A stretch of DNA of 64,000 nucleotides from Eledone cirrhosa (lineage: Eukaryota): assembly GCA_964016885.1 (NCBI GenBank), contig OZ024744.1, positions 39,370,001 to 39,434,000 of the forward strand, given 5' to 3'. This document shows positions 1 through 64,000 of this stretch, piece by piece. The translations under genes were made by a program, and so were the position numbers. The notes under the pieces were generated by a model, which saw only the letters and a list, made by a program, of their open reading frames with translations, did no database searches and was not told where the DNA came from. The stretch's first letter is position 1; the number at the start of each line of letters is the position of its first letter.

Positions 1-759
1 GCTTTTCTATTAGTGCTTTAAAAAACTTTGTGTAAATCACTCTAATATTTATACTAAATGTTTTATGGCCTGTTGTGTGTATATATATGTTGGCATGTGT
101 GTTTATGCATAAGAATGTTATTCTGTAAGTAACTATGTATGTTTATTAAAAGTATTATAATCTAGTATGTGCGTGTATATATTGGCATTTGTATTGGTGT
201 GTAAAAAAATAGCTCCTATAAGTTAACAATAAATATTTATATTAAAATCATTATGATCCTTTGTGTATGTTTGTGTGGTGTGTGTATGTGTATGTTGTGT
301 GGTGTGTGTATGTATGTGTGGGTGTTTAAAATAATGTGGCTCATTGTGTGTGTGTGTGTGTTGGCATAAGATACATTGTGTAAATAACAATATATTAAAA
401 GTATTGTTGAATAATTTTTGTAAATATTTCATTTATTTAAATTACTTTTTCAATATGACCAGCTATATTAATAGTTCTCCAGGAATAAACATTCTGATCC
501 AAGGCATGTGTGCGTGTGTTGGTATTTGTGTAGGTGTCACAAAATGCATTTTATAAGTTCCTGTATATCATCATAATCAAATGGATGTTAAATGATGGAC
601 TACAATGGAGGGCTGTGGCTTCAAATAAAATAAGGCTTGGGCTTCGTAAATTATGGAGAAGACAGCCCATTGAGGAGGGCTGTAGCTCCAAATAAAATAA
701 GACTGCATGGGGTAGATGTGAACTCTGTAATCTGAAATGTAGGCAACCCATCTTGGAGA

Positions 760-3260
760 GCAGTCACTCTAAATAAAATCTGATACAGGGTTGAGAGGAC
801 CTTTTAGTCTGGTAAGCCTCTTTAGTGATGGTGGCTTGAATGCACCCAATCCTTGCTGTAAAATGGTTGGTGATAGGAAGGGCATTCAGCCAGTAAAACT
901 TTGTCAAAACTATGCAAAGTACAACACATAAATCTCTCACTAATTATGTGTACAGGACTAACAGTAATCATGTAAGTGCTGTCCACATGATGTGGGGTGG
1001 CTAACTTAGCCATATGTGGGAACCTCTTGACCCTCATCAAGCAATTGTGCACTCTTATATTCCCTTTGAAGTACAAAGAACTACAAAAGGAACTAATCAC
1101 CATTACCAGGTAACTCATCTCAGAGCTGCTACACTCAATGTGATCACACTGAAAAGTAGATCAGGTAAAACTGTTGAGTTGCTTGAGCGGCAATGAGTGG
1201 GAGTTTTCTGTGTTGAAGGAGTGAGATGGAGAGGTGGTTTTGCATGACTTCTCACAGGCAAGCAGTGTAGATTCAAGCTCTTCTGGGTAGGTAATGATGA
1301 TGGGGTAGGTGGAGTAGGTAATCCACTAGCTGAGAAGTGGGTAGATCAGGTAATCAAAATAGAGTAAGTGGTCAAAGTGGTAAATTAGTCAAAGGCAATA
1401 GAACAACAACCATTATCTCTAGCTATGTACCACAAACAGACTAAATAAGGAACAAAAGGACTGCTTTTATGAACAACTTTTATAGACAACCTCAGTTACT
1501 GATGACAAAGACCTTATCATCCTAGCAGATGACTTCATATGACATGTTAGACAACACAGGAATGGCTACACTAGTGGCTATGGCTCAAGTAATGAAGAGG
1601 GAATGAGGCTCCTGGAATTCTGTAATACAAATGAACTAACCACTCGTAACACTAACTTCAAGAAACTGGTCAGCCACGTGGTCACCTACCAATCAGGTGA
1701 ACACAAAAGCCAGATTGACTTCTTACTTGTTAGAAAATTAGATAGACAGATTGTTAGAAACATTAAATCCTTCCCCAGAGAAGAAAGAACTGCCCAACAT
1801 AAGTTAGTTATTAGTGACATCAGAATAAGTACAAGACAGAAGAGATGCTGGAAAACCTGGAGGAAGAGAGTTTGGAAGCTAAAGGTTCTTCCTGTTAATT
1901 ATAGGTTCAGAAAAGCTTTACTTGAGGCATATGATAAAGAAGATGAGTTCGACACATATGACATAGAGGACAATTGGAAGTTCCCACATGACAACCTATA
2001 ACAGACTATTGAAGAGACTTTCAGCCAGACAGGGGATGACCTGGTGGTGGATCAGTACAGTAGATATAGCCATTAAAGCTAAGAGACAGGGCATGGAAAG
2101 ACTGGAAAAATGGGGCAGCAGAGACTGGTATTAGGTTGCTAAAAGAGAGGCTAGGCAACAGGTATACATAGTATGAAAAGAGACTGAAAGAAGATGTGCC
2201 ACTATCTTGCAACATGAAGATCAGAGGTGTGAAGTGTTCCACATTGCAAGGCAGTATGTCTGTATAAATCAAGATATTGTTGGGTAAGTGTTTGAAATGA
2301 CACTGGTGCACTTAGCATCACTGATATTCAAAAGAAAGAGACCTAGAAATGCCACTATGAGAGTTTAATGAATGTGGAGAATGAATAAGGGAAAGGGAGA
2401 TTAACCACAACTGACACAACAGAAGGACCAACTATTGAAATTGACAGCTATAGGGTCAAAGAAGCAATCAAGGAGATGGAAAACATCTTAGGTAGTTACT
2501 GAGGTGCTGAAAGCATCTGGGAAAGAGGAGTTGAACTAATCACCAACATAGTCAATCAGATAATACAGGTTGGGGACATACCCAGTGACTGGTGTAGCAG
2601 CATAATCATTAATTGCTACAAGGGTAAAGGTGATGTTCTAGGAGCAATTACTGAAGAATAAAACTAATGGATGAAAATATGAAAGCAACAGAAAGAGTTC
2701 TAGCACAACTAATTTTTTTTTTTTTTTAAACACTTTAGTCTTTATTGTGTTGTATCAGATGAAAGAAGGGAGAGGGTCAAACTAGAAGAAATGCAATTTG
2801 GTTTTATGCCAAGGAGGAGCACCACAGATGCCCTCTTTTAGTAATACAACTACAAGAGAAGTTCTTAGCCAAGAGTAAGCCTCTATATCTGGTGGTCATC
2901 TGGTGGTCCTCAAGGAAACTAGGTGTAGAAGAATGGTCTGTAAGAGCAACGCAAGCCATGTACAGAGGAGCTGTAAAGTGAGACTAGGAAATGAGTTTAG
3001 TGAGGAATTCAAGGTATGAGTTCATTTATTAGCCCACTTCTGTTTATCTTAGTCTTCCAGACCAAAACAGAGGGGTTTAAGACTGGTTGCTCATGGAAAC
3101 TCCTGCATGCCGAATCTGTGGAAGAACTAGAGAAAATATTCCAGCTGTGGAAACAAAAACTTTGAATCAAAAGGACTGACAGGAAAATTAGCACCAAAAT
3201 GTTAATAAGAAGGAAAGAAGATAGGGCACCAATCTTACCAGGGAAGTAGGCTTGCTCAAT
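760..3260 (+). mobile_element. Old, decayed RTE-clade LINE (putative 5' UTR, APE, RT; 3' end missing)
   Basis: Broken frames give ATLNVITLKSRSG, RLLEFCNTNEL..NTNFKK..SQIDFLLVR and FKTGCSW. The GGTTGGTG..AGGAAGGGCAT motif lies upstream of the ORF (~865-895). Confidence 0.85.
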
Positions 3261-4578
3261 ATGGAATGTTCTTCCACAGATTCAGCTATGAGGACCAGAT
3301 CATCGGCATGCAGGAGTTCCCATGAGCAACCAGTCTTAAACCCCTCTGTTATGGTCTGGAGGACTAGGATAAAATATACAGTGACTGATCAGCCTGATTT
3401 GAATATTAGCAAACTGCCTCATCAATCAGATCTGCATATTGACAGACCTACTGATCAGCCAGACTTGCATATCAGCAAATAGGCCAGTCAGTTTCATGTA
3501 TACAAGCGATTAATAGCTGGCTTTGTGATAAACTATTTGTATACATACACACACACACATATATACATATACATATGTACACATGGGTTGTAGGCTGTTA
3601 CTATTCATGTTTGCTGTTCAGGCTAGATCTCTCTTCTATTTTGTATATGACCTCTGTAATTTGTCTAAGAGTTGAGGGGGCTTACAGAATGTGTGACAAA
3701 AGAAGTTTGATGAACTTTGGATGCTGGCACACTTCTTAATATAAATCGAAGATTATAGGTAAAAAGTAAAAAGTAAAAAGTACAAGGTTATATTTGAAGA
3801 TTTCTTTTTTTTTAATCCGACAGAATAAATATTTTAATAATAGTTACATTAAATGGATTTAGATTTTGTTAAATATTACCTGTTTGGATTGGTAAGTCAA
3901 TCTCATCAAATATAAAAAATATTTGTTCTCACATTTATAAATTTTCTGTCAAAATTTCTTCATATATATACCCTCCCCTCCTCTCAAGTGTGAAACTAAA
4001 AACCATATCATTTGTACTGCCTCTCTCTTTTTTGTTCTCTGTTCATTTATTAAACTATATATATATATATCACAGAAAAAAGAGAATCAGTGTTGCAACG
4101 AAAGGAATTTATTGGACATATTACAAATGTCACGGGTGACCAGCTCGAGGCACGATCGATGTCATGATCACACCTGACTCTGAAATCAACATGGTTGTCA
4201 GATACGACTCGATTTTATTAAGCAGATTTTCCTATAGTCCTTTAACATCAAATTCTTTCATTTGTTGATTTAGATCCTGTTGTTGTCATTCCATGAGTGG
4301 TCAATAATTGTGCCCGTCATCGGTATTTCTAGCCACTCATTGTTGCCCACTTCTTTCTTCCTCTCGTTCTCCACCTGTCAATCCAAATTACTTCATGTAT
4401 CAGAATTACTACTGTGGTGGGAAAGGGGCTGTAATCTTGAACAGCTGACATCACTTCGACGTCTTCATTGACCCTAGGCGCCTTAGTCTACGTCGGTCAG
4501 GTACACACCCGCAATTATGCTGTATGCGGCATTCATCATAAATAATGTTTTACGGGAATTTAAAAAAAAAAAATCATG

Positions 4579-5159
4579 TGTATATTTAGCATAACATTTG
4601 TAGGACACAGCCTTAGGATACACTCCGCCATACATATTTAGCGTACCATTAGTAGGACACGGCCTTAGGATACACTCCGCCATACATATTTAGCATACCA
4701 TTAGTAGGACACGGCCTTAGGATACACTCCGCCATACATATTTAGCGTACCATTAGTAGGACACGGCCTTAGGATACACTCCGCCATACATATTTAGCAT
4801 AACATTTGTAGGACACAGCCTTAGGATACACTCCGCCATACATATTTAGCATAACATTTGTAGGACACAGCCTTAGGATACCCCTCACCATACATATTTA
4901 GCATAACATTTGTAGGACACAGCCTTAGGATACACTCCGCCATACATATTTAGCATAACATTTGTAGGACACAGCCTTAGGATACACTCCGCCATACATA
5001 TTTAGCATAACATTTGTAGGACACAGCCTTAGGATACCCTCCTCCATACATATTTAGCATAACATTTGTAGGACACGGCCTTAGGATACACTCCGCCATA
5101 CATATTTAGCGTAACATTAGTAGGACACGGCCTTAGGATACACTCCGCCATACATATTT
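4579..5159. repeat. 52-bp minisatellite, about 11 copies, two interspersed variants
   Basis: Unit tatttagcataacatttgtaggacacagccttaggatacactccgccataca, with a variant gcgtaccattagtaggacacggcc. Confidence 0.95.
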
Positions 5160-6758
5160 CAAAAAGAAAAGGAAATAGGGAAAGAAAGAACTTGTAGCAA
5201 GAACGTTTTTTAAAAAACTTTTTTAAAAGGAAGATTTCAACAGCCATTCAAACGGAGAGCTATATCAAAGATGTTTTCAACAAATAGACCCAATTCTACA
5301 CTCACACACTGGACTCAGGGGAGGGTGCGTAGCCAAGATGCTGCACACATATATAGGCAGATGGGAAAAGAAAGCTCCACGGAAAGTAATCCATACCCCC
5401 ACGTACACATGCTCAGACAAATACATCGTACCATGCATGCACACACCCGTGCTCATGCATGTCTGTGTGGGCACGCATACATACCGCGTGCTCAACACCG
5501 GATGCATATACTTGATGAGTGCCCCCATCCCCCCACACGCCGCTGCGCAGATGGTGCGCACAGTATTGTATGAGACAACGCATTTGAGGCTTTGACCCAA
5601 CCTGGTCACGTGGCGGTGTGAGTCCGAGGGTGTCTGCACAATATCCCTGCACTAATTGCATATAGCGTGGGTGGCCCATATATTTAAAAAAACCTGTATG
5701 CACAGAACATAAAATAATGAAATAATATACAATAATAAAATACAATAAAGTAAAATGCTGGAAAAAGAGAATGCATACATGGCAAGGATTTAGAGGGGGG
5801 GGGGGGACCAGGCATTATCGAGGTGTGCTTAAAGTTTCATACAGTACTTGTGGGCTGTGGTGCAAATGTTTATATGATATACATGTGGGCTGTTGGGCTA
5901 AGGCACTGGGTAGGAGCCTGCGCATGATGCAGGTCACGTTGCTTGTGGATAGGTGTGGGCCATGCGTGCACAAAGAAGTTATATATATATATGTTCTTTA
6001 TGAAGATGTGTGGTAATGGCTGGTGATTCAATTGAGTCACTAGTAAATCCCTTTGCTTTAAATAGGAAATTCATTTTCTATCCATAATGATAAGCAAACC
6101 TATACATGTGCAAACACACACACATACACACACATGCGCGATAAAAGGAAAAATCATAACTCCAATGTGAATTTCATATATCTAATGATATACAGTAGGT
6201 TTATGAATAAGATGCAAGCACCATCCAGTGGATTAGTGGGGGACAACTGTAAAGTTCCAGCAGAGAGTAGGGGAAGTACTGTCCCGATGACAGCCATGGC
6301 CAGAAATGTACATCAACAGTTGTCACCACTAGATGGCACTACCTGTTAATATTAATAGCTAGAAAGCTTTCCAAATGTTCATTTATTAAACATACCGTAT
6401 ATCATTAGTTATACTTGTATGCATATAGCCATGTCAGAGCTAAAATTTTAATGTGCATGTATGCATGCACATATGCAAGCTTGTATGCATGCAAAAAGTA
6501 AAGAGAGACAACAAAGCAGACAACTCAGTACAATTAAAAAATCTATTAGATTATCACTTGATATAGTAGGAAAGGAGTTTTTACGTTTCAGACATTAGTC
6601 CTTCATAAGAAGATAGAGGGGGGGGGGGGGGAAGATGAAATAGAGAGTGAGTGAGAAGAGAAAGGAATGGAAAAATGTCTTTTGAGAAAAAGAATGAGTG
6701 TGCAATCAGACATTTTGGGGAAATGTCCTTTGTATATATTTGTAATTATATATATATA

Positions 6759-7500
6759 CAGGGTGTGGACGATATCTGTTCGCAAGATTACTGTCTAGGA
6801 AAAAATAACACAGCAGTTTTATTTTTTAAGATTTATTTATCAAACTTGGGTCAGTTTGTCTTCATGACTTGTTCTTTCGATCTCACTCGATAAATCTGCC
6901 ATTGGCTTTGATAACGGCCTCAAGGCGGCCTCGGAACTGGCTACAGGCCTTCGTCACTGTCCCCCGACTTAGGCCCCTAAAGGCACTTGTGATCCTGGCC
7001 TTCAGATTGTCTTTCGTATTGCAACTAGATCTGTTGGTGTCTCGTTCCACTGCGCCCCACACAAAGAAGTCAAGGGGGTTGCAGTCAGGCGAGATGTCAG
7101 GTGAAGTGTGGTCGACGAAGCCAGGCTTGGGTCTTTCGGCTGGTATGGCAAGGCGCTGAGTCTTGCTGCCACACGTACGGCCTACCTGCAGCTACCTGGT
7201 TGATCCAGGGCTTTACTACCTCGCTCAGAACGCGGATGTAGCCATCGGTGTTCAGCTTGAGGCCCTCAGGGAAGAAGTGAGGTGGCATGACGTCACCTTG
7301 ACTGCTGACGACACCTAAGACCAATGTTGTTGCTGGAAACTTTGTCTGCATGACTCTGGGCATGTCTTTGGATGAGACAGCGAGCCACCTGTTGTTCTAG
7401 GAGTTGATATTCTGGTCTTAATTGTCCTCCCGGCACGGATTCCAAGAAGAACTCCATGTTTCTTCCACAAATTTGGAGGTTCAAAATTATTCATAATCAA
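6759..7500 (-). mobile_element. Tc1/mariner-superfamily DD37D (maT/Bmmar1-like) transposon, internally deleted
   Basis: TA + CAGGGTG terminus at 6759. Minus-strand peptides TKFPA..VLGVVSS.GDVMPPHFF..GLKLNT..VVKPWI..YVWQQDSAPCH and PDCNPLDFFVWG. The other TIR was not found. Confidence 0.85.
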
Positions 7501-7806
7501 TTATTCTGAAACTATGAACTCTTTCTAATGAAGTGCAATATTGTATGTAATGCTTGCGATTAAGCATAAAAATATGCAATTAGCGCTCATAGACTGATAT
7601 TGTATTGAAACATATGTTAAAAAAGGACTCTAAATAAATGTTTCTCCTCTAACCTCTAGTTCTTGCCTAGTCGTTTGTTTTTCCTAGTACTATACCTTTA
7701 AATATATATATATATATATACGATATTAAACAAATGGAAACTATATTTATAAAACCATATTTATTTCATTATACATATTTGAGCGCTTTATATTATAACT
7801 GAAAAA

Positions 7807-10029
7807 ATGGAATTCTTTAAGATATCTTCTTCTCTAAAAGACATACCTCTACCTAGGAACAAAGACTTTATTAAACAATTAATAGAAAAATCAGACTCTT
7901 TTATAAGAAGAATCAGGTGACGTGCCTTCCACTTTGATAAATCTAATCTAAATGAAAATGTTTCAGATTTGGATAAAATTTTCAAATCTAAAAAAAATCC
8001 ACCCCCCCAACAAACTATTAATGGATTTTGAAAACGATATAATTTCTATCATCCAAGGAATCAAATTCAAGAGAAACTTCAAAGGCCAGGACTATCTAAG
8101 ATGCATTAAGGATAATATTGAAGGCTTGGAAAAAACAGAGAAGATCTTAGTGAAATCGGACAAAACCAATAACCTTTATGGAGTACAAAAGGACATGTAT
8201 ACCGGCCTTATATTGACAGAACTAAGGAAAAAGTACAAGGTAGCAAGTAAGGACGAACTGGAAAAAATGAATACAGAGGCATCTTGTATAATGCATGAAT
8301 TAGACATTGAGAATAAAACACAACCCTTCATGCCTAGGAAACCCAAGATCAATATGAAAGATCACAAAAGAAATTTTGAAAATGATTTGCCAGTCAGATT
8401 GATTGCACCATCAAAATCTGACCTGGGAAAACTTAGCAAAAACATTCTAGACAGGGTAATACAGCAAATTAAAAACTTACATAATTTACCTTACTTAAAG
8501 TTATGGAAGGGGACTGGTGAGGTTATTGAGTGGTTTAAAGAAATTAAATATAACTATAATAATAAGTTTATTCAACTTGATATTGCTAACTACTATTCAT
8601 CTATCACTCCTAATCTACTGAATAAGGCACTAAATTACGCATTTAAACATACAGACCTAACTAGCAATGAAATGCACATTATATTATCGGCAAGGAAAAC
8701 ATTGATAGAATTTAATAACCAACTATGGACTAGGGCAGATAGAGATAATAATTTTGACATAACTATGGGATCATCTGACTCAGCTCAGGTAACGGACCTT
8801 GTGGGCCTATTTATAATTAATTCTCTGCATAGAAAAATACCAGGTGTAACCGGAGGATTATATCGTGATGACATGCTTTTACTTATTGAAAATAATAACT
8901 GTGAACTAAATAGAAAAAGAAAACAAATTATACAATTTTTTAATTGCCTTAATCTAAAAATAGAAATAGAGAATAACCATAGAATAGTCAATTTCCTGGA
9001 TGTAACACTAAATCTCAACACATGTCTTCACTATCCATTTCACAAACTAAATGAGAACTTGAATTATGTCAATTTTAACTCTAATCACCCCAGATCTGTT
9101 AAAAATACTATAGTGAACTCTGTTCAAGAACGAATTTCAAGAATTTCATCTAATAAAAATATTTTTGATGAAAAAGCGCAGTATTACAATGAAGCGTTAG
9201 CTAGAGCAGGATATAGTGATAAAATTAAGTACATCGATAATAATAAGCAAACTAACCAAAATAATAACAATTTTAATTACGGTAACAACATTAACAACTA
9301 TAATAGAAAACATTACAATAATTCCAAAAGCCGAAAAAGAAATAGAACTAGAAATATAATATGGTTTGCCCCCCCCCCCCTTTTTCACTAAATATTAAAA
9401 CCCATATTGCTAAACTATTCTTTAATGCTCTTGACAAACGCTTCCCTAGAACACATAAATATCACTCAATTTTTAATAGACATACTATAAAATTAACTTA
9501 CTCGTCCACCAAAAATTTAGCACAAAATATTAACAGAATTAATAATAGGAATTTAAAACCTAACCAAAATACCAATAATAACTCAAACAATATTCAATTA
9601 AATAACTGTAACTGTAGAAATAAATCTAACTGTCCGTTAAATAACAATTGCTTAGTTAAAAATGTAGTATACATTTGTAATGTTAAAACTAACTTAGATT
9701 CTTTCAACTATGTTGGTTCCACCTCGACAGAATTTAAACTTCGCTTCAATAATCATAAGAATTCTTTCACAGATCCAAACAAAAAATCCTCAACTTCGCT
9801 ATCAAGCCTACTCTGGCAACTTAAACGAGATAATGTTAAGTATTCGATGTTTTGGAATATTGTCTCAAAGGGAATTCCCTTTAATTCCTCATCAGAGACA
9901 TGTGATCTCTGTGTGGAGGAGGTATTCTTTATATTAAAGTCCAAAAATTCCCTCAATTTAAGGAACAATTTATTCAGTTGCTGCAGACATAGATTGAACT
10001 CAACGTTTAAATATAAATATAAATTGTAG
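7807..10029 (+). pseudogene. PLE polyprotein (RT + Zn-finger/GIY-YIG endonuclease), disrupted by one stop and two homopolymer frameshifts
   Basis: ATG 7807: SLKDIPLP..FIRRIR*RAFHF (TGA at 7918, a Trp position). Frameshifts in C-runs at ~8002 and ~9369. RT motifs QLDIANYYSSI, MGSSDSA, LYRDD, FLDV. Endonuclease CNC..CP..C..VVY..YVG..CDLC..CRH. Confidence 0.9.
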
Positions 10030-11099
10030 TATAATTAATTAAGAAATTTAGTTAATATATGAAACCTGACGATAAATCATTTGATTCCTTCACCTTTTTC
10101 TTTTTAAACCTTCTTCCTAAATATAAACAAAGATGTAATAAACTACTCTAAAATGTATATGCTCCCAATGTATTAAATACATTTTACGCAAGATAAATTT
10201 CTATACTAAATATAAAGGCATCCGTAGAATCACTGGGTCTTCTAAATCTTTTAAATAATTTTTGTTAAATAATTTTTGGTTTTTATTTGTTATTTGACTC
10301 TGATAGCTTATAACTAACTTTGCAATATATTGTTTGAAATATGGGAAGGGTACATTTCTGTAGTAAATATATGAAGCATATTGTTTTGGGCCTGAGATAC
10401 TCTATAATGTGTTGAAAGTATTTTAATGTTTTGATGTTTCTGTGCTGATATATTGATATTTGATTATCTCTATACAAAGGCCATATGTGTATTAACATGC
10501 ATATAGAAGGTTTATAGAGTTTATTTTATGTGTTCATGTCTCTATATATGTGCGTAAAGATGCTGGAAAGCTCACGCAGATTTTATATATACATATATAT
10601 ATATATAAGTATGGTTCTGTATATGTTACAGATATGCATAATATTAAATACATGAACGGTAATCATATATGTGAGGACATATTAATCGTATATTTCATGT
10701 ATATATACAGTGAAATTTTTATAACACAAGAAATTTTTTGTATGACACGAAAAATTATAAAGTTGATCAGGTGAAGTCATGTGTATGTCTATATTATTGA
10801 CTAGAGTTAGACATAATTTTCTCTTTTTTCTTTTTTCAGAAAGTACATATACGTGTATATATATATACATATATATTTCCGTATTTTTATAAATAGGGTA
10901 ATTTTTTGAAGGTTTTATCTCAGATTTTGGTATATTGACCTCAGAGTTTTAAACTAAACATATGGTCATTATTGAACAATGTTATTTTCTCATATTATAT
11001 ATCTATGTCTCATTCATGAATATTGATATTTGCATTCTTATTATCCATTTCATATGAATTGATAATTCAAATTGATATGACATGACGTAAAGATGTAAC

Positions 11100-11582
11100 T
11101 GTATCCTTCTCTCTCTATATAGCACTTTCTCCTCTCTCTTGAGTTTGTTTTTGTGTATGATGAATTATTATGTATCTATCGCTTTCGTTTGCCTCCTATT
11201 TCTCTCTTGTTTCTCTTTCACTTCCTCCTATATATTTATATTTTCTCTCTCTCTTCCTTTCCTCCCCCTCTCTCCGTTTTTTCTTTATCTCCAGTTTTTT
11301 CTTTCTCTCCGTCTTTTTTCTAACTGTGCTTAACACTATAACTAAATAATTATTATCCTTCTCTCTCTATATAGTACTCCCTCTCTCTTGAGTTTTTCTA
11401 TATGTATGGTGAATTATTATTTATCTGTTGCTTTCGTTTGCCTCTCTTATTTCTTCCTTGTTTCTTTTTCACCTCCTCCTTTCTTTCTCTCCCCTCTATT
11501 TCTCTGTTTTTTCTTTACCTCCGTTTCTTCTTTCTCTCCGTCTTTTTTCTAACTGTGCTTAACACTATAACTAAATAATTAT
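11100..11582 (+). repeat. Tandem duplication (~240 bp x2, CT-rich) in the PLE 3' UTR
   Basis: tatccttctctctct...ctaactgtgcttaacactataactaaataatt occurs twice in tandem. Confidence 0.85.
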
Positions 11583-11671
11583 AAACAAATCACTACCCAG
11601 ACAGCTTCCTAATTTAATGGTCGCTTATAATATGGTACGTCAAAATTATTTATAAAACTGTTTATATATTG

Positions 11672-11737
11672 TATTTTATCTGACGAAGGCATGCCATATT
11701 TTTAATATGGTATCCCTGAAATATGTATAATGAAATA
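11672..11737 (+). ncRNA. Hammerhead ribozyme (minimal type I, PLE-associated)
   Basis: Stem I tattttat/atgaaata; core CTGACGA; long stem II agg..gccatatt-ttt-aatatggt..cct; GAAA; short near-palindromic stem III tatgta; predicted AUA cleavage site at 11729. Confidence 0.85.
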
Positions 11738-11865
11738 AATATGGTTTTATAAATATAGTTTCCATTTGTTTAATATCGTATATATACTCCAAAAACTTGT
11801 CGAGTGCTTTATATCAGTTATAAAATATTTATTTGTTATAACCCAATAATTTTAAATAAAACCTT

Positions 11866-11911
<46 letters not shown>

Positions 11912-11963
11912 TTATATTTAATTTGTTTAACCTATATTATATGAATTTGTTTAACCTATATTA

Positions 11964-12029
11964 TATTTTATCTGATGAAAGCGCACCATAGTTTGCCTTG
12001 GTGGCCCTTGAAATATGTATAATGAAATA
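11964..12029 (+). ncRNA. Second hammerhead (solo pLTR fragment of a sister PLE subfamily)
   Basis: Same stems I and III, core CTGATGA...GAAA, but a different stem II (aagcgcacca...tggtggccctt). Confidence 0.75.
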
Positions 12030-12069
12030 AATATGGTTTTATAAATATAGTTTCCATTTGTTAATATAT

Positions 12070-12148
<79 letters not shown>

Positions 12149-12434
12149 GAGGTGTATATGAAAACATATATTATAAGATACATTTATATATAATAAACAT
12201 ATGGGAAGCCATGCTGTCAAAGAAACATATTTTTTTAGTATGGTGCATATATCATCCAAACAACTAAAAGCGTAGATGTATTTGATGAGCTTACATACCC
12301 ACTCACTCTTAGTATTATTCTGAAATAGATGTACTAATTTGCATATAATTAGCACTTGTGTTGGTAATGGCCATGTTCGATATGTAGGAAAGGAGTTGGT
12401 ATAAATTCCATAAAATGTACACAATGCAGATTTT

Positions 12435-13110
12435 GGGTACACAAGAGATGTAGTGGGATAGCAGGCAAACTAACAGGTAGGGAAAACTACGTATGCAGTA
12501 GATGTACAGGGAAAGTTGGCTGTAGTAATCGCAGTGATAGACACATTTTTCTAATGCAGGTGGGTTCTATAGAAGTGGTGGATAGCTTCCGGTACCTAGG
12601 TGATCAGATTAACAGGGGAGGAGGTGTTCCGAGGCCATAGTATCTAGAATAAGGATGGGTTGGAAAAAAGTTTAGGGAGTTGCTTCCTTTGTTGACAAAG
12701 AAGGGTTTCTCCCTGTGTACGAAAGGACAGTTATATGATGCCTGTGTGAGATGCGCGATGCTGCATGGTAGTGAGACATGGGCAGCAACTGCGACAGCTG
12801 GAGAGAAATGAAGAAAGTATGCGCCATTGGATGTGCAATGTCAATGTGCGTGAACGACCAAGCATAGACAAGTTGAGAAAGAAACTGGGTATAAGAGGGA
12901 TAAGTTATGGTGTGCAGGAGAGAAGGCTGAGATGGTATGGACATGTGATGCGCATGGAGGATGACCGCTGGGTAAAGAAGTGCCAAGAAATTCCAGTTCT
13001 GTATGAGCAAGACATGGCCACCTGATCTGACTTGTCTCACAACAGGACAACTTGTCTAAGGCATGCTAGTGTGGAAAAATGGTTTTTAAATGGTGATGTT
13101 GATCATGTTT
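12435..13110 (+). mobile_element. Decayed 5'-truncated RTE: family-D-like body joined to an A-type 3' end
   Basis: [46 protein letters not shown], followed by cagttctgtatgagcaagacatgg..acaacaggacaac..gatg tail. Confidence 0.85.
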
Positions 13111-13974
13111 GTGTCAGGAGGATTGGCTTTGTTAACAATTATACATTCTTTTGATACTTGACTATAATAACTATGTCAGTTATTCTAGTCTGTATTTCAT
13201 GGTCTCTCTGAGTTATAAGTACCTTGAACCTGTCATTCTCATCAATGCTCTCTGTTTGGTGTTGATACCATTTGCCACTCACTTCAAACTGTTGTTAACA
13301 CAAGATGTTTCAGTGCATAGTCTTAGCTACAAATCATGACCACACATATGTTTTCTGTACCAAGCAGCTACAACCACTAACAAACAATGTAGGTTACAAA
13401 CTCATCCTTCTCACTGCACATTCTGCATTTGGTATTCTCACTAATTTTGTCTATTTTTGCTTTTACTCTTTAGCATTTACATTATATTTTCATGGTAAAG
13501 GCTTTATTTCACATAATATCGAATCTACAAGATTTCGATATTTATTTTGATAACAATACCTTAACATCAGTATGAGCAATCAGTTACAGTCAGTTTGAAG
13601 AGAAATAGGGGAGAGAATTCTGGCCAGATACGGCCGGTTTAAATGCTGAAGGGTTAATAAAATTCATCCTTAAGGTTTGTGATTGAGCAGCTAATAGACT
13701 TTTAACTCACCATTTTCCAGTCACAACCAGGATTTCTCTGCTACTGATTCCTTGGTGTGTCTGAAATGCTGTCCATGGAGGTTTTCCCCCAAATATTTTT
13801 TCTCTTTCTCTTTTCTTCTTATTTTTGTATGCTTTTCCTCTTTCAACTTCCACTTCATTGTACCCCATCCTTTTCGTCACATATTCTTCCAGGTTATGTT
13901 CTGCCTTACTATCATAATCTTTTATGGAAATTAACTCTCTTCCTCCTTCTTTCCTTAGTAAATATAATCTATCT

Positions 13975-14440
13975 ACACTGTCCTGTAAAGTGGTCATATA
14001 GGTGACATGACAGAAAGCACCCAGTCCACACTGTAAGGTGATTGTGATGGTGACCCAACAAAAAGTGCCCAGCCCACACTGTAATGTGGTCATATAGGTG
14101 TCACGACAAAAAGCAGCCAGTCACACTGTAGAGCGGTCATATAGGTGTCATGACAAAAAGCACCCAGTCCACACTGTAAAGTGGTTATGTAGGTGACACG
14201 TCAAAAAGCACCCAGTCCACACTGTAAAGTGGTCCTGTAGGTGACACGGCAAAAAGCACCCAGTACTCACTGTAAAGGTTGGCATTAGGAAAGGCATCCA
14301 GCTGTAGAAACCAAGCCAAAATCAGTTCTGTATGAGCAAGACATGGTCACCTGACCTAGCATTGCCCACAACAGGACAACTTGTCTAACCCATGCTGGCA
14401 TGCAAAAATGGTCATTAAATGGTGATGATGATGATGATTG
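13975..14440 (+). mobile_element. RTE-A-type 3' UTR fragment with an expanded ~44-bp internal tandem repeat (~7 units)
   Basis: Repeated aaaaagcacccagtccacactgtaaagtggtc, then the aggaaaggcatccagctgtagaaa motif, an A-type end and (GAT)n. Confidence 0.85.
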
Positions 14441-14508
14441 TTCCTTGGATGAAATACTCTGTACGTCATCATAGTCTTGTTTTTCTGTTAATCTATTTGA
14501 GCTTTTAT

Positions 14509-14796
14509 CTTGACCAACTCAAGACTGCAGCAGGATACCTCAATAGGTTTCTCTTGACCAACTCAAGACTGCAGTAGGATACCTCAATAGATTTCTCTTG
14601 ACCAACTCAAGACTGCAGCAGGATACCTCAATAGATTTCTCTTGACCAACTCAAGACTGCAGCAGGATACCTCAATAGATTTCTCTTGACCAACTCAAGA
14701 CTGCAGTAGGATACCTCAATAGATTTCTCTTGACCAACTCAAGACTGCAGCAGGATACCTCAATAGATTTCTCTTGACCAACTCAAGACTGCAGCA
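14509..14796. repeat. 44-bp minisatellite, about 6.5 near-identical copies
   Basis: Unit ctcttgaccaactcaagactgcagcaggatacctcaatagattt. Confidence 0.95.
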
Positions 14797-17671
14797 GAAA
14801 TAATGCCAAGGTGTTAATTGTTGTGATACTTTTTCCTCCATTAAGTTTAAAATTTAATACCTCCCTAAAATATTATTTTGTGACCTTTTCATTCATTTCT
14901 TTACACAGTATTTTATCTACCTCTAAAATGTCCAGATTCTTGTAACTTTCACCTTCTTATAACACTTTGATCTCTAAGATAGTTCTATACCTTCTTATAT
15001 TGTTCTAACAAAACACAGTTGCTAAATGTTTCTGTCTGTTTCTTCCCTCAGAATTTGTTGATGAATGTATGTAAGAAATTATGTGTCCCTCTTTTCTTAT
15101 TGCTCTTCTGGAAGTATTCCTTGTCATTCAAGTTGTTTATAAACATCATTTACAATTACACTGGTCAGTAACTTCATCATTAGTGGTAGGTAGGTTGTAA
15201 GCTAGTACTTGGGATATTTCCCTTAGATATATCTCTCAGTATTAGTAGGGTTCTTCTTCATGTTAACCATGAAGAGACTTTGCCACCATCTAATTACATG
15301 TTTGGCTGATCCAACAACCTCTCATACAGTGGTGTGAATTTTTGAAGCCAAAATCCCTGGACCAGGTCAGGTCCTGGTGATTTCCAATGAAGCTTACTCT
15401 TAAGGACATTCTTCATATTCTCATATTATTGCACTGTCCCCCTCCTTTGGTATATATTTTATTTTCATCTTTTGACTTTCTACAACCCTTAAGCTCTGTT
15501 ATTATGCAACATTTGCTTGCTTCAAACTTCACTCCAAAATTTCTTAGCTTCTTCTTTGTCTGGTGGTACATTCAATGATTCTTTTCCATTCAGCTCTCGA
15601 TAGAACCTATTTTGATCTGTCCCAAATAACCTATTTTGTTAAAACTGTTTAAATCTGTTGTTCTATTCATATCTTGTAATCTTTGCAGCTTTTGCTTTGA
15701 TTCTTTGCTTTAGTTCTTCAATAATTTTCTTGTACCCTTTTTGTTTCATCCAGTATTTCTTCTGTAAAGCATCTCTAAATCTAATTTTTATCTCCTCATT
15801 GTTCTTGATAATTTCATTCCTAGCAATGTCCTTCCTTGCCAGCATCTCTTCCACCATTGTTCCTTTGGCTGTTTGTCATAGGATTTCTTCATACCAAATA
15901 TTTCTGTAACAACTGCTGCTGCAGCATATAAAAGGTTTATTTGTCTTGGTGATATCATCACTTATGTATGACCTTATCTAATATTTTGTTAACTGGACTT
16001 CTGCCAAACTTTTCTCTCTTAATCTATCTGAGTGTTAGTAATCCCTCCCACTACTTTCACTGGATCCTTCCTGCTATTGTAAGTTCCGGCTCTGAGGCTT
16101 TAACTACATCGTTGGGATGAGGTAATGGTTCTTCTCCAATTAAGTCCTCTGATGTTAGTCTCTCTGTGACTTTAACCTCTTCACCGGGATCAGGCCCTGT
16201 AACATCTCCAGTGACATTTTCCCTTGATTTAGCCATGGCATTAATCTCAGTCATTTGTATTTGTTTTTTATTTCATATATTTGCACATCATTATGCTGTC
16301 CTTTTTCTGTATTTATTTACCTGTCTTACTTGATCACTCAAGCATTGATGTATCAATTCAAACATTTCTTTGTCTACCCATATCCATCTCATTCTATCCA
16401 CGTAGCCTAGTTTCTCTGGATCACTTCTTGGATAACATATCATCACAGTAAACTTTAAATCTTTCCAGTTGATCTCCCCACTTTTCATTTTCTTAGCAGT
16501 AATATAACAACCAGGCACACTCTGCTGTCATGTGGGACATCTGCCAGTGTGAGAGATGATAGATTTTAACTGTTATCTGTTCCAGTTTCATTCACACCAT
16601 GCTATTTTTCACTCATAATGGGGTTTGTGGTGATAAAGTTATTGATTAAGACTAAAGAGCCCCTCCTACCCATGAGACATGGTTATTTTGCTGTTGAAGC
16701 AATTGTTTTGTATGGTTAGATAATCTTACAGGAATGGAACCTGTTTTTCTCAGCCCCAAAGTAAGTTATATTGACTTGCTTGTGGACACAAAATGGTTTG
16801 CAAATCACAAAAGAGAGCGAGAAAGAAAGAAAGGAAATATGTAAAACTTCAGATTAGACCAAGGAAACTATATTTCCATTTTTCTTTCCACGGTTGATAC
16901 TATCAGGTAGTCATATCTTGTGGTGGAAGCAGTACCATTTTTCTAGTGACAAGAGATGGAATTTGAGCTCAGAAAGCCAGAATGCTGGAACAGATACTAC
17001 AAGGCATTTCATCTAACAATTTAACAATTCTGCCAGTTCACCACTTTATTTTTAAATACAAAGTTGACCTTGGCAAGATTTGAACTCACAGCACAGAATA
17101 AATACTGAAGTATTTAATCCAACACTTTGAATGTTTGTCAGTTTGCCATTTCACAAGCATGTAGTCAACAGGGAAATTATTTTCTTTATAGAGGCAATGC
17201 TGGTTTGTTTATTTTTTGTTTACTTAATTTTAAAAAAAGAAGAATTTTTTTATTTGGTATGAAGTGTTTGTGTTATTTGTCTTTGGTTGGGTGTATCTAT
17301 GTGTATGTGTATTTGTGTGTATGTGTGTGTGTGTGTTTATATGTCTGCATGTTTCAAGCAACATGTTTCAATACAAATACATGTGGCTGTGTCCAATTTT
17401 ACCTCTCTATGTCACTACTCCCAAAATGTGGGCTTCAACAGTATGGGGCAGGGAATGTTGTCTGGTGTGTGGGAGCCCATGTGCAGGCTGCTTCATTGTC
17501 CCAGTGGACAGAATGGAGAAAATGTTGCTCTGGAGGATGGTAAAGAAGACAGCTATTGTGCTGACATGTTTTGTTGATTTTTTAAATTTATTTATTTTTT
17601 TGTTAACTATAAATGTTAGGTTGAATTTCCTTATTTTTATACGTTCTTTCTATTTTTTATCCTGTTTGTAG

Positions 17672-17818
17672 GGAATGATGTCAAAGAAAGGTACTCGTGT
17701 TGCAACGTGGAAGGAGAGATATTTTGTGTTGAAACCAGAATGTTTGTTGTATTACACAGCACCAGACCAAAGAGAAATGAAAGGTTCCATCGACATTAAC
17801 AAATCATGTGTTGTTGTG
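17672..17818 (+). CDS. Internal exon of a host PH-domain gene, SWAP70/DEF6-like (N-terminal half of PH)
   Basis: Pyrimidine tract + AG acceptor (17670-71) and GTAAG donor (17819). 147 nt, phase 0/0, translating GMMSKKGTRVATWKERYFVLKPECLLYYTAPDQREMKGSIDINKSCVVV. This resembles SWAP70 GYMMKKG..NWTERWFVLKP..YY..KKGDILLDENCCVE (recalled from memory). Confidence 0.85.
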
Positions 17819-18209
17819 GTAAGTTTTGTCAATCAAACTGACACTTAACCAAACTCATTTTCATACTAAAACCCAACTGAGAATGCCTGACTATGGCCTT
17901 ATGGTATGAAACTAACCATTTCAAAGTGTTCATATTAACCCTTTCATTATCATATATGTAATGAAAGTCTCTATCTATGATCTTCAAATAATTTGGCAAA
18001 TAATCAGGAATTTGGCGGTATTTAGTAATATAACTACTTATTGCATAATTAAGCTGAGGTTTAGAACATAACTCAAATAAGGTTCTGACATAAAATTATG
18101 GTGAAAGGTGTTTAGATAAATACAAACACTTAAAATCAAGCAGTTTTATATCACGGAAGCAGGATTGATTTCAGGTGGTTTGGTATAAAAAATGTTAATA
18201 TTGAACTGA

Positions 18210-18350
18210 AGGTACATGGCCTAGTTGGTTAGGGTGATAGGTTCACAGTCATAATGTCATAGGTTCAATTCTCTGACCTGATAATGTGTTGTATCTTTAA
18301 GCAAAGCACTTCATTCATTTCATGTTGCTTCACACATACATCCTAGACTG
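18210..18350 (+). mobile_element. Decayed tRNA-derived CORE-type SINE head
   Basis: A-box-like tggcctagttgg, B-box-like ggttcaattc, then ctttaagcaaagcactt. Confidence 0.6.
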
Positions 18351-18369
18351 AGTTTATTATTGTTCTCTG

Positions 18370-18573
18370 ATTGACAGAATCGGTAGAGCATCGGACAACA
18401 TGCTTAGCGGCATAAAGTTACGGCCCTTTGCGTTCTGAGTTCAAATCCTGCTTTGCTTTTCATCCTTATGGGGTTGATAAAATAAAGTACCAGTAATACA
18501 CTGGCGTCGATTTAATTGACTTTTCCTTCCCCCTAAAATTGTTGGCCTTGTGCCTAAATCAGAAACCATTATT
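18370..18573 (+). mobile_element. Second SINE family (tRNA head, Meta-like central domain, ATT tail); relatives at ~47240-47440, 49310-49390, 46640-46800(-) and 16930-17160(-)
   Basis: gagttcaaatcc B box; shared gc(c/t)tttcatcc..ggggttgataaaataaagtaccagtaatacactgg..ttgtgcctaaatcagaaaccattat. Confidence 0.75.
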
Positions 18574-18791
18574 GTACTCTTATCATTAAGCCATATCACT
18601 GTACTCTGTCACCATATTCTTTCATTGTAATTTGTCAATATACTCTACTATTGTACTCCAGCATTGTCACCTGCTGATGTACCCTGTTGTTATAGTTTAT
18701 GATGATAATTTATAATTATACTCATTCTACCATTATAAATTTGTTTTGCTTTTTTACTTACATTCTTTTTCTTTCCATCTGTTTTTTGCAG

Positions 18792-18891
18792 CCCATGGTA
18801 GAAAAAACTTGTAGATTTATAATAAGGACCAAAATAAAAGATTATGAGTTGAATGTCAGTGATATGAAGTCAAAGAATGAATGGATTACAG
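18792..18891 (+). CDS. Next exon of the same PH-domain gene (C-terminal half of PH)
   Basis: ttttttgcag acceptor and GTAAGT donor; 100 nt, in frame with the previous exon. Translates PMVEKTCRFIIRTKIKDYELNVSDMKSKNEWIT, with the conserved PH C-terminal helix Trp (cf. SWAP70 KCLF..KTFEISASDKKKKQEWI). Confidence 0.85.
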
Positions 18892-19075
18892 GTAAGTATT
18901 CTAATAAATATTTGTAAATCATGTATATACCTTGTTATTATGACGGCACTGTATTGTTGAATTATACTTTAGACTATCTATCTATTTTCCACATACACTC
19001 TCTCTCACACTATTATTTCTCTTTCAAAAAGAGTGACTTTTCACACAGATATGTCGAGGGAAAGAAAAGAGGAGG

Positions 19076-19275
19076 NNNNNNNNNNNNNNNNNNNNNNNNN
19101 NNNNNNNNNNNNNNNNNNNNNNNNNNNNNNNNNNNNNNNNNNNNNNNNNNNNNNNNNNNNNNNNNNNNNNNNNNNNNNNNNNNNNNNNNNNNNNNNNNNN
19201 NNNNNNNNNNNNNNNNNNNNNNNNNNNNNNNNNNNNNNNNNNNNNNNNNNNNNNNNNNNNNNNNNNNNNNNNNNN
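19076..19275. other. Assembly gap (200 N)
   Basis: Run of exactly 200 N. Confidence 1.
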
Positions 19276-19792
19276 ATAATATACATTACATACATATATA
19301 TATATATACATAACATATATATATATATACATACATATATATATATACATACATATATATATATATACATACATATATATATATATACATACATATATAT
19401 ATATATATACATACATACATATATATATATATACATACATATATATATATATACATACATATATATATATATACATACATACATACATATATACATACAT
19501 ACATATATATATACATACATACATATATATATACATACATACATATATATATATATACATACATATATATATACATACATATATATATACATACATATAT
19601 ATATACATACATACATATATATATATATATACATACATACATATATATATATATACATACATATATATATATATATATACATATATATATACATACATAC
19701 ATACATATATATATATACATACATATATATATATACATACATACATACATATATATATATACATACATATACATACATACATATATATATAT

Positions 19793-19823
<31 letters not shown>

Positions 19824-19906
19824 CATACATATATACATATATATATATACATACATATATACATATATACATATATATATATACATACATATATACATAT
19901 ATATAT
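19276..19906. repeat. (TA)n/(TACA)n compound microsatellite
   Basis: Seen directly. Confidence 1.
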
Positions 19907-22900
19907 CATCATCATCATCACCGTTTTACGTCCGTTCTTCCACGCTAGCATGGGTTAGACGGGTTGTCCTGTTGTGGGCAGTGTCTGGTCGGCTGACCAT
20001 GCCTTGCTCATACAGGAACTGATCTGGCTCGATTTCTACAGCTGGATGCCCTTCCTAACACCAACCTCATTTACAGTGAGTGCTGGGTGCTTTTTCGTGG
20101 CGCCTATACGTCCACTTTACAGTGTGGGCTGGGTGCTTTCTTGCCGTGGCACCTCCACGACCACCTTGCGGTGGGGGGAGTGGGGGCATATTGTTTATAT
20201 GCTTCAGCATGTACCCATGGGAGGTCGGGTACCCTGTATTACTGCGTGACACCAGAAGTCACGGTCGTGTGTCATTGACTTTGAGAGGTGTAGTTGGGTA
20301 AGGTCGGCTTTTATCACCTCATCCTAAGTCATCTTGGGTCTCCCCACTCCGCGGTTTCCATCAACTTCTAGTGCTCTGCACCTTTTTATGCAGCTGTCAT
20401 CCTTCATACGCATCACATGTCCATACCAGCGTAACCGCCTCTCCTGCACGCAGCATTTGATTCCTCTTATGCTCAGTCTCTCTCTCAATTCCTTTATGCT
20501 TTGTCGTTCACGTATATTACTGTTACACATCCATCGGAGCATGCAGGCTTCGTTTCTCTCTAATCTACGTAAGTCTTCCACCTTCAGCGCCCAGGTCTCA
20601 CTACCATGCAACATCGCTGTTCGGATACACGCATCATACAGTCTGCCTTTCATTCTGACGGAGAAGCCTTTTGCAGCTAGCAGTGGTAGTAGTTCCCTAA
20701 ACTTCTTCCATCCCGTTCTTACCCTAGTTATTGTACTTTCTAAGCACCCACCTCTGTTGCTAATTCGGTCACCTAGGTAGCAGAAGCTGTCTACTGTTTC
20801 TACCGGGCCCTCCCAGAGATTGGTGGTACTTGTTTCCTGTGGCTGTTTGCTGCTTGCTGTCCCAGCACAGCTGCTGCATGTGAAGCCTACATTCTTAATT
20901 AAGCTTCCTGAGATCCCGCTACATCTCTTGTGTACCCATTGTTTGCATTTGGGGCAGAGAATGGAGTTCCTACCTACACCTTTCCTACATACTGAGCAAG
21001 GCCATTTCCCTGAGGGGATCTGGGTTCTGTTTTCTCGTCTACTTACAAGGACCTTAGTCTTTGTCATGTTGACTTTGAGGCCCTTTCTCTCTAGTCCCTG
21101 CTTCCAGGTTTGGAATTTATTCTCTAGTTCTACCATAGATTCAGCTATGAGTGCGAGGTCATCAGCATACAGGAGTTCCCATGGGCATCCGGTCTTAAAC
21201 TCCTCCGTTATTGCCTGCAGGACTATGATGAACAGGAGAGGGCTAAGAACAGAGCCCTGGTGGACCCCAACCTGTACGCTAAATTCCTCGCTATACTCAT
21301 TGCTAATCCTAACTTTGCTGACTGCTCCTCTATACATGGCTTGTACCGCTTTCACAAGCCATTCATCTACTCCTAGTTTTCTAAGAGCCCACCAGATTAC
21401 TGCACGTGGAACTCTGTCAAAGGCTTTCTCAAGGTCGACAAATGCCAAGTAGAGTGGCTTACTTTTAGCTAGGTACTTTTCCTGTAATTGCCTCACAAGG
21501 AAGAGGGCATCAGTGGTGCCTTTCCCTGGTACAAACCCAAATTGCATCTCGTCTATATTCACCCGGTCCCTAATCAGCTGTGCTATAACTCTTTCTGTTA
21601 CTTTCATGACCTGGTCCATCAACTTTATACCTCTATAGTTTCCTCTATCTAGTGCATCGCCTTTACCTTTGTAGCAGTTGACAATGATGCTACTGCACCA
21701 ATCTTTTGGTATGGCCCCTTCTAGTATTACCTGGTTAACAATACGTGTGGTTATAGTGTGACCTACAGACCCAGATGCCTTCAGCATCTCGGCAGCTATA
21801 CCCGATGGACCGGTTGCCTTCCCTATCTTCATATCTCTGATTGCCTTACTTACTACGCTGCCGCTGACTTGTACTGCTGGTCCCTCTATAGGGTCTACGT
21901 GGGGTAGGGTCTCTTCTTCCCATGCATTCTCCTCATTTAGTAATCTATCATAATGACTCTTCCATGCATCTTTCTTCTCAGCACTTGTGAGGGCAAGCTC
22001 ACCTTTATCATTCCGGATACACTTCTCTCCAATGACATCACAACTATCTCTGACACACTGCCTCGCAATCTTGAATACCTCCTGTTTCTGGTCCTCACGT
22101 TGTAAAACATGCTTGAATTTTCTATCCTCTGCTTCCCTCCTAGCTAAGTATACTTGTCGCCTAGCTTCCCTCTTGGTCTCTATGTAATGTACCCTGCTCC
22201 CCCCGTTCTTCCATTCTTTCCATGCCTGTCTCTTGGCCTTGACTGCTTCATCTACCTTATTGTTCCACCACCAAGTCACTCTCCTCCTGCTTGAGGTCTT
22301 ACTCCAGCCACAAACCTCATCCGTCGCCTCTAGTAAGTTATTTTTTAGGAACTCCCAGTTCTCTTCTACGTTAAATGTCTCTATCTGTTCTTCTTTACTG
22401 TCGTAGGCGTTGAGTAAAATATCTTTAAATCTGTTACTGGTTGAGGGGACTTTCAGCTTCCAGATCTTTCTTCTCCAGGTTGGCCTCTGTTTCCGGGTTC
22501 GTCTAATTCTGACCGTGAGGTCGCTGACAACTAAGCTATGTTGGGATGTACATTCCTCACTAGGGAAGGCTTTTGTGTTTACGACCGTCCATCTGTCACG
22601 TCCTCTGATGAGGATAAAATCTAACTGACTAGAGTGCTCCCCTGATCTATAGGTGATCAGGTGGCTGTCGGGTTTTTTAAAGTTTGTGTTACATATCGAC
22701 ATGTCATTGGCGTCGCAGAATTCTAGAAGTCTGAATCCTTCCTCATTCCTTGTACCAACTCCATGGCCTCCATGTACTCTATTGAAGCCGTCGCAGTGTT
22801 TACCTACGTGTCCGTTAAAATCTCCTGCAATGATTAGGAAGTCCTTGTCGTCTGTTAGAGCAGTAGTGTGTATTAGGGACTCGTAAAACGTATCCTTAAG

Positions 22901-23750
22901 TTCGTCTGGCAGCCCCGATTGGGGTGCGTAAGCTGATATTATTGTGGTAATTGTCTTATTCAGGACTAGTCTGAGTTTAATGATTCTTGCATTTACCCTG
23001 TACACTGAGATTACTTTATCTACCCACTTGTCAGCTAATAGTATACCTACACCACCCATCCCATCGTCATTTCCCACCCAGAAAAATTTGTAGCACTGGC
23101 TTTTTCCTACAAGGACTCTAGCAGACCCTCCTCTCCATCTAGTCTCTTGCACACAGCATACATCAACTTCCTTTCGCTCTAGCATTTCTACGATTTCTCC
23201 TGCTCTTCCTTTCATTGAGCCTACATTGATGGTACCAACTCGGAGTTTTGGGCATTTGTCGACACTCGTAGGGAAGGGTCTCTGGGTTGGCACTTCACGT
23301 GGGTGCTTGGTAGCTCGCAGATTCATATTTCATCTATTGATTCAGAGTTGCTCAAATGTATTCTCAGCTCATCCATCCATAACGGTGGGAAAATTGAGGG
23401 CTAGAAGAACAGTGGTGGTGGGGTAATGGCAGGGTGTGTTGGGATGCGCCAGAGGAGGAGAGAGTTAGTTAGGCAGGTAGTAGCAGCAGCAGTGGAAATG
23501 GCATGCTAGGTTTGATTGGTCGAATAGACTATGGTGGTGTGTGGGGGTGGGGGGAGGGAACTTGTGAGGTAGGAAGTGAGGGTCGCATGGTAAATAACTG
23601 AGAGAGATACAATAGAATTAGAATACCGCATGGTAAATATCCAAGTTAATACTACATCAGTAAAATTAACAATAATAACGTCATGAAAAACTACTAAGAG
23701 AAACCCTCGAAAATTTATCGCTAATACAGCAGGGAACAAAATTAATCATT
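19907..23750 (-). mobile_element. Apparently full-length young RTE LINE, family A copy 1
   Basis: ~420-bp 5' leader, single ORF, ~300-bp 3' UTR, (GAT)n tail at 19907-19920. Embedded in TA/TACA microsatellite on both sides. Confidence 0.95.
20204..23326 (-). CDS. RTE-A ORF: APE endonuclease - RT with internal PHD finger; one premature stop at 20324
   Basis: 1000-aa open frame with GTINV..VQETRW, GDFNGH, SQH, AFVDLEKAFD, QGSVLSP and YADD. TAG at 20324 corresponds to TGG in copy A2, whose ORF runs 40 aa further (equivalent stop at 20204). Confidence 0.93.
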
Positions 23751-23751
23751 A

Positions 23752-23786
<35 letters not shown>

Positions 23787-23916
23787 CACATACATATATA
23801 CATATATATACATACATATATACATATATATACATACATATATACATATATATATTACATATATACATATATATATACATATATACATATATATATATAT
23901 ATACATACATATATAC

Positions 23917-23951
<35 letters not shown>

Positions 23952-24054
23952 CATACATATATACATATATATATATATACATACATATATACATATATAT
24001 ACATACATATATATATATACATACATATATACATATATATATATACATATATAC

Positions 24055-24135
<81 letters not shown>

Positions 24136-24177
24136 TACATATATATATATATATACATATATACATATATATATATA

Positions 24178-24227
<50 letters not shown>

Positions 24228-24662
24228 CATATATACATATATATATATACATACATACATATATACATATATATATATACATACATATATATATATACAT
24301 ACATATATACATATATATACATACATATATACATATATATATACATACATATATATATATATACATACATATATATATATATACATACATATATACATAC
24401 ATATATACATACATATATACATACATATATACATACATATATATATACATATATACATATATATATATATACATACATATATATATATATATATATACAT
24501 ATATACATACATATATATATATACATACATATATACATATATATATATACATACATATATACATATACATATATATATATACATACATATATACATATAT
24601 ATATATATACATACATATATACATATATATATACTACATATATACATATACATATATATATA

Positions 24663-24694
<32 letters not shown>

Positions 24695-24721
24695 CATATA
24701 TACATACATATATATATATAC

Positions 24722-24769
<48 letters not shown>

Positions 24770-24788
24770 ACATACATATATATATATA

Positions 24789-24820
<32 letters not shown>

Positions 24821-24948
24821 CATACATTACATATATACATACATATATAATACATAGATACATATACATATACATATATACATACATACATATACATATA
24901 CATACATATATATATACATATATATATATATACATACATATATATCAT

Positions 24949-24979
<31 letters not shown>

Positions 24980-25061
24980 ATATATATACATACATAATAA
25001 TATACATACATAATATACATACATACTATATATACATATACATATATATACATATACATAC

Positions 25062-25092
<31 letters not shown>

Positions 25093-25142
25093 CATACATA
25101 TATATATATATATATACATACATATATAATATATATACATAC

Positions 25143-25201
<59 letters not shown>

Positions 25202-25216
25202 CATACATATATATAT

Positions 25217-25249
<33 letters not shown>

Positions 25250-25411
25250 CATACATATATATATATACATACATATATATATATACATACATATATACAT
25301 ATATATATATATACATACATACATATATATATATATATACATATATACATATATATATATATATACATACATATATATATATATACATACATATATATAT
25401 ATATACATACA

Positions 25412-25447
<36 letters not shown>

Positions 25448-25465
25448 TACATACATATATATATA

Positions 25466-25506
<41 letters not shown>

Positions 25507-25551
25507 ATACATACATATATATATATATATACATACATACATATATATATA

Positions 25552-25583
<32 letters not shown>

Positions 25584-26095
25584 CATACATATATATACAT
25601 ATATACATATATACATATATATACATACATATATATACATATATATACATATATACATATATACATATATATATATATACATACATATATACATATATAT
25701 ATATATACATACATATATACATATATACATACATATATATATATATACATATATATATAAATTGAAACAAAATGAAAACGAAATTTCATTTCTCACTCTT
25801 AGTATGGCATATATATATATACATACATATATACATATATATATATACATACATATATACATATATATATATATACATACATATATACATATATATATAT
25901 ATACATACATATATACATATATATATATATACATACATATATACATATATATATATATACATACATATATACATATATATATATATACATACATACATAT
26001 ATATATATACATACATATATACATATATACATACATATATATATATATACATACATATATATATATATACATACATATATACATATATATATATA

Positions 26096-26179
<84 letters not shown>

Positions 26180-26205
26180 CATACATATATACATATATAT
26201 ATATA

Positions 26206-26237
<32 letters not shown>

Positions 26238-26388
26238 CATACATATATACATACATATATATACATACATACATACATACATATATATACATATACATAC
26301 ATATATACATACATATATATACATATACATACATATATACATACATATATATATACATATACATACATATATACATACATATATATAC

Positions 26389-26438
<50 letters not shown>

Positions 26439-26455
26439 ACACATACATACATACA

Positions 26456-26487
<32 letters not shown>

Positions 26488-26635
26488 CATACATACATAC
26501 ATATATATACATACATATATGCATACATATATATATATACATACATACACACATACATATATACATACATATATACATATATATATATACATATACATAT
26601 ATATACATATATATACATATATACATATATATACA
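23751..26635. repeat. ~2.9-kb (TA)n/(TACA)n microsatellite
   Basis: Seen directly; one ~50-bp unique island at 25760-25808. Confidence 1.
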
Positions 26636-28492
26636 GATTTTTTTTGTGGGGGGGGGGGGTTGTTTTGGAAGCCTTAACAATGCAGATGGGTAAATCTCCG
26701 GGAAACAGGATCCGGTCGTGAAGAGAGAGATGTAAGGGAGTGTAGAATGAGATGTATAGTGTGTAGAAGAACGTAGGAAAGAGCGTAAAAAATAAAAATA
26801 ATAACACGAGATAGAGTTACTTTGGGAGAGATTTAATTGTCCCTATATTTCGGATTTTGTATCCTCAACTGGGGGTTTACGAGGGGGAAAGTTATCTGTC
26901 GGAGAGCAATGGTACGTGACCTCTGTTGTCCGCCATTTGTGTGGAACTGAGATATTCTGTAAAGCGCGCGGAATAGGTGCGGTCAAGCAAAGGTCCTGGC
27001 AGCTCCTCTTTGTTGTGGGAGTGGGATGGTGCTAGCTGTCAATCCATTATACTACCTATATTCAGTCTTTGTTACTGGCAGTGTAGTAGTCTGTCTGGTC
27101 GCTTGTTGGTCGGTGGATGGTGGGGACGCTAAACACACAATAACAATCATTCGAATGCGACAGTGTGTGTGTGTGTGGTGTTGTCTCGTCTGTTTACACT
27201 AGCCACCTCATCTCGCTTCGCTCGGATCATCATCATCATCGTTTAACGTCCATGTTCCACGCTTGCATGGGTTTCGACAGGAATTTTCCCACTTGAGGCA
27301 AGATTGGTTGTCTTGCTCGTATAGGACTGTCTGGCGGGTTTTCTACGGCTGGATGCCCTTCCTAACACCAACCACATTTACAGTGTGGGACTGGGAGGTT
27401 TTTACCGTGTTGCCTACACGGCCACATTACAGCGTGGACTGTGTGTTTTTTTGTCGTGACACCTACACGCCCTCATTTGTTTCGGACTGGATGCTGTGGT
27501 ACCAACATAACTTTACATTGGAAGGGGTGGTGTGGATGGGGTGGGGGTAGTGGGGCCGGGGTGTATTTTGTTAGAGGTGCCTACTGACTGTAGGTTTCGC
27601 TTTGTACTTAGGCAAGGCGGGTCTTCTGTATTACTGTGTATCGCCAAAGATCTCGGTCCAGACATTGTCTTGGAGAGGTGTAAGTGTGTGAGGTCGGAAT
27701 TTAGCAAGTCGTCCCAGGTTTTTCTGGGTCTGCCTACTCCGTGGCTAACATCTATTTTTATTGCCCTGCACTATTTTATACAGCTGTCGTCTTTCATGCA
27801 CATCACGTGACCGTACCAACGTAGTCTTCTCTCAAGTAAACAGCATCTGATCCTTCTTATTCCTAATTTCTCCCTTAGTTCGTTTATGCTTTGCCGTTCA
27901 CGTATATTACTATTACACATCCAGCGGTGCATGCAAGCTTCATTCCTCTCTAGTCTGCGTATATCCTCTGCACACAATGCCCAGGTCTCACTGCCATGTA
28001 ACATTGCTGTTCGTATGCAGGCATCATACACCCTTCCTTTCATTTTTAGCGAGAACCCTTTAGCGGCCAATAGTGGTATAAGCTCTCTGAACTTTTTCCA
28101 TCCCGTTCTGACTCTAGCTACTGTACTTTCAGAGCACCCTCCACCACTGCTGATTTTGTCACCCAGGTAACGGAAGGTGTCCACTATTTCTATAGAACCA
28201 TCTGTGCAATGGAATGAGCTAGTATTTTGTGGGTACTTGCTGCTACTTATTGCACCAGAGCATCGGCCACATATAAAATCTATATTCGTAGTTAGCTTAC
28301 CTGTGATCCCACTACATCTTTTATGCACCCATACTTTGCATTTGGGACGGATCGGTTATTTATATGTGGTCCTAGGCGTTTGATCCAAAGTGCTTCCTTG
28401 ATTCGTAACGTGCCGACGTTGAGTTCTGTCGCTAGCACTGTGACAATGGGCCTTCTGTCTTTGTTTCCGCATTTGGTTATGTTTCCGGAAAG
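26636..28492 (-). mobile_element. Second Penelope-like remnant (GIY-YIG C-terminus + 3' UTR), split by an RTE-B insertion
   Basis: Removing the RTE restores ..VLATELNVGTLRIKEALWIKRLGPHINNRSERSEMRWLV*. GGATC is duplicated at the two junctions. Degenerate hammerhead at 26841-26875. Confidence 0.7.
27227..28350 (-). mobile_element. 5'-truncated RTE family B copy
   Basis: [31 protein letters not shown]-type 3' UTR and (GAT)n tail. Confidence 0.95.
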
Positions 28493-28523
<31 letters not shown>

Positions 28524-28564
28524 CATATATATACATATATATATATATGATGATGATATATATA

Positions 28565-28905
28565 TCATCATCATCACCGTTTTAAGTCCATTTTTCCACA
28601 CCTGCATGGGTTAGACAAGTTGTCCTGTTATGGGCAATGCTAGGTCAGGTGACCATGTCTTGCTGATACAGAACTGATTTTGGCTTGATTTCTACAGCAG
28701 AATGCCTTTCCTAACACCAACCTCATTTACAGTGAGTACTGGGTGCTTTTTGCAATGACAACTACACAACCACACTACAGTGTGGACTAGGTTCTTTTTA
28801 CTGTGTCAGTGTGGGTTGGGGGCTTCACTGGATATATACTTCGGTCTGTCCTCATGCAAGGGTGGGGTGGTACATACTGTGCATATGCTTCAGCCTGTGC
28901 CCATA
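28565..28905 (-). mobile_element. Older A-type 3' UTR/tail fragment
   Basis: Diverged match to 19910-20220. Confidence 0.8.
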
Positions 28906-28907
28906 AG

Positions 28908-28945
<38 letters not shown>

Positions 28946-29459
28946 GTACATACATATATACACACACCCACATATATATATATATTAGAGAGAGAAAGAA
29001 AGTGACTTTTGTAGTCACATACATAACAACTGGACCTCCTAGTCAACACTGCCAATCTCCTTGCTTTAGTTTCTGTACCCATGACAAAGCTTAGCTCCAG
29101 AATGGCCTGTTGTACTTGAGTTGTCATAAGGACTTGCAAACCCATAATGACTGCTACCAATCACATCATTTTTTGTGACCTCTACACTTACCAACTGCCC
29201 ATATTGCACCATAAAGGTAAAGACAAGACAGATGCTGATATCACTGCCAATAATCTCTCACTGTCATTTTTGTGTTGCCTTGACCCATGTACTGAAGTAT
29301 GGATTGATGAGCTGGTGTTTCATAAAATATCTTTGTCTGGTGTTCCACCTTAGCCTCAATCTTGAAATGCAGGTCAATAGTTCCATTGACCTTACCTCAA
29401 TCAAAGAATGCAATATTGCTCCCCACATACATAAATGCTTTCCTTAGTAAGGACTCACT

Positions 29460-29920
29460 GGGTGATATAATCCGGGATACATTATTGTTGAATAAAATAT
29501 GGGATGGAATATCACTGATCATAGGTTAATTCTGGACACATTAGTGGATACATTAGATAATGTAGTCCTAGATACATTATGTTGGAATAAAATATGGGGT
29601 GGTCACAGCTAGAATGTCTCTGAACATAGATCCAGACTGATGTTCAGTTAAGCAACAAGGATTGAGGACACATTGGATAAGGTAGTCCTAGATACATTAT
29701 GTCAGAATAAAATATGGGTTGTTACAACTAGAATGTCTCTGATCTTATATCTACTGTCAGGACTGACCTTGGGTTAAACAACAAAAGGTAGTGGACACAT
29801 TGGATAATGTAGTCCTAGATACATTATGTCAGAATAAAATATAGGGTGTCACAGCTGGAATATCTCTGATCATAGATCTACTGTCTCATTGGATAATGTA
29901 GTCCTAGATACATTATGGGT
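29460..29920 (+). repeat. Degenerate tandem array (~4 units, ~100-120 bp) of a dispersed repeat; related sequence at ~34320-34590 and 49470-50100 (opposite strand)
   Basis: Recurrent cattggataatgtagtcctagatacattatg..aataaaatatggg..cacagct(g/a)gaatgtctctgatc. Confidence 0.7.
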
Positions 29921-31074
29921 GAACAGAATATGGGAAGCTCTCCCCAACTCCCTGCAGCTGGTAGTCTTTGATTATAATTCTACTCAATCACAGCTGACCT
30001 TTGGGTTAGGTAAACAACAACAACAATAATATATGAGTTTAACACCACAAATGACAACTACCTTACCACTGCCACCACTACCATCACTGCCATCACCTCT
30101 CTACCACCACACACACCACTACATGAGCATCACCCTGTTATTCAGTGAACACACATAAATCTACAGTTAACATCTGTGTGAAAACTTTTGCCAGACTCTC
30201 TTAGATCACATTGGACTTCCTCTCTCACCATAAACACCCAACTTCACAACTGGGATTCTCATATATATAATCTCTTTTCATTAAATTACCCATGTTACTT
30301 CAGCCTAGTTCTGTCAAAATCTCTGCCATCAATCATTAAACAGCATTTCTTTATCCCAGCCTACATGGGAACCTCTTCCGGATGAGAGCGTAGGCTGGGG
30401 TTGGGGTTCTGGGATCTCAAGTCTTCCTATCTACCTGCTAAAACAAGCAACTAAATCTCCTTTTAATAGTTTAAAAACGACCAAGAAAAGAAACATTGTT
30501 GAATAATGTGATTGGTAATATTTTTAAAAAAATGTCAGGCTGGAATACCACAACTGTAATGCTATATGGTTGGTTACAACAAAAAACATTGACATCATCA
30601 TCATCTCCATTTTACGCCCACTATTCCCCATAACAGTGCCACCCAGTTCCACACTGTAAATGTGGTTGGTGTTAAGAAGGGCTTCCAGCTGTAGAAAACC
30701 CAGCCAAAATACAGTTCCGTTTGAGCAAGGTACAGCTCAATCAATTGGCCAAACTTGCATCACAATGATGCCACCCAGTTCCACACACTATGAACAAGGC
30801 ATGGTGCTATCAACTTACCAGACCTCCCTCATAATGGGACAACCCAGTTCCATACTGTAAACATGATTGGTGTTAGGAAGGGCATCCAACTGTAGAAATC
30901 AAACCAAAATACAGTTCCGTTTGAGTAAGGTACAGCGTGGCCAGCTGGACAACACGCCTATGCAAGCATGGAAAAATAAATGTTAAATGGTGATGATGAT
31001 GATTTTTTTTTAAAGCATGGGTTGGACAGGATGTTTTGAGACTGTTTTACAGTCAGATGCTTTTCCTATCGTTT

Positions 31075-31540
31075 GAAGGCTAAGATCTTTGATACTTACA
31101 TCCTACCAGTTGTGTTATATGGTCTTGACTGTGTTAATTGGACGACAAGGTTACTTCAGAAGCTCTCTACATTCCAGAACCACAGAATGAGACTTATGAC
31201 TGGCAAACGGCTCAGCGACCGTATCTGTATCAGTGAGTAGCTCAACATTACCAAACTTAGACCAATTACATCAATTGTCAAGTCAAGAGTACTCAAACTA
31301 TACGGCCGTATAAAAAGATAAAGTGGTTGTGTGAGTAGGTTATGCCTGGAAGGAAGGTTGGCTGGTAAGAGAAACAGAGGCTGGCAACCAAAACGATGGC
31401 TTGACAATGTCAACTTATGAACTGGACTTGATCTTTGCTCTTTGAAATCTGCTGCTGGTGATCGAACTTTGTGGAGAGAGATATCACATGTTAATGCCCA
31501 GTCTGCAACTGGTGGAGTTTAGCGTCACAAGAGACAAGAG
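31075..31540 (+). mobile_element. 3' fragment of another RTE-like LINE
   Basis: KIFDTYILPVVLYG..GKRNRG.QPKRWLDNV..DRTLWR; short-repeat tail acaagagacaagag. Confidence 0.7.
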
Positions 31541-34500
31541 AGCCTTTCATGATGCCAACTCTTTTAGTTACCTCACACAACACACATGGATATGGTATAC
31601 CTATTTTAAAAACTGGAATACATACTGTTGAATGGTATACTACAATACTGTACTATACTGTCTTTGAATATGCTATGTCAAGTGGTGGTGTTGGTGGGGC
31701 AGGAGAATTATGACTGCAATGACTTTGACCATGCATAGGTTTACTTAATCAGAGTTAGCTTACAGTAGTAACTAATTCAATTATATATTAAATTTTGAAC
31801 TAAACTGAATTATACTATAAATTTGTATCTGAACATAACAGTACGGGCTTTATGTATCATTTTAAACAAGTGTAGCTTTAGTGAATTATTTATTTATATA
31901 TTTATTTATTTAATCTAATCATGTTATAAGTTTATAGCTATTTCTATTTTCAAATTTAGTGTTTATTTCATTATTTTGTCAGTAATGCACTGGGTAATTG
32001 CTGGCCTTGTGCCTAAAGTAGAAACAATTATTTTGTATAAAAACAAAAAAGTTTCAAGCAATAGAAATTATATTTTATTTTAGCTTTGTAACATTACCTG
32101 CTGTAAGCCACAATTTGAAAAATAGGTTTCTAAAATCACCTGCCACATGACAGGTAAAAATGGTTCTAGCTGAGAACTAATGATGAGTGTATGTCTTGTT
32201 GTTTAGTCCTAAGTCAATTCAAATCATGCAGACCTGAGATCAAACACATTCCAAATAACAGCTAAATCTCACAATCATCATCATTACTGTTTAGTATCCA
32301 TTTTTCCATGCTTGCATGGGTTAGACAAGGACTATGAATTTGACCAGTTATTTTACAGCTGGATGCCCTTCCTAACACCAACCATATTCACAGTGATGTT
32401 TGATTTTTTCTTATTTAAAAAAAAAAAAGATAGGTTGTTACTTAGGAAGATTTTGCTGTTAGTTCTAGTAAGTACTTCTAGTAACAACAAAAAGCCATGG
32501 TTCCCAAACTACATACCTTAGTACACTGGTGTGCAGCTAACAAACAAGATTCTATTTCGAAATGTGTAAAAACTACAAGTTGAAATGCATAATACAGTTC
32601 ATATACAACTGGCATAGTGGGGAAACAACTAAACTAAGAATGGAAACATTGTTTAAAAAACACCAACCACATGTTTCTCATTGATAACTTTGCTCCATTT
32701 ATTGACTAAAGAAGGAAGTACAAACAATTTTTTCTGTAATTTTAATTATATTTCTACTTTATGTTATGCTGATATGTATAAATACCTATTTTGAATAAAT
32801 TTTCAAATTTAGGTTCAAAGAAGAAAGTTTAAAATGCACCAACATATTTTTTACTTATTCTAACTTTCACTGTCAATAAAAATAGTTTGGGAATGACTGA
32901 CATAGAGGCTCTCTTCATCATCATCATCATTTACATGTGCTTTACTATGCTTGTATTGTCTCTATTTATATAACTGACAAAAGAGACAGTCTGTTAAGCT
33001 CACTTGCTGTAAACATTAACTACATAAAGAGTGATATATGTTTGTGTTTCACCAATATCAAATTCTCTACCACAATCTCCACTACAAAATAGATGGATAA
33101 ATAGCAACTAATCTTGTGTAACACACTCAGAGAATACATAATACTGTATATATTTATGTATAAGTCACATCCCTTTTTTCTGGACTTAAAAAACATCAAT
33201 TACTGATCCAAGAATATTATATCTAAATAGAGCAAAAGTGGTGAAAGCTGATCTCAGGATGTTGAACCTCACAAAGGAGATAAAAGAAATGCATCAAATG
33301 TGGAATGTTGTTTTGGAGATGACCTGTCCAACCCAGGTAAGCATGGAAAGCCCATAAAAAATTATGATGATGATAATGGTGGTAGTAGTGCTGTTGCTGG
33401 TAGTAATGATTGTGGTGGTGGTGGTGGTAGTGGTGGTGACTTACCAGTGTGATTTATAAATGAAAATATATTATATATTTGATAAAGCTACAGACAAACA
33501 ATAAGTAAATGGACCTTTCATGTCATTTTCTAAGATGAGGCTTCCACCTGTTCAGTCAACCGTACTGCTTACACATTGTATTAGCATGTATATGTAGATA
33601 GCTGAATATATGAAATGGTTAACATACATTTTGGAGGCTAAAAGATACATGGGTGTATATGAGGCACCCTTATTTTGAAGAAAAATAGTATTTAATATAC
33701 TGTTATTCTGTGTATAAGACAGAGGCAGATTTTTTTACAAGAAATCTGTTATTGACAACCTCCTAGTATTGGTGATCTACACAATAAATGCACACAGTAC
33801 ACTCTCTAAAGTGGTTGGTGATAGGAAAGGCATCTAGCTATGGAAAATCTGTCAGCAGGACTCTTCAGCTATGCCAAATGTGGCAACCTCCCTAGTGCTA
33901 GAGCTATGATGAAATAAATGTATTTAGTGGAGCACAGGATCATATGTCAGCAAGAAGAGAGGTCCCAGTGAGTTGAAGCAATCTATAGAGTGTGAGAACA
34001 TATGTGAGAAGCAGACCCCTGACTAATCTGAAAAGTCAGTAGCCCTGCTTGAGTGCTGACTGGTTTATGATAACCCATCCAACCCTTGCTAGCCAGGAAA
34101 ATAGATGTTAAACAATGATGATGATGGCAATAGTGATTATGTGTTTTATACACAGAAGAATGAAGTAATTCTCAAGCAGAATCATCATGACACAGTAAAA
34201 TAGTGTGATATGGCTAGTCCTTAGAGTTATAGATACTATTTATTTGTAGAGCAGTCAAATCTTACTCAAATCACATTATCGCTTTGAAAAAAAAAAGACA
34301 AGACATATTGCATAATGTTCTCCTAGGTACACTATATCTGGGAAAATATAGATGGGATGGTCACAGCTGGTATTGGTATATCTATGATTATGCTTTACTA
34401 GACTAAAAAACAAGGACATACACACAAAGATGGTATCTACATGGTCATTTGAACTGCAAGAAAGATCCTGCCCTCCATCCATGCAAGAAAATCTTTCAAA

Positions 34501-34855
34501 ACCATGCTCTAAAGTCCTAAATTGGGTTGGTCACAACTGGAACGTCTATGACCAGACTGACCTAGGGTTGAACGACAACAACAACACACACAGTGAATTC
34601 AAGAAGAAAGGACTCTAACAATGAACTACTTTACCCTCCCATATTCCTGAGTCAAACCACTTGGCCAAAGTGTCAAGTAGTTGACATACTGCAGACAAAA
34701 GAGTGAGAAGTTCTATTTTCCTCTCAATTAAATACACACACACACACACATATATATATATACACACACAAACACACACATCCAAATACACTTATATATA
34801 CATATATATATATATATCTCCAAATACACATATACATACATATATATATATACAT

Positions 34856-34902
<47 letters not shown>

Positions 34903-34976
34903 TCCAAATACACACACATATATATATATATACATCCAAATACACATACATATATATATGTGTGTGTGTATTTGGA

Positions 34977-35008
<32 letters not shown>

Positions 35009-35067
35009 CACACATCCAAATACACACACACATATATATATGTATATGTGTATTTGGATGTGTGTGT

Positions 35068-38000
35068 ATCATCATCATCATCATCGTTTAACGTCCATGT
35101 TCCACGCTTGCATGGGTTTGGACGGGAGTTTTCCCACTTGAGGCAAGAGTGGTTGTCTTGCTCGCATAGGACTGCCTGGCGGGTTTTCTACAGCTGGATG
35201 CCCTTCCTAACACCAACCACATTTAATGTGTGGGGCTGGGAGGTTTTTACTGTGTTGCCTACACGGCCACATTACAGCGTGGACTGTGTGTTTTTTGTCG
35301 TGACATCTACACGGTCTCATTTGTTTCGGCCTGGATGTTGTGGCACCAACATAACTTTACATTGAAAGGGGCGGTGTGGATGGAGTGGGGGTGGTGGGAC
35401 GGGGGAGTATTTTGTTAGAGATGCCTACTGACTGTAGTAGGTTTTACTTTGTATTTAGGTAAGGCGGGTCTTCTCTATTACTGAGTACCGCCAAAGGTCT
35501 CGGTCCAGTGACATTGTCTTGGAGAGGTGTAAGCGTGTGAGGTCGGAATTTATCAGCTCGTCCCAGGTTTTTCTGGGTCTGCCGACTCCGTGGCTACCAT
35601 CTATCTTTATTGCCCTGCACTTTGTTATACAGCTGTCGTCTTTCATGCGCATCACGTGACCAATCCAACGTAGCCTTCTCTCGAGTAAACAACATCTGAT
35701 CCCTCTTATTTCTAATTTTTCCCTTAGTTCGTTTATGCTTTGCCGTTCACGTATATTACTATTACACATCCAGCGGAGCATGCAAGCTTCGTTCCTCTCT
35801 AGTCTGCGTATATCCTCTGCACACAATGCCCAGGTCTCACTGCCATGCAGCATTGCTGTTCGTATGCAGGCATCATACAACCTGCCTTTCATTTTTAGGG
35901 AGAACCCTTTAGCGGCTAATCGTGGTATAAGCTCTCTGAACTTTTTCCATCCAGTTCTGACTCTAGCTACTGTACTTTCAGAGCACCCTCCCCCACTGCT
36001 GATTTTGTCACCCAGGTAACGGAAGCTGTCCACTATTTCTATAGAACCCTCTGCGCAATTGAAAGAGCTAGTATTTTGTGAGCACTTGCTGCTACTTATT
36101 GCACCAGAGCACCAGCCACATGTAAAATCTATGTTCTTAGTTAGCTTACCTGTGATCCCACTACATCTTTTATGCACCCATACTTTGCATTTGGGACATA
36201 AAATGGAGTTTCTACCTATGTCTTTCCTACACACTGAGCATGGCCATTTCCCGGAAGGGACCGCCGCCTTATTTTCTTTCCTACAAACTAGAACTTTAGT
36301 CTTAGCCAGGTTAATTTTAAGGCCTTTTGATTCTAGGCCGTGCTTCCATGTTTGGAATTTCTTCTCTAGCTCGGTCATTGATTCAGCTATGAGCGTTAGA
36401 TCATCTGCATATAGGAGTTCCCATGGGCAGCCGGTCTTGAACTCCTCTGTTATAGCCTAAAGGGCAATAATAAATAGTAGGGGGCTGAGAACAGAGCCCT
36501 GATGGACACCAACTTTTACGCTAAACTCTTCACTATATTCGTTGTTAATTCTAACCTTGCTGACTGTTTCTTTATACATGGCTTGTATAGCTCTCACAAG
36601 CCATTCGTCAACACCTAGTTTTCTAAGAGCCCACCAGATAATGGAACGGGGGACTCTGTCGAAGGCTTTCTCCAAGTCAACAAAAGCTAAGTATAGGGGT
36701 TTACTTTTAGCTAGGTACTTCTCCTGTAGTTGTCGTACAATGAAAAGAGCGTCTGTGGTACTTTTGCCTGACACAAACCCGAACTGCATTTCATCTAGAT
36801 CAATTCTCTCTCTGATTAGCTGCGCTATTACTTTTTCCGTGACCTTCATGACCTGGTCGATTAATTTAATGCCTCTATAGTTACACCTATCTAGGGCATC
36901 TCCTTTACCCTTGTAACAGTTAATGATGATGCTGCTATGCCAGTCCTTCGGAACAACCCCATTCTGTATGACTTGGTTTACTATCCGGGTGACCATGGTG
37001 TGTCCCACTGTTCCAGAGGCTTTCAGCATCTCAGCAACTATTTCCGAAGGCCCAGCCACCTTACCTGTCTTCATATCTTTGATTGCCTTACTTATTATAC
37101 TACCTTCACCTAACACTGCTGGTCCCTCTATTGGGTCGATGTGGGGGAGACTGTCTTTCTCCCATTTGTTCTCCTCATTTAGAAGCCTTTCTTAGGGACA
37201 CTTCCAAGCTACCTTCTTATCAGCGTCAGTGATGGCAAGTACGCCATCATCATTAAGTACACACTTCTCCCCGACAATATCACGGTTTTCCTTGACACAT
37301 TGCCTAGCAATCCTGAACACCTCATGTTTTTGGTCCTCACGTTGTAGAACATGCTTGAACTTTCTTTCCTCTGCTTCCCTTCTTACAAAGTACACTTGTC
37401 TCCTAGCTTCCCTCCTGGCCACTTGGTAGTCTTCTCTACTTCCCCCATCCCGCCATACTTTCCAAGCCTGCTTTTTGGCCTTAATTGACTCCTCCACCTT
37501 ACTGTTCCACCACCATGTTACTCTCCTCCTACCTACAGGCCTGCTCCAACCACCGACTTCGTCTGTCGCCATCAGCAGGTTTGCTTTCAGAAATTCCCAC
37601 TCTCCCTCTATATTGTCCGACTCTAAATGCTCTTCCTTACTGTCGAAAGCATCAAGTAATATGCTTTGAAATTTATTTCTGGCTGTGGGGTCCTTTAGCT
37701 TCCATATTTTTCTCCTGAAGATAGTCCTATTCTGCTGTCTAGTACGTCTCGTCTTGACTATGAGGTCGCTAATTATCAGTCTATGTTGGGAGGTGCATTC
37801 TTCATGGGGGAGGGATTTAGTGTTAACAACAGACACTCTGTCATGTCTTCTGGTAAGGATATAATCTACCTGGCTTGTGTGTTCCCCCGATCTATAGGTG
37901 ATCAAGTGATTGTCTCGTTTTTTGAAGTTAGTGTTACAGATAGTTAGGTTATTTGCATCACAGAATTCCAGGATTCTGGAGCTTTCCTCATTTCTAGTAC

Positions 38001-38900
38001 CGAACCCATAGCCTCCATGGATTCCGTCATAGCCGTCACAATGTTGTCCAACGTGACCATTCAGGTCGCCTGCAATAATTATATAGTCACTGTCGGTTAT
38101 TTGGGAGGTAGCGAGCATCAGTGTCTCATAGAATCTGTCTTTTATAGTGCCGGGCAGTCCGGATTGGGGTGCGTACGCAGATATTACTGTCACCGTAGTT
38201 CTATTGAGGACAAGTCTTATTTTAATTATTCTGTCGTTCACTCTATTTACGTTTATTATCTTATCTGCCCACTTTTCTGCTACCATGATTCCTACTCCAC
38301 CCAGCCCGTTGTCATTTCCCACCCAGAAAAGCTTATAGCATCGTTTTTTACCCTCAATGAATCTAGCAGACCCACCCCTCCACCTGGACTCTTGAATACA
38401 ATAAACATCGACCCCCTTACATTCAAGCATTTCTACAACCTCGTTAGAGCGACCCTTTAAGGTGCCTACATTCATGGTACCAACTCTGAAGTTTGGGATT
38501 GCGTTTGGAGGTTGGGAGCGGTGGGGTGCGGGGGGGGGGGGGGGGGGGGGTATGTTAGCCATCCACGGCCGAAACAAGGAGGAGGAGTGCTTGCATTCTC
38601 GTCCATGAGGTGAATTTGTCTTTATCTTTGGCATTGTCGCTGAGTGTCCAGATTTTTCTCTCTTCAACTCTCCAGAATTCCGTAGTCCATCCATCATATC
38701 GAAAGGCAACCAGTTAAGCGATAGTATGGGCCTCTGACTTATGATTGGTCCACGTAATAATGGTGGTGCGTGGGGGCGGGAGGGATGGTGGTGCGTGGGG
38801 GCGGGAGGGAGGGATGTTGGATAGTTAGCGAGAAGGTAATGTTTTAAATAAGATCCCCGTATTTTGGGCATAATTTAACAATAAATGAAAATACAAGATT
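35068..38900 (-). mobile_element. Near full-length RTE family B copy 1; ORF (38871/38642 to 35455) broken by stops at ~37192 and ~36457
   Basis: Three collinear frames (APE; RT; PHD + C-terminus ending EKTRLT*), ~370-bp 3' UTR, (GAT)n tail, microsatellite flanks. Confidence 0.95.
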
Positions 38901-38931
38901 TATATATATATATATATACACACACAATTCT

Positions 38932-38964
<33 letters not shown>

Positions 38965-38967
<3 letters not shown>

Positions 38968-39251
38968 ATTCTCAGACCGGGTGATGTGTTGTTTCCTTGA
39001 GCAAGACACTTTATTTCACATTGCTCCAGTTTACTCAGCTGTAGAAATGAGATGATAGGGACTGGGGTCTCTATCATTCCACCTCAAAGTGGACGTGTAG
39101 GTGCCATGGCAAAAAATCACCCAGCACTCTCTGTAAATGAGGTTGGTGTTAGGAAGGGCATCCAGCTGTAGAAATCAAGCCAGAATCAGTTCCCGTCCCA
39201 CCCTTGCAAGTAGGGAAAAGCGGACGTAAAATGATGATGATGATGATGATG
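38965..39251 (+). mobile_element. 5'-truncated SINE (CORE + RTE-derived parts + RTE-D tail)
   Basis: ccttgagcaagacactt CORE-like block, aggaagggcatccagctg, cccgtcccacccttgcaag..cggacgtaaaat(gat)n. Confidence 0.9.
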
Positions 39252-39344
39252 ACATCCAAATACACATACGCATACATATATATATGTGTGTGTGTTTGTG
39301 TGTGTGTGTGTATGTATATATATATATACACACACATCCAAATA

Positions 39345-39507
39345 CATGGACACACTAGAAGAGGAAGACCAAGGTTAACGTATGTTGATGCCCTAAGGAC
39401 AGACACTGGTCTGTTGGAGACGCAGGACATGGCAGCGATAATGAGGGACAGAGACCGCTGGAGAGAGCTCGTCCATGGATCAAGGGAATTTTACCCGCCT
39501 TAGAATA

Positions 39508-39510
<3 letters not shown>
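39345..39510 (+). mobile_element. Short 3' end of a further RTE-like LINE
   Basis: HGHTRRGRPRLTYVDAL..D..AIMRDRDRWRELV*, then tagaatagaa. Confidence 0.7.
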
Positions 39511-39566
<56 letters not shown>

Positions 39567-39915
39567 CACACACACTCCCAACAACATGCACCAGAATCAC
39601 ATTCCTATATAAAGAAATGTCTTGGTGCCACAATTCTTTGAGGAACTAATTCAAATCAGTGACAATAATAGAGTTATAGTAAGAGATTTATCAACATCAG
39701 TAGTTGCAGCAGTAACAGGTCTTTTACAGATTTACTAAATTGGTCCTTCAACAAGATTTAGTGCATTCTAATAGGTATTTTAGTAGTTGTGTCACAAGGA
39801 TATACAGTAGATATTCTTTGTCTAATTAGTTCCTATAACATAACCAGTAGATCTTATCTATACATACATATACACACATACATACACTAACACACACATA
39901 CATATATATACACAC

Positions 39916-39978
<63 letters not shown>

Positions 39979-40132
39979 CACACACATATACATATACATA
40001 TATATATATACACATATATATACACACACATATACATATACATATATATATATACACATATATATACACACACACATACATATATAGACACACACACTCA
40101 CATATATATATATACACACACACAGATACATA

Positions 40133-40164
<32 letters not shown>

Positions 40165-40167
40165 CAT

Positions 40168-42676
40168 ATCATCATCATCATCATCACCGTTTTACGTCCG
40201 TTCTTCCACGCTAGCATGGGTTAGACGGGTTGTCCTGTTGTGGGCAGTGTCTGGTCGGCTGACCATGCCTTGCTCATACAGGAACTGATCTGGCTTGATT
40301 TCTACAGCTGGATGCCCTTCCTAACACCAACCTCATTTACAGTGAGTGCTGGGTGCTTTTTCGTGGCGCCTACACGTCCACTTTACAGTGTGGGCTGGGT
40401 GCTTTTTTGCCGTGGCACCTCCACGACCACCTTGCGGTGGGGGGGGGGGGGGCATATTGTTTATATGCTTCAGCATGTACCCATGGGAGGTCGGGTACCC
40501 TGTATTACTGCGTGACGCCAGAAGTCACGGTCGTGTGTCATTGACTTTGAGAGGTGTAGTTGGGTAAGGTCGGCTTTTATCACCTCATCCCAAGTCATCT
40601 TGGGTCTCCCCACTCCGCGGTTTCCATCAACTTCTAGTGCTCTGCACCTTTTTATGCAGCTGTCATCCTTCATACGCATCACATGTCCATACCAGCGTAA
40701 CCGCCTCTCCTGCACGCAGCATTTGATTCCTCTTATGCTCAGTCTCTCTCTCAATTCATTTATGCTTTGTCGTTCACGTATATTACTGTTACACATCCAT
40801 CGGAGCATGCAGGCTTCGTTTCTCTCTAATCTACGTAAGTCTTCCACCTTCAGCGCCCAGGTCTCACTACCATGCAACATCGCTGTTCGGATACACGCAT
40901 CATACAGTCTGCCTTTCATTCTGAGGGAGAAGCCTTTTGCAGCTAGCAGTGGTAGTAGTTCCCTAAACTTCTTCCATCCCGTTCTTACCCTAGTTATTGT
41001 ACTTTCTGAGCACCCACCTCCGTTGCTAATTCGGTCACCTAGGTAGCAGAAGCTGTCTACTGTTTCTACAGGGCCCTCCCAGAGATTGGTGGTACTTGTT
41101 TCCTGTGGCTGTTTGCTTGCTGTTTCAGCACAGCTGCTGCATGTGAATCCTACATTCTTAATTAAGCTTCCTGAGATCCCGCTACATCTCTTGTGTACCC
41201 ATTGTTTGCATTTGGGGCAGAGAATGGAGTTCCTACCTACACCTTTCCTACATACTGAGCAAGGCCATTTCCCTGAGGGGATCTGGGTTCTGTTTTCTCG
41301 TCTACTTATAAGGACCTTAGTCTTTGTCATGTTGACTTTGAGGCCCTTTCTCTCTAGTCCCTGCTTCCAGGTTTGGAATTTATTCTCTAGTTCTACCATA
41401 GATTCAGCTATGAGTGCGAGGTCATCAGCATACAGGAGTTCCCATGGGCATCCGGTCTTAAACTCCTCCGTTATTGCCTGCAGGACTATGATGAACAGGA
41501 GAGGGCTAAGAACAGAGCCCTGGTGGACCCCAACCTGTACGCTAAATTCCTCGCTATACTCATTGCCAATCCTAACTTTGCTGACTGCTCCCCTATACAT
41601 GGCTTGTACCGCTTTCACAAGCCATTCATCTACTCCTAGTTTTCTAAGAGCCCACCAGATTACTGCACGTGGAACTCTGTCAAAGGCTTTCTCAAGGTCG
41701 ACAAATGCCAAGTAGAGTGGCTTACTTTTAGCTAGGTACTTTTCCTGTAATTGCCTCACAAGGAAGAGCGCATCAGTGGTGCCTTTCCCTGGAACAAACC
41801 CAAATTGCATCTCGTCTATATTCACCCGGTCCCTAATCAGCTGTGCTATAACTCTTTCTGTTACTTTCATGACCTGGTCCATCAACTTTATACCTCTATA
41901 GTTTCCTCTATCTAGTGCATCGCCTTTACCTTTGTAGCAGTTGACAATGATGCTACTGCACCAATCTTTTGGTATGGCCCCCTCTAGTATTACCTGGTTA
42001 GCGATACGTGTGGTTATAGTGTGACCTACAGACCCAGATGCCTTCAGCATCTCGGCAGCTATACCCGATGGACCGGTTGCCTTCCCTATCTTCATATCTC
42101 TGATTGCCTTACTTACTACGCTGCCGCTGACTTGTACTGCTGGTCCCTCTATAGGGTCTACGTGGGGTAGGGTCTCTTCTTCCCATGCATTCTCCTCATT
42201 TAGTAATCTATCATAATGACTCTTCCATGCATCTTTCTTCTCAGCACTTGTGAGGGCAAGCTCACCTTTATCATTCCGGATACACTTCTCTCCAATGACA
42301 TCACAACTATCTCTGACACACTGCCTCGCAATCTTGAATACCTCCTGTTTCTGGTCCTCACGTTGTAAAACATGCTTGAATTTTCTATCCTCTGCTTCCC
42401 TCCTAGCTAAGTATACTTGTCGCCTAGCTTCCCTCTTGGTCTCTATGTAATGTACCCTGCTCCCCCCGTTCTTCCATTCTTTCCATGCCTGTCTCTTGGC
42501 CTTGACTGCTTCATCTACCTTATTGTTCCACCACCAAGTCACTCTCCTCCTGCTTGAGGTCTTACTCCAGCCACAAACCTCATCCGTCGCCTCTAGTAAG
42601 TTATTTTTTAGGAACTCCCAGTTCTCTTCTACGTTAAATGTCTCTATCTGTTCTTCTTTACTGTCGTAGGCGTTGA
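40168..42676 (-). mobile_element. RTE family A copy 2, 5'-truncated; uninterrupted RT-PHD frame ending at 40470
   Basis: Near identical to copy A1 from NAYDSKEEQ to the tail; microsatellite on both sides. Confidence 0.95.
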
Positions 42677-42685
42677 GATACACAC

Positions 42686-42716
<31 letters not shown>

Positions 42717-42762
42717 CACACATATATATATATATACATACATATATATATACATACATATA

Positions 42763-42803
<41 letters not shown>

Positions 42804-42861
42804 ATACATACATATATATACATACACACTCAGATATATATACATACACACTCAGATATAT

Positions 42862-42901
<40 letters not shown>

Positions 42902-43121
42902 TACATATACGTATACACACATAGGCACACACACATATATATACTACTTTGGTATTGTGCACTTTGTCCTAGTGTTTATAAACCCAAATGCACTAATGAG
43001 TGTGTGTGTAAATATACATACATACATGGGTAGGTGCAGCTATGGTTGTGTGTAATGAGTTATTATTACCATTAGGTGGTTTCTAATTTTGTATTATTAG
43101 GGTGTTGTCTATATTGTCTAT

Positions 43122-43567
43122 GAAGATATGTGGCCTAGTGGTTAGAGTGTTGGATTCATAATGAGTTTAATTGCTGGGCAGTATGTTCTGCCCTTGAGCA
43201 AGACCTCATTTCATGTTATTCTAGTCCACTCTCCTGGAAAAATGAGTTGCAACGTCACTGGTGCCAAGCTGTATCATCCTATGGACAACATTTATGGCAT
43301 GGAGAAAGGAGACTAGCATGCATGGGTAAGTGTTCAAGGAGAGGAATTTTTCAGATGCCAAGAAATCCCAGTGGAAAGAACCTGCAGGAGAAGAAGGCTG
43401 GGGAAGACCTGGGTAGAGCTAGCGAGAGCAGATCTTAAATCACTGAAACTCAGGGGAGATGTTGAAGGATTGCGACAAATGGAGAGATGCTGTTTTGAAA
43501 AGGACCCATCTAAACCATCAAAGTGTGGAAAAGCAGAAGTAAAAACGATGATGAGATGATGATGATA
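43122..43567 (+). mobile_element. Older tRNA/CORE SINE with a long RTE-ORF-derived 3' end
   Basis: tggcctagtgg A box, cccttgagcaagac, then PVE..RRRRLGKTWVE..DLKSLKL and (GAT)n. Confidence 0.75.
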
Positions 43568-44005
43568 CACACACGATGATGATGACGATTGTGTGTGTAT
43601 CATCATCATCATCATCTATATATATATATACACACACACATACACATATAAATATATACACACCACATACATATATACATACATTTTAATACAGATAGAG
43701 AGATATATGCACCGGTACTTGTATGTTGAAAGGTTATATACGATCATATAATATGGGAGTCAATATTTAAAACCCCACCCATCTGACCCTTAAGACCTCA
43801 ACAAACCTTGTTAATAGGTCTGAACAAGGAGGTGGCATTAATATAATGTCACATGGCTACACAATATGCACACATACACAGCATCATTACACACACATCC
43901 GCACACACAAATATACATATTCTTACACACATATTCACACACACATACCTACACACTAATAGATAGAATAGAAAAATAATAAAACAGACATGCAGATAAA
44001 GAAAG

Positions 44006-44071
<66 letters not shown>

Positions 44072-44282
44072 AACTATATTAGAAAGAGTCGGGGCCCGAC
44101 GGCTGAGCTCCTGCCATTTCAACAGCTAATTCCAGACTTTTCAGGTGCCAAGAAATCCCAGTGTGGAAACAATGAGAACTCAGATGTTGGGCTCTAACTC
44201 ATTCTAATATAGTCACACTCTACTAGCCCAAGTATTGAGTACTCTGTTGAATAATGGTCTAACTAGTTTAATACTGGTTTAA

Positions 44283-44637
44283 TCATCATCATCATTTTAC
44301 GTCCGCTTTTCCCTGCTTGCAAGGGTGGGACGGGAACTGATTCTGGCTTGATTTCTACAGCTGGATGCCCTTCCTAACACCAACCTCATTTACAGTGAAT
44401 GCTGGGTGCTTTTTTGCTGTGGCACCTGCATGACCATTTTACAGTGAGTGCAGGGTGCTTTTTGGCCGTGGCACCTGCACGATCACTTTGCAGTAGAATG
44501 ATAGGGACCCCAGTCCCTATCATCTCATTTCTACAGCTGAGTAAACTGGAGCAATGTGAAATAAAGTGTCTTGCTCAAGGAAACAACACATCACCTGGTC
44601 TGAGAATTGAACTCACAACCTTTCGATTGCAAGGCCA
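44283..44637 (-). mobile_element. Young SINE, head slightly truncated
   Basis: Reverse complement of the 45260-45610 SINE family. Confidence 0.9.
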
Positions 44638-44663
44638 AAATCAAATAATCAGATCTATATATA

Positions 44664-45165
44664 ATAAAACATGTCTATAGAATCACAAGATAAAATATAT
44701 ATACCATTTCCTCTCCCAATTAGCATAATCAACTATATAAAAAATCGAATAGACCAGGCTATAAGAATGAGGCTTCTATGAAGAAATCTCCAACAAATAA
44801 CCGAAACTATTCCTTCGCGTCGGCCGCAACGGAATATTTATCGAATATTTCGACAGCGTAATCGCCCAGATACAGTCAATTAAACAGAATTAGGTGTAAA
44901 ATAAACTAGGAGAAAATAGATCTCCTAGTTTATTTTACACCTAATTCTGTTTAATTGACTGTATCTGGGCGATTACGCTGTCGAAATATTCGATAAATAT
45001 TCCGTTGCGGCCGACGCGAAGGAATAGTTTCGGTTATTTGTTGGAGATTTCTTCATAGAAGCCTCATTCTTATAGCCTGGTCTATTCGATTTTTTATATA
45101 GTTGATTATGCTAATTGGGAGAGGAAATGGTATATATATTTTATCTTGTGATTCTATAGACATGT

Positions 45166-45170
<5 letters not shown>
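44664..45170. repeat. Perfect palindrome: 250-bp arms, 7-nt loop (44914-44920)
   Basis: 44664-44913 is the reverse complement of 44921-45170, with no mismatch seen. Confidence 0.95.
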
Positions 45171-45251
<81 letters not shown>

Positions 45252-45259
45252 ACACACAC

Positions 45260-45610
45260 ATGGCTTAGTGGTTATAGCATTGGCCTTGCAATCGAAAGGT
45301 TGTGAGTTCAATTCACAGACCGGGTGATGTGTTGTTTCCTTGAGCAAGACACTTTATTTCACATTGCTCCAGTTTACTCAGCTGTAGAAATGAGATGATA
45401 GGACTAGGGTCCCTATCATTCCACTGCAAAGTGGAAAAAAGCACCCAGCCCACACTGTAGGCGCCACGAAAAAAAAAAGCACCCAGCACTCACAGTAAAT
45501 GAGGTTGGTGTTAGGAAGGGCATCCAGCTGTAGAAATCAAGCCAGAATCAGTTCCCGTCCCACCCTTGCAAGCAGGGAAAAGCGGACGTAAAATGATGAT
45601 GATGATGATG
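45260..45610 (+). mobile_element. Full-length SINE: tRNA head - CORE - RTE-derived motif - RTE-D 3' tail
   Basis: A box tggcttagtgg and B box gagttcaattc; CORE-like ccttgagcaagacactt. The final cccgtcccacccttgcaagcagggaaaagcggacgtaaaat(gat)n is identical to 58374-58435. Confidence 0.92.
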
Positions 45611-45742
45611 GTATAGAGAAAGAGCCATATATTGCACATATTGTGCAATATATGGCTTTTTCTTTCTATATATATATATATATATTTATACATACATATA
45701 TCTCTTTATTTGGTTATTATGGCTCTGGATAAAGTCTATTAA

Positions 45743-45996
45743 GCTTGCTTATTGAGAAACACAATATTCTAAACATATTTGATAAGCTTAGATTCATTAT
45801 TTGTATTTAAACATACGTTAAAGGTGTGACAATTTGAAATCTGTGGTTTGTATTAACTTGTTGTGGTGTCCTCTGAGGCATTCTTCATTTAACCACAGTT
45901 TTCAATTTGTCACACCTTTAACGTATGTTTAAATACAAATAATGAATGTAAGCATATCAAATATGTTTAGAATATTGTGTTTCTCAATAAGCAAGC
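45743..45996. repeat. Inverted repeat, ~106-bp arms, 42-bp spacer (MITE/foldback-like)
   Basis: 45743-45848 versus 45891-45996, with few mismatches. Confidence 0.9.
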
Positions 45997-46825
45997 GTAT
46001 TTTTTTTACTCTGATATTTAATTTATTGATTTTTCAATATCCTTTTATTGAGTGCCTCATGCAAAGCTTCCGAAGATTGTTCTTTCAAGAGATGCTGTAA
46101 TTTTTACTAACTTTCTTTGTTACACACATTTCTTCTTAGCTTCGTACGGACATGTAATAACACACACACACACACATACTTACGCACATGCACAAGTATA
46201 GATCTTTTTACAAAACGTTTTTTTTTTTTTGCATTTCCGGTAGACGGGCTTCATCATCCACTTTTTTTTAATAAATCATACCCAAAACGCCAGCAACAAC
46301 AGTTTTTGCAAGGGATGTTAACATGAATGGACCTGTTATTTTTATCTAAAGACATTTTTTCTAATTCCAACCCACCCGTCCCCTCAATCTATCTTATTTC
46401 TCATTCTTTCTTCTGATGAAGGACTAGCGTCCGAAAGGGTAAGACGCTCTTCTGCTATATCAAGCGTTAACCTAATATATCCTTTCCATATACTGTACCA
46501 ATTGTGTTGTTATTTCTGTTTACCTTTTACATACATATATATATATATATATTTACACACATACATACTTACATATATGTATATACATTGTCATCGTTTA
46601 AGTGGACGTTAAACAATCTTGATGATGATGATAATTGTTTCTACTTTTGGCACAAGGCTAGTATTAGTACTTTATTTTATCGACCCCGTAAGGATGAAAG
46701 GCAAAGTTAACCTTGGCGGGATTTGAACTCAGAATGGCAAGGACCGTAACTCTATGCATCAAAGCATGGCGTCCGACCCTCTACCGTTGATGCCAATCTA
46801 CCGATGATGATAATAATTTCATTTT

Positions 46826-47057
46826 CATTTTACGTCCGCTTTTTCCCTGCTTGCAAGGGTGGGACGGGAACTGATTTTGGCTTGATTTCTACAGCTGGAT
46901 GCCCTTCCTAACACCAACCTCATTTACAGTGAGTGCTGGGTGCTTTTTTGCCATGACACCTCCACGACCACTTTGCAGTGGAATGATATGGACCCCAGTC
47001 CCTATCATCTCATTTCTACAGCTGAGTAAACTGGAGCAATGTGAAATAAAGTGTCTC
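46826..47057 (-). mobile_element. Truncated copy of the same young SINE
   Basis: ttttacgtccgctttt..ggatgcccttcctaacacc..gagtaaactggagcaatgtgaaataaagtgtc. Confidence 0.9.
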
Positions 47058-48429
47058 TGAAGACACATCCAACCCTTGCCACTAGAGAAAACAGAGGTTA
47101 CATGATGATAATGATGATGACAGCAATACATGTACACACAAACTCAAGCCTTTACCAACAATATGCTATCTTGTATATTTCAACATCCAGGTTTGGGTGA
47201 GCAAAGCCTAAATATAATAAACAGGGTTGTGGATTCGCAATGTCAGTTGAGTGTCGGACATGCTTTGCAGCATATAATTACATGCCTTTACTTCTGAGTT
47301 CAAATCTCGCGGAAGTTAGCTTTGCCTTTCATCCTTATGAGGTTGATAAAGTAAAGCTCCAGTAATGTACTGGGGTCGATTTAACCAACTTTCCCCTCCC
47401 AAAAAATGATTTGCCTTGTGCCTAAATCAGAAACCATTATATAGCAATATATTTAGCATATAGGTTCATATATTCCTTTATTCTGAATCACACTGTGTTA
47501 ATGCTGTTGCTAATTAATATTACTCAATCAAACTTGCATTGTAAGTAAATAAGCCTTCAACAAGAATAGTTTATTTACAAAACGTATAACACTTAAAAGT
47601 CTTTCCTATCTCAGTATCATGGAGTAAGTGAATGATGATGGTGAGAAATAACTCTGAAATACAGTACCAATACTGAAGTAGCTGTGATATAATTACAGCT
47701 AACAATACTTGCAGTAAGATTAGATATATGTTTATTACATGTAATCATATAGTATATAGGGCCATATATGTTTTTATTGTGAATCACGCTGTGTTAGTGT
47801 TATCACTAATTAATACTAGTCACTCAAGCTTGCTCTACAAATAATGTGCTTACAAATTCTATAAGATATTGTCTTCTATACTTCAGCAAGCACTGATGTA
47901 TAAAAACATTGAAATACAACTACTCCTCATCGTAACTTAGTCAAAAACTTATCACTGCAAAATTTCATTAAAAAAATAAATGCTTTATTAAGAAAGTTAT
48001 GAGGAAAATGTGAAGGATAGGTGGTGTGGGGTGGAGGCGAGTGAACCACTAAACAGTAGTTACGCCAATGGAAGTCCTAAACCACTTTCCTTCTCTCATT
48101 AAACACATACACAACCACCACCACTACCATTAAACACATTGACTCACACACCACACATTCTCACACACACACACACACAATATACATTCACAGAAACACA
48201 ACACACATACGTTTAAAGAAAATATAAACTAAATCAACATGAGTGCTAAAACAAACCAACAACAAAAACCTCCAGAAAAGTCTTGTATTACAAATGTTTT
48301 AAATCAGTAAACCAGTGATGGTTGTAAACTACGTTTTTTGGTCGAACCTTGGGAACAAAATCTTAATTCTGACCCACGAAATATTTATTTTTTTTAACCT
48401 CTCTCTCTCTCTAACAGACTTTAGTCCTG

Positions 48430-48530
48430 CCGGTGATGGTAGTGATAGTGATGATGTTGCCATCGTCGTTGGTATTATGGTTGTTGTTGGCGTTGTTGTT
48501 GTGTTTGATGTTATGGTTTTTTTTGTTGTT

Positions 48531-48561
<31 letters not shown>

Positions 48562-49030
48562 GTTTTAAACACTTTAGTCTTTATTGTGTTGTATCAGATG
48601 AAAGAATGGTATTTAACTAACGTATTGGTACGCGATGGGGCCCTTGCTGTTGAGGTTGATGTTATGGTGGTCGTTGTGGTTGTGGTGGTTGTTGTTATGG
48701 TGGTTGTTGATATGGTGGTTGATGTTATGGTGGTTGTTGATATGGTGGTTGATGTTATGGTGGTTGTTGTGGTTGATGTTATGGTGGTTGTTGTGGTTGA
48801 TGTTATGGTGGTTGTTGTTGTTGTGATTGATGTAATGGTGGTTGTTATGGTGGTTGTTGTTGTGGTTGATGTTATGGTGGTTGTTGTGGTTGATGTTATG
48901 GTGGTTGTTGTTGTGGTTGATGTTATGGTGGTTGTTGTGGTGGTTGTTGATGTTATGGTTGTTGTTGCTGTCGTCGTCATTGGTTTTGTCGCTGTTTTTA
49001 TTATCGTCGTCACCGTCATAGTGTTTTTGT
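48430..49030. repeat. Degenerate (GTT/GTG/GAT) trinucleotide satellite
   Basis: Recurring gttgatgttatggtggttgtt unit. Confidence 0.9.
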
Positions 49031-50142
49031 TGTTTGTTTGTTTTTTGTAAATATTTCATTTGGTTTTGATTAGACAAATGTTAAATGTCAAAAATAACTT
49101 TACCCCTCACCCATTCCAAGTTTAACAATCAACATCACTCTCATTTAAGGGTCTGTCCACCTCGTGATCCCAGTAGACAGACTAGAGAAGATGTTGTACC
49201 ATAAGATGACGAGGGAGACACGCTGGAACAGTCACTCCAGCTTGCAGAGTAGCCAACAGAATTGTTTGTTTCTGCGGAGAGGATTTTTGTTTTATTATTC
49301 TTTCTTTATAAAATAAAGTACCAGTAATACACTGGGGTCGATTTAATCGACTTTCTCTTTTCCCCAAAATTGTTGGTCTTGTGACTAAATCTTTACATGC
49401 CATTTCCTTTGACGATGTGGTCTGATGTCCGTTACCAGGTCAGTGTTATAGTGATCCGATGTATATGACTGTTGTTGTTATTGTTAGCTCTATGCCAGCA
49501 CTAACCGTTGATCAAACCTATAATCAAAGGCATTCCAGTCGTGACCATCCCATAGTTTTTTTGCTATATGTATAATCTAATGTCCCCTGTCACTGTCGTA
49601 GTCGTTAATGTGTATGGCTATTGTTGTTGCTGTTGTTAGCTCTATGCCAGCACCGACAGTTGGTCAGACCTATAACCAAAGGCATTCCAGTCGTGACCAT
49701 CCCATAGATTGTGTTAGGTATAAAATCTAATGTGCGTGGTTACTGTCGTAGTCGTTGGTGTGTAAGGCTGCTGTTATTCTTGTAATTGTTGGCACCAGAT
49801 AAGCACAACATTGACCAAAAATACAGAGCCAAAGGCATTCCAACTGCGACCATCCCATCTTCCTGCTATGAGCAAAGAACACATGACTACAATATTAAAC
49901 ATGTCCTTCTTTTAAGATATTAGAAATATGGTGTAATTTGGGAGATTTCCAACTGCTATTTCTAGCACATCAAAACACCATCTAAAAAATCTCGATGTTT
50001 AATGTTGCTACTTTTCATTGTAATTATCGTTGTTTAGCTACAGATCAGCGCTCATCGAACAGACCTATGATCAGGATTTTCCATCCATGACCATCCCATC
50101 TTTATATATATTTAACAGAATGCTGGGTTGATGTATATATAT

Positions 50143-52298
50143 TGTAAAGGCGCATTTCATGCCTAAATACTCCTGCATCGAAGGTCACCAGTTTTAACAG
50201 GATGGTTTTAAGAATAGATGTATCACCACGAAGAATCGAGGTTAGGATGTAAGTCTCAGGTTCTGTTGCTGCTGTGATAATACCTCTGGAAGGAATCCTT
50301 CCATATCACATTTAAAGGCATTGCTGTGGTAACAGTTTGGTAGTAAGATGTTAGGAATATCGACAACGACTTTGACGTGTTTTACATTATTTATTAACAA
50401 GGTTGAGCTGAGTGGAGTTGAATAGCTGGCATGCCAAGAGAGATAAAACAAACGAATTAAGAGTTCAGGAGGCACGGTCTACTGGCTGAAGTGTTGCCAG
50501 GCCATGGTTAAGTTGTTGTATTACATGTTGGCTAGTGATTTCACGACGAAAGAAAGTTAGGTGTTTACCTTTTCAAAGTCAGTGTGCAAGAGAGAGATTT
50601 CTCAAATCCACGCGGGAATTTTTCCCTCAGGGCGCGTAGGGATACATTCTCTTCTACTGGCGCTGATTGGCTGAGCTGAGCCAAATCACGCACAGAGAAT
50701 GTATGTGAGCCCGCGGAATGTAGGTCACTACAATACTCCCCTCCTAGTCGTAAGACGATACAGATTATTGAATCAGCAGGGAAAAATGCTGAAAGAGCAC
50801 ATCAGTGAAAAAATAATTGAACAGAAGAAAAATGAGGCGCTAAGGGCCGTGTTTAGCCGCTGTGTCAAATGACTAGCTGTTTTATAGTTTATACGTGACA
50901 ACCAAGGGTCTAACAGAAAATGGATAAAGTCTGACATGGGAAAAGTTGCTGTTCTTGCATTAAATGTTAATGGTAAATGCTATACCAGTAGCTGTGGGTG
51001 AAGCTGTTATGGTGGCTTACCAGTGCTGGCAAGAAGATGATGGGTAGGCGAGAAAATGTCGGCCTCCCAGATGTATTGCCGAAAGTGCTAAGCAGCCAGG
51101 AAAAAATGGCTGGTTGCTTTGAAAAGAAAAAAGCAAGTTGAATCTGTAGGTGGGTAGTAGTTGAAATGTAAATTCCATAATTCTAGCGAATCAATAGAAA
51201 TGTTGGAAATGCTGACAGGTCCAGTTCCATTTGTTGTTTTCCCAGTGAGTCGGGTAAAGTAACAAGATGGAGGTTGTTATGCTATAGGATGATGAGTATG
51301 CAACGAGATGCGAACTGTTTGAATCATCATCATCATCATTTTACGTCCGCTTTTCCCTGCGCAATTAGCATTCTCGTGTTGCAGTGCCTGTTTGAGTTCA
51401 GGTGAATTAAGCTGCAAAGTGTCGACAGCATGTTTGGTGTCTCCACAAAGTGAGAAGGGATCTCGCAGAATATTACGACGTTTGAATATCATACACTAAG
51501 AACAACATGTTGGTGTGTGTCAAAGAAATGTGTGTACATATGCAGGCATGTAATACAGCAAAGACAATGTGTGCGTGCAGTCATATATATAATGATATTG
51601 AGAAGAAAAAAAATGAATTTTCATATAATTCAGTTTTAAAAGAATAAATGTCCAAACATTGCCTGTAAAAAGCGAAAGAAAGAAAGAATAGTTTTTTAAC
51701 ACAAAGTTCGCTCTCTCTTTTCTTTGAAATTTCTTTGGGATTGCTCTTACTAGGAAGCTAGTAGAGTTGTTGTTGCTATCAAAACAAAGTCAGAGTAATC
51801 TTCTGTAGAATCGAAGTCGAATTCACCATGCGTTGTCTATGGTTAGTGGTTAACCAATGTTGTCATTGTAGCCGAAGTTGAAATTGTTTCAAGGGAAACA
51901 ACTTATTCACAGCTAGAAGATCCCAGAATGTGTTGCGCAAAGTGTCAGAAATAACAGCCAAAATTGATGGTCAGTGTTGCGGTTGAAGTTGATCTGTTTA
52001 AATCCAGATGAAGTTGCGAACATTGAAACGAGCATGCAGGATAAATGCACAGTAACTAACGCCAATTTACGGCATTGTATTGTCGCAAATTTTTTACCGG
52101 CAAATATTAAAAAATAGCTTGGGCTGATGAAGTCCTTGAAAGAAATAGCGTGCAAGAGATCGATTTCTCAAATCCACGCGGGAATTTTTCCCTCAGGGCG
52201 CGTAGGGATACATTCTCTTCTACTGGCGCTGATTGGCTGAGCTGAGCCAAATCACGCACAGAGAATGTATGTGAGCCCGCGGAATGTAGGTCACTACA
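50143..52298 (-). mobile_element. Internally deleted or non-autonomous LTR element
   Basis: 149-bp near-identical direct repeats (50584-50732, 52150-52298) starting TGTAG on the minus strand. Polypurine tract AGGAGGGGAGTAT abuts the left repeat. Candidate outer end TG at 50143, with TATAT on both flanks. Confidence 0.7.
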
Positions 52299-53026
52299 TA
52301 TATATATAGAGAGACAGATAGATAGATACTACTACTACCACTCTAGTGGGGTCAACTTTGGTATCATGAACAGGTTTCTTCACTAGAATTTAGGAATGAA
52401 CTCCATTGATAATTTGTTCTGTTCGTCCTAACTACGTAGATGTTCTTAAATTTTTTCGGAAATAACACGTGGCTTCTGTATGTGATGTTTTGCTAAATAC
52501 ATCAACTGCTCACATGGTGCAGTGATGAAACTGTACAGTTCAGAGCATTCTTTGTGTTCCCATACTGTTTACCCACTATATAACATATTGTGTCCTCACT
52601 GATATGCAAATTCGTATTTACAACATACGAGTTTTGTAAAATCATTGAGTGAGTGGTTAATGGTGATCCTAGACGAAATCCCAGTGTCTCTTCATATATT
52701 TTTTTTACTCTAATTAGTGTCAAGAGTTAGATTGAAATTGTCTGGCTCAGTTAATGTCCGACTAATGCAAGCCTCCTAAGACTGAAGGTCATCGAGAACA
52801 ACTCAAGAGGCCACCTATTGCTGACACCAACTTCATAGGAATATTACATTGACTCCAGTATTTGACTGGTACCCAACCCAGAAATATGGAAGTTAAGCTT
52901 AGTCCTAAGTCTCCCATTGTAATTGTGTTTATATTTAGGATGTTTTATAAGAACCTCAGTATTTAACTAGTACCGTATTTTATCCAACCCAGAAATATGA
53001 AAGCTAAAGTTAGGCTTAGTCCTATG

Positions 53027-53345
53027 TCTTCTTCTTTGCCCACTTAATTCTGTGAGGGTTGTGGGGGAAGAGTCCTCAAACACTCCTTCCAGTGGGTCCT
53101 GTCAGAAGCACCCATCTCCAACTGATCCAGTTGGATCCCCAAATATGACAAGCCAAACTCATGAATGTTATCTAACCATCTTGCTCAGGATCTACCCCTA
53201 GGTTTCCTGTCGGTTGGTTTTGCCTGTAAAATCTGTCCAGCGATTCTTTCCCCGAGACGTTCTAACCACATGCCCATAGTATCAGTTTGGAGTTTGGAGA
53301 AGTAGCAGCTCTACCTGGAGTAATTCTCTGATCTCCGAACTATGC
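53027..53345 (-). mobile_element. Decayed 3' end of another RTE family with an (AAG)n tail
   Basis: YGHV..KPTDRKPRGRS*ARWLDNI..DRTHWK. Confidence 0.7.
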
Positions 53346-53454
53346 CGCAAAAACTGACAATGGGCCTGCAATCTATCCTTGGAGGTGTGGGATGGACACA
53401 CAAAGATTGCATATCCCGAAACCCCAAAAGAGAGAAAACCTTGACAATAGTCCT

Positions 53455-54489
53455 ATTATGCCAGTTCCTTTTCTGCATATCGAACATGGCCATTTCCCTG
53501 ACGGAATCAGGGTTTTGTCCTCTTTTCTACTCATCAACACTTTTGTCTTAGCTAGATTTACTCTCAGTCCTCTTGCTTCCAACTGCTGTTTCCATAGCCG
53601 GAATTTATTCTCTAGCTCCTCTACTGATTCTGCCATAAGAGCCAGATCGTCAGCATAGAGAAGTTCCCATGGACAGCCAGTCTTAAACTCCTCTGTTATG
53701 GCTTGGAGGACTATAATGAACAAGAGCGGGCTGAGGACCGAACCCTGATGTACTCCTACTTGTATCTGGAATTCCTCACTAAACTCCATTCCTACCCTGA
53801 CTTTACTGAGAGTACCTCTGTACAAAGTTTGCACTGTCCTCACAAGCCATTCCTCAACACCCAGCTTCCTTAGGGACCACCAGATGACAGATCGGGGTAC
53901 CCTATCAAAGGCCTTCTCTAGGTCAACAAAGGCTAAGTATAGTGGCTTATTCTTCTCTAAGAACCTCTCTTGCATTTGTCTCACCAAGAAGAGGGCATCT
54001 GTTGTACTCTTCCCAGGCACAAAACCAAACTGCATCTCATCTAGTTTGACCCTTTCTCTAATTAGTTGTGCTAAAATCCTTTCTGCCACTTTCATAACCT
54101 GATCTATCAGTTTTATACCCCTATAATTGCTCCTCTCCAAAGCATCCCCTTTACCTTTGTAGCAATTTATGAGAATACTGCTGCACCAGTCTTTGGGTAT
54201 GACACCACCAAATATAGCCTGATTGATGATGCGTGCAACCAGTTTAGTGCCTACGTCCCCTGATGCCTTCAGCATCTCAGCAACTATTCCCGATGGTCCG
54301 GCCGCCTTACCATTTTTCATTTCCCTAATCGCCTCTTGGACCCTATATTCGTCAATCTCTATAGCTGGTCCCTCTGTCGGATCTACCAAGGGTAATTTCT
54401 CTCTCTCCCATTCGTTCTCCACATTCATCAGTCTCTCTCATGACATTTCCAGGCCTCCTTTTTCTGGTCATTCGTGACACTAAGTACAC

Positions 54490-54495
<6 letters not shown>
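53455..54495 (-). mobile_element. Tail-less internal fragment of RTE-D, an inverted near-identical copy of ~56594-57635
   Basis: 351-aa frame matches D from MNVENEW to CRKGTGI; no 3' end. Confidence 0.92.
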
Positions 54496-54551
<56 letters not shown>

Positions 54552-54740
54552 GTATATATGTATATGTATATATATATGTATATATATGTATATGTATATT
54601 TGTATATATATATGTATATATATATGTATATATATATGTATATATATATGTATATATATGAATATATATATGTATATATATGAATATATATATATGTATA
54701 TATATGAATATATATATATGTATATATATATGTATATATA

Positions 54741-56525
54741 GAGAGAGAATTGATCTCGATGAAATGCAGTTCGGGTTTGTGTCATGCAAAAGTACCACAG
54801 ACGCTCTTTTCATTGTACGACAGCTACAGGAGAAGTACCTAGCTAAAAGTAAACCCCTCTACTTAGCTTTTGTCAACTTGGAGAAATCCTTCGACAGAGT
54901 CCCCCGTTCCATTATCTGGTGGGCTCTTAGAAAACTAGGTGTTGACGAATGGCTTGTGAGAGCTATACAAGCCATGTATAAAGAAACAGTCAGCAAGGTT
55001 AGAATTAACAACGAATATAGTGAAGAGTTGAGCGTAAAAGTTGGCGTCCATCAGGGCTCTGTTCTCAGCCCCCTACTATTTATTATTGCCCTTCAGGCTA
55101 TAACAGTGGAGTTCAAGACCGGTTGCCCATGGGAACTCCTATACGCAGATGACCTAACACTCATAGCTGAATCAATGGCCGAGCTAGAGAAGAAATTCCA
55201 AACATGGAAGCACGGCCGAGAATCAAAAGGCCTTAAATTAACCTGGCTAAGACTAAAGTTCTAGTTTGTAAGAAAGAAAATAAGGCAGCGGTCCCTTCCG
55301 GGAAGTGGCCATGCTCAGTGTGAAGGAAAGGCGTAGGTAGAAACTTCATTTTGTGTCCCAAATGCAAAGTATGGGTGCATAAAAGATGTAGTGGGATCAC
55401 AGGTAAGCTATCTAAGAACATAGATTTTACATGTGGCCAGTGCTCTGGTGCAATAAGTAGCAGCAAGTGCCCACAAAATACTAGCTCTTTCAACTGCGCA
55501 GAGGGTTCTATAGGAATAGTGGACAGCTTCCGTTACCTGGGTGACAAAATCAGCAGTGGGGAAGGGTGCTCTGAAAGTACAGTAGCTAGAGTCAGAACTG
55601 GATGGAAAAAGTTCAGAGAGCTTATACCACTATTAGCCGCAAAAGGGTTCTCCCTAAAAATGAAAGGCAGGTTGTATGATGCCTGCATACGACCAGCAAT
55701 GTTGCATGGCAGTGAGACCTGGGCATTGTCTGCAGAGGATATACGCAGACTAGAGAGAAACGAAGCCTGCATGCTCCGCTGGATGTGTAATAGTAATATA
55801 CGTGAACGGCAAAGCATAAACGAACTAAGAAAAAATTAGAAATAAGAGGGATCAGATGTTGTTTACTCGAGAGAAGGCTACGTTGGTATGGACACGTGAT
55901 GCGCATGAAGGACGATAGCTGTATAACAAAGTGCAGGGCAATAAAGATAGACGGTAGCCACGGAATAGGCAGACCCAGAAAAACCTGGGACGAGCTGATA
56001 AATTCCGACCTCACACACTTACACCTCACGAAGACAATGTCACTGGACCGAGACCTTTGGCGGTACTCAGTAATAGAGAAGACCCACCTTACCTAAATAC
56101 AAAGTAAAACCTACTACAGTCAGTAGGCATCTCTAACAAAACACACCCCCGTCCCACCACCCCCACCCCATCCACACCGCTCCTTTCAATGTAAAATTAT
56201 GTTGGTGCCACAACATCCAGGCCGAAACAAATGAGATCGTGTAGGTGTCACGTCAAAAAACACACAGTTCACGCTGTAATGTGGCCGTGTAGGCAACACG
56301 GTAAAAACCTCCCAGCGCCACAGTGTAAATGTGGTTGGTGTTAGGAAGGGCATCCAGCTGCAGAAAACCCGCCAGACAGTCCATGCTGTAATGTGGCCGT
56401 GTAGGCAACATGGTAAAAACCTCCCAGCCCCACACTGTAAATGTGGTTGGTGTTAGGAAGGGCATCCAGCTGTAGAAAACCCGCCAGACAGTCCACGCTG
56501 TAATGTGGCCGAGTAGGCAACACGG
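54741..56525 (+). mobile_element. 5'-truncated RTE-B with a multiplied 3' UTR module and no tail of its own
   Basis: [18 protein letters not shown]. The module gctgtaatgtggcc..aggaagggcatccagctg..ccgccagacagtcca is repeated ~2.3 times. Confidence 0.92.
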
Positions 56526-58435
56526 TGTTCCACATTGCAAGGCAGTGTGTCAATGCAAATCAGGATGTTGTTGGTGATAAATGTGTCCGGGATGATGCCG
56601 GTGTACTTAGTGTCACGAATGACCAGAAAAAGGAGGCCTGGAAATGTCATTATGAGAGACTGATGAATGTGGAGAACGAATGGGAGAGAGAGAAATTACC
56701 CTTGGTAGATCCGACAGAGGGACCAGCTATTGAGATTGACGAATATAGGGTCCAAGAGGCGATTAGGGAAATGAAAAATGGTAAGGCGGCCGGACCATCG
56801 GGAATAGTTGCTGAGATGCTGAAGGCATCAGGGGACGTAGGCACTAAACTGGTTGCACGCATCATCAATCAGGCTATATATGGTGGTGTCATACCCAAAG
56901 ACTGGTGCAGCAGTATTCTCATAAATTGCTACAAAGGTAAAGGGGATGCTTTGGAGAGGAGCAATTATAGGGGTATAAAACTGATAGATCAGGTTATGAA
57001 AGTGGCAGAAAGGATTTTAGCACAACTAATTAGAGAAAGGGTCAAACTAGATGAGATGCAGTTTGGTTTTGTGCCTGGGAAGAGTACAACAGATGCCCTC
57101 TTCTTGGTGAGACAAATGCAAGAGAGGTTCTTAGAGAAGAATAAGCCACTATACTTAGCCTTTGTTGACCTAGAGAAGGCCTTTGATAGGGTACCCCGAT
57201 CTGTCATCTGGTGGTCCCTAAGGAAGCTGGGTGTTGAGGAATGGCTTGTGAGGACAGTGCAAACTTTGTACAGAGGTACTCTCAGTAAAGTCAGGGTAGG
57301 AATGGAGTTTAGTGAGGAATTCCAGATACAAGTAGGAGTACATCAGGGTTCGATCCTCAGCCCGCTCTTGTTCATTATAGTCCTCCAAGCCATAACAGAG
57401 GAGTTTAAGACTGGCTGTCCATGGGAACTTCTCTATGCTGACGATCTGGCTCTTATGGCAGAATCAGTAGAGGAGCTAGAGAATAAATTCCGGCTATGGA
57501 AACAGCAGTTGGAAGCAAGAGGACTGAGAGTAAATCTAGCTAAGACAAAAGTGTTGATGAGTAGAAAAGAGGACAAAACCCTGATTCCGTCAGGGAAATG
57601 GCCATGTTCGATATGCAGAAAAGGAACTGGCATAAATTCTATAAAATGCACACAATGCAGGTCCTGGGTACACAAGAGATGTAGCGGGATAGCAGGCAAA
57701 CTAACAGGTAGGGAGAAATATGTATGCAGTAGATGTACAGGGAAATTAGACAGTAGAAGTCGCACTGATAGACACATTTTTCAAATGCGAGAGGGCGCTA
57801 TAGAAGTGGTGGATAGCTTCCGGTACCTAGGAGATCAGATTAGCATGGGAGGAGGGTGTTCCGAGGCCATAGTATCTAGAATAAGGACGGGTTGGAAGAA
57901 GTTTAGGGAGCTGCTTCCTCTGTTGACGAAGAAGGGTTTCTCCCTGCGTACGAAAGGCCGGTTGTATGATGCCTGTGTGAGGAGCGCGATGCTGCATGGT
58001 AGTGAGACGTGGGCAGCAACCGCAGAGGATATGCGACGGCTGGAGAGAAATGAGGCAAGCATGCTCCATTGGATGTGCAGTGTAAATGTGCGTGAACGAC
58101 CCAGCATAAATGTGTTGAGAGAGAAACTGTGTCTGAGAGGGATAGAATGTAGCGTACGGGAGAGGAGACTGAGGTGGTATGGACATGTGATGCGCATGGA
58201 GGATGACCGATGGGTGAAGAAGTGCCAGGAAATGCCAGTTGAAGGAAGACGTGGTAGAGGTAGACCACGAAAAACATGGGCGGAGGTGGTGAGAACAGAC
58301 CTCAGATCATTGAAGCTCACGGTGGAGATGACGAGGGACCGTGACGAGTGGAGAGATGCTGTGCTGAATAAGACCCGTCCCACCCTTGCAAGCAGGGAAA
58401 AGCGGACGTAAAATGATGATGATGATGATGATGAT
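56526..58435 (+). mobile_element. 5'-truncated young RTE family D; open 628-codon frame running into the (GAT)n tail
   Basis: RT motifs, PHD finger, ORF ending KTRPTLASREKRT* immediately followed by aat(gat)n; essentially no 3' UTR. Confidence 0.95.
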
Positions 58436-58446
58436 ATGTATATATA

Positions 58447-58655
58447 TCATCATCATCATCATTATCAACGTTTAACGTCCGTGTTCCACGCTTGCATGGG
58501 TTTGGACGGGGGTAGTCCCACTTGAGGCAAGAGTGATTGTCTTGCTCGCATAGGACTCTCTGGCAGGTTTTCTACAGTTGGATGCCCTGTACATATATAT
58601 ATGTGTATATATATATGTGTATATATATATGTATATATGTGTATATATATATATG

Positions 58656-58687
<32 letters not shown>

Positions 58688-58759
58688 TGTATGTATATAT
58701 ATGTATATATATATATGTATATATATATATGTATATATATATATGTATATATATATATG

Positions 58760-58790
<31 letters not shown>

Positions 58791-58801
58791 GTATATATAT
58801 G

Positions 58802-58848
<47 letters not shown>

Positions 58849-59386
58849 GTATATATATATATGTATACATGTATATATATATATGTATATATGTATATAT
58901 ATATATGTATATGTATATATATATATGTATATATGTATATATATATATGTATATGTATATATATATATATGTATATGTATATATATATATGTATATGTAT
59001 ATATGTATATGTATATATGTACATCATCATCATCATCATCATCAGGTTTAGCGTCCGTGTTCCACGCTTGCATGGGTTTGGACGGGGGTTTTCCCACTTG
59101 AGGCAAGAGTGGTTGTCTTGCTCGCATAGGACTGTCTGGCGGGTTTTCTACAGTTGGATGCCCTTCCTAACACCAACCACATTTACAGTGTGGGGCTGGG
59201 AGGTTTTTACCGTGTTGCCTACACGGCCACATTACAGCGTGGACTGTCTGGCGGGTTTTCTACAGCTGGATGCCCTTCCTAACACCAACCACATTTACAG
59301 TGTGGGGCTGGGAGGTTTTTACCGTGTTGCCTACACGGCCACATTTACAGCGTGGACTGTGTGTTTTTTGTCGTGACACCTACACA
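58447..59386 (-). mobile_element. Two short RTE-B 3' end insertions (58447-58588, 59023-59386) separated by TA microsatellite
   Basis: Both match the 35068-35310 tail; the second has a duplicated module. Confidence 0.9.
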
Positions 59387-59584
59387 TATATATAAATATA
59401 TATATATATACATATATGTATATATGTACATATATATAAATATATATATACATATGGAAAGTTATATTTAAATTGTTGGGTTACAACTAGTAAATATTTA
59501 TAACTGATATAAAAGCACTCGACAAATATTTGGAGTATATTTACAATATTAAATAAATGGAAACTATATTTATAAAACCATATT

Positions 59585-59650
59585 TATTTCATTATATATA
59601 TTTCAGGGATATCATATTAACAATATGCTATGCCTTCCTCAGACAAAATA
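59585..59650 (-). ncRNA. Hammerhead ribozyme (left arm)
   Basis: Reverse complement of 60535-60600. Confidence 0.8.
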
Positions 59651-60534
59651 CAATATAAACAGTTTTATAGATAAATAGATTCGACATACCGTAACAATAT
59701 CTACTTGCATTTGAGAAGGTTGATTTGGTAGTGACAAAATTGTACACAGAGAGAAAGAAAGAGAGAGAGAAAGAGAGAAAAAGAGAGAAAAAAGGAAAGA
59801 AAGACAGAAAACGAAGAAAAAGAAAAAGAAGAAATGCATGGAACAAAATAGAGAGATGGAAAGATAGATAAAGAGAAGAACTTCATGTAAAGAAACAGAA
59901 AGAGATATATATATAGAGAGAGAGAGGAAATAGAGAGAGATACATATATATAGAAAGCTAGGTAGTGGGACAACTGTTGAATAACGTATCAATGATACAT
60001 TTATTTATTTATTTATTTATTTAGCTCTAGTATTAATGTAAGGGAGATATATGGAGGGAAAAACCAGCTGTTATATAGGGAGAGAAAAAATATAGAGAGA
60101 GAAAAAAAGAGAGAAAAAGAGAGAGAAAAAATTCAAAAATATCCAGCTCCCTTACATTAATACTAGAGCTAAATAAATAAATAAATAAATAAATGTATCA
60201 TTGATACGTTATTCAACAGTCGTCCCACTACCTAGCTTTCTATATATATGTATCTATCTCTATTTCCTCTCTCTCTATATATATATATCTCTTTCTGTTT
60301 CTTTACATGAAGTTCTTCTCTTTATCTATCTTTCCATCTCTCTATTTTGTTCCATGCATTTCTTCTTTTTCTTCGTTTTCTGTCTTTCTTTCCTTTTTTC
60401 TCTCTTTTTCCCTCTTTCTCTCTCTCTCTTTCTCTCTGTGTACAATTTTGTCACTACCAAATCAACCTTCTCAAATGCAAGTAGATGTTGTTACGGTATG
60501 TCGAATCTATTTATCTATAAAACTGTTTATATTG

Positions 60535-60600
60535 TATTTTGTCTGAGGAAGGCATAGCATATTGTTAATATGATATCCCTGAAATATATATAATGAAATA
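60535..60600 (+). ncRNA. Hammerhead ribozyme (right arm)
   Basis: tattttgt-CTGAGGA-agg..catatt gtt aatatg..cct-GAAA-tatata-TA-atgaaata. Confidence 0.8.
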
Positions 60601-60960
60601 AATATGGTTTTATAAATATAGTTTCCATTTATTTAATATTGTATATATATACATATATATTTATATATATGTATATGCATATTTATATGTATATGCATAT
60701 TTATATATACATATGTATATTTATATATATATATGTACATATATATAAATATATATGTACATATATATAAATATATATGTACATATATATAAATATATAT
60801 GTACATATATATAAATATATATGTACATATATATAAATATATATGTACATATATATAAATATATATGTATATATATATATGTATATATATATAAATATAT
60901 ATGTATATATATATATGTATATATATATATATGTACATATATATATATATATATATGTAC

Positions 60961-61008
<48 letters not shown>

Positions 61009-61023
61009 GTACATATATATATG

Positions 61024-61106
<83 letters not shown>

Positions 61107-61119
61107 GTATATATATATG

Positions 61120-61154
<35 letters not shown>

Positions 61155-61167
61155 GTATATATATATG

Positions 61168-61201
<34 letters not shown>

Positions 61202-61224
61202 CATATATATATATGTATATATAT

Positions 61225-61969
61225 ATCATCATCATCACCGTTTAACGTCCGTGTTCCACGCTTGCATGGGTTTGGACGGGGGTAGTCCCACTTGAGGCAA
61301 GAGTGATTGTCTTGCTCGCATAGGACCGTCTGGCAGGTTTTCTACAGTTGGATGCCCTTCCTAACACTAACCACATTTACAGCGTGTGTCTGGGAGGTTT
61401 TTACCGTGTTGCCTACACGGCCACATTACAGCGTGGACTGTGTGTTTTTTTGTCGTGACACCTACACGATCTCATTTGTTTCGGCCTGGATGGTGTGGCA
61501 CCAACACAACTTTACATAGAACGGGGTGGCGTGGATGGGTTGGGGGTGGTGGGACGGGGGGGGGGGGGGGTATTTTGTTAGATGCCTACTGGCTGTAGTA
61601 GGTTTTACTATGTATTTAGGTAAGGCGGGTCTTCTCTGTTACTGAGTACCGCCAAAGGTCTCGGTCCAGTGACATTGTCTTGGAGAGGTGTAATTGTGTG
61701 AGGTCGGAGTTTATCAGCTCGTCCCAGGTTTTTCTAGGTCTGCCTATTCCGTGGCTACCGTCTATCTTTATTGCCCTGCACTTTGTTATACAGCTATCGA
61801 CTTTCATGCGCATCACGTGTCCATACCAACGTAGCCTTCTCTCGAGTAAACAACATCTGATCCCTCTTATTTCTAATTTTTTCCTTAGTTCGTTTATGCT
61901 TTGCCGTTCACGTATATTACTGTTACACATCCAGCGGAGCATGCAAGCTTCGTTCCTCTCTAGTCTGCG

Positions 61970-61970
<1 letters not shown>
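61225..61970 (-). mobile_element. RTE-B 3' fragment with tail
   Basis: [21 protein letters not shown]-type UTR, (GAT)n. Confidence 0.95.
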
Positions 61971-62000
<30 letters not shown>

Positions 62001-62131
62001 GTATATATATATGTATATGTATATATATGTATATATATATGTATATGTATATATATATGTATATGTATATATATATGTATATGTATATATATATGTATAT
62101 GTATATATATATGTATATGTATATATATATG

Positions 62132-62194
<63 letters not shown>

Positions 62195-62380
62195 GTATAT
62201 ATATATGTATATGTATATGTATATATATATATGTATATGTATATATATATATATGTATATGTATATATATATGTATATATGTATATGTATATGTATATAT
62301 ATATGTCTATATATATGTATATATATATGTATATATATATGTATATATATATATGTATATATATATGTATATATATATGC

Positions 62381-64000
62381 CTATACTATCGCTTGCCCGG
62401 TTGCCTTTCGATATATGATGGATGGACGGACTGCGGAATCCTGGAGAGTGGAAGGGAGAGAAAAATCTGGACGCTCAGCGAAAATGCCAAAGTTAAAGAC
62501 AAATTCACCTCGTGGACGAGAATGCGAGCACTCCTCTTTGTTTCGACCGCGGACGGCTAACATAACCCCATCTCCCCCCGACCCCCACCGCCCCCACCCT
62601 CCAAACGCAATCCAAAACTTCAGAGTTGGTACCATGAATGTAGGCACCCTAAAGGGTTGCGCTAACGAGGTTGTAGAAATGCTTGAACGTAAGGAGGTCG
62701 ATGTTTGTTGTATTCAAGAGACCAGGTGGAGGGGTGGGTCTGCTAGATTCATTGAGGGTAAAAAACGATGTTATAAGCTTTTCTGGTTGGGAAACGACGA
62801 TGGGCTGGGTGGAGTAGGAATCGTGGTAGCAGAAAAGTCGGCAGACAAGATAATAGACGTAAATAGAGTGAACGACAGAATAATTAAAATAAGACTTGTC
62901 CTCAGTAGAACGACGGTGACAGTAATATCTGCGTACGCACCCCAATCCGGACTGCCCGGCACTATAAAAGACAGATTCTATGAGACACTGATGCTCACTA
63001 CCTCCCAAATATCCGACAGTGACTATATAATTATTGCAGGCGACCTGAATGGTCACGTTGGATAACATTGTGACGGCTACGACGAAATCCATGGAGGCTA
63101 TGGGTCTGGTACTAGAAATGAGGAAGGCTCCAGAACCCTGGAATTCTGTGATGCAAATAACCTAACTATCTGTAACACTAACTTCAAAATACGTGACAAT
63201 CACCTGATCACCTATAGATCCGGGGAACACACAAGCCAGGTAGATTATATCCTTACCAGAAGACGTGACAGAGTGTCTGTTGTAAACACTAAATCCCTCC
63301 CCCATGAAGAATGCACCTCCCAACATAGACTGATAATTAGCGACCTCATAGTCAGGACGAGACGTACTCGACAGCAGAAGAGGACTATCCTCAGGAGAAA
63401 AATATGGAAGCTAAAGGACCCCACAGCCAGAAATAAATTTAAAAGCATATTACTTGATGCTTTCGACAGTAAGGAAGAGCATTTAGAGTCGGACAATATA
63501 GAGGGACAGTGGGAATTTCTGAAAGCAAACCTGCTGAAGGCGACAGACGAAGTCTGTGGCTGAAGCAGGCCTGTAGGTAGGAGGAGAGTAACATGGTGGT
63601 GGAACAGTAAGGTGGAGGGGTCAATTAAGGCCAAAAAGCAGGCTTGGAAAGTATGGCGGGATGGGGGAAGTAGAGAAGACTATCAAGTGGCCAGGAGGGA
63701 AGCTAGGAGACAAGTGTACTTAGCAAGAAGGGAAGCAGAGGAAAGAAAGTTCAAGCATGTTCTACAACGCGAGGACCAAAAACGTGAGGTGTTCAGGATT
63801 GCTAGGCAATGCGTCAAGGAAAACCGTGATATTGTCGGGGAGAAGTGTGTACTTAATGATGACGGCGTACTTGCTATCACCGACGCTGATAAGAAGGTCA
63901 CTTGGAAGTGTCACTATGAAAGGCTACTAAATGAGGAGAATAAATGGGAGAAAGACAGTCTCCCCCACATCGACCCAATAGAGGGACCAGCGGTGTTAGT
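62381..64000 (+). mobile_element. RTE-B 5' portion (APE region) with stops; continues beyond the window
   Basis: Matches B1 (38725 towards 37110): [24 protein letters not shown]. Confidence 0.95.

Follow-up and report, generated by a model that had tools for sequence, protein, structure and literature searches.

Relocation of a conserved leader signal in a lineage of RTE-type LINEs by gain of a bipartite 3′ cassette

Some of the RTE-type LINEs at this locus carry, downstream of their open reading frame (ORF), a sequence block that others carry in the leader, which raises the questions of where the block originally stood and by what route it reached its second place. The window, i.e., the whole 64,000-nt stretch of DNA analyzed, contains the RTE-type LINE families A, B, and D and an old element, C. 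Copy A1 of family A occupies 19907–23329 on the minus strand, with an RTE-type ORF (APE endonuclease and RT) at 20204–23326, which has an early stop in this copy, and a leader at 23327–23750, which is composed of a partial array of A monomers and a proximal part and lacks the block. Past the ORF end, two 49-nt units follow on the same strand: unit 1 (20164–20116), derived from a C/D-type 5′ UTR, and unit 2 (20115–20067), colinear with the 46 nt that precede the block in the D leader (score, 47; maximum of 300 shuffles, 26). Next come the relocated RTE leader block (20033–20066; 26 nt + 8 nt, the 26-nt block proper being 20066–20041), a spacer (19965–20032), a terminal RTE 3′ end (19921–19964), and a (GAT)n tail (19905–19920). 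The spacer is partly common to families A, A′, B, B′, and G, and past its first ~20 nt no counterpart was found in the C or D leaders. The second A copy, A2 (40173–42673, minus strand), is 99% identical to A1 and has the same 3′ module. Over the window, the block is matched 20 times with three or fewer mismatches, and not once in 100 shuffles. An old short piece at 32274–32396 (minus strand) lacks the A/B spacer and consists of the block, ~25 nt, and the 3′ end of an RTE, representing a minimal bipartite form. To the left of A1, exon-like pieces of a host gene (17674–17819 and 18793–18892, plus strand; PH-domain-like by eye) are found, and A1 probably lies antisense inside an intron of that gene.

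The elements of A, B, and D each have a single long ORF of 1022–1039 amino acids (1039 in intact A), predicted from sequence motifs and established knowledge to encode an N-terminal APE endonuclease followed by RT. Similarity and a tree with metagenome-contig outgroups assign the families to the RTE-clade LINEs, whose (GAT)n microsatellite tails and many 5′-truncated copies they share. As an earlier note on this DNA had described, the ORFs of A1, A2, and B1 stop before the 3′ UTR repeats, the block, and a second D-type end. The ORF end GTRPPMGTC that the note gave for family A is present in A2 and in 10 of 10 other A copies of the genome, the latter with the full ORF; in A1 itself a premature stop (20326–20324) private to this copy precedes it. 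All 10 of these copies have the block in the 3′ UTR and lack it in their common leader, and any other block sits in separate adjacent insertions. The A leader is an array of 410–635-bp monomers that extends up to ~3.7 kb (loci L034–L038 and L040), reminiscent of the monomers of rodent L1; the monomers hold internal repeats of 98 and 25 bp, also in the part present at 23327–23750. In A′, an older relative of A, the leaders of the full-length copies L182 and L305 are likewise without the block.

Family B shows the same 3′ order. In B1 (35068–38730; further B fragments occur in the window), the 3′ UTR at 35068–35460 on the minus strand contains a linker, the units, the block (35218–35193), a spacer, the terminal end, and the tail, with the spacer being B's own. 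The 3′ block was found in eight of 10 B copies, the other two being without it within the stretch taken, and the B leader, unlike A's in sequence, has no block in the 10 copies compared. A variant, "E", was rejected as a separate short element, since at L163 and L166 it is linked to the end of a B-related ORF. The B module (unit and block) also occurs as 112-bp tandem duplications at 56237–56526 and 59129–59380, and in seven consecutive copies at L295.

Elements D and C hold the block on the other side of the ORF. In D (56524–58412, with fragments elsewhere in the window), the ORF runs straight into the tail without a module (3′ end, 58374–58435, plus strand; ORF-to-tail stretch, 58374–58412). 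This organization, also reported in the earlier note, is found in 18 of 20 D loci of the genome, the remaining two being broken at the 3′ side. Nine of the 20 reach far enough upstream to be informative, and all nine carry the 49-nt unit and the block ~75 nt before the ATG. In old C (1119–3221), the block is located at 865–890 in the leader (780–890, plus strand), 5′ of the ORF; among 20 C loci of the genome, 16 have a block with up to six mismatches ~250 nt before the ORF, and a D-type end is found in six. Metagenome contigs were also scanned with a degenerate block, yielding 65 loci in a set that covers block-bearing elements only. Ten of these have RTE ORF hits: in six the ORF starts 210–320 nt downstream on the same strand, in two it is on the other strand, and in two an ORF ends upstream, with the tail of that element lying between it and the block. 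The four of these elements that are nearly full-length (43–49% amino acid identity to D), used as outgroup RTEs, end without the module. As D, C, and the six RTE-linked metagenome loci show it wherever 3′ ends are visible, the layout with the block in the leader and the ORF running into the tail is regarded as ancestral. The movement of a 5′ motif to the 3′ end, as the note had proposed, is thus upheld by D, C, and the outgroups, in which the block is 5′, and by its absence from the A and B leaders (10 copies each). Neither of the outcomes that the note named as refuting it was observed: the D loci that extend far enough do have the motif 5′ of the ORF, and the outgroup RTEs are without a 3′ module.

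Several features of these older elements were observed in passing. The D copies at L013, L014, L021, and L028 share up to ~2.8 kb upstream of window position 56530, and the D leader therefore reaches at least ~1.5 kb past the block and includes microsatellites. Two inverted D pieces (53456–54488, minus strand; 56602–57635, plus strand) are 99.5% identical; the B copy between them has had its 3′ module removed and is joined directly to D at 56524–56526. In old C, a short RT fragment is inverted after a break point (3043–3118 and 3268–3373). A tandem array of ~11 units of 52 bp is located at 4582–5159 of the window. Short elements composed of the same block and then an RTE-like 3′ end are present at loci from other animals (L098, L100, L142, and those of the L091 type).

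The position of the motif was then read on trees, constructed without redundant A, B, and D copies, copies with <110 amino acids of the C-terminal region, two long-branch rows, and one 3′-broken row. In the whole-ORF tree, A, A′, and B are grouped together (support, 100/100), as are C and D (100/100), with the outgroups outside both. In addition, the module was found downstream of the ORF in two older families, designated G and H. The ORF-end tree (470 nt) separates 21 module-bearing rows from 11 others across one branch, so that A, A′, B, B′, G, and H form one clade with a support (95/85) that is moderate, the 470-nt alignment including decayed copies. The module tree has the same shape, with a bootstrap not fully settled. 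Since all families with the 3′ module form this one clade, the relocation is older than the A/B ancestor, in which the note had placed it. Among 20 H-related loci (assigned by 76–83% identity to L224), 14 extend to the start of the ORF, and their leaders lack the block; a genome search for G leaders gave, among its best 40 places, mixed families and no G 5′ end.

The 3′ UTRs of G and H retain more of the ancestral leader than those of A and B. They match ~120 nt of the C leader (E-values down to 6e-25 with a 452-position profile of 15 C leaders; score, 74; shuffle maximum, 28), whereas A and B keep ~46 nt and the block. No likeness of G or H to the distal monomer part of the C leader was found among the rows listed, and what was captured comes from inside the leader rather than from its extreme 5′ end. 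The repeat unit of H differs from that of the other module families. A single locus, L214, combines an A′-type ORF end and units with an H-type module and terminus; its mixed composition suggests that tails are exchangeable between LINE families, or else it may represent an intermediate stage.

With the module, A and B possess two stretches that resemble the 3′ end of D. The earlier note regarded the terminal one as a non-coding "ghost" of the D-type ORF end. The likeness itself was recovered, with 19907–19955 of A1 matching the D-type tail on a SINE (45610–45562) at 83.7% identity over 49 nt (E = 3e-7); it covers only ~50 nt, which in D, C, and outgroup RTEs is the stretch across the stop codon. 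Another likeness to the D end, more decayed, was recognized by eye at the A/B stop codon itself, and 20187–20230 of A1 (minus strand), compared by eye with the C, D, and outgroup ends, is likely the decayed original 3′ end. Two short inverted repeats that mark the end of the ORF in D, C, and the outgroups are, again by eye, retained in the last 45 nt of A, B, G, and H, and the stop-codon stretch of A and B is a worn version of the same, clearest in G (L194 and L199), where a tail-like remnant follows. Because the tail follows the terminal copy in 10 of 10 A copies, and in every intact copy seen, this copy is likely the priming end. It is thus likely the terminal copy that acts as the working 3′ end for recognition, with the decayed copy, as judged by eye, at the stop codon.

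These results establish that, throughout this lineage, a conserved RTE leader signal has been relocated through the gain of a bipartite 3′ cassette, composed of an internal piece of an ancestral RTE 5′ UTR and a second RTE 3′ end. As for the route, we consider it reasonably probable that the cassette was gained once, in the ancestor of A, B, G, and H, from a bipartite C/D-like RTE that inserted behind the tail of an intact element. A deletion-shortened copy would have landed directly behind that tail, and read-through RNA would have been primed and reverse-transcribed from the new end, after which the old 3′ end, no longer used for priming, would have decayed. If the block works as a signal for RNP assembly or template recognition, its second copy would have freed the 5′ end for promoter swaps. 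The loss of the block from the leaders of A, A′, B, and H is itself observed. Later, a tRNA-headed SINE likely took up the module of an A/A′ 3′ UTR and joined it to the D tail.

The appended cassette indeed has a bipartite build, with a part derived from an RTE 5′ UTR and, after it, the 3′ terminus and tail of an RTE, and possible raw material for its capture was found in genome searches covering the best 40 places each. Among 30 loci retrieved with the C leader, 13 run on into the ORF start, two (L271 and L280) have the leader joined directly to the 3′ end, one (L264) has it joined across a microsatellite and is perhaps bipartite, and three show internal ORF deletions. At L079, a truncated G is inserted right behind the tail of an internally deleted C; other tail-stacked RTEs are found at L031, L173, L175, and L290, and at L142, from another animal, a short element headed by the block stands, by eye, right behind the end of an RTE. 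The C one-offs differ in their junctions and lack the module's own spacer, which counts against the capture. The non-autonomous bipartite donor assumed in the note is matched in the build of the cassette, but as candidates for such a donor only one-off deletion copies of C were found among the best 40 places per search. No amplified donor family having the module's spacer without an upstream ORF end was found among the best 40 places per search, and ORF-less module copies resemble 5′-truncated LINE ends. A random 200-kb sample contained six block matches, five of them in B-type 3′ ends or their fragments, and no free donor. An element with the block at both ends was likewise not found among the best 40 places; L083, L088, L077, and L079 were rejected as such, each being a C copy with a separate insertion. 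Seven of the 30 C leaders (L258, L260, L262, L263, L272, L282, and L285) lose family similarity ~22–35 nt past the block, about where the bipartite junctions and the leader likeness of G, H, A, and B also end, and this point is possibly a hot spot of breakage or template switching, or a product of search bias.

The same end product would be reached in one step, without a free-standing intermediate or a parasite, by a template switch during reverse transcription or by a deletion in a head-to-tail RTE pair. Such pairs are common (L031, L173, L175, and L290), and both the lack of an amplified donor family among the best 40 places per search and the internal position of the captured leader part fit this route. 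However, ready-made bipartite C copies occur at two to three of the 30 loci and at L079, so that the two-step route needs no rare event, and short elements of the block and a 3′ end are present in other animals as well (L098 and L100). We judge the one-step route to be rather unlikely, and keep to the insertion of a bipartite copy followed by read-through.

In its strongest version, the reading in the note would make a SINE the donor. A SINE at 44282–44638 (minus strand) is composed of a tRNA-like head, a body, an A/A′-type module, and a D-type tail, with further copies at 38971–39225 and 45280–45610 (plus strand) and 46819–47056 (minus strand). The head is called tRNA-like by eye, since ARAGORN found no tRNA gene in the window; the tail is identical to D 58374–58407 at 34 of 34 positions. 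A tRNA-headed SINE that lost its head, or was 5′-truncated, at insertion could have supplied the cassette, considering that a module-bearing SINE does exist and that the RTE leader parts of SINEs are, according to the accessible text of PMC5786205, mostly internal pieces, as here. Against this, the SINE module is most similar to that of A (identity, 0.96), followed by A′ (0.91), B (0.82), and H (0.73), and the modules of nine SINE copies are nested among A/A′ in the module tree, being neither older than nor basal to those borne by LINEs. The SINE copies are 96% alike, as compared with 75% for G and 81% for H. No remnant of a SINE head or CORE-like part was detected in the module spacers (three heads against eight spacers, 24 comparisons, 200 shuffles each), and the sole comparison above all 200 shuffles is the junction piece that the SINE shares with A′. 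On the basis of this nesting, the young and mutually alike copies, and the absence of any head remnant beyond the borrowed piece, the SINE is a recipient that likely took its module from an A/A′ 3′ UTR later and joined it to a D tail, and its role as donor is improbable. An ancestral 3′ module, or several independent moves, with C and D derived, is very improbable, and its ancestral version already largely refuted: G and H join A and B with moderate support only, H has a different repeat unit, and L214 mixes an A′-type ORF end with an H-type module, but the block is 5′, with no module behind the ORF, in four near full-length outgroups as well as in C and D, and the ORF and module trees agree.

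As to what the block does at its new site, A and B are identical at 120 of 279 four-fold sites (43%), as compared with 42–43 of the 45 nt around the block, which shows that the block is constrained at the 3′ site; the congruence of the ORF and module trees argues against recent homogenization. The block RNA is predicted to form a 6–7-bp hairpin (93.5% paired), with covariation not above that of shuffles (462 of 500 reach the score). Searches against Rfam gave no ribozyme at 19800–24000 of the window, only microsatellite-driven miRNA hits, and, in 16 metagenome loci, one weak twister-P1 match (L139:825–881; 41.3 bits, E = 6e-6, below the gathering score of 67.2), located directly before the block and not inside it. 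Since the block persists in leaders, downstream of a stop codon, and in SINEs that encode nothing, it may equally well be a position-independent RNA signal for the RTE protein as something else, with a ribosome-engaging or DNA-level role being the alternatives. A further reading, which we offer tentatively, is that a bipartite derivative rebuilt its master: with a position-independent binding signal for the RTE protein at the 3′ end, the ancestral leader would become dispensable and promoters could be swapped freely, and 5′-truncated copies would be two-signal templates that seed SINEs without internal deletion.

Why SINEs dependent on RTEs keep a piece of the LINE 5′ UTR is a matter on which the accessible text of PMC5786205 only speculates as to function. 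The present lineage represents a natural transplant, in which the piece has been kept nearly unchanged behind the ORF of active autonomous elements and lost in front of it, and this speaks against its serving solely in the choice of the start codon or as a 5′ promoter. Since one genome contains A and D elements that are young and intact, the question is testable. "Bipartite" SINEs can also arise by a second route, from the 3′ UTR of a LINE, and their presence is therefore not always a date for an internal deletion. If the tentative reading given above is correct, a putative compact 3′ cassette of ~200 nt would suffice for any RNA to serve as a template of the RTE protein. The templates of RTE-based gene writers include both UTRs (PMC13708176, accessible text), and should the signal prove position-independent, a natural 3′-only cassette would be of practical interest.

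Much of what is combined here is already known separately. Short elements have reportedly enlarged a master RTE before: BovB elements are said (a case attributed to Walsh et al. in 2013) to have acquired parts of SINEs or of CR1 at their termini. This would be a precedent for flow from a short element to a master RTE; it is not known to have involved a clade-wide loss of a leader motif. LINE 5′ UTRs are known to be switched, as in the monomer promoters of rodent L1. Another example is the plant SolRTE (bioRxiv 10.1101/2022.11.04.512097, accessible text), where, as in the present case with its tandem monomer leader in A, the body is kept and the leader replaced; in contrast, the 3′ end is conserved there, whereas here a leader motif has moved and the 3′ end is duplicated. 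For RTE-2_OV of Octopus vulgaris, the accessible text of PMC9115989 describes no module, relocation, or family comparison. In the accessible portions of PMC9115989, PMC13282606, PMC4758252, PMC13295347, PMC3747384, and PMC13708176, no 3′-UTR case is given, and in the literature accessible to the search, which extended to neither Repbase nor most subscription papers, no autonomous RTE was found whose 3′ UTR contains, as a fixed part, a module derived from a 5′ UTR.

The closest likeness is to the bipartite non-autonomous RTEs and RTE-derived SINEs (Bov-A/Bov-tA, RTESINE1/2, WALLSI, AfroSINE, and the 3′ half of Ceph-SINE; Kojima 2018, PMC5786205, accessible text), in which an internal 5′-UTR piece is joined to an RTE 3′ end. 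The core letters of the block have no text match in the accessible supplement of that article, whose domain alignments are figures. The same text reports RTE pieces entering the 5′ UTR of Ingi-3_AC and R4-1_ADi, with no 3′-UTR case, and tail exchange in SINEs, comparable to the present SINE with its A-type module and D tail. Bipartite RTE derivatives, tail exchange, and leader switching are thus already known (PMC5786205 and 10.1101/2022.11.04.512097, as far as their accessible texts go). Unlike the cases in PMC5786205, as described there, the cassette of the present lineage is the fixed 3′ UTR of autonomous, ORF-intact LINEs, and the piece it contains has been lost from their leader.
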